Positions 1 to 64,000 of a stretch of 64,000 nt of DNA are shown here, one piece after another. The notes under the pieces are model-generated. The model did not search any database. It was given only the letters and a program-made list of their open reading frames with translations, and was not told where the DNA came from. Numbering within the stretch: position 1 is the stretch's first letter; every line of letters begins with the position of its first letter. A program made the position numbers and the translations under genes. Source of the DNA: a virus; the IMG/VR virus record IMGVR_UViG_3300050821_013910, positions 10,563-74,562 of that record; one strand, written 5' to 3'.

Positions 1-351
1 GCCGCCCCGCCCTCCCCCGAACTGGCCGAGGCGGAGATGGCTCGTCTCCTCGCCGAAGCAGCCGAGGCCGAGCAGGCGGCAGCACAGGTGGCCGAGGACC
101 AGCGCTACCAGAGGCAGCAGGCGGTGCAGGCCCAGGTTGAACCCCCCGCCGACCCCGCCGAACCTGAACCTGCCGCCGCCCAGCCCCGCCGCCGCCGCGA
201 ACCCCGTACCCTCGCCGTCGGCGGCCGGCCCTGCGGCCGCTGCGCCGGCGCCGGCCATATCGTCGGAGACTCCGGGTTCGCCGGGGCCTGCCCGGTCTGT
301 GGGGGCGAGGGTCAGGTCAAGGCGTGGGACCGGTCGTTGAAGGTCAGGTAG
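1..351 (+). CDS. DnaJ-type zinc-finger protein (probably 5'-truncated by the window edge)
   Basis: Frame open from base 1; two CxxCxGxG motifs (CGRCAGAG, CPVCGGEG). Confidence 0.6.
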   Translation, partial: AAPPSPELAEAEMARLLAEAAEAEQAAAQVAEDQRYQRQQAVQAQVEPPADPAEPEPAAAQPRRRREPRTLAVGGRPCGRCAGAGHIVGDSGFAGACPVCGGEGQVKAWDRSLKVR

Positions 352-397
352 GGAGAGGGGCGTTGGCGCTGGCACTTGAGTACCTGAAGGGGATGAA

Positions 398-703
398 ATG
401 CTTTGGCTTGATTTCTTGATCTTTGGCAACGGCAGGGGAATGAAATCTCCCTACTCCGATGATGTGTTCTATTGGCTCAATAGACGCCTATACACATGGA
501 TTGGAGGCTTCGGAGCGCAACTGCGGAGTTTCGAGTGGTTCGCTCCAAAAGCAGGCACTCGGCGACGTCTGGCTGGTAAAGAGTTTGTTGTATTCAGCGT
601 GAGCCGTCGCTGGCTGCGGGTCGATGTATCATGGGCGATTTGTCAGCATCAACCCATCACCATCGAAGAGTTGCGCGAGCTTGAAAGTAGTCTCGGAAAC
701 TAA
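398..703 (+). CDS. hypothetical protein
   Basis: 101-aa ORF with AAGGGG SD; lower GC than neighbours. Confidence 0.55.
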   Translation: MLWLDFLIFGNGRGMKSPYSDDVFYWLNRRLYTWIGGFGAQLRSFEWFAPKAGTRRRLAGKEFVVFSVSRRWLRVDVSWAICQHQPITIEELRELESSLGN

Positions 704-777
704 CCTAGTAATAGGAACCGTGATCGGGACTAGAGTGCTGCTATGATTGCAACCAACTAACCAGAGAGGAGGCACCA

Positions 778-1032
778 ATGGACCCAATCCGAGACAAGTG
801 GCTGGAATCCTCCCCGCTCGACACCCTTGGCGCGTCCTTCCTCCCTGCCAACTCGCTCGCCTTCATTCATGTCGTCACCCGGCCTATCGTCCTCGCTCCC
901 GGCCAGTCCCTCGACGACTTGATCCTCGAACAGCAACTGGCTCAGGGGATCGACTGGGAGGCCACGGCAAGGCACTCGGCTGTCTTGACCAACTTGGCAC
1001 CGCCGGAGTCGTCGGAGAAGGAGTCCCGCTGA
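778..1032 (+). CDS. hypothetical protein
   Basis: AGGAGG SD; TGATG coupling to next gene; TATGAT -10-like box at 742. Confidence 0.7.
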   Translation: MDPIRDKWLESSPLDTLGASFLPANSLAFIHVVTRPIVLAPGQSLDDLILEQQLAQGIDWEATARHSAVLTNLAPPESSEKESR

Positions 1033-1325
1033 TGGAGTGGATCAAAGAGCGCGTGCTGGAATTCTCTGAGGAAGGTTCCACCAAGCGAATCCACTGCCGG
1101 TTCCGTTCCGATGGGCGCATGTTCTATCAGCAGCTTTCGGATTATCGACACACCCTCCCCTTTGAGAATCAACGAGACAGATTGGAGAGCCACTTCGCCC
1201 GGTTCATCGACGAGCCTCCAAGCACGGAGCAATACACCCTCGCCGACTTCGATCAGGACTTCGAGGAGCGGCTGGGATTGATGAAGGCCAAGGAAGTGTT
1301 TCCGGCGGAGGAGGCGGCTGCCTGA
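1032..1325 (+). CDS. hypothetical protein
   Basis: ATG 1032 overlaps previous stop; AAGGAG SD; coupled to next gene. Confidence 0.7.
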   Translation: MEWIKERVLEFSEEGSTKRIHCRFRSDGRMFYQQLSDYRHTLPFENQRDRLESHFARFIDEPPSTEQYTLADFDQDFEERLGLMKAKEVFPAEEAAA

Positions 1326-1885
1326 TGGCGATCTTGCCCGACAGCGCGTTGCCTCTGTGCTCGAATCCTCAGCACCCAGCGGGTATGCCTCGCAAGATGA
1401 TCTACCTCCAAACCAAGGACTACGCCCACGTGTTCGGCTGTCAGGCCTGCCGCGACGTCAACCATAAGCTATCGGTCCGCGTGATGACTGACTCGTTCTA
1501 CCGCCGCGAGGTCCGCAAGCAACTGGCCGCCGAGGGTCGCCTCCTGACCGCCCCCCCTCCCCAGCGCCCGGTCCAGCTCTACGGTCAGACGGCTCAACAG
1601 TCGATCGGCTGGGACCCGGCCGCCCGTCGCAGCAAGGACGGCAAGTTTGAACTGGTCGAGTACAAGGAATTGGGCAACGGCGATGTCCGCATTCAGATGG
1701 CGATTAACGGCAAGCTCTGCCCCCAGATGGATGATCATATTGCCTCCCGAGAAGAGTTCCGGTCGGAGGAGGAATATTGGATTAGGGTGGCCAGAGGGAG
1801 CGAGTTGATGTTGCATCTCTATGGCGATCCCCGCGCCCCTCTGACCCCCGAAGAATCGAAGCAGCGCGAACAGGAGATGTACTGA
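1325..1885 (+). CDS. hypothetical protein with putative Zn-binding residues
   Basis: GGAGG SD; CSNPQH and CQAC motifs. Confidence 0.7.
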   Translation: MAILPDSALPLCSNPQHPAGMPRKMIYLQTKDYAHVFGCQACRDVNHKLSVRVMTDSFYRREVRKQLAAEGRLLTAPPPQRPVQLYGQTAQQSIGWDPAARRSKDGKFELVEYKELGNGDVRIQMAINGKLCPQMDDHIASREEFRSEEEYWIRVARGSELMLHLYGDPRAPLTPEESKQREQEMY

Positions 1886-1886
1886 G

Positions 1887-2066
1887 ATGATCCGCTCGAC
1901 CTACACCTACGCGATCCTCGAAGTCAGCCATGCTGCTTACTCCGAGATCAAAGCCAAACTGGAGCAGGCTGGCTACTCCGACCAGTTCCATGACGACCGC
2001 GATGGCGACGGGGTTGTTATCGACATGCACGGAATCGCCCTCAAGGATGAAGGAGAATCACATTGA
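1887..2066 (+). CDS. small hypothetical protein (59 aa, not in ORF track)
   Basis: AGGAG SD; MIRSTYTYAILEVSHAAYSEIKAKLEQAGY...; fills the gap between coupled genes. Confidence 0.65.
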   Translation: MIRSTYTYAILEVSHAAYSEIKAKLEQAGYSDQFHDDRDGDGVVIDMHGIALKDEGESH

Positions 2067-2602
2067 GCAAATTGGCAGCAGTTCGCACCGGTCAACCAGC
2101 GCAGGGTATCGGAGCCGTTCCTGATGGCAACCCTCCTTCCTTCCCCCTCCCCCCTCCCGCCCTCGACGACGGTGACCCTCCCTCGATCAACCCTCGCTCC
2201 TACGCATCCGCCCCCCAAGCCGCGATGGCTGCCTCTTGGCTCTCGCTTAGGGCGACTGAACTGGAGGTCCGAAAATATTTCAAGTCCATCCCTGTGCCGA
2301 GCGGGCTGGAAATGTTGGCGAAAATGAGAAGGCAGTGCGACATGGCCGCCGAGACCCTCCAGCAGCGCATGGACGATGGCAATATAGAACGTTGTTCAGG
2401 TTGTGGAAAAACGCTCGAAGAAGCTCATAAGTCGGGATGGTTGATGATGGGTTCGGATGTAGACTCTGCTACTGGTGTTCCTATGCCCTATCGCTACTGC
2501 GGTCCCCAGTGTATTCGGGAACGGAACCGCGAGAAGATGCTCCCTCCCGAGTTACGTGACAAGAAACGTTTCGACGGCGAGGATATGGGAGACATTCGCT
2601 GA
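2063..2602 (+). CDS. hypothetical protein, C-terminal zinc finger
   Basis: TTG start with AAGGAG SD; CSGC...YCGPQC. Confidence 0.65.
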   Translation: MSKLAAVRTGQPAQGIGAVPDGNPPSFPLPPPALDDGDPPSINPRSYASAPQAAMAASWLSLRATELEVRKYFKSIPVPSGLEMLAKMRRQCDMAAETLQQRMDDGNIERCSGCGKTLEEAHKSGWLMMGSDVDSATGVPMPYRYCGPQCIRERNREKMLPPELRDKKRFDGEDMGDIR

Positions 2603-2850
2603 TGGCAGACTCTATCAAGGAACCTGCTCGTGACTCCTCCCTTACCATAACCGACTGCATGATGCGCGCCATGTCGGACTTTGGTGAGAAGGACTATGTG
2701 CGCTGCGTGGTTATCGCCATGAATGACGATGGCTCCGAACGTTCGCTTTACTCCAACGCTCGCTCCGAACCGGAAATGTTCGGCATGATCGAGATGGCGC
2801 GAGAAGGGTTCACCGATAACATCATCGACGACGAGGAGGCCGACCAGTGA
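2602..2850 (+). CDS. hypothetical protein
   Basis: Overlapping start/stop with both neighbours. Confidence 0.65.
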   Translation: MADSIKEPARDSSLTITDCMMRAMSDFGEKDYVRCVVIAMNDDGSERSLYSNARSEPEMFGMIEMAREGFTDNIIDDEEADQ

Positions 2851-3161
2851 GCCTCAAGTACGAATCCATCCTCCGCGACTCCATCTCCAAGCTCTCCCTC
2901 GGCCCTCGTGACCTCGTCATCGTCACCTCCCCCGAGGCCATGTCCACCTTCGTCGAGATGACTCAGGCCGGAGTGGGGTTCTCGGAGTACGCTAATCCTG
3001 TCCTCTACGTGCCGGGAGGCCTCGAAAAAGCCACCCGCGAGGACCTCCTCGACGCGCTGCGCATCCTCGACGAGCAGGCGGCGACCAGCGGGGGGAAGGC
3101 TGAGGAGCAGGTCTCGCGGATCATCACCGACCTCCACGCCCCGATCAGGAAGGTGCAGTAA
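2847..3161 (+). CDS. hypothetical protein
   Basis: GAGGAGG SD, GTGA overlap, high GC3. Confidence 0.7.
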   Translation: MSLKYESILRDSISKLSLGPRDLVIVTSPEAMSTFVEMTQAGVGFSEYANPVLYVPGGLEKATREDLLDALRILDEQAATSGGKAEEQVSRIITDLHAPIRKVQ

Positions 3162-3463
3162 TGGCCAACCAATCCCCGATTCACCGTCCGCTGGACGACG
3201 CCGATCCGCCAGCCAGTCTGCCCCCCGCCGCCCCACCTCCCCCTCCTGCCTCCCTCATCGCGCGCCGCGCCGCCCTCGACCAGCGCCCTCTCCACCATCG
3301 GCCCTTCTCGCTCGGCCCAGGCGGCGCCTCCTCCCTCTTCTCCCGCGCCGTCGAGCGCGCCCTGGTCGAGGAGATGGCGGGACAGCTCCGCGGCCAGGTG
3401 ATCAGCGAGGGCACGGAGATCGGCAAGTGGGCCGCGGACATCATCGCGGCGTTCAAGGAGTAA
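3161..3463 (+). CDS. hypothetical proline-rich protein
   Basis: TAATG overlap, high GC3. Confidence 0.6.
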   Translation: MANQSPIHRPLDDADPPASLPPAAPPPPPASLIARRAALDQRPLHHRPFSLGPGGASSLFSRAVERALVEEMAGQLRGQVISEGTEIGKWAADIIAAFKE

Positions 3464-3465
3464 GC

Positions 3466-3969
3466 GTGCTCTACTTCATCGATACCGAATTCAGCGAGAG
3501 GGGTCCCGAATACCCCCTCCTCCTGATTAGCCTCGCCTTAGTCGCCGAGGACGGGCGCGAGTTCTACGCCATCCATTCCGAGGTCTCTCCCGACGACTGC
3601 AACGACTGGGTACGTGCCAATGTCCTGCCCCATCTCGACCTGAACGACGGCTGGGACCGGCGCTGCGCATTGGACGAGATGGCTACGCAGGTCGAGTTAT
3701 TCTGTGATCCGGAGAGATATGGCAAACCGAAATTCGTTGGCTACTACTCGGACTACGACTGGGTTGTGTTCGCGCAGATATTCGGGACCATGATGGACCT
3801 TCCCAAAGGCTTTCCGATGTACTGCTTAGACATCAAGCAGTGGTGCGACCAGCTCGGCAATCCCACTCTCCCCAAGCAGACCACCACCGAGCACAACGCC
3901 CTCCATGACGCGCGCTGGAACAAGCAGGCGTGGGAGTTCCTGTCCGCGCGAGAGAAGGGAGAACGCTGA
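3466..3969 (+). CDS. DEDDh 3'-5' exoribonuclease, RNase AS/Rv2179c-like
   Basis: YFIDTEF, LISLALVAEDGREFYA, YYSDYDWV and HNALHDA motifs; GTG after AAGGAG. Confidence 0.85.
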   Translation: MLYFIDTEFSERGPEYPLLLISLALVAEDGREFYAIHSEVSPDDCNDWVRANVLPHLDLNDGWDRRCALDEMATQVELFCDPERYGKPKFVGYYSDYDWVVFAQIFGTMMDLPKGFPMYCLDIKQWCDQLGNPTLPKQTTTEHNALHDARWNKQAWEFLSAREKGER

Positions 3970-4259
3970 TGGATTCCGTCTCTCCCGTCCTCACCGACCT
4001 CGAAATCCCCTCCGAGCAGGTCGTCGCCCTCGGTCAGACCGCCCTCTACTACCCAATCATCGTCGCTCGCATCCGCTTCTCCGACGACTCCCCCTGCTCC
4101 CTGACCCGGTTCCGATTCAGCGACAAGGAACGCGACCTGCTCGCCGCCGGGGCTGACTTGATCCTCGGCCAGCCCCACCACGGCATGATGATGCCGGTCT
4201 CGCTGCAACTGGCGATGCCTGGAGAATATCCGTTGCCCGAGCCTGAGCCTGCGAAATGA
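3969..4259 (+). CDS. hypothetical protein
   Basis: TGATG coupling, GGAG SD. Confidence 0.65.
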   Translation: MDSVSPVLTDLEIPSEQVVALGQTALYYPIIVARIRFSDDSPCSLTRFRFSDKERDLLAAGADLILGQPHHGMMMPVSLQLAMPGEYPLPEPEPAK

Positions 4260-4348
4260 CTGGAATGGAAATGGTCTGGGAGGGTTATACTAGGGGGGTC
4301 AGGGAGTTAGCGCTCCCGGCAAGCCTAATCGTTCTCGGAGGAACGACC

Positions 4349-5071
4349 ATGACCCCACTATCAAGGTACTACAAGGACTACACAGGCAAAAGGTTCGGCC
4401 TGTGGACCGTGCTTTCTTTTCACGAGCGCACCAAACATACTACGGTGTGGCTGTGCAGGTGCGATTGCGGAACCGTGAAGCCGGTAAGCCGCAAATACCT
4501 GCAAGAAGGAATAAGCGAGTCGTGCGGCTGTTCATATATCCGCAAGGGTTGGATCAAGGGTCTACTAGGCTACATTCCTCTGACCAAAGGACAGGTAGCG
4601 TATGTCAGCGCATATCGAGTAGAAGACCTGCAACGGTGGAATTGACACGCCGTGAAGAAAGCTTCTGGGTGGTATGCCTGTCGGCACGGTATCCCCGGCC
4701 AAGACACCGAGAGGCGTATATACATGGCTCGCTATATCCTTGGAATGGACCCTTCAGATAAGCGGCACGCCGATCACAAAAATCGCCGGACGCTCGACAA
4801 TCGGGATCGCAATCTTCGCCCTGCTACTCGTCGTCAGAGTGTAGTAAACAGAGGGGTGCGCAAGGACAGCGCAACTGGAGTCAAGGGTGTCCGCCGCTGC
4901 AAGGCGAATGGTGTTTATGTGGGAAGATATCAGGCGCGAATAATATATAAGTATAAGGAAATCTACTTAGGGACTTACGATACTCTGGAAGAGGCAAGCC
5001 GGGTGTATATGGAGGCTGCTCGAAGGTTGTTTGGAAAGTTCGCCACGACTGGTCGAAAGAAGAGGAAATAA
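4349..5071 (+). pseudogene. HNH-AP2 homing endonuclease with in-frame TGA at 4643-4645
   Basis: GKRFG..WLCRCDCG N-domain, IPLTKG, DHKNRRTLDNRDRNL HNH motif, AP2 tail (IYLGTYDTLEEA); both halves in the same frame. Confidence 0.8.
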
Positions 5072-5073
5072 CT

Positions 5074-6882
5074 ACGCCCCTTAATCTCCATCACGTTGAA
5101 CGCTTCTTTTCCCGGCTCAACATCCGCGACCGCGACGACGGAACTCTTCACCCATTCATTCTTCGTGAGCAGCAGCAACAGGTCTTAGAACAATTCAAGG
5201 GTCATCTTGCTCGCCGCCGCCGTCTCTTTGGCGTGTTCCTCAAAGCTAGGCGCATTGGACTATCTACTCTCGCTACCGGTCTGGGTCAAGCGCACTGCAT
5301 TGCCCATCCCGGATCACTCGCTCGCTGTATCGCGCAGAACGCTGAGGTGGCGGCGGCTAACTTTGCGATGGCCTGTAGCTTTCGTGAAGATTGTAAAGAC
5401 CTCTATTCAGGCGCTCCGAAACCAACTAAGAAGACACTAATATGGCCGCATAGTGATGGCCCCGATTCTCAATTTACTCACCATACCGCTGCTACCGTGC
5501 ATGGTCAGCGCGGACTTACTTCCTCGTTCCTCCACCTCACGGAAGCAGGGTTCTATCCCTATTCGGGCGCCTTCACGTCATTACTTAATACACTTTCAAA
5601 AGACCCCAACAACGCGGTCATCATTGAAACGACCGCGAATGGTATGGAAGGACCGGGTGAGGCTTATTATCAGTGTTGGGAGGCAGCCGTAGCCGGGGAC
5701 AATGAGTTTCTTCCCATCTTCTTACCATGGTGGGATGACCCCGCTTATAACCTCCCCGAAGAGTTCGCCCTTGATGCTCCCCGCGACGAGTACGAGAAGT
5801 ATTTGATGAATGATGTTAAGCATTGGAAAACCGGCAAGAAGGTGGAGATAACTAAGAGCCAGATAGCTTGGTTCAGGGAGACTCTCTCTGCCAAGTGTGA
5901 GGGGATCATTGAGAAATGGAGGCAAGAGTACCCGGCCACTCCAGAAGAGGCTTTTGTAGCGACGGGTAACCCCGCTTTCACCATAGAAGAAATGCAATTC
6001 GCCGAGAACTCGATCGTTAAAATCCCCTGGCAAGGCCGTTGCGTCCTGACCCTCGACCAAAAACACGGCGAACTCCAAAAGGGAACCGACGGGCCGCTGG
6101 TCCTCTACGAGACTCCCCAGAAGGGCGCTCACTATTTCGCGGGGGTGGACTCAGCCCGCGGAGAAGAATCCACCATGGCCCCCGGAGACTACGCGGCTAT
6201 GGTCTGCTTCAATGCCGAAACGGGTGACTTGGCGGCAAGATATATGTCTCGTGTGTCCCCTGAGGAACTGGCCTCCGTCGCTGCCGCACTCGGTTACTAC
6301 TTCAACGGGGCGATGCTGAACGTCGAACTCAACAACATCGGCTACGTGACCATGAAACAACTGCGCGACGTTTACTACTACCCCAACCAGTATCTCTGGA
6401 AGGGTCGCGATGACCGGGCCGACAAGTCCAAACAGGGGATGGCCTACGGATTCGAGACCAGCGACCGTTACCGCCGCATGATGTTCTCGCTATTCCGCAC
6501 GGCCATCCACAGCAAGCGGGTCGTCCCCAAGGATCGCGTGCTGGTCTCACAAATGAAGAAAGCCAAGCTGGAAATGAACTGGCGCTGGAACGTTGCCGTC
6601 GGACATGACGACGTGCTGATGGCGGCGCTACTTTCGTGGATCGCTGTCGAGCAATACCACAGTGCTCCCTGTCAGCATCGCTCTCCCAAGAACGTGCTGA
6701 TGACCAAGGATGAGTTAGAGAATGCTGGATTCTCTCCTACTCGCGGCCAGATGCCAGAGTGGACCAAGGACCCAACTGTCACCGGCATGGGAGCGCTCCT
6801 GACCACCGGCAATGACCATCTCAAGAAGCTCGAACTCTACAACAAGGCCAAGCAGAAGGTCAATCGGTTGCAATGGATCTAG
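5074..6882 (+). CDS. terL: terminase large subunit (probable ACG start; first canonical start is GTG 5233)
   Basis: LKARRIGLST Walker A, LHLTE Walker B, ETTANG coupling motif, RQEYP, AGVD, VELNN, HDD nuclease motifs; open frame extends upstream through LNIRDRDDGTLHPFILREQQ. Confidence 0.9.
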   Translation, partial: TPLNLHHVERFFSRLNIRDRDDGTLHPFILREQQQQVLEQFKGHLARRRRLFGVFLKARRIGLSTLATGLGQAHCIAHPGSLARCIAQNAEVAAANFAMACSFREDCKDLYSGAPKPTKKTLIWPHSDGPDSQFTHHTAATVHGQRGLTSSFLHLTEAGFYPYSGAFTSLLNTLSKDPNNAVIIETTANGMEGPGEAYYQCWEAAVAGDNEFLPIFLPWWDDPAYNLPEEFALDAPRDEYEKYLMNDVKHWKTGKKVEITKSQIAWFRETLSAKCEGIIEKWRQEYPATPEEAFVATGNPAFTIEEMQFAENSIVKIPWQGRCVLTLDQKHGELQKGTDGPLVLYETPQKGAHYFAGVDSARGEESTMAPGDYAAMVCFNAETGDLAARYMSRVSPEELASVAAALGYYFNGAMLNVELNNIGYVTMKQLRDVYYYPNQYLWKGRDDRADKSKQGMAYGFETSDRYRRMMFSLFRTAIHSKRVVPKDRVLVSQMKKAKLEMNWRWNVAVGHDDVLMAALLSWIAVEQYHSAPCQHRSPKNVLMTKDELENAGFSPTRGQMPEWTKDPTVTGMGALLTTGNDHLKKLELYNKAKQKVNRLQWI

Positions 6883-6900
6883 GGAGGAGGAGGAGTCAGT

Positions 6901-7203
6901 ATGTTGAAGAGTGCAGCACGTTCTCATCCAAAGGGTCCTGCTCCGACCCATACCGACGCCGAGTACCTCGCCTTCGATCCCGGTGCAGGCGACGACTTCC
7001 CCGCCGAGGTCGAATGTCGCAAGACCGCTCTGGTGGTAACTCGGAAGGAACATACTTGCTTCGGCTGGAAGGGGGACATGCAGCATAAAATCCCGCCCGG
7101 CACCCGAGTCTATCGCGAGTCTGGAAAGTGCGAAGGCCACTTCGGCACGGTCTATATGTGCCTGCCTTGCGTGGATATTTCACTGGAACCGGAGTGGTGG
7201 TAG
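6901..7203 (+). CDS. hypothetical protein, possible Zn-binding
   Basis: Strong GGAGGAGG SD; HTC...CLPC. Confidence 0.65.
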   Translation: MLKSAARSHPKGPAPTHTDAEYLAFDPGAGDDFPAEVECRKTALVVTRKEHTCFGWKGDMQHKIPPGTRVYRESGKCEGHFGTVYMCLPCVDISLEPEWW

Positions 7204-7225
7204 GAGGTGAGCGAGGTGATTCAAG

Positions 7226-8181
7226 ATGATCGAGCAGGATTACAACAAGCTAACTCTAACCTTTCCTTCCAAGGAGGCGGCGACTCAGGCCAAGCAGTGG
7301 ATAGAGGTAGCCGTCCTGCCGTGGCTGGCGATGGTAAGCCAGCCCGCATCCGTAACCTTCGGGCCACCTTCCGAGCCGTCCCCCGCGATGGAGCCAGCGC
7401 AGGCGACGGAACCAATTCGCTCCCACCACGTAGTCCTGACCGACGAGCGGCTGGACCAGCTCTACCAGCAGCGCCAGTCGGGCCAGACCTCCCGCCAGCG
7501 CCTCCTGCGCGCCCAGGCCACCCTGCGCGACGGGGTTCTCCCGTTCAGCCGACCGGGAGCGGAACCACCACCGCCGTCGGGTCAGGAGTCGCCCAGGATG
7601 CGGGCGGAGCGGGAGGGAGGGTTCGCGGACGGCGAGGCTCCTCAACCAAGCGCAAGAAAGGGAAGCCGACTACGGCCAGCACCACCAGCGCCGACCCCAA
7701 GCTCCCCCCGGCCATAGCCAAGCTGGTACCGAAGGATACACAGACCCCTCCTACCACTCCCCGGTTGGTCCCGACTGAGGCGGAGAGGTCCGACGCTCGC
7801 CGCCTCTTCCGCGAGATCGGCCAGCGCTTCAACGAGAACCGGAAGAGGAGTAAGACCGCCGCCTATGCCGCCTTCCGCCACGACCTGATGGACAACCTCG
7901 ATACCTTGATCATGGGAGGTGCGCTGGACCTGAAAGAGGCCACCGCGATCGTGACTAACTTAGAGAGCTACACCCGCGAAACCGAAGCCGAATCGACCGA
8001 GACCCCAGCCACCATCCTCGGGCGCTGGTTGCGGATGGCGCCGGGGGAGGTGGGGGAACTGGAGCGGGGCGGGGCGGAGGGGGAGGTGTCAGGACTGATG
8101 GATGCAAACGAACAGCCGGAGGACGCGCCAGAGGATGAAGGGGAAAACGAGGAGCCTGTCGACGCCGACCAGCCTGCGTAG
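7226..8181 (+). CDS. hypothetical protein split over two frames (7226..7717 and about 7645..8181); possible -1 frameshift; TerS-like role unproven
   Basis: GAGGTGA SD before ATG 7226; GC3 bias switches frame near 7640-7665. Confidence 0.5.
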
Positions 8182-8189
8182 TCCCTCGC

Positions 8190-8237
8190 CACTGTTATGC
8201 CTCCCCGACGCCCTCCCCCTCCCACCTCCACTATCCT
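8190..8237 (+). promoter_or_regulatory. candidate late promoter (TGTTAT box + pyrimidine tract + TATCCT -10)
   Basis: Same architecture recurs at 12460-12507 and 20863-20931. Confidence 0.45.
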
Positions 8238-8276
8238 TCCAGCAGAACCCGTCCGCGTCCACAGGGAGGCACCCTC

Positions 8277-8471
8277 TTGTCCGACACCCCCCGCGCGAAA
8301 TACCAGTCCGGCGCCCCCTCCGAGTTCTCCTTCTCTCTGCCTCAGAACTCGCGTAAGGAGTACAACTCCCCGGCGGCCCGGCCCTCTGGTCGGTCCGGCG
8401 GTGGTCCCGCCGTCTCCACCCCCCATCGTGTGTCCGCCTCCCGCCGCCATCGCAAGGGAGCGCGCGCATGA
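8277..8471 (+). CDS. small protein with basic C-terminus
   Basis: TTG with GGGAGG SD; ends SASRRHRKGARA; overlaps next ATG. Confidence 0.55.
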   Translation: MSDTPRAKYQSGAPSEFSFSLPQNSRKEYNSPAARPSGRSGGGPAVSTPHRVSASRRHRKGARA

Positions 8472-8794
8472 TGGACGACCCTGAAGTAACGATCGAACCC
8501 GCCGACAACGGCTACATCGTCCGGCACTACGAGCGATCCACCAAGAAGGACGAAGGGGGCCGGACGATCCGGCGCGTGGCCTCCTCCGCCGACGAAGCCT
8601 TAGAGCATGCAGGCAAGGTGCTCGGAGGCGCTGGCAGGATGGGCAAGAAGAGGACCTCTCGCGGCGGTGGTGGTGGCGATGGCGAGTCCGAACCAGCCTC
8701 TCCCTCTACCCTTGCCGGGCACTCCCTCCACTCCTCCTCCTCGCGCGCCCGTTCCGCCCGCCGCCGCCGTCCCCGGATCGGAGGCCGCCGGTGA
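8468..8794 (+). CDS. small protein with Arg-rich tail
   Basis: VTIEPADNGYIV core; tail RARSARRRRPRIGGRR. Confidence 0.7.
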   Translation: MMDDPEVTIEPADNGYIVRHYERSTKKDEGGRTIRRVASSADEALEHAGKVLGGAGRMGKKRTSRGGGGGDGESEPASPSTLAGHSLHSSSSRARSARRRRPRIGGRR

Positions 8795-8943
8795 AACAGT
8801 CCGAGTCTCGCGGCTGCGGCATGATGGAAAAAGACGAGTCTGCGTCCTACGAGGCGAAGTCGCACCCGGTCTCGTTCCTTCGTAAAGCGGTCAGGTTGGC
8901 TGAGAAGAAATCCTCGAAGCGATCAGCTAGGAAACGAGGGTGA
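8791..8943 (+). CDS. small basic protein (50 aa, not in ORF track)
   Basis: GGAGG SD, GTGA overlap; ends KKSSKRSARKRG. Confidence 0.6.
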   Translation: MKQSESRGCGMMEKDESASYEAKSHPVSFLRKAVRLAEKKSSKRSARKRG

Positions 8944-8946
8944 CAG

Positions 8947-9132
8947 ATGCCGGTCGAGCATTTCAAATCCAAAGTTGCCGAGATGCGCAACCTTGCCTAC
9001 CGTCACATCCACTCGATCCCCTACACCGCCACTTCCGCCGTCGTCGCCGGCCATTCCCACAAGGTCAAGCACTCCGGTAATCCCCGCCGCAAGCGGATCA
9101 ACGCTCGCCAGCGCGCTCGCAAAAGGAGTTAG
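8947..9132 (+). CDS. small basic protein (61 aa)
   Basis: GAGGGTGA SD; ends RRKRINARQRARKRS. Confidence 0.6.
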   Translation: MPVEHFKSKVAEMRNLAYRHIHSIPYTATSAVVAGHSHKVKHSGNPRRKRINARQRARKRS

Positions 9133-9187
9133 TGCTACGATGGGAGGAAATCGGATGGGCAGGGTCATCGTCTAGGGGAGCAAGCCA

Positions 9188-10963
9188 ATCGCCAACGTCT
9201 TCATGATCGCCAACCCCTCGCGCAAGAGCGCGAAGCAGGAGCACATCGATCCGAGGGCGAGGCATCTAGAGGACTGGATACAAGCGTCTGACTCCGCGCG
9301 CAACAAGGCATTGGGAGAGGGCTTCGCTAAGGCTGCGGAAGATTTGTATAACCTCAGCGACGCCATGACGCCGGGGCCTGTCTACAGGCCTTCCTTAAGC
9401 ATCCCCATGCTGCAAAGAATAATGCTGGAGGAGTCCAACCAAGTCAGCAGCCTGAGTCCGCGTATGTACGTCTTCCCGTCGGCGGGCTCCTCCGATCCTT
9501 CCTACAGCGGTGCCCAGCAAGCCGACCCTTCTCTCCCCTCTACTACTTCGCGTGACTTAGCGCGTGAAGTGTCCCTCCAGGCGCAGTGGCAGATCAGCAA
9601 GATGAACTTGCACCTGCTGATGGCCGGACTAACTGCCCGGTATTGTGGAGCTGGCTGGATAGTCTCGGGGTTTGATCCTGACTTGAGTCGCGCTCGCGGG
9701 GGCATGTGGGCTCGATCTATTGATCCCCGGCTGGTGTTTTTTGATCCTGGGACCGACTACACCTGGAACCCCTCCTACGCTGGCTGGCGGACTTGGATGA
9801 ACCTCGAAGACGTCCGGCTGAAATGGCCCGAGACCTCCCGCGCCGTCCAGCCCAAGCACACCTCGGGCGGGTTCCAGCCTTTCTCGGGGGACTCAGGTTA
9901 TGGTATCTCGCAGCCGCCCGGCCCGATGTCGTCGATGCCCTCGGCCTCGGGCCAGAACGCCAAGACTCAGGTAAGCGAATCGCGAGTCTTAGTAACCCAC
10001 TGCTTCTGTCGCGACTACACCCGCGTTCAGGTCGAGAAGCCGGATGTGCCGCAGACCTCGCTCATTGATCCAGAGGTCCGGCTGAAGTATCCCAATGGCA
10101 GGTGGATCGTGGAGGCAGAAGGCGTTATCCTCCAGGACGGCGACAATCCCTACCCACCGCGGCGCGATCTCATGGCCCCGACCTTTCCGCTGTTCCCGAA
10201 CTGGGTCCTCCCTCCCCTCTTCGGACCCTGGGGCATCCCCGTCACCCGCATGACCGAAAACCTCCAGCGCCTGGCCCAGCGCTTCTACACCCAGATCTTC
10301 GAGAACGGCCTCCGGATGAACAACGGGGTATGGTTCATCGATGAGAACACCGGGATCGACATCGACGGGTTCGGCGGGCTGCCTGGCGAAGTCTGCACGA
10401 TCAAGCCGGGGTCGCGCATTCCCTCGACCGTCACCCCTAACGCGATGGGAGCCGGAGCGCTGCAGGGGGCCGAGAAACTCCTTGCCCTCCAGAACGACTG
10501 CCTCGGGTTCTCAGCCAGCCGCCAGGGCGAGCCGGGCGCGGGGAACGTCTCGACCGACCTTTTCGACAGCGCTGTCCTCCAGTCCTCCGGTCTCCTCCAA
10601 CTGGCCGGCCGGTTCCTCGCCGAGACAGCCGAGTCGATCGGCAGTTTCATGTTCGACACCATGTGCAAGTACCAGCAGAAATCCACTCTAGCCTACAAGG
10701 GACCGGAAGGAATTTCCCTAGCCAGTTGGAACGGTCAGGTTGATCCGATGACTTATGACCTTGCACTGGACGATGCCAGCGTGCGCCCGCTGAGTGAGGC
10801 AGTTATCAGAAAAATCACGCCTGACCTGATGAAATCTGGAGTTGTAAGTCCCGAGCGCGGACTCCGCACCCTCGGCTATCCCGATCCCGAAGGTGTTTCT
10901 CGCGAGCAGGAAACTTCGCAGGCCCTAGCTGCACTAGCCAAAGTCAGATCAGGCAGGAAATGA
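9188..10963 (+). CDS. portal protein (P22/T7-like); probable ATC start, first ATG 9203
   Basis: About 590 aa after TerL; SIDPRLVFFDP, ILQDGDNPYP and PWGIPV segments typical of podovirus portals. Confidence 0.8.
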   Translation: MANVFMIANPSRKSAKQEHIDPRARHLEDWIQASDSARNKALGEGFAKAAEDLYNLSDAMTPGPVYRPSLSIPMLQRIMLEESNQVSSLSPRMYVFPSAGSSDPSYSGAQQADPSLPSTTSRDLAREVSLQAQWQISKMNLHLLMAGLTARYCGAGWIVSGFDPDLSRARGGMWARSIDPRLVFFDPGTDYTWNPSYAGWRTWMNLEDVRLKWPETSRAVQPKHTSGGFQPFSGDSGYGISQPPGPMSSMPSASGQNAKTQVSESRVLVTHCFCRDYTRVQVEKPDVPQTSLIDPEVRLKYPNGRWIVEAEGVILQDGDNPYPPRRDLMAPTFPLFPNWVLPPLFGPWGIPVTRMTENLQRLAQRFYTQIFENGLRMNNGVWFIDENTGIDIDGFGGLPGEVCTIKPGSRIPSTVTPNAMGAGALQGAEKLLALQNDCLGFSASRQGEPGAGNVSTDLFDSAVLQSSGLLQLAGRFLAETAESIGSFMFDTMCKYQQKSTLAYKGPEGISLASWNGQVDPMTYDLALDDASVRPLSEAVIRKITPDLMKSGVVSPERGLRTLGYPDPEGVSREQETSQALAALAKVRSGRK

Positions 10964-11283
10964 GGAAGACAGCCATGCAGACTCCCGTCGCCGACCAACC
11001 CGCCCCCTCGCGACCCCGACCACACCCACACGTTCCTGTTCGGGAGGAGACAGAGATGGAGTCGGCCTCCGCCTTGGCTTCCCCCGCCCGCTCTGTCCCT
11101 CCTCATTCGTGGAAGGGACATTGGCTATCCGCGCGAGAATTTGCCGGAGTAATGAACCGTAAGGAACAAACTATCTACAAATGGGCGCGGATTGGAACCT
11201 TGGCGGAATTCCAAATTTCTGTATGTAAGTTTCAAGGACGTAAGCCGCACACGGCTAGGTTATGGATTCTTAATCCATTCTAG
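10960..11283 (+). CDS. helix-turn-helix (excisionase/MerR-like) DNA-binding protein
   Basis: WLSAREFAGVMNRKEQTIYKWARIG. Confidence 0.65.
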   Translation: MRKTAMQTPVADQPAPSRPRPHPHVPVREETEMESASALASPARSVPPHSWKGHWLSAREFAGVMNRKEQTIYKWARIGTLAEFQISVCKFQGRKPHTARLWILNPF

Positions 11284-11303
11284 CCGTGCTTGGCATCCCT
11301 ACT

Positions 11304-11553
11304 CAACCGATCCTGAACCCAACCGATCCTGACCCGACCGGACCCAACCTGACAACTACCACTCCATGCCTCCAGCGAACCTTGTCAGACCAGAGACTGC
11401 CATAGCGGACCCGTTGGACCCCACACAACCACTCCATGCCTATGCAAGCCTGACCGGCCTTTCGGCCCGTTCCACGCCTTGTCGATCCTTGACTTGCCGT
11501 ATCCAGTCTCGCACCAACTCTCCGCGTTTGTCCTTGTACAACCACGCCAAGGC
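11304..11553 (-). ncRNA. GGY-NN pentamer array 2, candidate guide RNA(s) split by a GGCC-GAAA-GGCC hairpin
   Basis: 17 in-phase pentamers at 11553-11469, hairpin 11456-11467, then about 30 pentamers with a few 1-nt slips. Confidence 0.7.
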
Positions 11554-11556
11554 GGA

Positions 11557-12195
11557 TTATTTTAACTCGACCACGTTGAACGATGTAACTTGGAAGCGTC
11601 CAAAACTAGGACGAAAATCACCTACTCCGACGATCCTTCCTGCGTAAGCAAGTGTCTCATGCAGCATTCGATGGTCGATGTACTCCGGCAGAAGAACTTG
11701 CAAACTTACTTTGCATTTCCAACCTGCAAGCATGGCCGGACGAACGCGCGTGATTCCATTGCGTTGAATAACTACACGCCGCTGGTCGAGGTAGTCAGGT
11801 TCCTTGACTCCGAGGGAGCAGAGTTCTCCGATGGTGCAAATTCCAGCTTTGAACAAGTCCATCGCTGACTTCCTTGGTGAGCGCGGGTCCTGTCGGAACT
11901 TTGACGCACCAATAATACTCATGCGGAAGTATTCAGATGGAATCGCAAGAAGTCCCTTCACGTCGCGGTACAGATAGCTCTCGATGTTATCCGACTTCTT
12001 CGCCGCCGACCCCTTTTTGCTTGCCGCCTTCTCGGCAACGGCCTCACAACTCCAGCGATGGAAGAGGATCGACGCCGTGCCTTCAATCTCAGCCTCGATC
12101 ATGTAAGGGGACGATAGCTCGATGTCGTCCTTTGCATCGTTCGTGGTGTTACTCAGTGCTGTTGCCTTGGTTGCCATTTCTTTCTCTTGCTCCAT
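11557..12195 (-). CDS. solo Cas7/RAMP-like protein
   Basis: N-terminal strand IEAEIEGTASILFH, LAIPSEYFRMSI (cf. Cas7/Csm3 PxIPGSSxKG), C-terminal Gly-rich loop GVGDFRPSFGRF; alternative start ATG 12177. Confidence 0.75.
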   Translation of the reverse strand: MEQEKEMATKATALSNTTNDAKDDIELSSPYMIEAEIEGTASILFHRWSCEAVAEKAASKKGSAAKKSDNIESYLYRDVKGLLAIPSEYFRMSIIGASKFRQDPRSPRKSAMDLFKAGICTIGELCSLGVKEPDYLDQRRVVIQRNGITRVRPAMLAGWKCKVSLQVLLPEYIDHRMLHETLAYAGRIVGVGDFRPSFGRFQVTSFNVVELK

Positions 12196-12208
12196 TCCTT
12201 GATTCGTA

Positions 12209-12273
12209 GTGCCTTGCCCAAACTAGCCACGTCTTGTCAAAACATGCCAATCCGTACCCGGACCCGCCGAGCC
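12209..12273 (-). ncRNA. GGY-NN pentamer array 1, candidate guide RNA
   Basis: Exactly 13 x 5 nt, all starting with G: ggctc ggcgg gtccg ggtac ggatt ggcat gtttt gacaa gacgt ggcta gtttg ggcaa ggcac. Confidence 0.7.
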
Positions 12274-12274
12274 A

Positions 12275-12412
12275 TTAGAGTTTGTACTTCCGTGCGAGTT
12301 CTCGAAGCGCCAGTTCAATGACCGCCGAACGCTTGAGTCCAAGCACCCTTGAGAGTTGGATCAGGAGGTTCAATCCAACTTGCCCTAGTCGGATACTTGT
12401 AGGAGAACTCAT
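12275..12412 (-). CDS. ribbon-helix-helix (CopG-like) regulator, 45 aa, leaderless (not in ORF track)
   Basis: MSSPTSIRLGQVGLNLLIQLSRVLGLKRSAVIELALRELARKYKL. Confidence 0.75.
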   Translation of the reverse strand: MSSPTSIRLGQVGLNLLIQLSRVLGLKRSAVIELALRELARKYKL

Positions 12413-12418
12413 ACTGGA

Positions 12419-12447
12419 AATGTAGTGAATATGCGCTACAAAGTCAA
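12419..12447 (-). promoter_or_regulatory. sigma70 promoter with overlapping operator palindrome
   Basis: TTGACT-17-TACATT, ATG 6 nt downstream; TGTAG-N10-CTACA inverted repeat at 12421-12440. Confidence 0.75.
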
Positions 12448-12459
12448 GAGTTTTTTATA

Positions 12460-12507
12460 CAGTGTTATCCCACCCCTGCGCCCTTCTCCCTCCCCTCGCC
12501 GTACCAT
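12460..12507 (+). promoter_or_regulatory. candidate late promoter (TGTTAT box, TACCAT -10)
   Basis: TGTTAT starts 39 nt before the -10 hexamer, as at 8193/8232. Confidence 0.5.
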
Positions 12508-12570
12508 TGTCCTCAATCACCCCCGCCCTTCCAGCACCTCCGGTCGTGCGCGTGTGAAAGGAGAATCATC

Positions 12571-12624
12571 ATGTACGAATTCAAGGATCGTCGCAAGAAG
12601 CGGCACGAAGGCAAACGCCGGTAG
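12571..12624 (+). CDS. basic micro-peptide MYEFKDRRKKRHEGKRR
   Basis: AAGGAG SD at canonical spacing. Confidence 0.55.
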   Translation: MYEFKDRRKKRHEGKRR

Positions 12625-12694
12625 TCCGGCCTTGCCCTTCCCACCCGCCCTCTTCGTCGCCCAACCAACTTCCCCGGAAGGAGCCTGATCCCAG

Positions 12695-12823
12695 ATGGCC
12701 GGACATCCCTCGAAATCATCCGCCCGCGTCGTCAAGGACTACCTCCAGCCCAAGAAGTTCCTGCGCGACATGCGTGCCAAGGCCGCCAAGTATTCGCACT
12801 CGCGGACTCGGAAGCGGACCTAG
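12695..12823 (+). CDS. basic peptide (42 aa)
   Basis: AAGGAG SD; MAGHPSKSSARVVKDYLQPKKFLRDMRAKAAKYSHSRTRKRT. Confidence 0.6.
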   Translation: MAGHPSKSSARVVKDYLQPKKFLRDMRAKAAKYSHSRTRKRT

Positions 12824-12945
12824 CTCATCCCGGAGACGGTAGCGTTGCCCTTCGCACCCCGTCTTCTTAGCCAGCCCCGGCGACCAGTCCGACTAACTCT
12901 CTGACTGACTCGACCTCGGGCAACCCGGAGCGAAGGAGGTACGCC

Positions 12946-13002
12946 ATGGCGGCTCGTGGTGGTAGGCGATCCAAGCGTCGGCGCACCGCCGCTCGCAAGT
13001 AG
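12946..13002 (+). CDS. protamine-like micro-peptide MAARGGRRSKRRRTAARK
   Basis: Perfect AAGGAGGT SD. Confidence 0.6.
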   Translation: MAARGGRRSKRRRTAARK

Positions 13003-13180
13003 GGCCAGACCGGATAACCAGTCTGGGCCATTCGGCGGCGAGGTGGGAACTGGTGGGGGACTAGACCTCATCCCTTCCGCCGAAAGTGTTCGATGCGCAA
13101 GACAGGAGTGCGGGCGGGACAGGCTGGAGCAATCCGATCTGACCCGCCGGACTCCCAACCCAACCCGGAGGGAGACTCCT

Positions 13181-13336
13181 ATGCACGGAATGAGAATGAA
13201 GCCGCAGCCTGGCGGCACCGGCACCAAGGCCACCAGCACCAAGCACACTATGCAGGAGCACCATCGTAACGAGGTGCCCAAGATGAAGGGCCGCGTGGAC
13301 CGGCGCGTAGGCCGGAGCCGGATCGGCCGCAGGTAG
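13181..13336 (+). CDS. basic peptide (51 aa)
   Basis: GGAGGGAG SD; ends KGRVDRRVGRSRIGRR. Confidence 0.6.
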   Translation: MHGMRMKPQPGGTGTKATSTKHTMQEHHRNEVPKMKGRVDRRVGRSRIGRR

Positions 13337-13353
13337 GCGGCAGGCAGCGAGCA

Positions 13354-13417
13354 GCAACCGAGTAGCAACCGAGTAGCAGGCAGCAACCAGCGGAACCAGC
13401 GGAACCAGCGGAACCAA
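13354..13417 (+). repeat. short tandem repeats (GCAACCGAGTA x2; AACCAGCGG x3)
   Basis: Directly visible in the intergenic sequence. Confidence 0.8.
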
Positions 13418-13430
13418 GGAGGAACAGCAG

Positions 13431-13628
13431 ATGGCTAGGGAAAAAGAAGGCCTAGGGGTAAATTTCGACACCGAGATTTTGAAGAGTCCATTGACAGTGG
13501 GTAGAACAGGCAACGAGCCCGGCCCCGACGTCAACAACACCCCGGTCGCCCGGCCCAAGGACCCCCTCGGCCTGATCCCTGAAGGCGGGGACAAGCCGTA
13601 CTGGTCGGACAACAAGTACAAGCCGTAA
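13431..13628 (+). CDS. hypothetical protein (head module)
   Basis: AAGGAGG SD. Confidence 0.7.
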   Translation: MAREKEGLGVNFDTEILKSPLTVGRTGNEPGPDVNNTPVARPKDPLGLIPEGGDKPYWSDNKYKP

Positions 13629-13651
13629 GCGCGGACCACTGACCCCCTCCG

Positions 13652-14197
13652 ATGGCCACCCCTCCCAATCCCGCTCTCGCCCAGATGATGGCCCGGCAGC
13701 TGATCCAGAAGATTGCTGGCGCTGGGGGCGGTCCTCCTGCGGGCGGTCCCCCGGCCGGCCCCGGTGGCCCTCTGCCTCCTCCGCCAGGGATGATGGGCGC
13801 GGGCGGTCCCGGTGCGGGTCCCGGAGCAGGCGGTCCAGGTGGACCCGGTGGTGGTCCTCCCGGTCCCGGCTCCCCTCCGACCACTCCCGCCGGCCTCCAG
13901 TTGTCGCAGCAACTGGCCGAACTCCAGGGCGCCGACCCCGACGCCATGGTCAAGTCCCTCACCTCGATCAAGTCCGTTGCCGTCTCCCTCTACACCCGCG
14001 CCGCCTTCACCCTCCCCGGCGTCACGCGCAACCTCGCTCAGGTGGTCAAGTACCTCGACAACTCGATCCAGGAAGCGGAGAAGGCAGCCGCTGCTACCGC
14101 TGCCGCCGGACCAATCGCCAACAACGCGGCCATCCCCAATCCCAGCGGTCAGAACGGGTCGGCACCCGTGGCAGGGATGATGATCCAGCCCCAGTAG
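13652..14197 (+). CDS. Gly/Pro-rich hypothetical protein (head module)
   Basis: Low-complexity N-half, helical C-half, high GC3. Confidence 0.7.
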   Translation: MATPPNPALAQMMARQLIQKIAGAGGGPPAGGPPAGPGGPLPPPPGMMGAGGPGAGPGAGGPGGPGGGPPGPGSPPTTPAGLQLSQQLAELQGADPDAMVKSLTSIKSVAVSLYTRAAFTLPGVTRNLAQVVKYLDNSIQEAEKAAAATAAAGPIANNAAIPNPSGQNGSAPVAGMMIQPQ

Positions 14198-14216
14198 CAG
14201 CAGGAAGGAACCAGCG

Positions 14217-14480
14217 ATGCACTACAAAAACGGACGCGAGGCGAAGAACGGCGACAAGGTCGTCCTGTTCCCCTCCTATGGCCTACCAATCGTAGGTATC
14301 CTCTACGATGCGGTGGCAGGCAACGACTATTGCAACGGCCATATCGCCGTGACCTACCAGAACGATCCCTGCCCGAACCTCAAAGAGTGCCTTCACCTCG
14401 ACGACGTGCTTGGCATCATTCCGCCGGATGTCCCGGACAGGTCCGCCGCGCCAACCAGCGCTGTACCGGTCGCAAGCTAA
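14217..14480 (+). CDS. hypothetical protein
   Basis: AAGGA SD; MHYKNGREAKNGDKVV. Confidence 0.7.
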   Translation: MHYKNGREAKNGDKVVLFPSYGLPIVGILYDAVAGNDYCNGHIAVTYQNDPCPNLKECLHLDDVLGIIPPDVPDRSAAPTSAVPVAS

Positions 14481-14501
14481 CTCGAAAGAAGGAGTCCCCC
14501 G

Positions 14502-15488
14502 ATGGCCTTGAAAGACATCCTCTCGAACGCCAAGTACGCCGACGACATGATCCTCAATCTCCCCGACGGCTCCACCGTTCAAGTCGGCGAGATACGCGCC
14601 CTGCCCGCCGCCGAGCGCGCGGCCCTGACCTCCCAGATCGAGCAGCGCCAGTCCACTCTGGGTCAGGCGGAACTGGCTTTCGCGGCCAAGTTTCAGGAAG
14701 CGGTCCGGGCAGGCTGGCTGGCGCAGGACGGCAGGATCGTTCCCCCTCAGTCGACCACCACGACCACCACCCCCGCCATAACCACCACTTCCACCACGGC
14801 CGACCTCCGCCGTGCCGCCGCCGCCGAGTACAACCTCGACGAGAACGACCCTCTCCTCGGCCCGGTCGTCAAAGCGATGAAGCAGGAATTGGCCGAGCGG
14901 GACAAGACGCTGACCGAGTTGAAGACCAAGCTCGACGCCCTCCCCTCCCAGTTCGACTCCCTCAAGACCACCCTGACCGACTCCCTGAGCAAGGTCACCG
15001 GCGTCGTCAACACCTCGGTCGGCCGCTACCTGAACGACACCTACCAGCAGCAATTCGCCGCCGCCACCAAGGACCTCCCCGCCGCCGTCAAGGTCGACTA
15101 CGAGACCGCCTTCAAATACGCCTCGGAGAGGAACCTCAAGGACAAGGACGGGTTCCTCCAGATCGACGCGGCGGTGGACCGGCTGACCTGGGACCAGCGG
15201 AAGAAGGCGGAACTGGACAAGGAACGCGCCGACCTGATCGCCAAGACCACCCGCGAGCTGGAGGAGAAGAACAAGCTGGCTTCGCTGACCCCGCCCCAGT
15301 CGCTCTCCCTCCTCCACCAGTCGGCCAAGCCCAAGGACGGCGATTTCGTCCCCTACAACGAGCGCACCGACTCCAAGGGGAACAAGGTCCGCGCAGTCAA
15401 GTCGTTCGAGGAAGCAATGTCCGAGGCGATGTCGGACGAGGACGTGCTGAAGTCGGCTATGGCGACGGCCTCGGGAGTGATTCAGTAG
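14502..15488 (+). CDS. capsid scaffolding protein (putative)
   Basis: Coiled-coil protein immediately upstream of the capsid gene; AAGGAG SD. Confidence 0.55.
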   Translation: MALKDILSNAKYADDMILNLPDGSTVQVGEIRALPAAERAALTSQIEQRQSTLGQAELAFAAKFQEAVRAGWLAQDGRIVPPQSTTTTTTPAITTTSTTADLRRAAAAEYNLDENDPLLGPVVKAMKQELAERDKTLTELKTKLDALPSQFDSLKTTLTDSLSKVTGVVNTSVGRYLNDTYQQQFAAATKDLPAAVKVDYETAFKYASERNLKDKDGFLQIDAAVDRLTWDQRKKAELDKERADLIAKTTRELEEKNKLASLTPPQSLSLLHQSAKPKDGDFVPYNERTDSKGNKVRAVKSFEEAMSEAMSDEDVLKSAMATASGVIQ

Positions 15489-15611
15489 TCCGGTAGTTCG
15501 AGCAGCACCGCCAGTTTTCCCTTGAGGCCGTGACCCTTTCCGACCTCCTGACCTCCACCCACCAACCCGTCGGCGACCTCCCCCCGTTCGCTCGACCCAG
15601 GAGTGATTGAA

Positions 15612-16598
15612 ATGGCCAACAGCGTCGTAGGTCTCGGCCTGGCATCGCCGCCGGTTCAACTCTCGAATACAGTAAACGCCATCTCGCAGAAGTTTATCGT
15701 CCCGGTCCTCGGGGATAACGTCTTCAAGCCTTCCCCCGTGTTCTGGGCTCTCACCCGCGAGGGGAAGCGATTCGGGGCCGGGGAACTCATCTTCCCTGAG
15801 ATCTACCAGGAAGAACTCCCAGGCGGCGCCTACTACGGCGACCAGCTCCTGGACACCTCGGTCGTCGATTCGGTCCAGCCGGCCAACCAACAGTGGAAGC
15901 CCTACCGCCAGCCGGTGGTGATCCCCATCACCGACATCATCCTCAACCGCGGCGGCTCGAACAACCTGGACATCATCCGCGCCAAGTTCCAGACCGCCTC
16001 TGGGTCCTTCCTCCAGAAGCTCTCCCGCGCCCTCTGGCACACCTCCCCCCAGAATACCTCTCTCGATATCGACGATCTGAACGCCTGGGTGGTGACCACC
16101 ACCAACACGATCGCCGGGATCTCGCGCGCTTCCTCGGCCAATGCCTGGTGGCTCGCTGCAACCGCTGTCTCGGGAGGTTCCGCGGCCCTCACCTCCGCCG
16201 TCGCCGAACCCGGCTACCAGTCCGTCACCTGGGGCTACGACGAGCCCGACCTGTTCGTGATGCCCCGCGCCTCCTACGCCGCGTTCAAGGGGAACTTCGT
16301 CACCAATATCCGGTTCGGGCAGGGGATGCAGGACGACGAGGCCCTGCAGGTCGGCTTCCGCAACCACTTCCTGTTCAACAATGCGGTCACGGTCGCCGAC
16401 TACTTCGCCACCGCCAACCAGGCCCTCCTGCTGAACTCCAAGTACATCTTCCCGGTGTTCCACGAGGCCGACTACTTCAATGTCGATCCGTTCCTGAAGC
16501 CGAGCAACCAGCGCGTTCTGGTCTCGTGCATGTATTTGACATGGAACCTCTCCTGTATCTCGCCCCGCATGAACGTGGCCTTCACGTCGATCACGTAG
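15612..16598 (+). CDS. major capsid protein
   Basis: 328 aa, very strong codon bias, position after scaffold, DNVFKPSPVF...TIAGISR pattern of HK97-fold coat proteins. Confidence 0.8.
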   Translation: MANSVVGLGLASPPVQLSNTVNAISQKFIVPVLGDNVFKPSPVFWALTREGKRFGAGELIFPEIYQEELPGGAYYGDQLLDTSVVDSVQPANQQWKPYRQPVVIPITDIILNRGGSNNLDIIRAKFQTASGSFLQKLSRALWHTSPQNTSLDIDDLNAWVVTTTNTIAGISRASSANAWWLAATAVSGGSAALTSAVAEPGYQSVTWGYDEPDLFVMPRASYAAFKGNFVTNIRFGQGMQDDEALQVGFRNHFLFNNAVTVADYFATANQALLLNSKYIFPVFHEADYFNVDPFLKPSNQRVLVSCMYLTWNLSCISPRMNVAFTSIT

Positions 16599-16680
16599 CC
16601 CCGAGCCGGGACGAGGGGGCAGACTGGGCCTACCCAGATTCAACCCCCTCCTCCCTCCCCTACTGAAGGAGATACTCACC

Positions 16681-17115
16681 ATGGCACTCCCGTTCAACAA
16701 CCCAGTCTCCCAGTGCATGCCGGGGTTCGGCTCGCCCTCGTACTACGGATCGGCCACCTCGGGCACCTCGAACACCTCCGCCGTTACGATCATCATCGGG
16801 AACACGGCCACCACGCCCTCGACGGGCGGCACCGGCTTCAACCTCTCGGGCGGCCCCAACCCGACCTCAGGCAAGTGGCACATCCGCATGGTGAACGCGA
16901 CCTCGACCTCGGTGATGTCCCTCGCTGTCCAGGTCACTGACGGCAACACCCTCGTGACCGTTGCGACCATTCCCGTCGCGGCGGCCGGAGGGTTCGTCGA
17001 CTACACCGGCGAGTTCAAGACCGACGTGAGTATCACGCAGGTCTGGTTCAACGTCGGGCTGTCGACCGGGACGAGCACGCTGGTGCCGATCGACGCTGAG
17101 GTTTCGCTCGTGTAG
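16681..17115 (+). CDS. virion structural protein (capsid decoration-like)
   Basis: S/T/G-rich beta protein right after the capsid gene; AAGGAG SD. Confidence 0.5.
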   Translation: MALPFNNPVSQCMPGFGSPSYYGSATSGTSNTSAVTIIIGNTATTPSTGGTGFNLSGGPNPTSGKWHIRMVNATSTSVMSLAVQVTDGNTLVTVATIPVAAAGGFVDYTGEFKTDVSITQVWFNVGLSTGTSTLVPIDAEVSLV

Positions 17116-17232
17116 GACGGGCTGGTCCGAGCCGTCTAACTAATCGTGCTGCGCCTACTGCCTATAATCGGCCAGCGTCCTGCCTGACCGGGAGACGCTG
17201 GCCATTTTTCGTAGGAGGAAGGAGAGTCTACT

Positions 17233-18540
17233 TTGGCACAATGGTCCTTGGTAGGAGATGCGCTACTGGCCCTCCGCGAGATGGCCGCCGATCCCCCCTC
17301 TGCCCTCCCCGCCCCCCTTCTCACCTCCGTCACCCCCTCCCCCACCGGCTCGACCCTGCTCTGGTTCACGGTCACCCAACTGACCCCCTGGGGCGAATCC
17401 GCCGCCAGCCTTGAGCAGGCCGTCACCACCGGCGCTCTCAACTCCACTTTCACCCTCGCCGGGACCTGCTCGTTCGCCGCCACCTCGCTCCGGGTCTACT
17501 TCACTCTCGCTGCCTCCGCCGGGGAGGACCGCTACTCCGAATACCCGATCCCCTCCGGTGGCATCGGCGCCTTCTCCATCACCTTCACCCTCTCGGGCAC
17601 CGGCGCGCTCGGCACGGCGGCGCAGGGGGCGATCACGCCGGGGTTCGCGCCCACGAGGTCGTCGGCGTGGCTGCCGGACACGGATGGGACAGCGTTGTCG
17701 GCGGCGGCTCTCTTCCGGTGGATCAACGAAGGCCTTGACGCCACTACCGCCTTGGCTGAAGGTATCCGCGACGTGACTGGAATGCCCTCCACCTCCGGTC
17801 AAGCTCAGTACCAAGTCATATCTAACTGGCGCAAACTAACCTCAGGCTTCTACGACGGCTATCCAATAACTATGGGCAGTAAGTCGGACGTGTTCCGCAG
17901 GTCCAACGTCGTGGGAATATCCGGCGTTACGGTCCTTAATCAAGACTCGGTGGTTCAGCAAGTAGAGCTATACCCGCAGTCCTCGCGGACCTCTGGCGCT
18001 GGCACACTTACCGGATCATTATCAGCGACTGCTACCTCTATCCCCTACACGCCGGGAGCAACGGGATGGGTTCTGGGATTCGGACTGGCTCTGCTTGGTC
18101 CTTACCCCGCTGACCCCTCCGCCAACGAGCTAATCTATTACTCAGGGAACGTATCTAACACTCTCGCTCCGTGCACCCGAGGCATGGGAGGGACAATCGC
18201 GCAGGCATGGCCCACCGGGACACTAGTCTCTGAATGTAACATCTACTTCTCGGGCATCCGCTATCCTATCCACTATTCGCGCGGACAATCTGCTAATCAA
18301 CTGAACCTTCCCCCCTCGTGGATCGACGCGCTGAAGGATTACCTATCTGCGCGATTCAAACAGGCCGAGCAGGATGTTGAAGGAGCGAGTGCGATCTACA
18401 AGATATTTGAGCAGAAATGTATGTCGATTAAGGGCAACCGCGAAGTTATGTCACCGAGGAGGATTCAGGTTGGCGGAAGTCAGGGACCGGAGACAATTTC
18501 CGGAGCAGGTGGGTACTTCGGGGGTGTGATCCTTCCATGA
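17233..18540 (+). CDS. head-tail adaptor / tail tubular A-like protein
   Basis: LFRWINEG and LPPSWIDALKDYLSARF helices; position; TATAAT at 17163. Confidence 0.5.
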   Translation: MAQWSLVGDALLALREMAADPPSALPAPLLTSVTPSPTGSTLLWFTVTQLTPWGESAASLEQAVTTGALNSTFTLAGTCSFAATSLRVYFTLAASAGEDRYSEYPIPSGGIGAFSITFTLSGTGALGTAAQGAITPGFAPTRSSAWLPDTDGTALSAAALFRWINEGLDATTALAEGIRDVTGMPSTSGQAQYQVISNWRKLTSGFYDGYPITMGSKSDVFRRSNVVGISGVTVLNQDSVVQQVELYPQSSRTSGAGTLTGSLSATATSIPYTPGATGWVLGFGLALLGPYPADPSANELIYYSGNVSNTLAPCTRGMGGTIAQAWPTGTLVSECNIYFSGIRYPIHYSRGQSANQLNLPPSWIDALKDYLSARFKQAEQDVEGASAIYKIFEQKCMSIKGNREVMSPRRIQVGGSQGPETISGAGGYFGGVILP

Positions 18541-20855
18541 GTGCGAAGATAGTGTCGCAAAGAAAGTGGGCCAAGTTAGTCGCATCGACTAACTCCCTCT
18601 CCCAACCTCCCGGCGCAGTTACTCGGCTGAGTAACCTATTGTTCACTCAGCGTGGTGGACTCCAAATCTGTTCCGGCTCCTTCCCCATCGGCTTCCTCCC
18701 CGCCTCCTACCCGCTCCCTCTCTCCGTCGCCGTCTTCTCGAACAACCTCACCCGTCAATACCCTTACTATTCCGCCCTCTCGCAGCGATCCTCTCCCCTG
18801 TTCGCCAACGTCACTGGGTTCACCGCCGCCCCCTCCGGCGCGACCACCAACCCGGCCGGGACCTACCTCTTTGCCATTGTCGCGATTGGCTCCTCCGCTG
18901 GCACCGACCACACCGGCATCACCACCCTCGGACCCTTCGCCGAGTTCACCACCGCCTCCACTTTCGCCTCCGTCATATTCAACTGGACCGCCGTCGTCGG
19001 GGCCTATGGCTACCAGATCTGGATGATCAACGCCAATCCTCTCTTCGGGACCAACCTTCTTGGCTCGCTCATCGCTACTGTCACCCCCGGCACGACCGCC
19101 ACCTACACCTTCACTGGCACCCTGCCGCTCCCCGCCGCCCTGACCACCCCTGCGCCCTTCGCCAACACGACCCAGTACCTCAACCTTTTTGTCCTCTATC
19201 AGGTCCCGAACCATCCGATCACCGACCTGCTGACCGTGGGGGTTACTGGCGGCTCCTACCCCGCGCTCCCGCCCCAGGCCGCCTCGCTCCTGCCCGGCGA
19301 CCCGGCCTTCGTCCCACTGACCCCCGCGCCAGGATTCTCCCCCTACGGCGGACTGGCCGGGGTGGCCTGCCCGATCCCCCAGCAGTTGACCTTCGCCGGG
19401 TTGGAAATCCTGATCCTCGGCAATGGCCTCCCCCCGCAGTCCTACGATCCCTCCCTCCTCGGAGCCACCCCCCCGGCCGCCCTCACGAACACCTTCACCG
19501 CCGCCTATCCGACCTGGCAGCCCTCGGTCTCGTGGCTCACTGGCTCGCAGGTCACCGACGGGGCAGGGAACTACTACACGGCCACCCAGGGAGGAGTCAG
19601 CCAGACCCCCGGGCCTCCGACCTGGGCCACTGCCAAGGGCGCCGAGACAGCGGACGGGTCGGTCATCTGGACCTCGCAAGGCCCTATCATCACCCCCCCG
19701 GCGCCCCGCGCCGCCGCCCACGCCGTGGCCTACGCCGGCTCGCTCTGGCTCGCCAACACTTCCCCGACCACCACCACCGACCAGATCGACGGCCCGACCT
19801 GTCTGAAAATGTCCGACTCCAACAACCCCAACTCCTGGAACCCGGTCAACACCGCGTTCATCGGCCGGGACGACGGGACCCAGATCACCGGGCTCCAGCC
19901 GTTCACGATCGCCGCGCTGGGGATCTCTCCGACTGGGTCCCTGTGCGTGTTCAAGGAGTTTCTGACTTTTCAGGTGATCGGGGTCTTTGGCTCATCCTCC
20001 TTTGAAATCCAACCCGCGCAGACCAACCTTGGCTGTCTGGCCGCGCGGTCGATACAATTCCTGCCCGGGTTCGGGGTGGTCCGCTACTCCCACCTCGGGT
20101 TCGCCGTGTTCGACGGGATCAACGACCGGCTGATCTCGGAGGATATTCGGCCTTACCTGTTCGGCGGAGTAGACAGCGAATCCGACCTGACCCCCGTGGA
20201 CCCGGCCTTCCTCTACCTCAGCCAGTCGGCCCAGACCGCCTCCCCGCCGATGTACCTCTGTGCCATGCCGCTGGCCGCCTCTCCTGCTGGCGGCCTGGGC
20301 TCCGGCATGCTCACCCGCCTCTTCTGCTACGACCTGGTGATGAAAGCCTGGGCCATACTCGACCTCCCTTGGCCGATCACCTCCCTGAGCGCCGCCACCG
20401 GCGGGGAGGGCTATCCACTGGTTCTCGCTGGCAAGACGGACGGGACCCTCCAGCGCCTCCAGTCCGGCGACCTGGCCTGGAACGAGAACCCCAGCACCGG
20501 GGTGGGGACGGCGGTGGCGTGGTCGTTTAGGTCGCCCGATGTCTTCGGCGAGGGATCGAGCCAGAAAATCTTCTACCAGGAGGCAATCATTCGCGGCTAC
20601 GGTTCCGCCGCGATGGTCCAGTCGATCCTTGCCCAACTCTGGCTGGACGGCAAGAACCTGGGAATGCTGCAACCCATTGACATCGTCCCCCAGGCCGGAA
20701 CGACACTGTTCGAGGTACGGGTCAGCATTTTCAGGTCGGGATATCGCGCGCATCTGGATGTCAGCGGGAACAACGGAGGAGCGAGCGGAGTGATCGACGC
20801 GATTGACTGGGTCGTCACCCCAAAGAACAGTCAGGCAAGGCGGGTGATTGGATGA
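18537..20855 (+). CDS. tail nozzle / tubular B (P22 gp10-like) protein with an inserted carbohydrate-binding-like module
   Basis: Propeller-type motifs (SDSNNPNSW, LCVFKE, LGCLAARSI, LISEDIRP, YDLVMKAW); WQPSVSW...YTATQGGVS...PTW insert. Confidence 0.6.
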   Translation: MSAKIVSQRKWAKLVASTNSLSQPPGAVTRLSNLLFTQRGGLQICSGSFPIGFLPASYPLPLSVAVFSNNLTRQYPYYSALSQRSSPLFANVTGFTAAPSGATTNPAGTYLFAIVAIGSSAGTDHTGITTLGPFAEFTTASTFASVIFNWTAVVGAYGYQIWMINANPLFGTNLLGSLIATVTPGTTATYTFTGTLPLPAALTTPAPFANTTQYLNLFVLYQVPNHPITDLLTVGVTGGSYPALPPQAASLLPGDPAFVPLTPAPGFSPYGGLAGVACPIPQQLTFAGLEILILGNGLPPQSYDPSLLGATPPAALTNTFTAAYPTWQPSVSWLTGSQVTDGAGNYYTATQGGVSQTPGPPTWATAKGAETADGSVIWTSQGPIITPPAPRAAAHAVAYAGSLWLANTSPTTTTDQIDGPTCLKMSDSNNPNSWNPVNTAFIGRDDGTQITGLQPFTIAALGISPTGSLCVFKEFLTFQVIGVFGSSSFEIQPAQTNLGCLAARSIQFLPGFGVVRYSHLGFAVFDGINDRLISEDIRPYLFGGVDSESDLTPVDPAFLYLSQSAQTASPPMYLCAMPLAASPAGGLGSGMLTRLFCYDLVMKAWAILDLPWPITSLSAATGGEGYPLVLAGKTDGTLQRLQSGDLAWNENPSTGVGTAVAWSFRSPDVFGEGSSQKIFYQEAIIRGYGSAAMVQSILAQLWLDGKNLGMLQPIDIVPQAGTTLFEVRVSIFRSGYRAHLDVSGNNGGASGVIDAIDWVVTPKNSQARRVIG

Positions 20856-20862
20856 CCCAGAG

Positions 20863-20931
20863 CACTGTTATGCCCTTCTCCCTCCCTCTCCTCCCTTCCT
20901 CCTCGCTCTCCACCCGCCGCCCCGCTACCAT
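20863..20931 (+). promoter_or_regulatory. candidate late promoter (CACTGTTATGCC + pyrimidine tract + TACCAT)
   Basis: 12-mer CACTGTTATGCC identical to 8190-8201. Confidence 0.45.
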
Positions 20932-20991
20932 AGTCCCAGAAGCCCTCCCCCAAGCTACGCGCAGACCTGTGTCCGGAGAGGGAGGAGCCTG

Positions 20992-21519
20992 ATGATTACT
21001 GAGACCCAGACCGCTCCTGCCGCCACTCCTATCGTCCCCGACCCTTCCTCCTCGGTCCTGATCCTCCCGGTCTCCTACGCCGCGATCCTCGACGACCCTG
21101 CCGCTCCTGCCCTCCTCCAGTCCTACGCCGAGGAGTGCCTCGTCCCGGATGCCTCCCCCCAGCGCCAGTTGTACGAGACCATGGAGAGGGTGGGAGCGAT
21201 CCAGTGCTTCGGGGCCTACCTAGATGGAAACCTGTCTGGCTTCATCTCCGTCTTCCGGACAATCGTCCCGCACGACGGCCACCTGATCGCCTGCATCGAG
21301 TCCTTCTTCGTCTCCGCCCCCGCCCGACCGACCGGGGCCGCCCTGCTCCTCCTCGCTGCCGCCGAGCACCACGCGACCCTCTCGGGGTGCCGCTGCCTCT
21401 TGGCCTCTGCTCGCCTCGACTCCGCGCTCGACCTTCTCCTCACTCGCCGTCCCGGTTACGCACGGACCCACTCCCAGCACACCCTCTGGCTCAACGGGTA
21501 CAAAGGAGGGAGGGAATGA
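20992..21519 (+). CDS. GNAT-fold acetyltransferase-like protein
   Basis: FGAYLDGNLSGFI...IESFFVSAPARPTGAALLLLAAAE; GGAGGAG SD. Confidence 0.7.
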   Translation: MITETQTAPAATPIVPDPSSSVLILPVSYAAILDDPAAPALLQSYAEECLVPDASPQRQLYETMERVGAIQCFGAYLDGNLSGFISVFRTIVPHDGHLIACIESFFVSAPARPTGAALLLLAAAEHHATLSGCRCLLASARLDSALDLLLTRRPGYARTHSQHTLWLNGYKGGRE

Positions 21520-22004
21520 ACCAGCCAAGCCTGATCGACCAGACTGCCCTCGCGGCCATCCCCTCTAACGCCCTCGCGCCTCCCTCGCCCGCGACCCTCG
21601 ACCGGCTCCACGAGGCCGACCGACTGATCCGCTCCTGCCCCCAGGTCGAAATCCTGACCGAGCACCTCCTCCACGGCGGGATGTACGCGCGGACCATCCG
21701 GCGGGGTCCCGGCGTCGTCGCCGTCGGCTCGGTCATCCTGCGCGCCACCATCCTGATCGTCAACGGCCCGTGCTCCCTGCTGACCGACCGGGGCCGCCTC
21801 GACCTCTCCGGCTACAACGTCCTCCCCGGGCTGCCCGGCCGCAAATCCTTCTCCCTGACCCACGGCCCAGTGGAGATGACTATGATCTTCCCTACCTCGG
21901 CCAGGACGGTCGCAGAGGCGGAGGAGGAGATATTCGGGGAGGCCAGCGACCTGATGTCCAGGCAGGACGGCAACGAGAACCAAGTAACCATCACCGGTCA
22001 GTAG
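21516..22004 (+). CDS. cupin-like phage protein
   Basis: EHLLHGGMYARTI...PGRKS pattern; ATGA coupling. Confidence 0.5.
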   Translation: MNQPSLIDQTALAAIPSNALAPPSPATLDRLHEADRLIRSCPQVEILTEHLLHGGMYARTIRRGPGVVAVGSVILRATILIVNGPCSLLTDRGRLDLSGYNVLPGLPGRKSFSLTHGPVEMTMIFPTSARTVAEAEEEIFGEASDLMSRQDGNENQVTITGQ

Positions 22005-22025
22005 CCCGAGAAAGGACCACGCCCA

Positions 22026-22589
22026 ATGTCCGGCACCGTTTCCGCCACCACCGCCGCCCTGATCGCCGCCGCCGTCGGCGCGGTCGGCACCGGGGCCGGA
22101 GCCTACGAGGCTTACAACTCCTCGGCCGACCAAGCCGAGGCCCAACAGAAACAGCAGCAGGCCCTCCTCCAGCAACAGCGCCAGCAGGCCACCCAGGCCG
22201 ACCTGACCAAGCGGGAGGCGGTCCTCGGCGCCCAGGGTCAGGCTCAGCAGCAGACCGGGGGATCGCTCACGGACCAGGGGACGGCGGCGTTGACGGACCT
22301 TCTCGCAGGCTATCCGGGTTATCAAGCTGGGACGAGCGGCACGGGCGGCTCCGGCACCAGCACCGGCCAGGGAGTCGGCTCCAGCGGCGTTCCCGGCCAG
22401 GGCGGGGCAGGCAGCCCCGGTCCCGCGCCCGACATTGCCGCCATCCTCGCTGCTCTCCGTAACCAGGGAGGAGGCTCTCCCTTCGGCGGCCCCGGCGGCC
22501 CCTCCCCCTCCTCCCTCTCCGGCGGCAACTGGCCCTCCTCCTCCCCCACCCCCTCGACCCGTTTCGAACTCGCCAACCCTCTTCTCTGA
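22026..22589 (+). CDS. internal virion / DNA ejection protein
   Basis: Ala/Gly N-terminus, Gln-rich helix, position after nozzle. Confidence 0.55.
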   Translation: MSGTVSATTAALIAAAVGAVGTGAGAYEAYNSSADQAEAQQKQQQALLQQQRQQATQADLTKREAVLGAQGQAQQQTGGSLTDQGTAALTDLLAGYPGYQAGTSGTGGSGTSTGQGVGSSGVPGQGGAGSPGPAPDIAAILAALRNQGGGSPFGGPGGPSPSSLSGGNWPSSSPTPSTRFELANPLL

Positions 22590-22607
22590 GGAAAGGAGTC
22601 ACCCCAG

Positions 22608-23267
22608 ATGTCCGGCACCCTCTCGGCCACCACCCTCGCTTCCCTGGCTCCTTACCTCCAGGACGCTACCCAGGTCGCCCAGCTCGGCTCCACGGCCTAT
22701 AACATGTATAACCAGTACCAGAACCAGCAATACCAGAACCTCCTGCGCTCCTACGCCCAGGACCCGGCGAAAATGAACGCCTACGCCGCCAAGTTCACCC
22801 AGCCCCTGACCGCCGGGCTCCAGCGGTCGGTCGCCAACGAGACCCAGGGCTACCTCGCCTCCCGCGGGCTCTCGGACTCGCCCCAAATCTCCGAACAGGT
22901 CGAGGCCCAGGCCATCGCCCCCTACGTCCAGCAGAACCAGCAGGCCGGGTACCAGGATGCCTTGCAAGCGCTCGGACTGGGCGGCGGGGCGATCCCCCCG
23001 GCTCTGCAGCAACAGAACTCGCTCTCTGCGCTGGCCAAGGCCTTCTCGATGTGGGGCGCGGGCGGGACGGGCGGGGCAGGCAACCTAGCCCAACTCCTCA
23101 AACTCTCCCAAGCCGCTCCTACTCCCCCCACCACCCCCTACGACCTTAGCGGCGACTCTACCATCCCCTACGAGCCGACCCAGACCTGGGACTTCAGCAA
23201 CTGGCAGCCGGATTACTCGGCGTCGGCCCCAGCCTCGGCGACCGGCGACACCGGTGGAGGAGGATAA
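22608..23267 (+). CDS. internal virion / DNA ejection protein
   Basis: A/Q-rich, LASRGLSDS motif; MSGTLSATT start echoes the previous gene (MSGTVSATT). Confidence 0.55.
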   Translation: MSGTLSATTLASLAPYLQDATQVAQLGSTAYNMYNQYQNQQYQNLLRSYAQDPAKMNAYAAKFTQPLTAGLQRSVANETQGYLASRGLSDSPQISEQVEAQAIAPYVQQNQQAGYQDALQALGLGGGAIPPALQQQNSLSALAKAFSMWGAGGTGGAGNLAQLLKLSQAAPTPPTTPYDLSGDSTIPYEPTQTWDFSNWQPDYSASAPASATGDTGGGG

Positions 23268-23271
23268 GGTT

Positions 23272-24681
23272 ATGGCTGGCTTCTGGAACGCCCTCTCGGT
23301 CCTGGCCCCCGTCGCCCCGGCCCTCTCCGACGCCCAGGACATCCGCGCCCAGCGCCAGGCCGACGCCCAGCGCCTGGCCCAGCAGGCCGCCGCCTTCCCC
23401 AAGGAACAGGCCCTCCGGGACGCCCAGATCACCGCCGAACGCCTCGCCGCCCAATCCGAGCAGCAACGCCTTACCCAGGGCGCCCAGCCTACCATCATCG
23501 GTGAGCCCCAGTGGAACCCGGCCACTCACTCGAACCAGGTCCTGACCTTCGACCGCAACACCGGCGCCCTAGCCCTCCGCGACGCTCCCGGCATCGACCC
23601 CTCCGCCGCCGCCTCCGCCAAGTACGCCGCCGCCAAGTCCGACTACAAAAAGATCGCCGGCCGGGACCTCTCGCCTGAGGAAGACGAGAGCCTTTTCTTC
23701 CAGGCCTACGGGTACAAGCCGACCGCCTCCAGGATCAGCCAGCTCACGGGAGACGCAGGCAAGCCATACAAGGGAAACGACGGCCAGTACTACGTCAACG
23801 CCAAGGACGCCACCGGGGCCATTATCCAGATGCCCCTCGGTCCTAACTACCAGCCTCCCGCTCCCAAGCCAGCCACCTCCCCTTCCGCCATCTTCGCCAA
23901 TCTCCTGACCAAGCAAATCCTGGCCAGCAAGCGGCAGGGTCCTCCTCTGTCCGCACAGGAATCCGCCCAACTCGTCGCCACCCGCGCGGCCCTGGACGAA
24001 GCCGGAGTCGCCCGCGCCAACGCCATGGCCCAGGCCAACGCCGCCAACCACCTCTACCTCGTGACCGACCCCAACACGGGCATGGAGACAGCGATCCCCG
24101 TGGCCGCCGGAATCGCCGCCTACAACCAGGGCACTCCCTTCCTCGCCGGCGCGGTCTCAGCCCCCACCGGTTCCGACAAGAAGAACTCCATCCTCGCCCA
24201 GTCGGCCATCCAGCAGGTCAACCGGATGCAGTCGATTCTCAAGGCTGACCCCAAGCTGACCGGCCCCGGGTCAGGTCAGCTAACCCGGCTCCAGATGTGG
24301 CTCGGGACCCAGGACCCCGATGCGCAACAATTCCTCATTTCCTCCCTCCTGGCCTCGGAACACGGGGTGGCGGTCTTCGGCGGGAGGAATATCCACACTA
24401 TCTCGGACCTTCAGAACGCGCTGGGCTCGATGAAGACCAACCCGGCCGCGCTGTCCGCCGCCCTGGACGTGGTGAAGGAGACGATGGCACCGTTTGCGAC
24501 GGCGGGGGGGAGGTTGCCGGCACCGGGGACTGGAGGAGCAGGGGCAGGGGGAGCAGGAGGAACAGGTTCCACCACTCCTCCAAAAAATACAGTCACCCTC
24601 AAGGCAGGCGGCAAGGTCTATAACATCCCCCGTGATCGGGTAGCGGCGTTCAGGAAGGACCATCCCGATGCCACCCAGTGA
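23272..24681 (+). CDS. internal virion / DNA ejection protein
   Basis: Helical A/Q-rich; C-terminal GGKVYNIPRDRV..F domain. Confidence 0.55.
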   Translation: MAGFWNALSVLAPVAPALSDAQDIRAQRQADAQRLAQQAAAFPKEQALRDAQITAERLAAQSEQQRLTQGAQPTIIGEPQWNPATHSNQVLTFDRNTGALALRDAPGIDPSAAASAKYAAAKSDYKKIAGRDLSPEEDESLFFQAYGYKPTASRISQLTGDAGKPYKGNDGQYYVNAKDATGAIIQMPLGPNYQPPAPKPATSPSAIFANLLTKQILASKRQGPPLSAQESAQLVATRAALDEAGVARANAMAQANAANHLYLVTDPNTGMETAIPVAAGIAAYNQGTPFLAGAVSAPTGSDKKNSILAQSAIQQVNRMQSILKADPKLTGPGSGQLTRLQMWLGTQDPDAQQFLISSLLASEHGVAVFGGRNIHTISDLQNALGSMKTNPAALSAALDVVKETMAPFATAGGRLPAPGTGGAGAGGAGGTGSTTPPKNTVTLKAGGKVYNIPRDRVAAFRKDHPDATQ

Positions 24682-26833
24682 CAAGTGGGCGCAGTACGAG
24701 GTCGGGGCTCCTGCTCCTGCGGCCAAGCCAGCTGCCAAGCCCGACAAGTGGGCGCAGTACGAAGCCACGCCCGCCGCACCGACCGCTCCCACCCCCGCCG
24801 CCTCCGCCGCCCCCACCGGCGTCCTCCGCGCCCCCACCGAGCGTGAGCGCTTCCTCCAGCCCGAACTCTACCCGGTCGGGCTCAAGGGGGAAGGGGTCGG
24901 CGAGAACATCCACAACCTCTTCCAGCGCGGAGGGGTCGGGATATTCCAGCTGGCCGACGCGGCCACCCACCCGCGCCAGACCTTGGCCTCGATCCTCGCC
25001 TCCATCTCCCCGGAGCCAGCCGTCCACGCGGCCAACCGGGTGGTGGACTGGGAGAACCGCATCCCCGGTATGCACTACTTCACCACCCACCTGCCCGAGC
25101 GCACCACTAATCCCCTCCAGCAGGCCTACTCTGCCCTCCTGACCTCCCAGAACCCGGTCGAGGCCGCTGGCAAGGCGGCTCCCCTCGCCGGCCAGGCCCT
25201 CGCCACCGCCGGCCTGGGCGAGGTCCTCCCTCCCGTGGCCGCCGATATTCGCGCTGGTGTTCGCTCCGGCGCTGAGTCCCTGGCCCGCTCCGTTACCGAC
25301 ACCGGCACCGGCCCGGTCAAATCCCTGGTCGAGAAGACGCAACTGGAAAACAAGGGGATCGACCTCGCTAACCAGGACCGGATCGCGGCGCACACCCGAG
25401 CCCGGACCGCCGCCGACGAAGCCAACGCCGCCGCCCTCCGCCAGTACAACCAGCGTGTAGGCCAGACCATCCAGCAGCGCCGCGCCGCCGCCGCCGCCGA
25501 CCAGGCCCGCCGCACCGCCCAGGCCGACACCCAAGTCTACGGGTCGCAACTGATCTACGGGTTGAGGCAACTAGACCGTTCCCTCCGTGACCGTGCTGCG
25601 ACGATGTTCGACGGGGTGCGCGCTCGGGTTGCACAGTCCGGCCAGCCTCCTCTCCCCGGGACCGAACTCGGCTCAGCCGCCCGCACTGCTCTGGCCAAAG
25701 TCACCGGCTCCTCGGAACTCCCCAAACCCTTCCGCGACATCCTCGGCAAGTATCCCGACGACGCGGCTCCCGACTTCGTATACCAGGGAGGAGTGAAGTT
25801 TGGCCCCGGCACTCCCCTGTACGAATCGGTGAAGGCGGCGGGGAACCTGCCTGCTGCCGCCCCGCCCGTAACCTTCGCCGACCTTCAGGGATACTACTCC
25901 GAGACCGGGTCGGAACTCGCCAAAGGAACCCTCCCGGGCGACATCTACCAGGCCACCCGCGACCTTCACAACTCGGTGGGGGACATGATGCAGCGGATGG
26001 CGGACAAGGCAGGGGCAGGGAAGCAGTTCTGGGACTCGCGTGTTTTCTACCGCAACTACATGAACACCTTTCATGAGCCAACCGGTCCCTCGGGTTCTGG
26101 TTCCCCCGTCGCGCAGGTTCTCCTCGCCAAGGACCCGGCTGTGGCCGTGGCCCGGTTCTCCGGACCTGCCGGGGCGCGCGGAGTGGCCCTTCTGCGGCAG
26201 TACCACCAGGGGTTGGCTGACCTCGCTCAGCGCGCTGGCCGGATCAAGCAGGAGGTGGCCGCCCAGACCTCCCAAGCCGCCGCCCCCCGGACTCCCAGGT
26301 CCATCACCTCGATCCCTCCGGCCAGGACCACCACCCCTCCCGCCCTCGAACTCCGCCCCCGTGCCACCATCTCCTCGCCGGACCTGGCCGCCGCCCGCCG
26401 CGCCGCCGCCGAGGCCCGGGTGAACCGGATCGCCAGCCGCGGACAGTGGGCGGCGACCTGGCCTCTGTTCCAGGCCGCACGAGCGCTCTGGGGCGGACAC
26501 ATTCCATCCATCCCCACGATGGGGTTGGAGTCGGCGGGGATGCTGGCTACGGTCCGAGCCACCACTCACCTCCTCCGCTACCCTCCCCTCAGGCAATTCT
26601 TGGAGCAGGCCCGCCCGGAGGACGTCCCGCTGATTCCACCTGAACTACGGGGGGACCTCCCTGGGCTGGTCAGTCAGGCCCAGAGGCAGGGGATCAAAGT
26701 CTCTCCGGCGCTGACGGCGGCGGTGGCGGCGGGAACAACGGCGGCTGGGCAGGCAGGGCAGGCAGGCAGGCAGTCAGTACAGGCAGCGCCCATAGCGCAA
26801 CCAACGCCTGCCCCCGCAGGAGCCGTCCAGTGA
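24668..26833 (+). CDS. large internal virion / DNA ejection protein
   Basis: 721 aa, Ala-rich; N-terminal DKWAQYE repeated twice. Confidence 0.55.
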   Translation: MPPSDKWAQYEVGAPAPAAKPAAKPDKWAQYEATPAAPTAPTPAASAAPTGVLRAPTERERFLQPELYPVGLKGEGVGENIHNLFQRGGVGIFQLADAATHPRQTLASILASISPEPAVHAANRVVDWENRIPGMHYFTTHLPERTTNPLQQAYSALLTSQNPVEAAGKAAPLAGQALATAGLGEVLPPVAADIRAGVRSGAESLARSVTDTGTGPVKSLVEKTQLENKGIDLANQDRIAAHTRARTAADEANAAALRQYNQRVGQTIQQRRAAAAADQARRTAQADTQVYGSQLIYGLRQLDRSLRDRAATMFDGVRARVAQSGQPPLPGTELGSAARTALAKVTGSSELPKPFRDILGKYPDDAAPDFVYQGGVKFGPGTPLYESVKAAGNLPAAAPPVTFADLQGYYSETGSELAKGTLPGDIYQATRDLHNSVGDMMQRMADKAGAGKQFWDSRVFYRNYMNTFHEPTGPSGSGSPVAQVLLAKDPAVAVARFSGPAGARGVALLRQYHQGLADLAQRAGRIKQEVAAQTSQAAAPRTPRSITSIPPARTTTPPALELRPRATISSPDLAAARRAAAEARVNRIASRGQWAATWPLFQAARALWGGHIPSIPTMGLESAGMLATVRATTHLLRYPPLRQFLEQARPEDVPLIPPELRGDLPGLVSQAQRQGIKVSPALTAAVAAGTTAAGQAGQAGRQSVQAAPIAQPTPAPAGAVQ

Positions 26834-29817
26834 GAAAGACCCTCCGCGTCGTAGTTCTCTGCCTTCTCGGCCTCCTTGGCCTTCTCTGTCTATCCGCCTT
26901 GGCCCAAATCCCCTCCGGTTTCGTCCAGACCACGGCCACGGTCCCCTCCCTGGCCAACGCCCAGATGACCGCCTCCTGGACCAACCTCTCCACCTCCCAG
27001 CAGCTTCCTCTCCTGGGCGGCTCGTCCACCTTCCAGACCGCCGTCTCCTCCCGGCTCGACTCCAACGGCCACTTCTCGATCCTCCTCGCCGACACTGGGC
27101 AGATCATCCCGACTCCCTCGACCTGGACATTCAACTTCATCTTCGCCTGTCCCTCCTCCACCACCTCCGGACCAGGCGGCTTCTTTGTCTCGGTCGCAGT
27201 CACGGGCGGCGGCGGGACCCAGGACATCTCCGCCCAAATCACCGCCGCCCTCCCGGCCAACCCCTGCGGGACCCTCCCCACCGCCCCCGCGGCCCCTCTG
27301 ACCCCTACCCAGTTCGGTGCCAAGGGGAACGCGGTGGTGGTGCTGGACGGGAACAACACAGGCGGATCAGCCGTCCTCACCACCACCTCCTCGACCCCGT
27401 TCAACTGCCCGGGTGACATTGGCAAGCCAATCGGGATCACCGGCGCAGGCCCCTACTCGACTGCCAATCACAACCTCGCCGACCAGCTCATCCCGACCAC
27501 GTTTGTCTCGACCATCCTGTCCTGCCAGTCGCCCAGTCAGGTAACCCTCGCCGCCGCCACTCCCTCGAACTCCGGAGTGGTAACCTCCCTGACCTACACT
27601 TCTGGCATCACGGCAACCGGCTCGACCAACCAGACCTGCCTACTCACCGGGTTCAACAACGGCTGGACCGGGGGGACTGGCACCATCGCCCTCACCGGCA
27701 CCAACACCATCGCCTCTGGGACCCCCATCCTGATCACCCTCCAGGGTTCCCCGGCCTCCCCCGGGCCGACCTCGGCCACCGCCGGCAGCGGCACCGCCAC
27801 CTGCTCCGGCACGGCCACCCTGACCTCCACTCTCGCTCCCACCTCAGTCGCCAACCAGTGGACGGCGTTCGGTACCGACGACACCGCCGCGATCCGAGCC
27901 TGCATCGCGGCCGGGACCAACCTCGGCGGCCAGTGCTACCTCAGCGACGGCCTGACCTTCATGGCCTCCAGCACCACCACTACCATCCTCCTCTCCAGCG
28001 CCTCGGGGATCGAAGGGGGAGTGGTCGGAGGGTTCGGGAAGATCATCTTCATGCCGCAGGGGACTCTGACCGGAGGCACGAACGATCGCTTCCTCTTCCT
28101 CCTGTCCAATATCGTCAGCTCCTCCTGCACCTCGGGCGGCGGCGGCATCTACGTCAACGTCTGCGCGATCACCTCCGCCCCGCTCGCCAAGGGTGCCACC
28201 TCCTTCACTGCCTCCGCGGCCGACGGCGCCCTCCTCTCCCCGGGTCAGTGGGCCATCGTAGAGGAGGTCTACTCCCCCGGCGGCTGCTGCAACTATATCG
28301 ACTGGGTGAAGGTCGCCTCGGTCAGCACGGTCGGCGGAACGGCCACCATCACCCTCGACAAGCCTCTCGAAATGGCCTTCCCCCAAGACACCAACAACTC
28401 CATCCCCGACGTCGTGGGGTTCCGCCCGGTGACCGCCCTGGCCTCCCACCTGACCCTGCGCGATTTCACCCTCATCACGCCTCCGATGTACGACGCTGCC
28501 CAAGGCCGCCGCCCCAACTCGATCAACACCCAGGGGACCTACGGCCTGCTGATCAAGAATGTGAAGTGTTGGAACGCGGCCAAGAACTGCCTGGCCACCG
28601 ACTACGACAACGCGATGAAAGTCGAGGACAACTACTGGCATATCGAGGGGACCGGGACCGAGATCGCCAACACCGTCCACGCGATCATCACCGGGAATCA
28701 CTTCGTCAAGGAGCCCTCCTCGATCAACCAGAAACAGTCAGCCTGCACCGGCGGCTCCTCCCCCTCCGGCCTGAACGTCGACCTCGCCACCGCCTTCTCC
28801 TCGATCGACAACAACCAGGTGGATGGCTGCCAGGTCGGGCAGTACTCGCTCCAGGGCGCCCACGACAACACTTACTCGCACAACCAGTACTCGTGGCTGG
28901 CGGGCTCGACGGCCGGCACCTCCTGCGTGATCGCCCAGGGCGGGTACAACAATGTCTTCGCCGAGAACAACTGCGTCGGAGCAACCGTCTCCGGGTCGAA
29001 CGGATTCGATGTGACCGACGTGGCCGCCAATCCCTCTCTGAAGTCCAACAACAACCTGATCCTGTTCAACACGGTAGACCCGGCGACCTTCACCCATCCC
29101 TACGTCGTGACCGGCTCCCTCGGCACCGACTGCTACTCCTACCTCTCCGGGGGCGACGTCGTCGGCACCTGCCTGATCTCCCCCTCCGGCACCAACACTT
29201 TCTCCGGCACCAACACTTTCGCCAACAACGCCGACTCGACCTACAACGCCATCATCCTGCAGTCCGGCAAGACGGCCACCCAGGTCACCAACCTCTACTT
29301 CTCCGACTACAACGGGACCCAGGAGTGGGACCTGGAGAAGGATGCGACCAACGGATTCCGCATCCGCAACGCCATCACCAACTTCGCCAACCTCCTCTTC
29401 AGCCAGGCGACCGGCCAGACCACGCTCAACGCCGTTGGATCAAGCAATATCTGTTTCAACTGTGTAGCCAGTTCGGGGACCTTGGGCGCGGTGTTCGGAA
29501 ACGGAACCGCCTCCTCCAACGTCGCCTCGATTGACGGCACCGGCCTCGCCAAGTTCTCCGCCGGCATCGACCTCAGCGGCGGCACCGGAGGGATGAAGCT
29601 CAAGGATCAAGGTCAGTGCACGATGTCGACCGGGACCTGCTCCGCGCAGACTCTCGGCCACACCTACGCGACCCCTCCGCTGTGCACGGTAACCTGGACT
29701 GGGACGGGGACTCTGGCCGGGTCGACCAAGGTCGCCTCGACCACTACCACCGTCACGCCATCCAGTAGCGTCGGCACTGATACTGCGCTGGTGAACTGGC
29801 TGTGCTTCGGGAACTAG
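26830..29817 (+). CDS. tail spike/fibre-like protein with parallel beta-helix (pectate lyase-like) domain and N-terminal signal peptide
   Basis: FGAKGN...GTDDTAAIRACI motif, Asn-ladder repeats; MRKTLRVVVLCLLGLLGLLCLSALA|Q. Confidence 0.65.
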   Translation: MRKTLRVVVLCLLGLLGLLCLSALAQIPSGFVQTTATVPSLANAQMTASWTNLSTSQQLPLLGGSSTFQTAVSSRLDSNGHFSILLADTGQIIPTPSTWTFNFIFACPSSTTSGPGGFFVSVAVTGGGGTQDISAQITAALPANPCGTLPTAPAAPLTPTQFGAKGNAVVVLDGNNTGGSAVLTTTSSTPFNCPGDIGKPIGITGAGPYSTANHNLADQLIPTTFVSTILSCQSPSQVTLAAATPSNSGVVTSLTYTSGITATGSTNQTCLLTGFNNGWTGGTGTIALTGTNTIASGTPILITLQGSPASPGPTSATAGSGTATCSGTATLTSTLAPTSVANQWTAFGTDDTAAIRACIAAGTNLGGQCYLSDGLTFMASSTTTTILLSSASGIEGGVVGGFGKIIFMPQGTLTGGTNDRFLFLLSNIVSSSCTSGGGGIYVNVCAITSAPLAKGATSFTASAADGALLSPGQWAIVEEVYSPGGCCNYIDWVKVASVSTVGGTATITLDKPLEMAFPQDTNNSIPDVVGFRPVTALASHLTLRDFTLITPPMYDAAQGRRPNSINTQGTYGLLIKNVKCWNAAKNCLATDYDNAMKVEDNYWHIEGTGTEIANTVHAIITGNHFVKEPSSINQKQSACTGGSSPSGLNVDLATAFSSIDNNQVDGCQVGQYSLQGAHDNTYSHNQYSWLAGSTAGTSCVIAQGGYNNVFAENNCVGATVSGSNGFDVTDVAANPSLKSNNNLILFNTVDPATFTHPYVVTGSLGTDCYSYLSGGDVVGTCLISPSGTNTFSGTNTFANNADSTYNAIILQSGKTATQVTNLYFSDYNGTQEWDLEKDATNGFRIRNAITNFANLLFSQATGQTTLNAVGSSNICFNCVASSGTLGAVFGNGTASSNVASIDGTGLAKFSAGIDLSGGTGGMKLKDQGQCTMSTGTCSAQTLGHTYATPPLCTVTWTGTGTLAGSTKVASTTTTVTPSSSVGTDTALVNWLCFGN

Positions 29818-29840
29818 GAAGAGGAGGAGGATTGCAACTA

Positions 29841-32800
29841 ATGCGCAGACTGGCAATCTCGACAATCCCGTTCGTCCTGCTGGGCGCAGTCCTATCCCTC
29901 GCCCTCGCCCTCTCTGCCCCGGCCCAAATCCCCAAAGGCTTCGTCCAGACTACCGGGACCATCACCGCGCTGGCCAACGGGAAGTACCAGGCCTCCTGGA
30001 CCAACCTCTCGTCCTCCTCCCAGCTCCCCCTCCTCGGCGGCGTCTCGACCTTCCAACAAACCGTCAGCGGGTCCCTCGACGGGAACGGCTTCTTCTCTGT
30101 TCTCCTTGCCGACACCTCCCAGGTCACCCCCTCCCCCTCGACTTGGACCTTCAGCTTCACCTACAACTGCCCTCCGACCAACACCGGATTCACGGTCCAG
30201 GTGGCGGTGGTCGGCGGCGGGGGGACCGAGGACATATCCAGTCAGGTCATCGCGGCCCTGCCTTCCAATCCCTGTAGCGGCGGAAGCGGAGGTCAGGGGA
30301 CGGTCAACCCCGGTCAGCTCGCCTTGGCACAGTACCCTAAAACCTCCCAAACGGTAGTCAGCCCAGCCAACTTCACCTACGACGCGGCGACCGGAAACAA
30401 CCTGACCATCCCGGCCAACACATACCTGGCCTCGTCGGTCGGCGGCGCTCAGCCCCTGCTCGACATCCGCCACCCTTCGTTCTCTGGGGGGGCGGTGTGC
30501 GACAACTCCACCGACATCGGGCCGGCACTGCAAGCGGCCATCACCGCTTTACCATCAACCGGTGGGGAGATCCTTATTCCCGGATCACCCACGCCCTGCT
30601 ACTGGAACCCGGGAACTAGTCCTCTATCGGGTTTGACGAGCAAGACGGGCGCGGTAACGTTCTATGTGCAGGGGCAATTACACACCGAGACCACGATCGA
30701 AATTCCCAACACCAGCAACAAGGTGAACTTTATCGGTCGCTCGGGAGCGGCGGGGCAATCCTTCCAGGGGCCAGGACAAGCGGCGGTCATTGTGGTTCGC
30801 CCCAAGAGCAAGAACGGATACTACTCGGGAACTCTCGGAACGGCTGTCAGCACCACGCCGGGAGTCGGTTCGGTTGTGACCTTCACCCCGCCGGGCGGCA
30901 TCGTCGGTCTCTACGCCAACACGACTATCACCGTTGGGGAAACCATCTCCTGCTCCTTGGCGTCCGTCTCCAGAGCTTCAGGCAAGGTCACAGCCTCCAT
31001 CTCCTCGGCTTGCCATATCCCTCCCAACATGCCGGTAACGGTGGCGGGCGTGACTGACTCCAGCTTCAATGGCGCTTTCGCCGGTGGAGGGTTCCCGCAG
31101 AACTTCGTCGTCACCGCGCAGGACTACTGCGGAGGCAGCGTGGCGACCTGCAACACCGCCACAACTCTGGTGTGGAACCAGACCGGCGCAACCGCAACAT
31201 CAAGTGGCGGAACGGTGACGGGATTCAACGAAGATCTGTTCGAGAACGTGCACATTACCTCCTGCGCCACCACGACCTGCACCGCCACCTTCTACCGCTC
31301 CCACGCCTCCACTGCGCAGTGGGCAATTGACGGCATCGATATCGATGATGTGGCAGGCGACAGCAAACTGTTTAAGGATTTCCGTGTGGTGGCTGACGGA
31401 ACCGGCATTTTCGATGAAGCCGACTTCAAGACAACATTTGAGAACATCGGCATCGGCTCGACGCAGAACTGCAACGGGAATGTGGTCAACTGGCCTTTTG
31501 CCGAGGGACTGGGATCGTTCATCACCCTGCGAAACGTCGGCTTCGACACGGGCTGCAACGCATGGGGAATCAGGATGTATCAGCCCTTCCCCAACTCGGG
31601 AGGTGGCAGCGGGCCGATGACGGTTAAGGATTACTCCTACGTCATGGGCGGAGTGAAGATGGACTCCGGAGCCGCCGGCCTGGTCCTCGACAACATGACC
31701 TGTGAGCAGTGCGGCAGAGGCGTAGTCCAGATCGACCCCACCAACTACGTGACCGGAATCCAGCAGATCGTTACGCTCAGCAACGAGGTCGGGGTGCAGG
31801 ACAACGGCAACGGCACAGACGGATGCTCGATCTATCAACTTACTCCGGTGCTGACGGGAACACAACTTGCCCGCCCGATCGTCAGCCTCAACTCGCTTGG
31901 GTCTAACTTCTGCGTCACCAATCAGTGGTTCACGGGCAAGTTGAACAATCAAAGCCCCCAGTTCACGTCCAGCTACGACACCACCACCAACCCAGGCATT
32001 CGGGGCACATTCAACGATGGGCTGACGACTGACTCCGACGACAGAGGGAGAGCGTCGGGAATGGGGCCGTCCGTTATTCCCTACGCCACCCTGAACACCG
32101 TTACCAGCCCGGCAAGCTGGCCCACCTCCTCTTGCAGCGTGGCGACCGGGACGATGGCCCCTGACGGCACGCTGACCGCTGGAACCCTCACCAAGGCTTC
32201 TGGCTCAGGTTCAAGCATGGTCCTCTCCTACACCTTCACTCCCGCCGTGGGAGACTACTTTATCGCCGGGGTATGGGTCTACGACAGCGCCGACACCAAG
32301 TCCGATAACGCCGGAGGCGAAGCGATGCTGGCAGACAACGCCGGCAGCTCTCACTACGGTTGGGACGCGGGGTCTCAGGCCAACAGCAACGCCAGCGATT
32401 CCCAGCAGACGGATGACTGGTATCACCCTGTTGTCTGGGTTGCGCATGTGGCAACTTCGGACGGAACCTCCGGACAGCTAGCCAGATTCTTCCTTACCTG
32501 CGCCGCCGGATTCACCCAGAATTACTGGCAGCCTTTTGTCATCTATATCCCCGCCTCGGCCAACGTCCCGTTGCGGGAGATCAATCGCTGGCGTCAGCAG
32601 TTGATGCACGGCGCGGTTCCACCGAACTGGAACAATCCGGGCGTGGCGGTGACGGCTGAACCTCTAGTGGCGAGTTCCCTAAACGTTTTTCCTGGCCGAG
32701 GCGGAACCTTTGTCTGCACGGCCGGCGGAACGATCACCATCGCCAACACCAACGAGCTAGCGACCTCCGATGTAATCTTCAGTCTGAACACTGCGGGAGG

Positions 32801-32909
32801 AACAATCACCACGCCCCCGGCAATGAAAACCGTAACCGCAGGGACAGGATTCGCCGTGTTGTGCGGAGCGAGCGACACGAGCACCTACAACTACGTCATT
32901 TTGAATTGA
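29841..32909 (+). CDS. second tail spike/fibre-like beta-helix protein with signal peptide
   Basis: GAVCDNSTDIGPALQAAI..GGEILIP motif; N-terminal domain paralogous to the previous gene. Confidence 0.65.
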   Translation: MRRLAISTIPFVLLGAVLSLALALSAPAQIPKGFVQTTGTITALANGKYQASWTNLSSSSQLPLLGGVSTFQQTVSGSLDGNGFFSVLLADTSQVTPSPSTWTFSFTYNCPPTNTGFTVQVAVVGGGGTEDISSQVIAALPSNPCSGGSGGQGTVNPGQLALAQYPKTSQTVVSPANFTYDAATGNNLTIPANTYLASSVGGAQPLLDIRHPSFSGGAVCDNSTDIGPALQAAITALPSTGGEILIPGSPTPCYWNPGTSPLSGLTSKTGAVTFYVQGQLHTETTIEIPNTSNKVNFIGRSGAAGQSFQGPGQAAVIVVRPKSKNGYYSGTLGTAVSTTPGVGSVVTFTPPGGIVGLYANTTITVGETISCSLASVSRASGKVTASISSACHIPPNMPVTVAGVTDSSFNGAFAGGGFPQNFVVTAQDYCGGSVATCNTATTLVWNQTGATATSSGGTVTGFNEDLFENVHITSCATTTCTATFYRSHASTAQWAIDGIDIDDVAGDSKLFKDFRVVADGTGIFDEADFKTTFENIGIGSTQNCNGNVVNWPFAEGLGSFITLRNVGFDTGCNAWGIRMYQPFPNSGGGSGPMTVKDYSYVMGGVKMDSGAAGLVLDNMTCEQCGRGVVQIDPTNYVTGIQQIVTLSNEVGVQDNGNGTDGCSIYQLTPVLTGTQLARPIVSLNSLGSNFCVTNQWFTGKLNNQSPQFTSSYDTTTNPGIRGTFNDGLTTDSDDRGRASGMGPSVIPYATLNTVTSPASWPTSSCSVATGTMAPDGTLTAGTLTKASGSGSSMVLSYTFTPAVGDYFIAGVWVYDSADTKSDNAGGEAMLADNAGSSHYGWDAGSQANSNASDSQQTDDWYHPVVWVAHVATSDGTSGQLARFFLTCAAGFTQNYWQPFVIYIPASANVPLREINRWRQQLMHGAVPPNWNNPGVAVTAEPLVASSLNVFPGRGGTFVCTAGGTITIANTNELATSDVIFSLNTAGGTITTPPAMKTVTAGTGFAVLCGASDTSTYNYVILN

Positions 32910-32917
32910 GGACATCC

Positions 32918-34252
32918 ATGCGCAAGAGTTTATTCGTGCTAACGCCGCTGGCCACCCTGGTCACCCTGGCCACTGTCGCGGCTTATCCTCAGGCCCTCAC
33001 CTACACCCCTCCCCAGATCAGCGCCTACAAATGGACTGGCAGCGCGTGGACGGCGGCGACCTCGACGGCGACTTCAGGCGCGATCACCTTTACTCCCCCT
33101 CCGGCGGCGCTCTACTGTTTCAATTCCAGCCTCGGAGCCTCGGGGCAGTGGGTGCCGGCGGACTCGTCCTGTTTCGGCGGTGGTGGGGGATCGGGGACGG
33201 TTACCAGCGTGGCCTTGGTGGGCAGCGGGACTCTTTTCAGCGCCACTCCCGGGACCGCCGTCACAACCTCCGGCACCCTCAATGTCGATTCCCAACTCCA
33301 GACGCAGAGCGCCAACTGCATCGTCTCCGGGCCTACTACAGGCTCTGCTGCAACACCGACCTGCCGCGCGCTGGTCAACGCCGACTTCCCCGGCACTCTT
33401 GCGCCGACAATCAGCGCGGCCAATTTGACCGGCTTCCCAACGTTTAACCAAAACACTACAGGCAGCGCCGGCAGCGTGACCAACGCCCTGACGCTCAACA
33501 ACAGCAACTCCGGAGCGGCTTCGGGCACAACCTACAACGGAAGCGGGGCGGTGACGCTTTCGGCCAACACTCTAGGCGCAGGGTCGCTGACGAATGCTAA
33601 CTCATGGTCGGCCGCACAGACCATCACCGTAGCTGGTGCTGCTTCGACACCCAATATTTTCGACACCGGCTCAGTGTTCACAGGCGGATCGACAACCACA
33701 ACTGCTCCGCACTGGCTAATTCAGCCAGCCTCAGTAACGGGAGGAGCGATCTGGAGCACATCAGGAACCGGGTTGGGAATGAACTTTGCGTCGGGGTTTG
33801 TCGGCAATACGATCGACATCCATGTAAACAACGGCGGCTCGACATTCAAAGCCGACGGAAGCGGTAACCTGACCGTTACGGGCGGATTGAACGGAGCCAG
33901 TGTCACAGCAACCGGAACGCTCAAAGGAGCGAAGCTTGCCAGCTCCACAAATTGCGCAAGCGGGGCCTCTCCTGCGGTCTGCGGATCGGCCATGTCGGGA
34001 TCGGCTGCGATGCCAACCGGAACGAATCCAACTCTGGTTGTTAATACCACAGCCGTCTCCGCCGCCAGTGAGATTCTAATCACCGTAGACGATTCAGTCA
34101 CGATCGGCGGGACAACATGTAATAGTACCCTGGCTACTCTCGTAGGAGGGATGGCCGTAACAGCGCGCACGGCAGCCACCAGTTTTACAGTGAGCTACAA
34201 CGGAACCATTGCCGTCAATCCTGTTTGTTTTAGTTACCAGATAATCAATTAG
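32918..34252 (+). CDS. third fibre-like S/T/G-rich protein with signal peptide
   Basis: GGGGGSGTVTSV, SGPTTGSAATPTCRALV and FPTFNQNTTG fibre-type repeats. Confidence 0.6.
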   Translation: MRKSLFVLTPLATLVTLATVAAYPQALTYTPPQISAYKWTGSAWTAATSTATSGAITFTPPPAALYCFNSSLGASGQWVPADSSCFGGGGGSGTVTSVALVGSGTLFSATPGTAVTTSGTLNVDSQLQTQSANCIVSGPTTGSAATPTCRALVNADFPGTLAPTISAANLTGFPTFNQNTTGSAGSVTNALTLNNSNSGAASGTTYNGSGAVTLSANTLGAGSLTNANSWSAAQTITVAGAASTPNIFDTGSVFTGGSTTTTAPHWLIQPASVTGGAIWSTSGTGLGMNFASGFVGNTIDIHVNNGGSTFKADGSGNLTVTGGLNGASVTATGTLKGAKLASSTNCASGASPAVCGSAMSGSAAMPTGTNPTLVVNTTAVSAASEILITVDDSVTIGGTTCNSTLATLVGGMAVTARTAATSFTVSYNGTIAVNPVCFSYQIIN

Positions 34253-34419
34253 CCGTACGGAGGACAATGACCAACGGCGTTCACTGAAGGACGACAGTAT
34301 TAGCGGTGCTCTCTCTCTCTCTTCGATGGTTCTGACCCTCGCCCCCGTGGGAGCACAGAAATCACCGTCCGACCATAATCGCACTACACGGTCCACGAGG
34401 AGACTAGGAGACTGGGTGA

Positions 34420-34548
34420 ATGTCCTACAAACCTCCCAACCCGCCAAGCCGCCGACCCGCCAAGCCGCGGCGCTTCCGCTGGACCTTCTGGGCCGGCCTC
34501 GCGGTGCTGGCGGCGTGGCTGTACTTGCTGTGGTGGTTGCTGAAGTAA
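34420..34548 (+). CDS. small single-pass membrane protein (42 aa, not in ORF track)
   Basis: AGGAG SD; MSYKPP...RRFRWTFWAGLAVLAAWLYLLWWLLK. Confidence 0.55.
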   Translation: MSYKPPNPPSRRPAKPRRFRWTFWAGLAVLAAWLYLLWWLLK

Positions 34549-34616
34549 TACAAACTAAAGTGGTAGCGGCGAGTGTGTCCAATGTCACATATCCCTAGAG
34601 TCAAAGGAGGCCGATA

Positions 34617-34916
34617 ATGGATCGAGACAAGCCAACTCCCAACGCTGACGAGCTTAGTCCTATGGATAAAATGCAGTATTTTCACGACGCGAACCAGCGC
34701 CGTTTAGAAGCCTTGGAAGGGAACATGATGAAGGTGGTTGAGGGACTGGCGACGGTCGCCTCGAACACTTCCTGCATTCCCGCGCTCGTGAGCCGGATCG
34801 ACTCGCTCGAATCTGACCGGGACAAGGCCAAGGGCAGGAGCGACCTGCTGCTGTGGCTGTGCACGATCAACGGCGGGGGGCTTGGGGCGTGGGTGCTGGC
34901 GCACTGGAAGTGGTAG
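34617..34916 (+). CDS. coiled-coil protein with C-terminal TM (lysis-module type)
   Basis: AAGGAGG SD; coiled coil then hydrophobic tail. Confidence 0.6.
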   Translation: MDRDKPTPNADELSPMDKMQYFHDANQRRLEALEGNMMKVVEGLATVASNTSCIPALVSRIDSLESDRDKAKGRSDLLLWLCTINGGGLGAWVLAHWKW

Positions 34917-34975
34917 GTCAAGTGTCAAGCAGTATCAGGTAGTTAGGTAGATCAAATAGAAAGCTGGGCCAATAT

Positions 34976-35533
34976 ATGAGAAAGCTTCCCCTGTTCCTTC
35001 TTGTCGCTGTTATGGACGCTCTCTGCCTCCACGCGCAAACCTCTTACACGGTTCTCGGAGGAACGAACTGCGGGCCAGCCACGACAACCGTGTCGTGCGT
35101 AATTCTGATTCCACCCGCGAACGCTCTGGGAATCTATCCGAATATTCAAGTGTCATTCAACCCGCTCACCGGATTAGGGACGATCGAATTCGAGACATTT
35201 CAGTTGGTAGAGAACTCACCCAATGGTCCCAATCTTGGAGCGGGCACAATAAGTCTAGCAGCGCCTGTATTCCAGACCGTCACCTCGAATGGACAGACTA
35301 GCTACCAGATCACCGATCTTACAATCTATGGATATGGCTCCTATGTGCCCGCATCGGGCATCGCTCCTTGCCCTGGGCCAGATGCGCATGGGCAGCTTGA
35401 CCCTTCTCGATGCTGGGTGATCAAGCCAGCGACCCTGCATTTTTTGTATAGATCGGTATTTCATCAAGGCGGGACGTATACGTGGGAGCGTTCATTCAGG
35501 GCTGGGGAACTTACGTTTTCAGAGATTGAGTAG
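34976..35533 (+). CDS. secreted hypothetical protein
   Basis: Signal peptide MRKLPLFLLVAVMDALCLHA|Q; lower GC; Cys pairs. Confidence 0.6.
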   Translation: MRKLPLFLLVAVMDALCLHAQTSYTVLGGTNCGPATTTVSCVILIPPANALGIYPNIQVSFNPLTGLGTIEFETFQLVENSPNGPNLGAGTISLAAPVFQTVTSNGQTSYQITDLTIYGYGSYVPASGIAPCPGPDAHGQLDPSRCWVIKPATLHFLYRSVFHQGGTYTWERSFRAGELTFSEIE

Positions 35534-35693
35534 GTAAACTCAGAGGACAGAGCATGGGATATACGTTGGAAGTGTGGATGTACATCTTTCTGTTTCCGGC
35601 ATTCTGGCCCGTATATGCAGTTGCTGGTAGGTGGATTTGCACCCGCTGGCGAGGGCGGCGGGGGCCATAACGATCAACTGAAAGGAGTAGGCC

Positions 35694-35855
35694 ATGTCGA
35701 AGGACAACCCACCAATTCAACCGGACCCGAATAACCCGTCGCCGCTGCCGCAGAAGCCTCCGCCGCAGCCAGCAGTTGAGGAGCCCGCGCAGCCCCCCCA
35801 GCCCGACCCCGAGCCCGATCCTACTGAGGACGACGCCGATAGCCAGCCAGCCTGA
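35694..35855 (+). CDS. Pro/Asp-rich small protein (53 aa)
   Basis: AAGGAG SD; MSKDNPPIQPDPNNPSPLPQ... Confidence 0.5.
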   Translation: MSKDNPPIQPDPNNPSPLPQKPPPQPAVEEPAQPPQPDPEPDPTEDDADSQPA

Positions 35856-35886
35856 TCTAGGAGTATCCTGTTGTCAGCAATCCTAG

Positions 35887-36171
35887 TTGTACCTTGCTGT
35901 AGCTGCCGTGCCTGCAACACTTTCTCCCGATCCGCAAAAGGAGTCCTGTGTGCTCTATTGGCGCGAGGTCGAAGTCGGGGGAAGGGTCGAGCAGCGGGCC
36001 GCGGTCGAGTGCGGCGACGGCGTGACCTACGAGGGCAGGAAGGCCGCGGTCCAGATGCTGCTGAGCCGGGAGGACCTGCAGTGGCTCCGGCAGAACGCGC
36101 TGATGACCATGGACGATGGCGCCGGTGCCGGTGGGATGCTGACCGGCAGGCGCAATCGGGGTCCCCAGTGA
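35887..36171 (+). CDS. hypothetical protein (start uncertain)
   Basis: High GC3; GTGA overlap with next gene. Confidence 0.5.
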   Translation: MYLAVAAVPATLSPDPQKESCVLYWREVEVGGRVEQRAAVECGDGVTYEGRKAAVQMLLSREDLQWLRQNALMTMDDGAGAGGMLTGRRNRGPQ

Positions 36172-36398
36172 CGGCCACCATCTACGCGATCTACTGGTCG
36201 GCCATCGCCTCGCTGCTGATCGCCTTCTTCACCCTCTGGACGGGCAGCCAGGAACCCTACGAAAGGGACCGGAAGTACGCGCGGCAGTGGAGCTTGGGAT
36301 GGCTGTTGGTGTTCTGCCTGCTGCTGGCTGCAGGGGGAGCGGTGCTGATTTTCGACCCGGGGGACGCGGCGAGAATGGGAAGCGTTCACTCGCACTAA
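36168..36398 (+). CDS. two-TM membrane protein
   Basis: Two hydrophobic segments; GTG start. Confidence 0.55.
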   Translation: MTATIYAIYWSAIASLLIAFFTLWTGSQEPYERDRKYARQWSLGWLLVFCLLLAAGGAVLIFDPGDAARMGSVHSH

Positions 36399-36410
36399 AG
36401 GAGAAAGAGA

Positions 36411-36647
36411 ATGGCCAATTGGAAGACAACCGTAGCTGGAATCCTATCTGCGCTGATCGGCACAGCCGGCCCGCTCACCGCCTACCTTGCGACCCAGATG
36501 AGCCCCACCGCGACCAAGATCAGCGGGGGCGTTACCCTCGCCGCCGCCATCGCCCGGGTATGGGTGGGGATGCTGGAGAATGATGCCCCGCCTAACCCAC
36601 CGGCCGCGCCGCCCGCCGATCCTCAACCTGTCGTACCGAAACCGTAA
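36411..36647 (+). CDS. holin-like membrane protein
   Basis: NWKTTVAGILSAL start, two TM segments, AAGGAG SD. Confidence 0.55.
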   Translation: MANWKTTVAGILSALIGTAGPLTAYLATQMSPTATKISGGVTLAAAIARVWVGMLENDAPPNPPAAPPADPQPVVPKP

Positions 36648-36658
36648 GGAGAACTGAA

Positions 36659-37186
36659 ATGTGTCAGAACGCAGCTAAAACTGCCGCCTCCCTCCTAACC
36701 GCCATCGAACCCACCCTCAAGAGCCTCCTCGCCGCCACCGGGCAACTCACGACCGACGCAGGCAAGTCGGCCATTGCTGCCTACGACGCCGCGCTGGCCG
36801 CCCTCGAAACCTGGCAACCAGGCACCGTGGCCGATACCGTCCTCCAAGTCGTCGCGGCCTTCCAGGCAGCCTTCCAGACCGTCGCTGGCCTGATCCCCCC
36901 ACCCTACGGCACCCTGGTCAACATCATCCTCGCCGGGATCGAAGCCGTGCTGGGGGTGATCAAGGCGAACAGTCCCGCGCCGGCCGCGCCAGCCGGGACC
37001 TCCGCCCACGCCGAGACCCAGGCAATGTTCCAGGCGCATGTGGTAGCCGAAACCTCGGAGCGCGTCCAGGCCCTCGTGCCCCACTTCAAGCGCTCCATCT
37101 GGCACTCCCCGCAATACCAGTACACCAAGACTTGGAACGATGCGGTCACGGCGGCAGGGCTGCCCCAGACCATGCACGTCGCTTGA
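36659..37186 (+). CDS. Ala-rich helical protein (lysis module?)
   Basis: AAGGAG SD, high GC3, last gene before the terminator. Confidence 0.65.
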   Translation: MCQNAAKTAASLLTAIEPTLKSLLAATGQLTTDAGKSAIAAYDAALAALETWQPGTVADTVLQVVAAFQAAFQTVAGLIPPPYGTLVNIILAGIEAVLGVIKANSPAPAAPAGTSAHAETQAMFQAHVVAETSERVQALVPHFKRSIWHSPQYQYTKTWNDAVTAAGLPQTMHVA

Positions 37187-37202
37187 GACGTTGTTGCGAC
37201 TT

Positions 37203-37241
37203 GAGGGCGGGGGTTCTCAGCGGCATCCGCCCTCTCTTTTT
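37203..37241 (+). terminator. intrinsic terminator ending the late operon
   Basis: GAGGGCGG...CCGCCCTC stem followed by TCTTTTT. Confidence 0.7.
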
Positions 37242-37278
37242 GATCCAATGGACCTTAACCTTCCCCCGCTCCCCCGCG

Positions 37279-37494
37279 ATGAACCTCCCCCCACTCGATC
37301 CCGAATCCCTCCGCCAGCTTAAGGCATGGCGCCGCACCCACACTGGCTGCCGAGTCAAGGTCTTCTACGTGCGGTTCCGAAAGCACAAGGAGGATGAGCG
37401 GTGCGGGTTATGCCGGCTGGTTGATCGTATATTCTGGCAGATTGCACACGCAGACAAAGAAAGCCCGCCAGCCGAAGCCGACGGGCAGGCTTAG
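37279..37494 (+). CDS. hypothetical protein
   Basis: 71-aa ORF with HTGC and CGLC motifs. Confidence 0.45.
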   Translation: MNLPPLDPESLRQLKAWRRTHTGCRVKVFYVRFRKHKEDERCGLCRLVDRIFWQIAHADKESPPAEADGQA

Positions 37495-37567
37495 TTTAGG
37501 GAATTTACGTTCTGGATGGTTGGATGCCAAAACGGTCCAAGAAGCCCGAGAAGGCGCCGCCCAATAA

Positions 37568-37663
37568 GGCACCGCCCAAGACGCCCAAGAAGCGGTTGAA
37601 CCCAACCCCTTTGCAAGGGGGAGCTGACAGGCCACGCGAGTTCGAATCTCGCCGCTGCCTCCA
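37568..37663 (+). tRNA. tRNA-like element / 5'-degenerate tRNA (Cys-type acceptor end, ambiguous TGC/GCA anticodon)
   Basis: Perfect T-arm GCGAG-TTCGAAT-CTCGC, then CGCTGCC-T-CCA; CCCC-TTTGCAA-GGGG anticodon arm; long variable arm; D-arm 5' side not canonical. Confidence 0.6.
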
Positions 37664-37834
37664 ACAAAGGAGGTTAGCGATGAGACGCCCACCATAACGC
37701 TGTAACTGACCAATAGCGGTCCCTCCCCGGCGGCAACCGGGGCGGGACCAAAATCCAGAACGCGGGGCTAGCCGCACTCCAGACCCTTTTCAATTGTGCG
37801 CTTTCCCTGCCCTCACTTCAAGGGGAAAGACGCC

Positions 37835-38803
37835 ATGAATCCTGCACCATACGAGCCTCAGACGCTCACGGATGCGGTCCGCTACTACTCCAACGAACAA
37901 ACCTGCATTGACCTTCTGGCTTCGCTCCGGTGGCCCGATGGACAGGTGATCTGCACTGCTTGTGGCGAGGTCGGAAACACGATCTGGCTTGCCAACCAGA
38001 AGCGCTGGAAGTGCCGGGGGTGCAAAAAGCAGTTCTCCATTAAGGTCGGGACGATCATGGAAGACTCACCTATCGGCCTCGACAAATGGATGGTCGCATT
38101 CTGGATGCTAGCCAATTGTCGCAATGGGGTATCGTCTTACGAAATCATGCGGGCGATTGGCGTCACTCAGAAATCCACATGGCACATGCTGCACCGGATT
38201 CGACTGGCCATGACAGACCTCGCCACAGGAAAGCTCGGGGCAGCGACTCCGATTGAGATTGACGAAACCTTCGTCGGCGGGAAAGTAAAAAACATGCACA
38301 AATCGCGCCGTGTAAAGAGTCTGGATTATCACGCTGGGAAGGGTAAAGCGATTGTCATGGGAATGCTGGAAAGAGGCGGTCGAGTCCGCGCTAGAGTCAT
38401 CGCGGATCGCAAAGTACAAACCATGCGACCGGTACTGGAAGGCAGCGTTGAACGTGGTGCCCACGTATTCACCGACGAGCACGTGAGCTATCCCTTCCTG
38501 GCCAAGGAAAACGACTATGCGCATGAAATCATCAATCACATCGAAGGCTACGTCAGGGGGCATATCCACACGAACGGAATTGAGAATTTCTGGTCATGCC
38601 TGAAACGCAGTTTGGGCGGAACGTACATCAGCGTGGAGCCGTTCCATCTAGAGCGTTATGTCGATGAACAAGTATTCCGGTTCAATCTCCACAAGAAAGA
38701 TCATAGCGACGCAGATAGGTTCAAGGCCGCATTGAAGGACATTGTGGGTCGTAGATTAACCTTCGCGGAATTGACGGGGAGGCTGGCCCCAGCGACCTAC
38801 TAA
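37835..38803 (+). CDS. IS1595-family DDE transposase
   Basis: RWPDG-CxxC...CxxC Zn ribbon, EIDETFVGG, VFTDE, HTNGIENFWSCLKR, YVDEQVFRFN. Confidence 0.92.
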   Translation: MNPAPYEPQTLTDAVRYYSNEQTCIDLLASLRWPDGQVICTACGEVGNTIWLANQKRWKCRGCKKQFSIKVGTIMEDSPIGLDKWMVAFWMLANCRNGVSSYEIMRAIGVTQKSTWHMLHRIRLAMTDLATGKLGAATPIEIDETFVGGKVKNMHKSRRVKSLDYHAGKGKAIVMGMLERGGRVRARVIADRKVQTMRPVLEGSVERGAHVFTDEHVSYPFLAKENDYAHEIINHIEGYVRGHIHTNGIENFWSCLKRSLGGTYISVEPFHLERYVDEQVFRFNLHKKDHSDADRFKAALKDIVGRRLTFAELTGRLAPATY

Positions 38804-39160
38804 CCCTTACCGGAGACAGCGTGGCCCTCGCCGCCAATAAGTCGGCGAACCGTGCTATTGGACGAAGAACAAAACGCGAAAGTATGATAGCCTGTGAAGG
38901 TTACCCGGAGGTTTTTTGAGCAGCACAAACCCCGCCTTGAGCAAGCGGGGTCAGATGAAAATCCGAGATGTGCTAGCCCTTTGAGGGGGCCGGTCTGTTA
39001 TCTTCATAATCTCCCGATCCCTCTCAAAAGTCAAGCCCTTAGTTTTGCTAGGGATATCCCTGTCTCCGAAAAGGATGCGGCAGGCTAGCCCCTCACGGCT
39101 GCGCATTCACCACGCAGCCGGAGAGGATAACCATTCACTGTTAAACCATGGAGGCTAACA

Positions 39161-39292
39161 ATGAAACATACACCCGTTCACGTATATCGCGACTCGAAAA
39201 CCGGGCAGTTCATCCCCGAGAGAACTGCTGTGAGGCGTCCCGCCACCACCGAACGTGAAACAGTCTATCGTCCCTCACCCAAGAGGGGCTAA
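39161..39292 (+). CDS. small basic protein (43 aa, not in ORF track)
   Basis: GGAGG SD; MKHTPVHVYRDSKTGQFIPERTAVRRPATTERETV. Confidence 0.65.
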   Translation: MKHTPVHVYRDSKTGQFIPERTAVRRPATTERETVYRPSPKRG

Positions 39293-39342
39293 AGAGACTC
39301 CCAACCCAAACGCCATTTTTGTCGCATTTGACCTTTTCCGGT

Positions 39343-39369
39343 GGCCCATCTTTCAGATGGGCCGTTTTT
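39343..39369 (+). terminator. intrinsic terminator
   Basis: GGCCCATC-TTTCA-GATGGGCC-GTTTTT. Confidence 0.7.
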
Positions 39370-39996
39370 CATGGGACCGTTGGTTAGCTTAGTCAGTTAT
39401 TGCCAAAAAGTTGTCTGAAACTCAAACCACGCTCAAGGAAGTTGAAACCAAAGTCGATGGCCGACTGACGGAACTCCTGGAGCTGACGCGCAAATCCAGC
39501 CGGGCAGAGGGGGTCAAGGAAGCAGAGAAGCGGCCTACCGTCGCCGATGAGCCGCAGGTGTAGTTCGGTGGATGTCCGGCTGCGTAGGGGAATGGTGGAG
39601 ATGGTGGAGATGGTGACGATAATCGAGAGCATCTTGCGCCCGCTTTCCCCTCTGAATTAAGCGCCCCCTTTGTGCAAATCTGACCATCATTCCCCTCTCC
39701 AATCCCGCTAATCTCAGGCAATCCTTCAGCAGGAGGTCTGCCTGTGCCCCCAGTGCCCCTAGTGCCCCTAGAGTCCCTTCTCGCCCAGATCGATCGGCAT
39801 CGGATGATCGCCGACAAGCTACGCATCCACGCTTCGTTAGAGATTTACCGGGAGTTCGTAAATTCCCGCAACAACCTGCTGCAGGCGATGATTCTGGTCG
39901 CGCATCTGCATGAATTGACGAGGCATGGAGAGAGGGAGAAGGGGAGCCAATCGAGTGCCAGCGCCCTCTCCTCCCCTACCACCAACTCACCGCCGC

Positions 39997-40668
39997 CTAC
40001 CACCAACTCAACTCAATATCTGAGATCAGCCACAACCACGCCAACCCACTAGGCATCGACCCCTGCTGCGCCTGCACGTAGGCCCCGTCCGGCCACTCCT
40101 GCCCCGCGGGGAACGCCGTGGCGGGAACCTTCTGTAAGGTCGAGGGAACCAAAAATGCTACCCCATCGCTCACTTCGGTCACAGAGATCGTCTTTCCTAC
40201 GGTGTCGATCAGGTAAGTCGCCTGCATAACCCGCTCCTGGTCCGCTACGAACTGTCCGACTTTGAATCCGGTTGGAACCCAGCCGCCTGCGGAATTGGCG
40301 ATCATGTAGCCCTGTGTGGCCTGGCGCTGGACGCTGCCGTTGTACTTCATCTTGTTGATCACAAAGATCACATCGGTCTCATTCACGTTGATCGCTGACA
40401 GGTTGCCGCTCACGCACGACCTCCACGTGGCCGAGCAATTCCCGGTGTTGGGGAGGACCGGACGGACCGCAGCCGGGTACCACATCCACGCCGGGTACTG
40501 CTTGCCTTGGGGGTCGGTGTTGCCCGAGGTGCTAAGCAAGAGGGCGTGGTCGGGGCCGGGGATGGTGAGGGCGCTATAGGAGGCGGGTGAAATTCCGCCA
40601 ATCATCGAACCGTCACTTTGGGTATGTGTTTTAAAGGCAACAGTATGGATGTTTCTATCTGTGATCAT
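39997..40668 (-). CDS. hypothetical beta-rich protein
   Basis: GGAGG SD before ATG 40668. Confidence 0.6.
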   Translation of the reverse strand: MITDRNIHTVAFKTHTQSDGSMIGGISPASYSALTIPGPDHALLLSTSGNTDPQGKQYPAWMWYPAAVRPVLPNTGNCSATWRSCVSGNLSAINVNETDVIFVINKMKYNGSVQRQATQGYMIANSAGGWVPTGFKVGQFVADQERVMQATYLIDTVGKTISVTEVSDGVAFLVPSTLQKVPATAFPAGQEWPDGAYVQAQQGSMPSGLAWLWLISDIELSWW

Positions 40669-41227
40669 TTGAATCCTCCAACGAGCGCACGATCCGCCTG
40701 AAGTTTGCGCGTAGTTTGTCGTACCTGTTATGACAAGACCGACACAGCCTACGATAGTCGTCAATATCCTCGTACCGGCCAGTCATATTGGCCCAATCAT
40801 AATGCTTACCAAGAGCGTCTGTCCCGCAAAACTCACACTTGCGCGGCTTTCCCTTGCGCCTAATCAGGCGCAAATGGAGAGCCTGATAGCCAGCTGCGTT
40901 ATCCTTCCATCCCTTGTTCTTTTCTCCCCACTGGTCCCTCTTTGCAGCCACTCGTGCCTTGATTTCGAAGCGACGCATCGCATAACATACCACGGGCTGT
41001 GAGCTATGATACTTGGACGCTATCTCACACTGAGACATTCCAGACTGGTAGTCTTTCTGTAGTTGGTCTTTAGTGAAGGGATAGGCTGGAGTTTTATTTT
41101 TCCAAACATTACGCATAATGGAGACGTAACACGTCAGACACTTTTTTCTTCCCAAAGTGTCTATCTGCCACGAGTCGTGTCCCTGTGGACATAAAATTTT
41201 AGGGTATTCTGGATGCGGGGATGTCAT
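40655..41227 (-). CDS. HNH-family homing endonuclease with Zn and HTH DNA-binding modules
   Basis: CPQGH..CLTC, GMSQCEIASKY HTH, GEKNKGWK, CEFCG...YDWAN...LCRSCH; low GC. Confidence 0.75.
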   Translation of the reverse strand: MTSPHPEYPKILCPQGHDSWQIDTLGRKKCLTCYVSIMRNVWKNKTPAYPFTKDQLQKDYQSGMSQCEIASKYHSSQPVVCYAMRRFEIKARVAAKRDQWGEKNKGWKDNAAGYQALHLRLIRRKGKPRKCEFCGTDALGKHYDWANMTGRYEDIDDYRRLCRSCHNRYDKLRANFRRIVRSLEDSNDHR

Positions 41228-41357
41228 CTTTGGCCCTCCGCGGCCATGAGGTTAAAAGGGAGTCGCAAGCTCCCGATATCCCCATTGTATCATTCAGGCT
41301 GGCTTGACTGTGAATTTACTGGTGCACCACGGGATTATGGCGACGGCGACGGACATC

Positions 41358-41747
41358 TCACCTCGGCGGCGGCGGTTGCAGCGAGGGCGGCCTAACCGCA
41401 GGCGCATCGGCGGGAACACCCTCTCCCAAAATGTCGAACCGGTGAACCTGCGGCGCGTTCTGCTTCTGCGAGATCTGCTGCACCTGAGCCTTGACCGCCA
41501 GGATTTGATTGATCAGGTCGCGCTGCCTGGGCGACTCCCCCGCAGCAATACTCCTGACCACCATTTCGAGGTTGGAAATCCGGCGGTCGATCTCCTGCTC
41601 GTGCTGTTCGCGCTGGAGAGTGCGGTTGATGCTCTGGACCTGTTCGTTGTCGATGTACTTCTTGACGGTGATCACGCCGCTCGCGACGGACCCGATGATG
41701 GTGAGCAGAGTGGCAATCGTGGCGAGGGTGATGTGTCTGGGTGTCAT
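41358..41747 (-). CDS. membrane-anchored coiled-coil protein
   Basis: N-terminal TM ITLATIATLLTIIGSV. Confidence 0.55.
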   Translation of the reverse strand: MTPRHITLATIATLLTIIGSVASGVITVKKYIDNEQVQSINRTLQREQHEQEIDRRISNLEMVVRSIAAGESPRQRDLINQILAVKAQVQQISQKQNAPQVHRFDILGEGVPADAPAVRPPSLQPPPPR

Positions 41748-41961
41748 GGGTGGGTGTCCTGCTGCGATTGTAGGCCAGTTTTGGCCAGAGGACGTTTTGG
41801 ATACGGATAACATCGATACCCTTCTATCGGGTGAACACGCATTGCCGATCCGAATAAATCGCGGCACATGGTAAACGCGAGCGCCGATTCCCAGTTCTAG
41901 CCGCGAGCATCGTAGAACTTGATCAACTCACGAGCCTCAATCATGAGCGGCGTATCCATCC

Positions 41962-42144
41962 TCACTCCCAAGGGTTTTCGCCTGTCACGAGCACAAAGCA
42001 GCGCTTGAGTTCGGCTACAGCGTCAGGCAAGGATTCCTTCATCGCCTTGACGTGAAAATCGGCTGGCATGGGCAACACCAGCGCATGCGCAAGATTATCA
42101 ACGGTATCGATTGCGCGGCCTAACGAATCCTGTGCGTCTTCCAT
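41962..42144 (-). CDS. hypothetical protein
   Basis: GAGGAG SD. Confidence 0.55.
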   Translation of the reverse strand: MEDAQDSLGRAIDTVDNLAHALVLPMPADFHVKAMKESLPDAVAELKRCFVLVTGENPWE

Positions 42145-42275
42145 TTTTTTCTCCTCACATTGTCATGCTAGTCGAGGCAGGAACAGAGCCTCCACTGTCC
42201 CTGCCCCTGTGTGCCCTTTAGCTGCCGATGATCACGATCGGCGTGTCCTTGGGAGTATGGTCCGCCTGGGCGCCG

Positions 42276-42530
42276 CTAATAACAACGATCGGGGTATCCT
42301 TCGGCGCTGTTTCCGCCAGGATCAGAAGAAGCATCAGCATTGAAAACATGGGTGACCTCCCTTGCGTGGTTCAGCGCATCCTGGATCACCTTCCCGAGTA
42401 CCCTGTCGTCCCCATCGTCCACATGCTCCATCAATGCGCCAACCAGGTGCTTGTAGAACACATAAACCTGAGACCCGCGGAGATTGCGCTCAGCGTTTTC
42501 GAGCGCCCTGAGCTTGTCCCTCTGATTCAC
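42276..42530 (-). CDS. hypothetical protein
   Basis: AAGGAGG SD, GTG start. Confidence 0.55.
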   Translation of the reverse strand: MNQRDKLRALENAERNLRGSQVYVFYKHLVGALMEHVDDGDDRVLGKVIQDALNHAREVTHVFNADASSDPGGNSAEGYPDRCY

Positions 42531-42557
42531 TGCAGGACCTCCTTTTCTCACTTCCGA

Positions 42558-42680
42558 CTATTCTGCTTTGACTACAAACCTCGTCCCGCAGGACACGCAC
42601 ACATAACCCGCTACATCCAACCGCAGGTACAGATGGCGGCAGGTCAACGGATCGATCGGCTTGAACAGGCTGACCGTCAT
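42558..42680 (-). CDS. small zinc-ribbon protein
   Basis: CRH...CVSCG; ATGA overlap. Confidence 0.5.
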   Translation of the reverse strand: MTVSLFKPIDPLTCRHLYLRLDVAGYVCVSCGTRFVVKAE

Positions 42681-42913
42681 GGCTGGCCGCGGCGGGCGGT
42701 GAGGGTGCCGTCTCTGAGGTTCCTGTAATCGCGCAGGCATATCTGGTACGCCGCCACGGCGTCGTCGGCGCGCAGGGTCTGGTTCTGGACCTGATACCGG
42801 AGCGCCGCCACCTCCTTCTCCAGCCGGATCACCTCGTCCACCTTGGCCTCGTACTCCGAGGTGCGCTGGGCGAGGTCGCGCTGGAGGTTGCGAATTTCTC
42901 CTTCGTAGGTCAT
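42677..42913 (-). CDS. coiled-coil hypothetical protein
   Basis: GGAGG SD. Confidence 0.6.
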   Translation of the reverse strand: MTYEGEIRNLQRDLAQRTSEYEAKVDEVIRLEKEVAALRYQVQNQTLRADDAVAAYQICLRDYRNLRDGTLTARRGQP

Positions 42914-43002
42914 ATCAAAGCCTCCGCTCCGATCAGGTTCATGTGGCCCTTTCATAGTTGGGGATGACTACGATGATGCCGTTATGTAGATCACGACGAT
43001 GC

Positions 43003-43464
43003 CTAGAATGCAGCCCGCAAACCAAGGTCGCCCGTGTAGCCGGTTCGCATGAGACAGTCGCGCACATCTGCCTTGATCGACAGCCCTTCGGGTGTAGCTG
43101 CTCTGTAGTCAAGTGCGCGAATCAGCCCACCGTGAGCCTCTGTGAGCAGTCCCCGCGTCCGATCAAGTTCAACCTGCGCGTCAATAAGCGGGTCAGGATG
43201 ATGCCCGAACTTTCCCAACTTCTCAACTGGAATCACATCAGAAGCGGCATTCATGGGATCGTCTCCAATGGTCGCGCCCTTTGTATACACAAAGTCGTAG
43301 CCGAGCATCTTTAGGGCGCATAGAGTATCGGTTGTTCCCCTGCGGGTCCACTCGATAACGCCAGGGCGCGAGTTGTCTTGAATGTCGTGGGTTAACAACT
43401 CAGTTACTTTCTCCACGATTCGCAAGTCTTGTGCAGTGACCAAATCCTCGTTCAGCCCCATCAT
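43003..43464 (-). CDS. hypothetical protein
   Basis: GAGGGG SD. Confidence 0.55.
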   Translation of the reverse strand: MMGLNEDLVTAQDLRIVEKVTELLTHDIQDNSRPGVIEWTRRGTTDTLCALKMLGYDFVYTKGATIGDDPMNAASDVIPVEKLGKFGHHPDPLIDAQVELDRTRGLLTEAHGGLIRALDYRAATPEGLSIKADVRDCLMRTGYTGDLGLRAAF

Positions 43465-43504
43465 TTCCCCTCTTTTCTCAGGCACCATAGTGCCAGCGTT
43501 GACT

Positions 43505-43717
43505 CTACCTCGGATGCCTGCAATCCCAGCACTGCCACGGGCCTCCCCGCGACGAATACACCTGACCCACCTTGCCGCAGTCCGCGCAGCACGGTGCCAC
43601 CTCGCGCGCGTCTACCTCGTCCTGCCGCGCACGCTCATACTCCCGATCCTCATCGCGGGGCGTAGGGAGCCATATCTCGCCGCCGAGGCGGTCGTCGATG
43701 AAATGTCCTGTGCTCAT
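43505..43717 (-). CDS. small zinc-finger protein
   Basis: CADCG...CWDC. Confidence 0.55.
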   Translation of the reverse strand: MSTGHFIDDRLGGEIWLPTPRDEDREYERARQDEVDAREVAPCCADCGKVGQVYSSRGGPWQCWDCRHPR

Positions 43718-44223
43718 GCCGAACTCCTAACTAACAGTGGTGTAAAAATGAATGGTTTCCTCGGAGTGGCGTAGGGCAGCATCAAGGGATGCTTTGGATG
43801 ACCGTCTTTGCCAAGTCCAAGGCAGGAGAACTCTACCCATGAATCAGATAACATTTCGCGCTGTACAGCCCGCAATCGCATGTTCTCGTTTGGAAAATGC
43901 TGTCCGCATCCCCATGCACAAACGACCTCTTGCGATTGGGTGGAGATTGTTCGGATCCAATAGTCATTCATGGGACCAATAGGGTCGGCCACGGCCCGCA
44001 CGAATTTCGGATTCCGGCTCCTAATAGCATACAAGTTGATAACGACCATTCTCCCGTATCCCCAGCGCTGCGAGAATCCAATGCACTTACGGATGGTCGC
44101 GTCGTTGTTCGTAGCGTCAGCAGTTGAGGGATTAAACATCAGCCACGCAACCGAAGGACCGTCACTCCACAAACGGCTGAGTGTGTAGCGATAAAGGCCG
44201 TTCGGGGAAATCTCCGCGCTCAC
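43714..44223 (-). CDS. DUF1643-family protein
   Basis: YRYTLSRLW, MFNPSTADA..DATIR, VVCAWG, GHPKHPL. Confidence 0.85.
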   Translation of the reverse strand: MSAEISPNGLYRYTLSRLWSDGPSVAWLMFNPSTADATNNDATIRKCIGFSQRWGYGRMVVINLYAIRSRNPKFVRAVADPIGPMNDYWIRTISTQSQEVVCAWGCGQHFPNENMRLRAVQREMLSDSWVEFSCLGLGKDGHPKHPLMLPYATPRKPFIFTPLLVRSSA

Positions 44224-44546
44224 GCCATCACCTCCGGGCGCATCAGGTCCAGCTTGTCATACGGGCTGATCCACGCGATCCCCCGCAACCACTCGCCCTC
44301 TCTGGCCCACTCGTGGGCGTGCAGTTCCTCCCGGTCCATCCCTGCGATCAGCCGGCCCTTGCTGGTGACGCCGATGAACTGGGTCTGGCCGCTCAGCCGA
44401 GCCCGCTGCTTGGCCCAGAGATAGAGCAGGCGGGGAATCTCCAGACCGTCGATCTCGACCAGCGGAGGGAGCGCGGGTGCGGGCGCGGAGGTGGCGGTGG
44501 GAGTGGAGGTGCTGGCGGAGAGTTTAAGGGCGGTGAGGGTGCTCAT
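44220..44546 (-). CDS. hypothetical protein
   Basis: Coupled to neighbours. Confidence 0.6.
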   Translation of the reverse strand: MSTLTALKLSASTSTPTATSAPAPALPPLVEIDGLEIPRLLYLWAKQRARLSGQTQFIGVTSKGRLIAGMDREELHAHEWAREGEWLRGIAWISPYDKLDLMRPEVMA

Positions 44547-44869
44547 TAGGATTGCTCCTTGCCGTCGGCCTTGTCGAGCGCGGCGCGAACCACATGCAGT
44601 GTGTGGCTATTTTCTTCCGGCCGCATTTTCATGCGATTCTGCTCAACGTGGTGACGCTCTATTTCCTTCAACGCCTCGTACATATCGGGCGCAGCAGCAA
44701 TCAGACTCAAATCAGCTTTCTTCTGATCAAGTGGACGATCAGCACGCCGAGGAACGCCGCAAACGGGGAGATTAGTACTGCTCCATATCTTAGCTCCATT
44801 GACTCCGTTTGGTTCGTTGTGGCGCGGCGCGACAATCTTCCAAGGCCCCGGTGTAAACTTGCTCATCAT
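44546..44869 (-). CDS. phage protein of the TPGPW...LIAAAPD type
   Basis: FTPGPW and LIAAAPDMYEAL motifs. Confidence 0.7.
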   Translation of the reverse strand: MMSKFTPGPWKIVAPRHNEPNGVNGAKIWSSTNLPVCGVPRRADRPLDQKKADLSLIAAAPDMYEALKEIERHHVEQNRMKMRPEENSHTLHVVRAALDKADGKEQS

Positions 44870-44947
44870 CCCTGCTCCCTCTCCCTAATCTCCCCCAGCA
44901 TGAGAAGAATTATGCGCCTGCCGCTTTCAGAATGCAAGCAAAAGTGG

Positions 44948-44999
44948 CTAACGTTAGGCAATATAGTTGACGCAAAAGGGAAACCGGCGTAACGTTTAC
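44948..44999 (+). promoter_or_regulatory. sigma70 promoter with TAACGTT palindromic operators
   Basis: TTGACG-17-TAACGT, ATG 6 nt later; CTAACGTTAG (44948) and GTAACGTTTAC (44989). Confidence 0.65.
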
Positions 45000-45001
45000 C
45001 C

Positions 45002-45217
45002 ATGGCCCGATACAGCAGGGAACAAGTAACCGACATGCTCATCACGCGCAAGGGCGACAAGTCCCTCCGAGGGCTCGCTCGTGAGCTTGGCGTGTCGGCA
45101 CCTTACTTGTCCGACATTTTTCTCGGAAGACGAGAACCCGGTCCCAAGATTCTGGTCGCGCTCAACCTTCGTAAGATCAAGACGGTGACCTATCAGTATG
45201 TGAGGAATGGCAAATGA
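45002..45217 (+). CDS. XRE-family HTH regulator (leaderless)
   Basis: SLRGLARELGVSAPYLSDIFLGRREPG. Confidence 0.85.
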   Translation: MARYSREQVTDMLITRKGDKSLRGLARELGVSAPYLSDIFLGRREPGPKILVALNLRKIKTVTYQYVRNGK

Positions 45218-45455
45218 CCCAAGCGCTGAGGCAGATGGGGAGGGCGACATGACCAACTGTGATGACGACGACCACATCCGCCGCCTCGAATCCCTGTCCG
45301 ACGCCGAACTGGACGCCGAACTCCTCTCCTTCGGCATCGACCCCGACGAACTGAACCGCAAGATGCTCGCCCGGCTGCTGGAGGAGAGGCTGAAGGGTCA
45401 CGACACGCCGATGCTCAACGAGGCCATCCGCCAGTTCGACGAGGCGACGCGCTGA
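45207..45455 (+). CDS. acidic hypothetical protein
   Basis: Overlaps the HTH gene end; high GC3. Confidence 0.55.
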   Translation: MANDPSAEADGEGDMTNCDDDDHIRRLESLSDAELDAELLSFGIDPDELNRKMLARLLEERLKGHDTPMLNEAIRQFDEATR

Positions 45456-45478
45456 GATGGGCCGTCGGCTCGCTCAGG

Positions 45479-48400
45479 TTACCCGGCATGTGCGACCTCC
45501 TCCACCCGCTCCTCCACCTGAGCCAGCGCCGGAACCTCTCGCATCTCGCCCCAGTTCTTCCCCACCGCGCAATCAACTCCTATCCACAATCCCTCCGGAG
45601 CAGCCGGGCCGATCAGGACCTTGCTGGGAGATTCGAGGATCGGACGGACTCTGACCAGCATCTCCTCCAGCAACCGCTCGTCGAAATGAAAAACGCAGCT
45701 ATCGTGAATGTTGTCACAAAGTCCGTAGCGCTCGGCCAGTCCTGCCCTATCCAATTCCTTCAACTTCTCTCGGATATGCCCGAACGCGATATTGCTCAGC
45801 CAGAAACTGATCGCCTCCTCGCCCTGATCCCCGTGCCCCCACTCCGACTTCCTCCCGTCCCACCTGAACACCTCGTAGTAGTGGCGCAAGTGTCCAAATT
45901 CAGTCTGCAAGAAAGTCTGCTCGTGGGCACGCTGCTGGACCCACCGCTGCCAAGCGAACACCTTCGGGAAGACCTCCTCGTAGGCGGCCAGGATCGCCTT
46001 GGCCTCGGCCACCCCGGAGAAGAATTCCATGTACCTGTCGTATAACCCGTTTGCTTTCAATCCGTTACCTATACCTAAGCCCGCATGTTTAATCTTGCTG
46101 TCCCGGATGTCCTTGTACTTGTCGTTCGACTTCAGCCATTTGCATCGGGCCTTCAGTTCCGCATCCGACTCCTTTAGAATCTCCTGCACGCGCCACAGCT
46201 TCAGGAAGTGCCCAGTCATAATGCTGTGCATGTCGATCCGGGCGAGACGGATGTAGTTAGGGTCGTTGGCGAGGTATCCCAGGGTCAGCACATGGCAGGA
46301 CTTGAAATCCCACTCGGCCAGCAGCATCCCAGGTTCCGCTACAACCATCTCGCGCACGGCCTTCGCCAGCCGACCATGCTTAGGGAAGTTCTGGATGTTG
46401 GGATTCCTACTGCTCAACTGTCCAATCGCCGTCGCAAAGGTGAAAGTAGTATGCACCCTTCCGTCCGCGTGCGGCCTGAACCCCTCCACATAAGTCCCCT
46501 TGGCCTTCCTGATCTCGCGGCACTCGATCACCTTCAGATAGAACGTATCCTTCCACCTCGCCGACAGCCTGATCAACTCCTTCTTGCCAGTGGTCTTCTT
46601 GCCGTCCTTGCTCTCGGGAATCTTGTGGCGCCGGGCGGTCATGTAAGCCATCAGTTGAGGAGAGGAATTGGGCGAGAACTCGTACACCCGACACCACTGC
46701 TGGGAGGCTCCCATCTCCCCCGCCGACGACTTCACCAACTTCTTGCCTGACTCGTTCGGGACCAGCCACAGCCGGTCGAAGTAGTACCACTCGCCCGGTT
46801 CCTCCTCGCCCTCGTCGTTCTTGGTTGAGGCCTCCTGGAACCGACGCTGGCGGATGGCAGTCAATTCCTCCTCCGTGACCCCGACCCACCTCGCCGCCAG
46901 CGCCTCCCTCCTCAGCTTCTCCCTCGCGCCTTTCCCGAGCGGCTTCCCTTTCTCATTGACCAGATCGTCCGGAGGCATCTCGGTCGGCCTCACTTCCTCC
47001 AGCATCTCCCTCACCTGCTCGGGGACCGTCTTATAGGGATGGATCTTTCTCGCCGCGTCCGGGAACCTCGCGTCCAGCTCCACCCTGGCCTCCTTCTCGG
47101 CTCGGTCGAACTCGACTCCCAGTTCCAGCCTCTTCTTATCGTCGATCGGCAGGCCCCGGTCTTCCATCGCCGCGAGGATCGGCCGGACCATCTCCACCTG
47201 CGCGACGTACCCGGCTGCCTGTCTGCCGGCAACCGGGTCCCACCAGATCTTCCGATCCTCCATCGTCTTCCTGGTCGTCTGGTAGACCCGCAGCGCCGCG
47301 TCCGTGTCCACGATCCCGTAGAACTCCAGGCATTCCTCGTTGTAGTGCTTCCAGGGGAAGGGGAACGACGAGAACGAGGCCGAGAACTGGAGGTGGGCGG
47401 GGAGGTCGGGCTGCGCGAAGTGATGCTGCTGGAGGGTATCGTGGATCGTTCCGGCGTAGTCAAGGTAATCTGGATTGCCGAAGTCTCTCTCACCTACAGC
47501 GCGAAGAACCTTCCTGTCAAACAACCAGCAGTTGCTGACGAGACCTGCCCGTGTAAAGAACGAATGCGTGTCTTCAACAGTAATGCAATATTTGTCACGT
47601 TGCGAATACTGCTTCGGAGAAGCCAGCCGTACGCTATCCACCCATCCAAGTTGAGGCACTGGATACTCGATCCACCCGTTGTACTTCCCTCGGTATGATT
47701 CAGGCAGTTTGTATTCTACACAAGGATGCAGAAACCTACATATTGCCTCAAAGAACTTTTTTGAAGCGCCAACTCCCAGAGCCAGCACTGCCTTGTTTTG
47801 AATTGAACACCTACCTTGGAATCTATCCTCGAACCACTTCTTAATCTGGTCGTAAGTTTCTGGCGCGAAACCATGGAGACAGACACGAGCAGTTTTGTTC
47901 TTTCTCTGTTTACTGGCCAGGAATCCATCGTCACCATAAAAGACAGCTAAGGCACGGTTCGATAGCGAAGGAAATATTCCATATGGAACACCGCACCCTG
48001 CGAACACTTTCTGCCTTCCTTCATAAAACACACTCCTCCAGCGGCGTGGCACGTAACACTGAGCCATCCAAGCTACTTCCTCGTTCTGAGTTAACGTGCT
48101 GAACGTGATCTGCTGGCTTAGCTTCGTTCCAAAGGCAGTAGCCTTCGCTTGTGCCCATGCCTTGTTCGTGTGAGCTACCTTTAGCACACCACGTGGAGAT
48201 ACGTAGCCATCTCCCAACAACGTTCCTATGATCAGATCAGGGTGACCTGTTCTTGGAATGGGTACTTGGTCTCCGGGCTGCAACTGATTAGCCTTGGTCT
48301 TGGTGCCGTCGTACAAGAACCACTCATGATCCGGCGTGCATATCACGCCCGGATTTCCCCACCGTCCCACCCCTCGGTTGTAGGCACCATCAACCTTGAC

Positions 48401-49654
48401 TTCCAGCCAGCCACGATCATCCTTAGTGTGTAAGGTTCCACAAACCTTGGACTCTACAACCTGACCTAGCTTAAGAGACTTAACCTTCTCTCCATCCGTT
48501 ACTTTCCAGATTGGCTTCCATGTACCATCAGCCATCCACACTGATGTGTTTTGGGCGAAGCAATTATGCCCGCACTTCGGGAGAGGCAATTTATTCAACC
48601 ACCTGGTCGCCGCAATCCCGTCCTGGTCCCACTGCAGGGCCACGCCCTGCCCCGGATCGATCGAGAATTGACTGAGCCGGACCTGAGTGTCAGTGAACCC
48701 GTCGGTCGCGTCCTCATCTAGGGAGGCCGACTCGAAGGTCTCGATGTCGTGCGAGAGACACAGGTAGGAGGCGGCGCGAGCGTCGGGGGAGAGGGCCAGC
48801 CAGGCGTCGCTGCGAGCCTTCACATCCCGGCAGAACCGGTCCAGGTCGCGGCGGGTCGGGTGGAGCTGGTAGCGGAGGTTGTGGCGCTGGAGCCAGGCGG
48901 CGAGGTCGGATTGGATCTGCTGCTTCCGGCGCTGCTCCCAGTCGGCATACCCCGAGTCCCAAGGGTCGGGGTTGGTCAGCGGGTCGTAGGGCTGGCCGAC
49001 TCCCCTCAGCGCCAGGTCGGGCAGGTCCAGGATGAAGTTGGTGTCCCGCCCTGCCGCCACATTCACCGCCCGCGCGATATCCCTGGCCAGCACTCCGGTC
49101 AGGTGAATCGCGCCACCGCGGAGGAAGCTGGGGTGGTAGGTCGGGAGGACAAGGAGAGGGTCGGAGTCGTGGTCGCGGCCAGCGGCGGCGCAGAATTGCG
49201 GGAGAGCGCGCAGGACGTAGCCGCGGAGGTGCGATATAGTTTTTTGCGTTCCCGACATTCCAGTCAAGGTCCGCAGCGCAACATTCCCGAAAGCCAGCAG
49301 CACCTTCGGCCGGAACTTTCTCAGCGCGTCCAGCAGGTTCCCTTCGCAGTGCTGGATCGCTTCGTATTCATAAGACTGACCTTCGAGCAAATTTTGGGGC
49401 GGACGGCAGCGCAACACGTTCGTAACTGAGAAGCTATCCCGCCCCAGTCCTAACCTTCTGATAGTCCGTTCAAAGATCGCGCCGGATGGCATATAAGGGC
49501 GCAGAGGAAGTTCGTCCCGAGCTTCTCCCTCGCCGCTGGCTTCGGCGATGCACATGACCTTGTTATGACCGGAACCCTCGACGGCAGAGAAGTCGGTGCC
49601 ACAGTTGACCAGGGGACAGCCTGCACAGGATGGGGGCCGCGTACGACTTACCAT
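45479..49654 (-). CDS. uracil-DNA glycosylase (family 4-like) fused to family A DNA polymerase, intein-containing
   Basis: CAGCPL, AEASG, TNVLRCRPP, TYHPS (UDG); DIET exonuclease; GQLSSRNPNIQNFP, motif A D, IHDS. Confidence 0.9.
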   Translation of the reverse strand: MVSRTRPPSCAGCPLVNCGTDFSAVEGSGHNKVMCIAEASGEGEARDELPLRPYMPSGAIFERTIRRLGLGRDSFSVTNVLRCRPPQNLLEGQSYEYEAIQHCEGNLLDALRKFRPKVLLAFGNVALRTLTGMSGTQKTISHLRGYVLRALPQFCAAAGRDHDSDPLLVLPTYHPSFLRGGAIHLTGVLARDIARAVNVAAGRDTNFILDLPDLALRGVGQPYDPLTNPDPWDSGYADWEQRRKQQIQSDLAAWLQRHNLRYQLHPTRRDLDRFCRDVKARSDAWLALSPDARAASYLCLSHDIETFESASLDEDATDGFTDTQVRLSQFSIDPGQGVALQWDQDGIAATRWLNKLPLPKCGHNCFAQNTSVWMADGTWKPIWKVTDGEKVKSLKLGQVVESKVCGTLHTKDDRGWLEVKVDGAYNRGVGRWGNPGVICTPDHEWFLYDGTKTKANQLQPGDQVPIPRTGHPDLIIGTLLGDGYVSPRGVLKVAHTNKAWAQAKATAFGTKLSQQITFSTLTQNEEVAWMAQCYVPRRWRSVFYEGRQKVFAGCGVPYGIFPSLSNRALAVFYGDDGFLASKQRKNKTARVCLHGFAPETYDQIKKWFEDRFQGRCSIQNKAVLALGVGASKKFFEAICRFLHPCVEYKLPESYRGKYNGWIEYPVPQLGWVDSVRLASPKQYSQRDKYCITVEDTHSFFTRAGLVSNCWLFDRKVLRAVGERDFGNPDYLDYAGTIHDTLQQHHFAQPDLPAHLQFSASFSSFPFPWKHYNEECLEFYGIVDTDAALRVYQTTRKTMEDRKIWWDPVAGRQAAGYVAQVEMVRPILAAMEDRGLPIDDKKRLELGVEFDRAEKEARVELDARFPDAARKIHPYKTVPEQVREMLEEVRPTEMPPDDLVNEKGKPLGKGAREKLRREALAARWVGVTEEELTAIRQRRFQEASTKNDEGEEEPGEWYYFDRLWLVPNESGKKLVKSSAGEMGASQQWCRVYEFSPNSSPQLMAYMTARRHKIPESKDGKKTTGKKELIRLSARWKDTFYLKVIECREIRKAKGTYVEGFRPHADGRVHTTFTFATAIGQLSSRNPNIQNFPKHGRLAKAVREMVVAEPGMLLAEWDFKSCHVLTLGYLANDPNYIRLARIDMHSIMTGHFLKLWRVQEILKESDAELKARCKWLKSNDKYKDIRDSKIKHAGLGIGNGLKANGLYDRYMEFFSGVAEAKAILAAYEEVFPKVFAWQRWVQQRAHEQTFLQTEFGHLRHYYEVFRWDGRKSEWGHGDQGEEAISFWLSNIAFGHIREKLKELDRAGLAERYGLCDNIHDSCVFHFDERLLEEMLVRVRPILESPSKVLIGPAAPEGLWIGVDCAVGKNWGEMREVPALAQVEERVEEVAHAG
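47531..48562 (-). mobile_element. intein with LAGLIDADG homing endonuclease (344 aa)
   Basis: GHN|CFAQNTSVWMADG, CTPDH block B, GTLLGDG and VFYGDDG, FFTRAGLVSN|C; lower GC. Confidence 0.92.
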
Positions 49655-49655
49655 G

Positions 49656-51233
49656 CTATAGCCACCTTGCAACTTTAGGATCGCTCTTGCACCGATCCGC
49701 GAACAACTCTGCCGTCCCGACCAGCCTCAATCCTGCCAGCGTCCGGCACCTACTCAGCGACGTGTAGACCATGGCCGGAGACTTCATCATCCAGCTCCTC
49801 AAGTCAACCTGACAGGCATCCATGGTCAGCCCCTGGGCTTTGTGCAGAGTGGTCGCGTAGGAGAGGCGCAGCGGATAGTATTCCAGCTGGCCGACCACGT
49901 AGCGCTGCTTGCTCTTTCGATAATGGGGCTGAGGAAGGAATCTGCCGTCTGAATCCTTCCCCTGTTCCTCCCACTCCACTCCACCGGCCCAGTTCGGTTT
50001 GTCCAAGTAAGCGATATCCCGGATCAGGCTCCTGACCGCCACGACCTCGCCCGTCCTGACCAACTCGACCATAATGCTCGGCGGCGACCCGGGTGCCGAC
50101 TCGATCCCCCGCACCCACCCGCAGTCCCCATTCGCGTAGACCATCCTCCCCTCGTCGTACTGGTTGGCGAGGATCATCACGTAGCAGCCTTCGCGAAGGA
50201 TGGTCCGCTCGGGCACGTGCTTCCACTCTGGTCTGATCTTGCCACCGGCGGCCCAGCGACGTGACGGCAGGGAGATCAACCTTCCCCTTTCCCGGTCCAA
50301 CCGAAGCTGGTTGATCCGGTCCACCTCGTCGTTCTTCCCCACCACGGTCGTCCCTTTGAACTGCATATCGACCGAATCGGCGAACGCCATCCCCGCCGAC
50401 CTGAGCACCGCCAGCGCATCCCTCCCCCGCCCTGCCCGAGCGAAATCCAAGGCCGCCAGAAACCTCGGGTCGGCTTGCCTCCATACCTTGGTCAGCTTGG
50501 TCTCGTTGGCGCCGAACCTGGCCTCCCAGAACTGGCTCTCGAAGCACCAAGGCGTCGGCAGTCTCTTACCTCGTCTCCCTGGCGTAGGCTGATACTCAGG
50601 CGGTCTATCGGCGATTGACGCGAGCTGACCAAAATCACCCAGCAGTATCAGCCCCACCGGCTTCTCGCCCTTTTCCTCCCGGTGCAGGTTCACGTCGTCG
50701 AACACGCGGACCAAGAGGTCCAGGGTCTCGCGGCCGATCATCGAGCACTCGTCGATGGCCACATTGCGGAATCCCTCGTCGGCCACCTTGCGCAGGCGGC
50801 GTTGGGCTGATCCGTGCAGGTAGGCATCTCGTAGAGAGTCAGTATCGAAGAATCCGAGGAGAGAATGAATGGTGACCGTGTTCAGGTTGATTGCAGATAT
50901 CCCTGTTGATGATGACAGCGCGGCATAACTCGGATCACCTGCGCAGCGCTCGCGAATCGCGGTCGTTTTACCGGTGCCTGCGCGGCCAGTTATAAACGCG
51001 CACGGAGTGGGTGCGTCGGGGGAGAACTGGCCTCGGGCTGCATCAGGTACCAGTCCGGCGGCTTCTTCCAGTCCGGCTTCGTCCACTCCCTGCCCGCGCT
51101 GGAAATGCCCAGTCGAGAGTTCGATCTGGTCGAGGAAGGCGTCGGGGGGGAGGGGAGGGGACGCAGAGGAGGGGACAGAGGGATCAACGGGTGCGGTGGA
51201 GGCAGGATCAGCAACCGGAATCTCTTCGGCCAC
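49656..51233 (-). CDS. Pif1/RecD-like SF1B helicase
   Basis: GRAGTGKT, TIHS, IDECSM, GDFGQL, RQ, SYATTLHKAQGLT, YTSLSR. Confidence 0.9.
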   Translation of the reverse strand: MAEEIPVADPASTAPVDPSVPSSASPPLPPDAFLDQIELSTGHFQRGQGVDEAGLEEAAGLVPDAARGQFSPDAPTPCAFITGRAGTGKTTAIRERCAGDPSYAALSSSTGISAINLNTVTIHSLLGFFDTDSLRDAYLHGSAQRRLRKVADEGFRNVAIDECSMIGRETLDLLVRVFDDVNLHREEKGEKPVGLILLGDFGQLASIADRPPEYQPTPGRRGKRLPTPWCFESQFWEARFGANETKLTKVWRQADPRFLAALDFARAGRGRDALAVLRSAGMAFADSVDMQFKGTTVVGKNDEVDRINQLRLDRERGRLISLPSRRWAAGGKIRPEWKHVPERTILREGCYVMILANQYDEGRMVYANGDCGWVRGIESAPGSPPSIMVELVRTGEVVAVRSLIRDIAYLDKPNWAGGVEWEEQGKDSDGRFLPQPHYRKSKQRYVVGQLEYYPLRLSYATTLHKAQGLTMDACQVDLRSWMMKSPAMVYTSLSRCRTLAGLRLVGTAELFADRCKSDPKVARWL

Positions 51234-51234
51234 G

Positions 51235-51480
51235 CTACCTTCCCTCCATCCATCTCGCCTTGGCCGCGGGAGTAGGATGAATCCGGCCAGCCGCAGCCAT
51301 CATCTCCGCCGCCTCCTCCAGCCGGTCCTTCTGCTCGGAGGTCAGAGCTAGGTCGGCGATCTCCTGCCTCTGTTCCCTGACCTGAGTCTCCAGCTGACTG
51401 ACTTCCTCTTCCAGATCGTTGATCCGGTCGATCAGTTCCTCGCGCGTGGTCAGGTCGGTGATGCGGAATAGGTCGAGCAT
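51235..51480 (-). CDS. coiled-coil hypothetical protein
   Basis: AGGAGG SD. Confidence 0.6.
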   Translation of the reverse strand: MLDLFRITDLTTREELIDRINDLEEEVSQLETQVREQRQEIADLALTSEQKDRLEEAAEMMAAAGRIHPTPAAKARWMEGR

Positions 51481-51494
51481 GGTTAGTCCTCCTG

Positions 51495-51740
51495 CTACTG
51501 GAACTTTTCAAATAAGTCGCGAAGCCAAAATAATTGCGAGGGGGTGATGTTGAGTTGCCCGCCGAGGTCCATCTCCATCCACTTCGCCGCGATAAACCGC
51601 CTCGCCTCCCCGGTCAGCTTCCTCTCCAACTCTTCCTCCGACTCCTCCCGCAGGAGGGTCAGCAGGCGGCGGGCCTCGGCGGCCCGCTCGGCGGCGGAGA
51701 GGGTGGTGGACTGGGAGGGGGTGGGGTTGTTATAACTCAT
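51495..51740 (-). CDS. hypothetical protein
   Basis: ATGA overlap with the upstream gene. Confidence 0.55.
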   Translation of the reverse strand: MSYNNPTPSQSTTLSAAERAAEARRLLTLLREESEEELERKLTGEARRFIAAKWMEMDLGGQLNITPSQLFWLRDLFEKFQ

Positions 51741-52021
51741 CGGACCACCTGCAGGAATCTTCTCTCGATCAAGGTCTTCTCCATCGGGTCCTTCAAGTCG
51801 CTGTACCCACACTCAAACATCTCCCGCGTGATCGAGTCCAGCAACTCGCCGTACTTGTCATCTCCATCCAACTCAACCCAGAGGTTGTCGATGGCGGCCT
51901 GTTCCGTTGCGCCGTAGCCGTAGACTTGTTCCTCTTCGTGGCCGTCCAAGTAGGCGGTCCAGTCGAACTGAGTAGTCGGAACGGGAGGGCGGTCGTTGGT
52001 GGTTATGATCTTAGTGGTCAT
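51737..52021 (-). CDS. hypothetical protein
   Basis: PPVP..FDWTAY...GYGATEQAAI phage-type motif. Confidence 0.65.
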   Translation of the reverse strand: MTTKIITTNDRPPVPTTQFDWTAYLDGHEEEQVYGYGATEQAAIDNLWVELDGDDKYGELLDSITREMFECGYSDLKDPMEKTLIERRFLQVVR

Positions 52022-52275
52022 CGGGCTTGCTCCCTCTCCTGTTCTTGCTCCATCGCCTTCTTCAGTTCATTGAACTCCTGCATGTTGAACAGCAGCAGCA
52101 ACGCGTTTGTCTTACCGGACGAGATATCGAAACACACGTTCCCCGGCACCCCCACGCTGACTACTGTGCCCTTCTTGGCCGAGTAGTTCATCTCGGTGAT
52201 AGTCGAGCAGAGTTGGATGGACTTGTTTTCCTCTCCCATCCGCTTGAGAACGTCGAAGTTGTTGATCGCCGCCAT
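52018..52275 (-). CDS. hypothetical protein
   Basis: Coupled ORF. Confidence 0.6.
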   Translation of the reverse strand: MAAINNFDVLKRMGEENKSIQLCSTITEMNYSAKKGTVVSVGVPGNVCFDISSGKTNALLLLFNMQEFNELKKAMEQEQEREQAR

Positions 52276-52354
52276 GCTGCTATCCCTTTCCGAGGGAGAG
52301 AGTAGCCATCGTTGTGTAGACCTATTAACTCTCCCCCTCGTCGGACCCTATCGG

Positions 52355-53170
52355 CTACCTCGCCTTCGGCCCGTACTCCACTCCGCTCGCCTTCCCGCTC
52401 CCGACCGCGAAATACCCATTGATCCTGGGCCGGGCATGGAGATGGACCTTCCCCAGCTTGGTATCGACGTCCATGTCCGGGATCGGCTGGCCCTTGGAGT
52501 CCTGCGGGAAGCGATGTTGTCCGAGTACGCGGGGAAGGCGCTCCCCCGCCGACTCGAACCTCTCCTGGTCCGCCTGGTCCGGGCTGCCCTCCCACACGGT
52601 ATCGACCTCCAGCTTCGGTTCCCCGGCCGTGGCCTTGAAGAACTCGTCGAGGAGGGTCCTCGCCGTTATCCGCGCTGGCAACTGGACCTTCAACTGGGCC
52701 AGAATCCAGGCCAGCGGGATCGCCCCGCCCTTGCGCGAGTCGGCGCGGGTCGAGACAAAGTAATCGGTCAGGCTGATCCCGTCCCACTTGCCACTCGGAT
52801 CAATCACGGTCGCATCCAAGGCGGTGAACGCATAAGCCTGACCCGACTTGTCGGTGGCCACCTTGTACCGCGCCGGCTGGCCGTCCTGACCCTTGACGTC
52901 CCTCTGTTTGACCTTCACGAGCCAGCGACCTTCGGGGAGCGGCGGGGGGGCGGCATACGGGTCCACATCGGCGTGGGTGTCCATCTCCTGGTTCAGCAGG
53001 TTAGGATCGTCGAGGTTGAGGACGGGGATGGAGGAGGGGTCGAGGGCGCCATTGGAGGCCGCGACGCCGTTCGCCGCGCCGCCCCCGTTCGGTTCGTCCA
53101 TGTAAATGGGTTGCGCAAAATCGTCCGCTGCTGCCGTTGCCGCCGGCTGACCGGGTATCGTGGTTGCCAT
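52355..53170 (-). CDS. ssDNA-binding protein-like (phage OB/DUF669-type)
   Basis: PLPEGRWLVKV motif; position downstream of the Sak4-like gene; AAGGAG SD. Confidence 0.45.
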   Translation of the reverse strand: MATTIPGQPAATAAADDFAQPIYMDEPNGGGAANGVAASNGALDPSSIPVLNLDDPNLLNQEMDTHADVDPYAAPPPLPEGRWLVKVKQRDVKGQDGQPARYKVATDKSGQAYAFTALDATVIDPSGKWDGISLTDYFVSTRADSRKGGAIPLAWILAQLKVQLPARITARTLLDEFFKATAGEPKLEVDTVWEGSPDQADQERFESAGERLPRVLGQHRFPQDSKGQPIPDMDVDTKLGKVHLHARPRINGYFAVGSGKASGVEYGPKAR

Positions 53171-53254
53171 AAGAATTGTTCTCCTTGGGCGGCCAGTCCG
53201 GTCGCCTTTGTTGGTTAGTTGGTATGGGTGATGATTGTAAGCGACGACAGCCAA

Positions 53255-53650
53255 CTATCGGTTGGACGCGTCGTATGCCGTCTGCTGCGCTGCGTACTGC
53301 GCGGCTGTCTGTGCGGGTTGCGCCGGTTGCGCCGCCTGCCCTATCGCCCCTCGTGCCGCCACCTGCCCCTGCCACACGTCCCGCAAGGTCCGCCGCAAGA
53401 ACTGCGCCAGGGTCCGCTCGTCCTTCTCGGCCTCGGCGGCGAAATACTCGTAGCACTCTTTCGGGAGCGAGATGTTGACCGTGGCCGCATCTGCTCCCGC
53501 TGCCGAGCCGTGACCGTTGGGAGTGCCAGTCCGGGAGGTGCGCTTGGCCGGGGCCGTCGTCCGCGTCTTCCGAGTTGTCGGTTGCGCCGACTGGGTTACT
53601 GCCTGACCGACTGTTGTCGTTGCTGCCTGTCCTGTTGCTTCCTGTTCCAC
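53255..53650 (-). CDS. RHH-like DNA-binding protein
   Basis: VNISLPKECYEYFAAEAEKDERTLAQFLRR. Confidence 0.6.
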   Translation of the reverse strand: MEQEATGQAATTTVGQAVTQSAQPTTRKTRTTAPAKRTSRTGTPNGHGSAAGADAATVNISLPKECYEYFAAEAEKDERTLAQFLRRTLRDVWQGQVAARGAIGQAAQPAQPAQTAAQYAAQQTAYDASNR

Positions 53651-53684
53651 TTGCCTTCCTCCTTTCCTTTAAAGATCGTGCTGC

Positions 53685-54056
53685 CTAGTAAACCTCTGTC
53701 GTCAGCCGCTCGCTGACCTTCTTCTCCGCAGTCTCTCCCAAGATGTGCTCCACATCGACCACGTCCCCGTCCACCAGCTCCTCCCAGTGGTCGATGATCC
53801 AGTTGTGCGCGACCGGGAAGGTTCTCGCTCCCCCCATCCAGGCGTAGGGATCATTCGTGGCCTGACCATCGCCACTAAGCCGGGTCAGGATCACATTCGG
53901 TCGGCCATCACAGGAGTACCCGACCCGCCGCATCAGCCAGCGTTGCGCCTCGTTCCGAGGCTGGATGTTGACGGCGAGGACGGGTATGAAGGTCATCGAG
54001 TCGCGGACCTCCAGCACCTTGGAGTCGAGGTTGGAGTCAGAACGGGATGCTGTCAT
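53685..54056 (-). CDS. hypothetical protein
   Basis: LEVRDSMTFIPVLA...DGDVVDVE; high GC3. Confidence 0.65.
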   Translation of the reverse strand: MTASRSDSNLDSKVLEVRDSMTFIPVLAVNIQPRNEAQRWLMRRVGYSCDGRPNVILTRLSGDGQATNDPYAWMGGARTFPVAHNWIIDHWEELVDGDVVDVEHILGETAEKKVSERLTTEVY

Positions 54057-54531
54057 ATTCGTCCTCCAGCTTCGCTCCCGCCTCCAGCATCGGTACCGCC
54101 CTCGCGGTCAACGCCGCCGCCTCCACAGGCATCTCCACGCCCTCCCCGGCAGCCAGCATCGGCGAGCAAATCCATTCATACACGGTCTCCTCATGTTCAG
54201 GTATGACCTGTGCCTCGGTCGCTGGCCGGGGCGGAACATACTGCTCCGGCACCACCCTCTTCCCGACCGCCACCTGCTGACAAACGCTCGACCGGGTCCC
54301 GTGATACTGCACCGCCACCCCGCCGAAGTCCCTCTTGAGGGTCACCAGCGTATCTGAGAAAATCTTGTCGCACCGGCCGCCCGCTCCCAGCGCCCTCGCT
54401 GTCACCGCCGCGTTCTCCTTCGAGTAAAGCGAGCAGGCCGTCAGCGCTGGCTCAGGCAGATCCACCTCCGGGTGCTGCTCGATCCACGCGGCTATCTGCC
54501 GGAGTCCTGCTGCGAAATCTCTGTGGTTCAT
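54037..54531 (-). CDS. hypothetical protein, paralog of 57839..58177
   Basis: Shared N- and C-terminal motifs. Confidence 0.65.
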   Translation of the reverse strand: MNHRDFAAGLRQIAAWIEQHPEVDLPEPALTACSLYSKENAAVTARALGAGGRCDKIFSDTLVTLKRDFGGVAVQYHGTRSSVCQQVAVGKRVVPEQYVPPRPATEAQVIPEHEETVYEWICSPMLAAGEGVEMPVEAAALTARAVPMLEAGAKLEDEYDSIPF

Positions 54532-54570
54532 CTTCTCTGTTCTCCCCTCTCCCTATCTCTCCTCTGACTG

Positions 54571-55641
54571 CTACTTGATTCCAACTACTCCAGTCACTAC
54601 AGGCTGCGCCGTCGGCTGCGAACCATTACTCGCTCCCGCTGCCCCCTGCCCCGCCTTGGCCCGGAACCTCTCGTCCACCTTCCTCCGCCACTCGTCCACC
54701 TGGCCTCGCTGCTGAACCGTCAACTCATCCACAAACTTCAGATACTCGTCAAACCCCTTGTCCAACCCGGGCTGGAAGAACCCGCCCGGATACCTCTCCA
54801 TCAGCGCCGGGATCTGCTCGGGGGTAACTCTGGGTTTAGCCGGGAACATGATATTCGTCACGGGATCGGGATGCTTGACGAAGTACATCCTGACCACCGT
54901 ATCCACGATCTCGGTGTCCACCTTCTTAGTCGGGTCGGCAGGGTCGGGTACGGCCACCGTCCGCCTGACCGCCGTTCCCTGCGCGTGGATACAATCTCCC
55001 ACCCACGAGGGAATCAGCGCCGTGGCCTTCTTGCCAGCGATCTGGGGGCCATAAATAGGGGTCCGGTCGTCATCCTCCGCTCGGCTCTCCAGCCCGGTGA
55101 AGAACACATAATCACAAGGCAGCGAGTTGAAGTTGGTGATCAGGGAGTACAACTGGTTCTGCACGAACCCATAATGCGCCTTCGAGTTCCCTGCAAAAGT
55201 CTCCGTGGTCAGCGCCCCGTCCACAATCACCCGCTGGCTGAACGGGCTGGTGGCTTCCTCGCCGGTTTTGATCTGCTTGTCCGCTAGATGGCGCATCATC
55301 GCCTGACTGATCGACGTCACTCCCTCGACAATGACCCCGCCGAACTTCCCCCAGTCCACCGCGCGCAGGTCGGTGTCGGCGGCCTTGGTAGCGGCGGGGT
55401 TGCGAGGCCAGTAGCCCTGGCTGATCTTGCGGAGGGTCGGCAAGGGAACCTCGATATTGCACCGGTAGGCCGAGATGATCCCGGCGTCTATCTCGGGTTG
55501 CATCGGCGCCCATCCCCCGCCGTCCATCGACAGGAGGAGGCAGCATTTCCCTGTTCGTTCGTAAAGGTAATGCGAGAAGTGTTTAGCCGCCGTGCTCTTG
55601 AGGCAGCCGCTGTCTCCATAGCAAATCCCTGACCGTGCCAT
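54571..55641 (-). CDS. Sak4-like AAA/RecA-fold ATPase (single-strand annealing)
   Basis: ICYGDSGCLKST Walker A variant, VIVEGVTS, GPQIAGK; between nuclease and SSB-like genes. Confidence 0.65.
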   Translation of the reverse strand: MARSGICYGDSGCLKSTAAKHFSHYLYERTGKCCLLLSMDGGGWAPMQPEIDAGIISAYRCNIEVPLPTLRKISQGYWPRNPAATKAADTDLRAVDWGKFGGVIVEGVTSISQAMMRHLADKQIKTGEEATSPFSQRVIVDGALTTETFAGNSKAHYGFVQNQLYSLITNFNSLPCDYVFFTGLESRAEDDDRTPIYGPQIAGKKATALIPSWVGDCIHAQGTAVRRTVAVPDPADPTKKVDTEIVDTVVRMYFVKHPDPVTNIMFPAKPRVTPEQIPALMERYPGGFFQPGLDKGFDEYLKFVDELTVQQRGQVDEWRRKVDERFRAKAGQGAAGASNGSQPTAQPVVTGVVGIK

Positions 55642-55659
55642 CTGACCGTTTCCTCTCTC

Positions 55660-55869
55660 CTACCGCTTCCCATTGCTCTGCCGACTTACCCACCCGTCCA
55701 GTACGTACCTGACCAGTGCCGCCGTACTCCAGCCTCGTACCCGCGCCGCCTTCTCCAGCTTCTCGACCGTCGTGCGGCGGAGCTTGTAGGCGGTGTAATT
55801 GACCAGCGGTTCAGCCTTGGTCGAGCGGAGAATCTGAGGTGAAGTACGCGGACTTGCGTGAGGCGGCAT
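55660..55869 (-). CDS. RHH-like DNA-binding protein
   Basis: TAYKLRRTTVEKLEKAARVRGWSTAALVRYVL. Confidence 0.65.
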   Translation of the reverse strand: MPPHASPRTSPQILRSTKAEPLVNYTAYKLRRTTVEKLEKAARVRGWSTAALVRYVLDGWVSRQSNGKR

Positions 55870-55918
55870 GGTGGTAGTCCTCTGTTACTTGCTGATACCG
55901 TTTGATTGAGACTCGCTG

Positions 55919-55947
55919 ATACTAAACCGGGCGGGTTGGGGTGTCAA
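55919..55947 (-). promoter_or_regulatory. sigma70 promoter of the recombination operon
   Basis: TTGACA-17-TAGTAT. Confidence 0.75.
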
Positions 55948-55955
55948 TCCCTTTC

Positions 55956-57842
55956 TCAACTATTTTCGATCTGCACTAACTCCTGTGGATGGTTCGCTTC
56001 CCTCACTCGGAAATGTTCCAACACGCTCGGATCATTGAACGGGTCCTGCCCGCCGAAGCAGAATCCCGGCTGGGTCGCGGTCGTGCGGTAGGCACAGAGT
56101 CCAGGATACGAGCAAGAATTTCTGCTTTGAGCGAACAATCGATTCAGAGCCGACCTTTTCGCGCCCGCGCCGCCTTCCCGCTCCGCTCGTCTGACCTCCT
56201 CGACATCCTTTGCTACTTGAACCTCCTGGCTCTCCATCTGCTCCAGCAGGTCGCGCATCTCATCGGCCGAGCGGTAGGCCACGACCACGGGGACCAGTTG
56301 CGCGGCGAGGGCGTCCAGCGGGTTCCCCTCGTCGTCCAACGCTCCCTCCTGAACCTTGCCCTCGTCCAAGAGGTCTACCCAGTCGCGAATTGCCATACTC
56401 TTCCAAACCGCCTGCTTCCTCCATGATCTGTAGTCGAGCCGCCTCCCCTTCCCTCCCTCGTCCTTCCAGTCATAAGTCCAGGCCCACCGCCTGTCCTCGC
56501 TCGTGATCCCTTCCTGACAGTAGGCCCGGACCAAGACTGACTCCTGGTTCCAGCGCGGTTCCCCCGGCTGAGCCTTCTTGTCCTCCCGCCTGGCCCCCTT
56601 CAGAAGGTACTCGTAGCGGACGCCGAGGATGGTCGGGGGGTCAGGCAGAGTAGAAAGCCACCGCGCCACTCGCGGACTCACCAACTTCTCCAGCTTCTCC
56701 AAGTCATGCACAGTAGAGTGAGCGAGCCTAACTGATTCGTTGCCAGTGGGAACCACCTGCGCTTCCTTGGTTGCGATGAGCCAGGCCTCCCCGAACCGCC
56801 GCTCCACGTCCACCGCCTCCGACAACCCCTGCATATCCACCTGCGCGTCCAGCTCCTTCCTCCGGTCCCAGGCCCCAGTTGTCTTGAAGGATTGGAGGTA
56901 GAGGTAGCCGGTCGAGCGTTCAAGGAGCAGGGCGTCGGGGCGGGAGAGGAAGTGGAGTTCGACCTGCTCAACTGGCCGAGTCCGCCTATGTCCTTCCTCG
57001 TCGATGCGCCACTCGTAACCGGGAAGGTCAGGGCAGCGGGTCCATGCGGGATCGTCCCACTGAGATAGAACCCACTGGCCTTCATGTTCCACTTCGATTA
57101 CAGAAAAATTTTCCAGCAGGTTCTGCCACCGTCTCCGGCTCCAGCACCTCACCATCCCCTCGACCAGCGCCGCCAACTCCTCGCGTAACCACTGGTCCTG
57201 ATCGAACGGTTGGTAAGCCACAGCCTGCGCCACCGCCGCCCCAATCGACGCGCCCGACTCAGGATGAGGAATGCCGGTGAATCCCGACGGCGGCACCAGA
57301 GGCAGGGCAAAATCTCCAAACTCGACCACGATCGGCGACTCGGCCTGCAGGCTCCCTCGCAACTGCTGGGTCAGAGTCGTCAGGGGAGTCACAAGAGTCG
57401 GCCCGGGTGCCGGCGCCAGAAGATCGTTGATCACCTCCGGCTGGCCCGCAGGTCCTGCCCCGCCGCCGGCCTGCCGCGACTTGGCCTCCTCGGGGTCAAG
57501 CTCGACCCCCTCGTGCCATTCGCTCTGGAAGGCCGTCAGCGCTGCTCCGACCGCCTCGTCCTCAATCCTCCGGACCTCCGGCGACCTGAACAACTCTGCC
57601 ACTACTTCCGCGACCGCGAGATCGGGACGCTGCTCCAGAAGGCTATCCACTGCAGACTGGCCAGACGAGAGGAGATAGGCAAGTCCGACGTGCACGGCCC
57701 CTCCCACGACCAGATGACTCGACTTCCGGGCCGGGGACAGTCCGACTCCCTGCTCGCCCTCGTGATACTCCAGATAACGAAGTCTGCGACACCTCTGCGC
57801 CGCCAAAATTCTCGACCTGTCTGTGTAAATGATCTGGGTCAC
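55956..57842 (-). CDS. PD-(D/E)XK (Cas4/RecB-like) exonuclease
   Basis: CRRLRYL, GGAVH, SRPDALL..LQSFKTT, C-terminal Cys cluster. Confidence 0.75.
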   Translation of the reverse strand: MTQIIYTDRSRILAAQRCRRLRYLEYHEGEQGVGLSPARKSSHLVVGGAVHVGLAYLLSSGQSAVDSLLEQRPDLAVAEVVAELFRSPEVRRIEDEAVGAALTAFQSEWHEGVELDPEEAKSRQAGGGAGPAGQPEVINDLLAPAPGPTLVTPLTTLTQQLRGSLQAESPIVVEFGDFALPLVPPSGFTGIPHPESGASIGAAVAQAVAYQPFDQDQWLREELAALVEGMVRCWSRRRWQNLLENFSVIEVEHEGQWVLSQWDDPAWTRCPDLPGYEWRIDEEGHRRTRPVEQVELHFLSRPDALLLERSTGYLYLQSFKTTGAWDRRKELDAQVDMQGLSEAVDVERRFGEAWLIATKEAQVVPTGNESVRLAHSTVHDLEKLEKLVSPRVARWLSTLPDPPTILGVRYEYLLKGARREDKKAQPGEPRWNQESVLVRAYCQEGITSEDRRWAWTYDWKDEGGKGRRLDYRSWRKQAVWKSMAIRDWVDLLDEGKVQEGALDDEGNPLDALAAQLVPVVVAYRSADEMRDLLEQMESQEVQVAKDVEEVRRAEREGGAGAKRSALNRLFAQSRNSCSYPGLCAYRTTATQPGFCFGGQDPFNDPSVLEHFRVREANHPQELVQIENS

Positions 57843-58177
57843 TGGGCTGCCTCTTCCAGTTCCACCTCCCCCAAAATCGGCTCGCACCGGTACACCGCCG
57901 GCCTGGCCGGCTCCACGATCTCACACACGGCGTTGCGCGGAATCTTGGCGTAGATCCAGATGGCGGGGGTCTTGTAGTTGAGGCTGATTTCCTCGCCCGC
58001 ATAATCTTTCATGAGCGGTCGTGGCAGCAGCTTGGCCACGTTCAGAAACTCCTGCTTCTGCGACTCGCTGTAGTGGTAGAACGACACGAGCGGGTCCTTG
58101 ATCTCCACCTCTGGGTTCTGGTCGAGCGAATCTGCGAAACGGCGCAGTTCGGCGGATACTTCCTTGGCTAACGGCAT
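57839..58177 (-). CDS. hypothetical protein, paralog of 54037..54531
   Basis: AAGGAG SD; shared motifs. Confidence 0.6.
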   Translation of the reverse strand: MPLAKEVSAELRRFADSLDQNPEVEIKDPLVSFYHYSESQKQEFLNVAKLLPRPLMKDYAGEEISLNYKTPAIWIYAKIPRNAVCEIVEPARPAVYRCEPILGEVELEEAAQ

Positions 58178-58238
58178 TGCTAGGTCTCCTTCTCTAGGGT
58201 CTCGTGGGTGTAGACAATAACGCGGACTCGCTTGTAGG

Positions 58239-58547
58239 TCATAAGCGGCACCCGCATTCAGGCTCCAGTCGCTCTCCCGACTGATCCCGTAGACAGTTTC
58301 CATGCTTGCAACGCGGCAGCGGCGCAACCCTCTCAGCAAACTCCACGGCCTCATGCAAGCGCTGAATCGCCGCCCGTTCCTTCTGCGCTTCAATGATTCG
58401 CAGGCAGAACTTGCAAGTCACATCGCCATCGCTTTCAGCCACGTTCATGTCACTGCCGGCGTGGAGACGACCACAGACGGTGGTGTTTACCGTACCGCCG
58501 AATGGACCGAGACGATATATCTGCTTGTGCATTACCGACCTGCCCAT
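58239..58547 (-). CDS. Cys-rich hypothetical protein
   Basis: VCG, VTCKFC, CKHG..CGC. Confidence 0.55.
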   Translation of the reverse strand: MGRSVMHKQIYRLGPFGGTVNTTVCGRLHAGSDMNVAESDGDVTCKFCLRIIEAQKERAAIQRLHEAVEFAERVAPLPRCKHGNCLRDQSGERLEPECGCRL

Positions 58548-58672
58548 ATCACCCTCTCCCTACCTGCCCCACTACCCTACCACCATCCCTACCTATTGTC
58601 AACCTATAAATTGGTGGCAGTGGTGGAGGGTGGTGGGATGGTTGCAAACGATGGGATGGTTGCGAACTTTAC

Positions 58673-59818
58673 TTAGTTCGGCAATCCCCTGCGGAACACT
58701 GTCGCCGCCGGCGTCCCGCCCTTGATCAATATCCCCAGGTCCACGCACTTGGCGATCCACTTGTCCACCGTGCGCACGCCCACTCCCACGCCCTTGCCCC
58801 ACTTCAACAGCGTCGCCCGGTCGAACTCGTCCCCCACCCCCTCCTCACCAAGCACATCAAACATCCGGTCCTGTTTGGTCGAGCGCAGATTCTCCGGCGC
58901 CGCGCAGATCAGCAATCTCCCCTGCTTGAAATCCGCCCACTTCGGCCCCAGCTGCCCCCTCGCGGTCTTCGAGTAGATGTTCAACCGGCGGATCGTCGCC
59001 GGCGGCTTCCATTCCTCCAGCCCCAGAATCGACGATGCGTTCATCGCCCACTGGACCGAGCCCAGGATCCGCGACGGGGTCCGTCCGTGTGGGCGGTCCT
59101 TGGCCTCGGCGATCGTGCCCAGGATGGCGCACCCCTTCTCGATGCAGAACTTTTTGAGGGTGTTGAACAGCTCGATAATCACATCTACGTCGCTGATCCG
59201 TTTCGAGGGAACCATTCCATGCAGGGATTCGATCAGCAGGAGTTTAGGCCTGCGTCCCTCGGCCTTGGCGGTCAGGCACTCATAGGACCCGTCCAGCAGC
59301 AGCCTCACTCCCTCGAAGTAATCCACCTGATCCTTCTCTTTCAACCCCGGCCACTTGACCACCGGAAAGGTCTTCTTGGTCAGGTGATCCAGCCCCAACT
59401 CCTCCACTCGCTGCTCGATCTCATCCACAAACGCCGAGATCAGGATCATGCCCAGCTGCACTCTCGGGCCGGGAATGGGAATGTCGAGGAAGGGAAGGTC
59501 GTCGATCGGGTTGGCATAGTTGTTGAACTGGGATAGCAGAAGACGTTTGGACCCGGTACAAGGGGCATGAACCAGCAGCGAAATAGACTCGCGCGGTATC
59601 AGGCCGGGCACAAGGTCTGGGAGACGTGGTTTCTTGGACGAGTGAGCGAGGACGCCGAGCTGGTCGGGAGGATCTGGAGGGGCGGCCGGCTTTGGAGGAG
59701 GGATTGGATCCTGCCAGAACGGCCCAGGTTCCGAGTCATCTTGGGCTAGGGTTGTTGGGGTTGAGGCTGAGGCATCAGGCGAGAGAGGGCGATCATCTAA
59801 TTCATAATCAGATACCAT
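58673..59818 (-). CDS. RepA/AAA_25-like replication protein with degenerate Walker A and C-terminal HTH
   Basis: LVPGLIPRESISLLVHAPCTGSK, LLLIESL, ILGSVQW; GVGVRTVDKWI. Confidence 0.6.
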   Translation of the reverse strand: MVSDYELDDRPLSPDASASTPTTLAQDDSEPGPFWQDPIPPPKPAAPPDPPDQLGVLAHSSKKPRLPDLVPGLIPRESISLLVHAPCTGSKRLLLSQFNNYANPIDDLPFLDIPIPGPRVQLGMILISAFVDEIEQRVEELGLDHLTKKTFPVVKWPGLKEKDQVDYFEGVRLLLDGSYECLTAKAEGRRPKLLLIESLHGMVPSKRISDVDVIIELFNTLKKFCIEKGCAILGTIAEAKDRPHGRTPSRILGSVQWAMNASSILGLEEWKPPATIRRLNIYSKTARGQLGPKWADFKQGRLLICAAPENLRSTKQDRMFDVLGEEGVGDEFDRATLLKWGKGVGVGVRTVDKWIAKCVDLGILIKGGTPAATVFRRGLPN

Positions 59819-60174
59819 TGAGCACCTTTCAAAAGGGCACAATTGTCCTGTCGCGTCTTATCGGGGGAGGACGTGGCGGATCCTGTGCGAATTACTCCTT
59901 AACAGCTAGTGTGGGGGATGGGTGGGTCGGAGCCGGTTTGGGACCGGCCCCGAAAACCCTTTCCGCACAGGGCCGCTAAGGGCACCGGGTTTTCCTCGCG
60001 AGTCAACCCGGCGAGTCCAACATAGAACAAGAGAGCGAGTTAACGCAACTGTAATTTTGGTGGGATTTTTGGGCCGCTGGTCCGCCTCCGCCAGCCAGCC
60101 TGCGGCTCACCCGCGGCCAGCTGCCTGCAGGCCAGCCGGCGCAACGCGCCACTTCTCTATAGATAGATAGTACT

Positions 60175-60362
60175 TAATGCAAAATGCAAAATGGAACCTA
60201 ATACCTAATCTATCAACCACTTAACCGTTGCAACATGACTGTGCAACGCATGTTGCAATGCAACGCCTGACCGTTGCATTGCATTTGTAGTTGCAACTTG
60301 CGATTGCAACTCCTAAGTATATGAGTAGTAACAATTTATCTTCCATTTTGCATTTTGCATTA
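60175..60362. repeat. AT-rich origin-like region: 22-bp perfect inverted repeat enclosing TTGCA/TGCAA repeats
   Basis: TAATGCAAAATGCAAAATGGAA (60175-60196) and its reverse complement (60341-60362). Confidence 0.75.
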
Positions 60363-60582
60363 GACCCCCTATACCCCCTGAAGACAAAGCGAAGACGTAC
60401 CAAATTATGACAAGGAGTACCATTAAACTTAATCGATTTACTGATCTGCTGCCAACCTCAAATCCGCCCTCACTCCACCACCACCGCCACCACCCCCAGC
60501 ACCGCCGCCAGGAGGAACCAGAGGAGGATGCGGAGGAGGGGAGGGAGGGGGGAGAGGGAATGGGGCGCGGCAGGGGAACCAG

Positions 60583-61155
60583 TCATGCTGCGACCCCGCT
60601 GGCCTGCTTGGCGATCCACTCTCCCAGCACCGGGAACCTTTCAGCAATCTCGCCCCAAGTGGGGTACAGCCCTGCGTGTTCCTTCCCGTACTGCGCTGGC
60701 CACTCCGTACTGACCTTGTACTCGCACTGGTACTGCTTCCGAGCAGTCAGCAGGGCCAGGAAATACTCGTCCAGTTCGCGCAGGGGAGTCTTAGTCCCCC
60801 ACTCCGGTTCGCAGGCCGCCAGACTGAGATACCCGTACCCGCCCGTTCCCACGACCGGAACCTTCCGCGGGAGCTGGACCCCGAACCCTTCGCGGTAGCG
60901 GGCCACGTCCTCCCCCTCCGCGTCATAGACCCGCACGTTGCAGCGGTCGTGCCAAGCCACACAGTTGTACCGGGTCAGCACCTCCATGTCAGCCGGGGGA
61001 ATGGCCTGCTCGAAGTGGCGTGCGATCACCTCAGCCACCTCCGCCTGCCTCTCCGGGGGCGCGATCCGGTCCTGGTAGTCGGCCCATGCCTCCTGTACGA
61101 GCCGGGACAGCAGCCCGGCTTCGGCCCGGGGTTTGAATCGTTGCTTGAGGTTCAT
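60583..61155 (-). CDS. hypothetical protein
   Basis: AAGGTGGTG SD; high GC3. Confidence 0.6.
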   Translation of the reverse strand: MNLKQRFKPRAEAGLLSRLVQEAWADYQDRIAPPERQAEVAEVIARHFEQAIPPADMEVLTRYNCVAWHDRCNVRVYDAEGEDVARYREGFGVQLPRKVPVVGTGGYGYLSLAACEPEWGTKTPLRELDEYFLALLTARKQYQCEYKVSTEWPAQYGKEHAGLYPTWGEIAERFPVLGEWIAKQASGVAA

Positions 61156-61204
61156 TTGAGCACCACCTTCCTGATCGCCCCCGCCACCACCACTACGCAT
61201 GTGA

Positions 61205-61501
61205 TCATGCCCGGACCTCTTTCAGCCACTGCCTACACTTCTTCCCGTCAAACTCGCGCAGCATCCTGGCAATCGAATCCTGCACTGCCGGGCCGTTGGA
61301 AACAACATCAATCGCGTAGTCGCCTTCCCCGGGGTGCTCGATGCACAATGAGACCTCGCCCGTGGTCAGCATCTCGGCTGTCAGCCTCAACCCGGCCGCC
61401 CTCATGGCCTCGTACCCCGGCGCACAATCGTCCGGCACTTGGGTCGTCTGCCGAACCTGCCGACCATTGGGAAGCATGAACTGGATCACTTCGACGGTCA
61501 T
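61205..61501 (-). CDS. hypothetical protein
   Basis: GGAGG SD; QFMLPNGRQ...AEMLTTGEVSL. Confidence 0.6.
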   Translation of the reverse strand: MTVEVIQFMLPNGRQVRQTTQVPDDCAPGYEAMRAAGLRLTAEMLTTGEVSLCIEHPGEGDYAIDVVSNGPAVQDSIARMLREFDGKKCRQWLKEVRA

Positions 61502-62007
61502 CGCGCCAACCTCCACACCCACACCCCCACCAGCACCGCCAGCACGAACCCGGCCTCGAACACCAAGGCCCAGGCGGCGCCGTTCCACAGGGGAGCTGAA
61601 TCGTCCTGCTCCGCTGCCTCCTCCGCCTCTGCCTGCCAGTCCCGCCCCCACCTTCGCTCCCCATCCGCGTCCAGGTACCAGCCTGAGGGTTCGATCGCGC
61701 ATTCTGTGCCGGTGCCGCCGCGCGCCACCGGGCCGCCCTGAGGCGACAGGCCACCGGGACGATGGATTGACTCACCCTCCGCCTCCCAAGGCCTCAGCGG
61801 GGCGTACAGAGGGTCCGTCGGCCCAACCACGACCCCATCCCCCAGCGAGTCCAACGAGTCCAGTGATAGCCTCAAAGCCGCCAGCCGGGTCAGCGGGGAC
61901 CCAGCCGCCCCATACGACCCGCACACTCGATCCACGGCGCGCTCAGCCTCGGTCCGGCGATCCGGCAACGGCTCCGACAACGGCAACAACGGATAGCAAC
62001 GTTTCAT
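61498..62007 (-). CDS. membrane protein (C-terminal TM)
   Basis: AAGGA SD; hydrophobic C-terminus. Confidence 0.5.
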   Translation of the reverse strand: MKRCYPLLPLSEPLPDRRTEAERAVDRVCGSYGAAGSPLTRLAALRLSLDSLDSLGDGVVVGPTDPLYAPLRPWEAEGESIHRPGGLSPQGGPVARGGTGTECAIEPSGWYLDADGERRWGRDWQAEAEEAAEQDDSAPLWNGAAWALVFEAGFVLAVLVGVWVWRLAR

Positions 62008-62020
62008 GTCCTTCACCACC

Positions 62021-62542
62021 TCAGTACCTACCTTTCCCCGGCCTAGCCACCGGCCCAGCCGACCCAAAACCTTGCTCCAAATTCCCTCCCACTGCTATCG
62101 AGTCCATGACTACCTCCCCCACGACCACGGCCTTGGCCACCCGGTCGTGGTGGTGATGGTTGAGCCAACTGGTTAAGAGCGCATACCCCACCGGCACCGC
62201 CTCCGAATACGCCCACACGGCCGCCGGATGCCCCTCGGCGAACAACCGGGCCGGCCAGCCCGCCTCGACGAACCGCCTCCCTCCGCCTGCCTCCCTCCCC
62301 AGCGCGCGATTGGTCGACCAGGCGTCCAGCGAGCGGACGGTCAGGTCAGAGAGGAGGAGGAGCCGGTCGGTGCGGTCGAGAGTGAGCCGGAATGGATGCC
62401 TCGGCGCGGCAGTGGATGGCGCCACGGTCGCCACTGTCGCCACTGTCGCCACCGCGGACGGCACCGGAGCATCGGGAAGCGCCTCCCCCCGGGCAACCGG
62501 GGATAGCAGAGACAGGAACAGAAGCAGTGCAAGGTGTTTCAT
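62021..62542 (-). CDS. secreted/membrane protein
   Basis: Signal peptide followed by LPDAP motif. Confidence 0.6.
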   Translation of the reverse strand: MKHLALLLFLSLLSPVARGEALPDAPVPSAVATVATVATVAPSTAAPRHPFRLTLDRTDRLLLLSDLTVRSLDAWSTNRALGREAGGGRRFVEAGWPARLFAEGHPAAVWAYSEAVPVGYALLTSWLNHHHHDRVAKAVVVGEVVMDSIAVGGNLEQGFGSAGPVARPGKGRY

Positions 62543-62570
62543 TGGGTCACTTTCTTTCTTTCTCTCGGTC

Positions 62571-62834
62571 TCACTTAGTGGTGTGATCGCAGCTAAGTAC
62601 GAGAGGACTAACAGCGTCCCCCTGCTGGATCATAGTTATGTCCTTCTCTTCGCACACGAGCGTCCTGTCCGACCCGAACAAGTACAGCCGGTAATCGCCG
62701 TTGGGTTGGGGCTGATAGACCACTTCGATGCGGGCGCGGCCAGGCGCGCGTGTGGTGCCGCCCGTGCGAGTCGTGCCCGCGCCCGCCGAGGCAAAGGTTA
62801 GTAATCCGGCCAGAATGTAGATTGACTTACTCAT
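62571..62834 (-). CDS. small secreted protein
   Basis: Signal peptide MSKSIYILAGLLTFASAGA; Cys pair. Confidence 0.55.
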   Translation of the reverse strand: MSKSIYILAGLLTFASAGAGTTRTGGTTRAPGRARIEVVYQPQPNGDYRLYLFGSDRTLVCEEKDITMIQQGDAVSPLVLSCDHTTK

Positions 62835-62886
62835 TTGGGTTCCTCTCTTTGGATTCTTGTATGTGTAGGAGTTAGCTAACTCGACT

Positions 62887-63513
62887 TCAGAGCCAGCGCT
62901 GCCGGAGCGCGTATCCGCCGCTCTCGTGATGGTCGGCCTTCACCCGGTTGCAATGGTCGTTGCTCGGGCATCCCTTCCCGACACAATCGAACCCATCGGG
63001 GAACAGCACGGACGAAAGGTTATGGACTAAGTGAAACCCCATATCCATCCCGCACCCGCCCACCACAATCCCCGCGTCCTGTACGTACCCGGCGCGCGAC
63101 TTGATCGGCTCGTCCATGACTTTGGCGGCCAGCCACGAGATATCGCGAATGCCGTCAGCTGTCGAGATCACAAGCGAGATCCGGCGCGACATCCCCGACC
63201 GCGAACAATGCCGCAGGATGGTCGACACGGTGTCGCCGGGTTTCAGGAGTTCGCGCAGGTCGTGCGCGGCGTCCGCCTTGTCGCCAATCGCCGACGGATA
63301 CTGACCCTTGTTCCAGCGGACAGCCGTGTCCTTTGCCCCGTCCTCTGACTTGGCATAGGCCAGCCGGACCCCGCTGTCAGTCGCATAAATCGCCCACTCG
63401 GCCGGGTACTGCTTGGGTTGATCGTTGAAGTCGGTTCCCACAAAGGCCGCGCGCCACTCGCGCGCCTCAAAGCGGACTGCGGCCACGGCCGCGTCACTCG
63501 CTGTCGTTCTCAT
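62887..63513 (-). CDS. hypothetical phage protein
   Basis: LKPGDTV.TILRH.SRSGMSRRI...GCGMDMGFH motif. Confidence 0.65.
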   Translation of the reverse strand: MRTTASDAAVAAVRFEAREWRAAFVGTDFNDQPKQYPAEWAIYATDSGVRLAYAKSEDGAKDTAVRWNKGQYPSAIGDKADAAHDLRELLKPGDTVSTILRHCSRSGMSRRISLVISTADGIRDISWLAAKVMDEPIKSRAGYVQDAGIVVGGCGMDMGFHLVHNLSSVLFPDGFDCVGKGCPSNDHCNRVKADHHESGGYALRQRWL

Positions 63514-63578
63514 GACTGTCTCTCTTGTGCGACTACTCCGTCGCCGGTTAATATGCTGTCCGACTGCTCCCCCCAACC

Positions 63579-63896
63579 CTACCCCAATTCCTCCCGCTTG
63601 TCAATAGGGGAGGTAGCTTGTTGCATCTCTTCGGCGACAACCACACGCATTTTTTCGTCGTCGGCCATCTGGTACATGCGATTGATTTCGTTGCCCATAG
63701 CAATAAGGGCGTAAGTCATGCGCGACCGGCCCCCATCGCCCTCCATGAAAATCAGGAATGACCGAATCCCCTCTAACTTGTGTGCGGCTTTGAGATAATC
63801 TGCCGTGGTGTTGGAGCGGACAGATTGGCCCACGATGTAACCTACTGTTTGATCCAAGCTGTCACCAAAAAGCAAATTGTGCATCGCGGTTGGCAT
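63579..63896 (-). CDS. hypothetical protein
   Basis: AAGGGAG SD; first gene of the leftward unit. Confidence 0.55.
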   Translation of the reverse strand: MPTAMHNLLFGDSLDQTVGYIVGQSVRSNTTADYLKAAHKLEGIRSFLIFMEGDGGRSRMTYALIAMGNEINRMYQMADDEKMRVVVAEEMQQATSPIDKREELG

Positions 63897-63933
63897 CTTG
63901 CTCCCTTTCCTCTCTCCCTGCTATCCTTCCCCC

Positions 63934-64000
63934 ATGCCCGACCCTGCCCGCCCGGCCCGCCCCGCCGCCCGTTCCTACGTCCCCCCTGGCCCCCCCGCCC
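63934..64000 (+). CDS. start of a Pro/Ala-rich gene (leaderless), runs off the window
   Basis: TATCCT -10-like hexamer, ATG 6 nt later. Confidence 0.4.
   Translation, partial: MPDPARPARPAARSYVPPGPPA

Follow-up and report, generated by a model that had tools for sequence, protein, structure and literature searches.

Cassette architecture and genomic setting

The window analysed here, a 64,000-nucleotide stretch of a virus record of 74,562 bp (97% complete), carries on its minus strand a 1.2-kb cassette in which a promoter-like site is followed by a ribbon-helix-helix (RHH) ORF, a run of five-base units (pentamers), the gene vipr, further pentamers, a hairpin, still more pentamers and an inverted repeat. 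The original prediction had already described this minus-strand layout, from the promoter-like site through about 30 distal pentamers, and had ended the cassette at 11304, whereas it continues to the inverted repeat at 11235–11303. This strand-neutral repeat, with 24-nt arms and the core CACGGCTAG...CTAGCCGTG, overlaps the final codons of the plus-strand HTH gene and is likely the terminator of the cassette, a candidate function in view of the lack of a T run there.

The carrier appears to be a non-integrating soil phage of roughly 75 kb. The cassette separates the phage's plus-strand genes for TerL, the portal and the HTH protein from the major head gene, likewise on the plus strand, and has a GC content of 51–53%, as against 61–65% in the flanks. 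The cassette sits directly 3′ of the HTH gene (10960..11283, plus strand), which encodes an HTH_17/excisionase-like DNA-binding protein. The homologs of this gene in related phages contain the site at which guide U is predicted to be aimed, as discussed below; immediately outside the cassette lies a CAGTGTTATCCC box (12460..12482, plus strand). Relatives at 70–75% nucleotide identity, one of them a 100%-complete genome of 77.9 kb, have the order portal, HTH, TGTTAT box, scaffold and head with neither cassette nor vipr, and in these the box stands 25–45 nt downstream of the HTH stop codon.

A minimal RAMP protein of the Vipr family

The central gene, vipr (11557..12177, minus strand), encodes a minimal RAMP protein of 206 aa with an RRM core, a helical insertion, a thumb β-hairpin and a G-loop. 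Its start codon is most likely the ATG at 12177 and not, as first proposed, at 12195 (212 aa), and a length of 206 aa is also typical of nearly all close homologs. VIPR (Viral Interference Programmable Repeat) systems, first published in April 2026, join one small Cas7-like protein, Vipr, to a vrRNA made of five-base repeats and an accessory gene, vap, for RNA-guided DNA silencing (bioRxiv 10.64898/2026.04.26.720920, 10.64898/2026.04.26.720927 and 10.64898/2026.10.15.759431; PDB 36pp); their experimental reference is the type II system of Escherichia phage SUSP1, together with that of a Pseudomonas fulva prophage (same preprints). The phage protein matches phrog_4652 (E 1.9e-15) and belongs to a family of 5815 homologs in 1115 clusters at 50% identity. 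As a single sequence it is only distantly related to SUSP1 Vipr (PDB 36pp, E 0.001), and a profile of 60 family members aligns with chain 36pp_D, "SUSP1 Vipr protein", at E 1.3e-16 (query 32–204 to chain 5–190).

The structural comparisons point the same way. The AF2 model (pLDDT 92.7) has the topology β-α-β-β(thumb hairpin 129–149)-β-α-(G-loop 183–194)-β; Foldseek finds its best matches in Cas7/Csm3 (E 4e-7), and the top 26 rows of VIA-align are all CRISPR RAMPs (Z 12.4–7.7), with 12.4 to Cmr4 and 11.8 to Csm3. Only CRISPR RAMPs thus head the results of these two independent structure searches, and the RAMP/Cas7 fold originally proposed is supported. According to the cryo-EM study of SUSP1 Vipr, the GGY triplet is read by H17 and D177 for G1, R138 and W178 for G2, and E71 and R179 for Y3 (10.64898/2026.04.26.720927). 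The corresponding residues here are H40, D187, R146, F188, the E of IPSEY and R189, five of the six being identical; the exception is W178, which stacks on G2 in SUSP1 and is replaced by F188. The three motifs singled out in the original prediction, namely the His that ends strand 1, the IPSE glutamate in helix 1 and the glycine-rich loop GVGDFRP.FGRF, align with these GGY-reading residues, and D187, R146 and R189 are conserved in at least 90% of the family.

As the nearest solved folds besides Vipr are Cas7-family proteins, a solo Cas7 that is a fragment of, or an accessory to, a CRISPR-Cas system with its array elsewhere might be considered. We regard this as hardly credible: the protein's own family is Vipr, by the profile match to PDB 36pp; the cassette proteins match no PADLOC/NCBIfam Cas model; and searches of the 97%-complete genome found no CRISPR repeat-spacer array (period 25–80) and no Cas1, both absences as originally noted.

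No close relatives of the protein were found in bacterial and archaeal genomes, and only two GenBank phages have one. In the one soil metatranscriptome containing this DNA, a low-depth contig covers the 5′ part of vipr (11968–12198) and none covers the arrays; these data are assembled contigs in which DNA carry-over is possible and lack of cover proves nothing.

Pentamer arrays and a conserved hairpin

The period-5 G power of the minus strand reaches its maxima over the entire 64 kb at exactly 12191–12275 and 11276–11375 (3.4–3.6; the mean for the window is 0.24 and its 99.9th percentile 2.2). The upstream array comprises 13 clean pentamers at 12273–12209, or 17 when extended to 12189, and the run at 12273, with 12/13 "G.Y" pentamers, is the only one of its kind in the window. 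We assign its first 11 pentamers (12219..12273, minus strand), which give the strongest period-5 signal in the window, to the guide part of a vrRNA "U", whose NN series is TC GG CG AC TT AT TT AA GT TA TG. The six pentamer-like units that follow (12189..12218, minus strand; GGCAA GGCAC TACGA ATCAA GGAAT GGAGC) reach the ribosome-binding region of vipr and are probably the constant 3′ part, or tail, of vrRNA U: they resemble the constant end of D1 (GGCAA GTCAA GGATC GACAA GGCGT GGAAC), and the target match of guide U ends after unit 11.

Downstream of vipr, vrRNA "D1" (11469..11548, minus strand) has 16 pentamers, or 16–17 depending on whether 11553 or 11548 is taken as the start, of which the first 11 or so are variable. 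Its last five units, GTCAA GGATC GACAA GGCGT GGAAC, are conserved in the related locus L001 and probably belong to the tail. The 17 × 5-nt array originally drawn at 11553–11469 is present, with 16–17 units, and of the three arrays it is the most degenerate. D1 is capped by a G-GGCC-GAAA-GGCC hairpin (11456..11468, minus strand) of conserved sequence: GGAACGGGCCRAAAGGCCGGT shows no variation across the window, L001 and L009, and in paralogous copies paired changes preserve the stem (GGTCA-TTA-TGACC and GGCC-TTCA-GGCC). The hairpin is present in the MFE fold (z −2.5) and occurs after D1 only, none being found after U or after D2–D4. The distal arrays (11294..11455, minus strand) hold about 32 pentamers in total, in D2 (21 units), D3 (7 canonical GGY units) and D4 (4 units), which are set apart by two 1-nt phase slips; within this region the boundary motif GGCRTGGAGTGGTWGT repeats at 113- and 70-nt spacings, and 16 nt are tandemly duplicated at 11301–11332.

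A logo of 41 units has G at position 1 in 93%, G at position 2 in 68% and C or T at position 3 in 80%, with never a G at position 3, and near-uniform N4 and N5; position 2 is looser than the type II consensus. Published vrRNAs have 9–16 pentamers, with at least four needed for calling, and the consensus YNNGG / GGY-NN (10.64898/2026.04.26.720920). Period-5 arrays also stand immediately beside the gene for the Vipr homolog, on the same strand, in 9–10 of 10 IMG/VR loci, as expected from the proposal that homologs would have such flanks. The hypervariable NN positions keep the arrays from being detected by TRF, and no Rfam family, hammerhead ribozymes included, matches 10800–12800 at E up to 1.

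The 68% of G at position 2 and the many D2 units that begin with another base could reflect decay of part of the array, or a different way of reading it. Taken further, the whole cassette could be decaying or domesticated, its arrays no longer giving working guides, or the protein could act independently of guides as an RNA chaperone or a regulator of its own phage's genes; the many non-GGY units (GTT, GAC, TAC, AAC), the weak periodicity of D2, the phase slips and the 16-nt duplication would all suit such a fate. Yet relaxed G-N-Y units are shared with L001 and L009, the closest loci, and are thus a trait of the clade, the VIPR publications likewise describe arrays that are often degenerate internally and repeats that vary in consensus, G1 stands at 93% with position 3 never G, and the RNA-contact residues are intact. 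Nor was a site found in the phage's own genome. We consider decay or guide-independent action very improbable.

Guide U and its predicted target in sibling phages

When guide U is decoded by the published rule, with one base skipped per unit, 21 of its 22 informative bases agree, in codon phase, with the 3′-terminal part of the HTH gene carried by related phages. The predicted site consists of the last ten codons and the stop codon of the sibling gene (…TCxGGxCGxACxTTxATxTTxAAxATxTAxTG in the L133 type), its skip bases fall on wobble positions, and it is the most conserved stretch of the gene. The single mismatch, in unit 9, places a guide G opposite a target-strand T, and units 12–13 of U do not match beyond the HTH stop codon. 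Over 926 kb of sibling DNA, skips of 0, 2 and 3 gave 15, 15 and 16 matches for guide U, and 500 shuffles of its unit order a mean of 15.7 (sd 0.66, maximum 18). No other guide window or register yields a comparable in-register match. An 8-unit U seed finds 24 loci in IMG/VR, the best two extensions being sibling HTH homologs, in frame. The carrier's own HTH allele (…HTARLWILNPF*; 11251–11283), by comparison, matches guide U at 11 of 22 positions only, and no self target was found in the 74.5-kb genome with skips of 0–2. On these matches, the 3′ end of the sibling HTH gene is predicted to be the natural target of guide U, which would give a concrete object, for one guide, to the original guess that the system acts against competing phages.

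Could the match be fortuitous, or a relic, in a true VIPR relative whose real targets lie elsewhere, in satellites, prophages or host genes? Across IMG/VR, scores of 23/26 or 21/22 are barely rarer than chance, with an estimated 1–2 or so chance matches at 23/26 or better. Nor do the searches return a perfect 22/22 U target from IMG/VR or the JGI metagenomes: the exact 13-unit U pattern has 0 matches in IMG/VR, the exact 11-unit pattern 0 in the JGI metagenomes, and the U pattern with up to 3 mismatches finds nothing in five phage records with Vipr homologs; five sibling genomes yield no target for the remaining guides. A chance match would, however, hardly be drawn to sibling phages, to a homolog of the very gene adjacent to the cassette, to codon phase and to the gene's most conserved stretch all at once. 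It is also seen only under the published skip rule, the relaxed U pattern returns 4 of 4 metagenome matches at this one HTH site, and the sole mismatch is that of a guide G with a target-strand T. We therefore think a coincidental or relic match unlikely, and a system aimed at the sibling HTH allele remains our preferred reading.

The downstream guides gave less. The exact 11-unit D1 pattern has 0 matches in 185,579 prokaryote genomes and a wobble-tolerant 14-unit pattern likewise 0; a mixed 11-unit pattern has one match in IMG/VR, in an unrelated phage of 32% GC, where about 1.5 are expected by chance. Two of these D1 patterns contained units later assigned to the constant tail, so that the target search for D1 is incomplete. 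For D1–D4, no target emerged from the searches made, the five sibling genomes included. Two kinds of candidate were rejected. An HNH gene was considered as a D1 target, and the exact 9-unit seed (units 4–12) finds one sequence family in IMG/VR, with an extension of 3/14, equal to chance, in a protein context that is not HNH. High off-register scores, obtained over all registers of both arrays in the five sibling genomes, are GG-rich windows on Gly-rich coding sequence, that is, low complexity.

Relation to published VIPR and to class 1 CRISPR-Cas

The likeness to VIPR has several parts: a minimal RAMP that is homologous and keeps the GGY contacts, with F for W178, GGY/NN pentamer arrays on both sides of its gene, a variable tract that in D1 ends in a conserved hairpin, a candidate for the structured 3′ tail, a small candidate accessory gene whose product is predicted to bind DNA, carriage by a phage in which cas genes and a CRISPR array were not found, and a predicted target in a competing mobile element that follows the 1-nt-skip rule, with wobble-phase skips and a lower-scoring self allele. 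Published VIPR places one protomer on each pentamer, the GGY triplet acting as scaffold and the NN pairs forming a non-contiguous guide (10.64898/2026.04.26.720920), precisely the division of labour that had been put forward for this locus; the viral system named VIPR to which the original prediction pointed does exist (bioRxiv 10.64898/2026.04.26.720920). The implied novelty fails, since VIPR has been in print as a class since April 2026 and no new category is opened. The original observation is confirmed, and the cassette is a genuine example of VIPR.

Several features nonetheless set it apart. Its Vipr is only a distant relation of the SUSP1 protein, position 2 of the repeat is relaxed, and W178 is replaced by F. 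Where SUSP1 has a pseudoknot tail, a short GNRA-type hairpin follows conserved pentamer-like units here. The candidate accessory gene differs in being RHH and upstream of vipr, and the cassette in being an antisense insertion within the head module. Finally, the targets in print are satellite recombinases, prophage regulators and the VIPR loci of rivals, whereas the one predicted here is a core gene of vipr-less siblings at the very site of cassette insertion.

With the Cas7 family of class 1 CRISPR-Cas (Csm3, Cmr4, type VII Cas7, Csf2), Vipr shares the RRM/RAMP fold, the thumb and the G-loop (Z up to 12.4) and, by homology through Vipr, presumably fixed-step polymerisation on a guide RNA with periodic base flipping. 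The step is 5 nt with three bases sequestered in Vipr and 6 nt with one flipped in Cas7. The cassette differs from class 1 systems in having no CRISPR array, no Cas5, Cas6 or large subunit, no adaptation genes and no sequence-level match to a Cas model.

Proposed mechanism and implications

Judging from the homologous SUSP1 system, Vipr would polymerise on each vrRNA with one protomer to a pentamer; the protomer would flip out the G-G/N-Y triplet and keep hold of it while presenting the two variable bases. Such a filament would then bind dsDNA in the pattern NN-x-NN-x, with one base skipped per unit, and block transcription there. The sibling HTH gene lies between the portal and the scaffold/capsid genes, about 30 nt ahead of the conserved TGTTAT box, so that the filament would form a roadblock in the head-gene module of a rival during co-infection, while the carrier's own HTH allele would be too diverged to be bound. 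In the published systems, the expressed vrRNAs are trimmed to about 100 nt and are recovered together with Vipr on purification, and the RNP silences transcription. For the present cassette we infer that the arrays are transcribed and processed, that an RNP forms, and that silencing and a competitive effect follow; co-infection by carrier and target phages is an assumption. We put the probability that the cassette is a VIPR system whose guide U is aimed at the HTH allele of sibling phages at roughly 85%.

Why would the lead guide be aimed at the insertion site as it stands in genomes that lack the cassette? One tentative idea, which we hold to be rather doubtful, is that the cassette is a selfish, allele-excluding insertion: carriers would silence the head module of near-identical siblings in mixed infections, and an R-loop or triplex at the empty site might even favour transfer of the cassette into the rival's genome by recombination, as a nuclease-free analogue of homing. 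The choice of target itself points to sibling rivalry, possibly with homing-like spread, as a use of VIPR, and supplies a concrete and testable natural target in a conserved core gene of vipr-less siblings, with self-avoidance through allele divergence. In addition, the locus extends VIPR to a distant and very large soil and metagenome clade whose repeat consensus is relaxed and whose candidate tail is a simple hairpin, and confirms the 1-nt-skip code independently, by purely computational means, in a clade far from SUSP1.

A candidate accessory gene and its promoter-like site

The 45-aa RHH (CopG-like) protein is encoded upstream of vipr (12275..12412, minus strand), and a consensus scan places a promoter-like TTGACT-17-TACATT (12419..12447, minus strand) six bases ahead of its start codon. 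The gene is found upstream of vipr in the window, L001, L002/3 and L009; in the rest of the clade there is either a zinc-ribbon ORF or no recognisable counterpart. The 45-aa protein has the size and the predicted strand-helix-helix layout of CopG/Arc-type repressors, and a profile of the four orthologs matches CopG 1b01 (E 0.0026). Its matches to Pfam RHH_3/RHH_1 all stay below the curated cut-offs, yet recur in the four orthologs directly upstream of vipr. From its similarity to such proteins it is a candidate vap-type DNA-binding accessory or autorepressor, and the placement of the gene directly after the promoter-like site suggests autoregulation; the protein would probably set expression of the cassette, or assist at the DNA, apart from the late programme of the phage. 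Its AF2 model (pLDDT 83.7) has an extended N-terminal arm and two helices, and the top Foldseek rows for this model, weak as they are (E 0.09), are all RHH proteins.

Identity of the cassette

By every feature tested, the compact minus-strand cassette lying between the portal and HTH genes and the scaffold and major-head genes of this phage belongs to the VIPR family of RNA-guided DNA-silencing systems, which comprise a Cas7-like protein (Vipr) and a guide RNA of pentamers (vrRNA). The original prediction, made from sequence alone, had named VIPR as a system of this architecture and interpreted the cassette correctly, as judged by the Vipr profile match, the GGY-contact residues and the flanking arrays. 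Along the minus strand, a promoter-like site (12447-12419) is followed by a 45-aa RHH-like ORF (12275-12412), an upstream pentamer run from 12273 with 13 clean units to 12209 and 17 to 12189, vipr itself (206-aa ORF, 11557-12177), 16 downstream pentamers (11548-11469), a G-GGCC-GAAA-GGCC hairpin (11468-11456), and about 32 further pentamers with two 1-nt phase slips, reaching 11294. An inverted repeat with 24-nt arms (11235-11303) looks like the cassette terminator and encloses the final codons of the phage's own HTH gene; relatives' alleles are without such a repeat. The GC content of the cassette is 51-53%, as compared to 61-65% in its surroundings. The earlier choice of ATG 12195 as the vipr start is probably wrong, since almost every close homolog has a length of 206 aa.

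The vipr product has no Pfam, PADLOC or NCBIfam match, and its PHROGs match is to a family of unknown function (phrog_4652, E 1.9e-15); the family is very large, one search returning 5815 matches and another 1115 clusters at 50% identity. A 60-member profile matches the Vipr protein of Escherichia phage SUSP1, the experimental type II reference, over almost its full length (PDB 36pp, E 1.3e-16), while the single sequence matches it over the thumb and G-loop half (E 0.001). In SUSP1 Vipr, H17 and D177 contact G1, R138 and W178 contact G2, and E71 and R179 contact Y3 (10.64898/2026.04.26.720927). The aligned counterparts here are H40 (…LFHRW), D187, R146 (…RVRP…), F188, the E of IPSEY and R189, that is, five identities and one aromatic swap (W178 to F188), and the motifs first picked out by eye (a His-ended strand, IPSE..R and the G-loop) fall on these very positions. 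The predicted RAMP/Cas7 fold was likewise recovered: the AlphaFold model (pLDDT 92.7) is built on one RRM, to which a helical insertion, a thumb hairpin and a G-loop are added, its top Foldseek matches are exclusively Cas7-family chains (E from 4e-7), and the top 26 rows of a search against 48,161 chains are CRISPR RAMPs (Z 12.4 for Cmr4, 11.8 for Csm3).

The cassette is not a CRISPR-Cas system. The source record, a soil metagenome virus of 74,562 bp and 97% completeness, contains neither Cas1 nor a repeat-spacer array, in keeping with the absence first claimed for both, and no tyrosine integrase.

Two database entries deserve mention. A Vipr homolog of 56.6% identity in Phage DSL-LC04 (GenBank OR003939.1, 22435-23022) is annotated as a "helix-turn-helix transcriptional regulator", probably a mis-annotation, and NCBI lists a 75%-identical homolog (P0047) from a Patescibacteria MAG, where it probably stems from a phage contig caught in the bin.

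Pentamer arrays

The periodicity of the arrays is not due to chance. On the minus strand, the maxima of period-5 G power in the whole 64 kb fall exactly on the two flanks of vipr (peaks of 3.4-3.6; the mean is 0.24 and the 99.9th percentile 2.2), and the "G.Y" run at 12273 (12/13 units) has no second example in the window. Over 41 units, G1 stands at 93%, G2 at 68% and C/T at position 3 at 80% without any G, and positions 4-5, the variable NN, are flat. The arrays are a trait of the Vipr family: as predicted, a same-strand period-5 G signal directly follows vipr, and often also precedes it, in 9-10 of 10 IMG/VR loci that encode homologs of 50-90% identity, and their arrays read out as plain GGY-NN, with 37 consecutive units in L004. 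In a comparison of the window with its two closest loci (L001 and L009), no change is seen in the G columns or the element GGAACGGGCCRAAAGGCCGGT, and the NN columns differ, and the hairpin stem is kept in other copies via paired changes (GGTCA-TTA-TGACC, GGCC-TTCA-GGCC). Since relaxed units (GTT, GAC, GGA and others) recur in these two loci, they characterise the clade rather than reflecting decay in this phage alone; the published VIPR classification describes internal degeneracy as frequent and includes variant repeat consensuses (10.64898/2026.04.26.720920).

Rfam gave no match over 10800-12800, and there are therefore no hammerhead spacers. The motif GGCRTGGAGTGGTWGT / GGCGTGGTTGT, repeated at 70- and 113-nt spacings (11355-11441, 11412-11549), may mark the borders between vrRNA units or represent a constant 5′ handle. 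In the distal array, a 16-nt tandem duplication (11301-11332) of three pentamers plus one base explains one phase slip and may show how arrays grow. Assembled contigs of a soil metatranscriptome from another study offer weak evidence at best: a low-depth contig lies at 11968-12198 with a word depth of about 2.4 over vipr, and the arrays are without contig cover. The same data set holds a 455-nt contig (word depth about 32) over 12528-12800, a plus-strand small-ORF region just past the cassette.

Insertion site and predicted target

The plus-strand genes before the cassette include TerL (5233-6882), portal (9203-10963) and HTH (10960-11283), and the major head gene (15603-16598), on the same strand, comes after it. 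A 181-aa ORF with a long Gly/Pro-rich low-complexity stretch (13652-14197), lying between the cassette and a scaffold-like gene, has no family match and is conserved in locus L041 (3226-3750).

Under the published VIPR code, the NN pairs address DNA of the pattern NN-x-NN-x (10.64898/2026.04.26.720920), and the upstream array, guide U, was decoded by this rule. The phage's own genome holds no self site for it. The exact seed of units 1-8 occurs at 24 IMG/VR loci, of which the two best extensions (23/26 and 22/26) map to one and the same position in two related phages, the 3′ end of an HTH-gene homolog (…NGTLAEFGIPVCQYRWGGLHSGRTFILNIY*). There, codon positions 1-2 are read by the NN pairs and the wobble base is the one skipped, the phasing of natural VIPR targets in print (10.64898/2026.04.26.720920). 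Among 26 loci with an HTH homolog gathered for comparison, the best site is at this same position in most; units 1-11 match 21/22 in L133, L153 and two metagenome contigs, the match ending at the HTH stop codon. On 926 kb of sibling-phage DNA, control skips of 0, 2 and 3 gave 15, 15 and 16, reversed-order controls 15, and 500 unit-order shuffles a mean of 15.7 (sd 0.66, maximum 18); other guide windows or registers gave no comparable in-register match. The sole mismatch of the 21/22 site sets guide G opposite target-strand T, and several other alleles differ from the guide by G:T or U:G oppositions only, the tolerance of which by Vipr is not addressed in the VIPR papers. The phage's own HTH allele (…HTARLWILNPF*) scores 11/22. 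Guide U is thus predicted, from sequence, to address rival HTH alleles at the cassette's own insertion site. For the downstream guides no target was found with search patterns two of which included units later suggested to be constant tail.

In the portal and scaffold/head genes, the target phages are 70-75% identical to this phage at the nucleotide level, and they have the order portal-HTH-TGTTAT box-small ORFs-scaffold-head. Vipr is absent from five such records, among which is a 77.9-kb genome of 100% completeness. Because in these relatives the box comes after the HTH stop without any intervening element, the cassette is an insertion directly 3′ of the HTH gene. The (C)AGTGTTAT box lies 25-45 nt past the HTH stop in all relatives examined (L133, ~6278-6290; L174-L177) and directly beyond the cassette here (12460-12482), which places the insertion in the short spacer between gene and box.

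A filament on the rival HTH site would sit inside the co-directional head module of the rival, about 30 nt ahead of the conserved box preceding the scaffold and capsid genes, and could block head-gene expression of a co-infecting sibling. We infer such a block by analogy, since SUSP1 VIPR has been demonstrated to silence on either strand (10.64898/2026.04.26.720920) and has a role in phage-satellite competition.

Relation to known VIPR systems

The finding is real, and the VIPR class itself is already known: it was published in April 2026 (10.64898/2026.04.26.720920), and the cassette is therefore a further member of it. Relative to the type II reference, Vipr here is distant, repeat position 2 is relaxed together with the W178-to-F change, and the cassette has a hairpin tail, an upstream RHH gene, a location in the head module and a predicted target of a different kind. 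A preprint of October 2026 describes relatives that target one another's VIPR loci and score lower in self-matches (10.64898/2026.10.15.759431); the one added point of interest here is the predicted empty-site, sibling-allele target.

The 45-aa protein has orthologs encoded just ahead of vipr in L001, L002/L003 and L009, each with sub-threshold RHH_1/RHH_3 matches, and the ortholog profile matches CopG (E 0.0026). Its model consists of an extended arm and two helices, and the nearest folds are RHH proteins throughout, as weak matches. Most simply, it would be a CopG-like DNA binder. The accessory gene appears exchangeable, as elsewhere in the clade the ORF preceding vipr encodes a zinc-ribbon (L004, 2333-2476) or an unrelated 55-aa protein (L007, 2233-2400).
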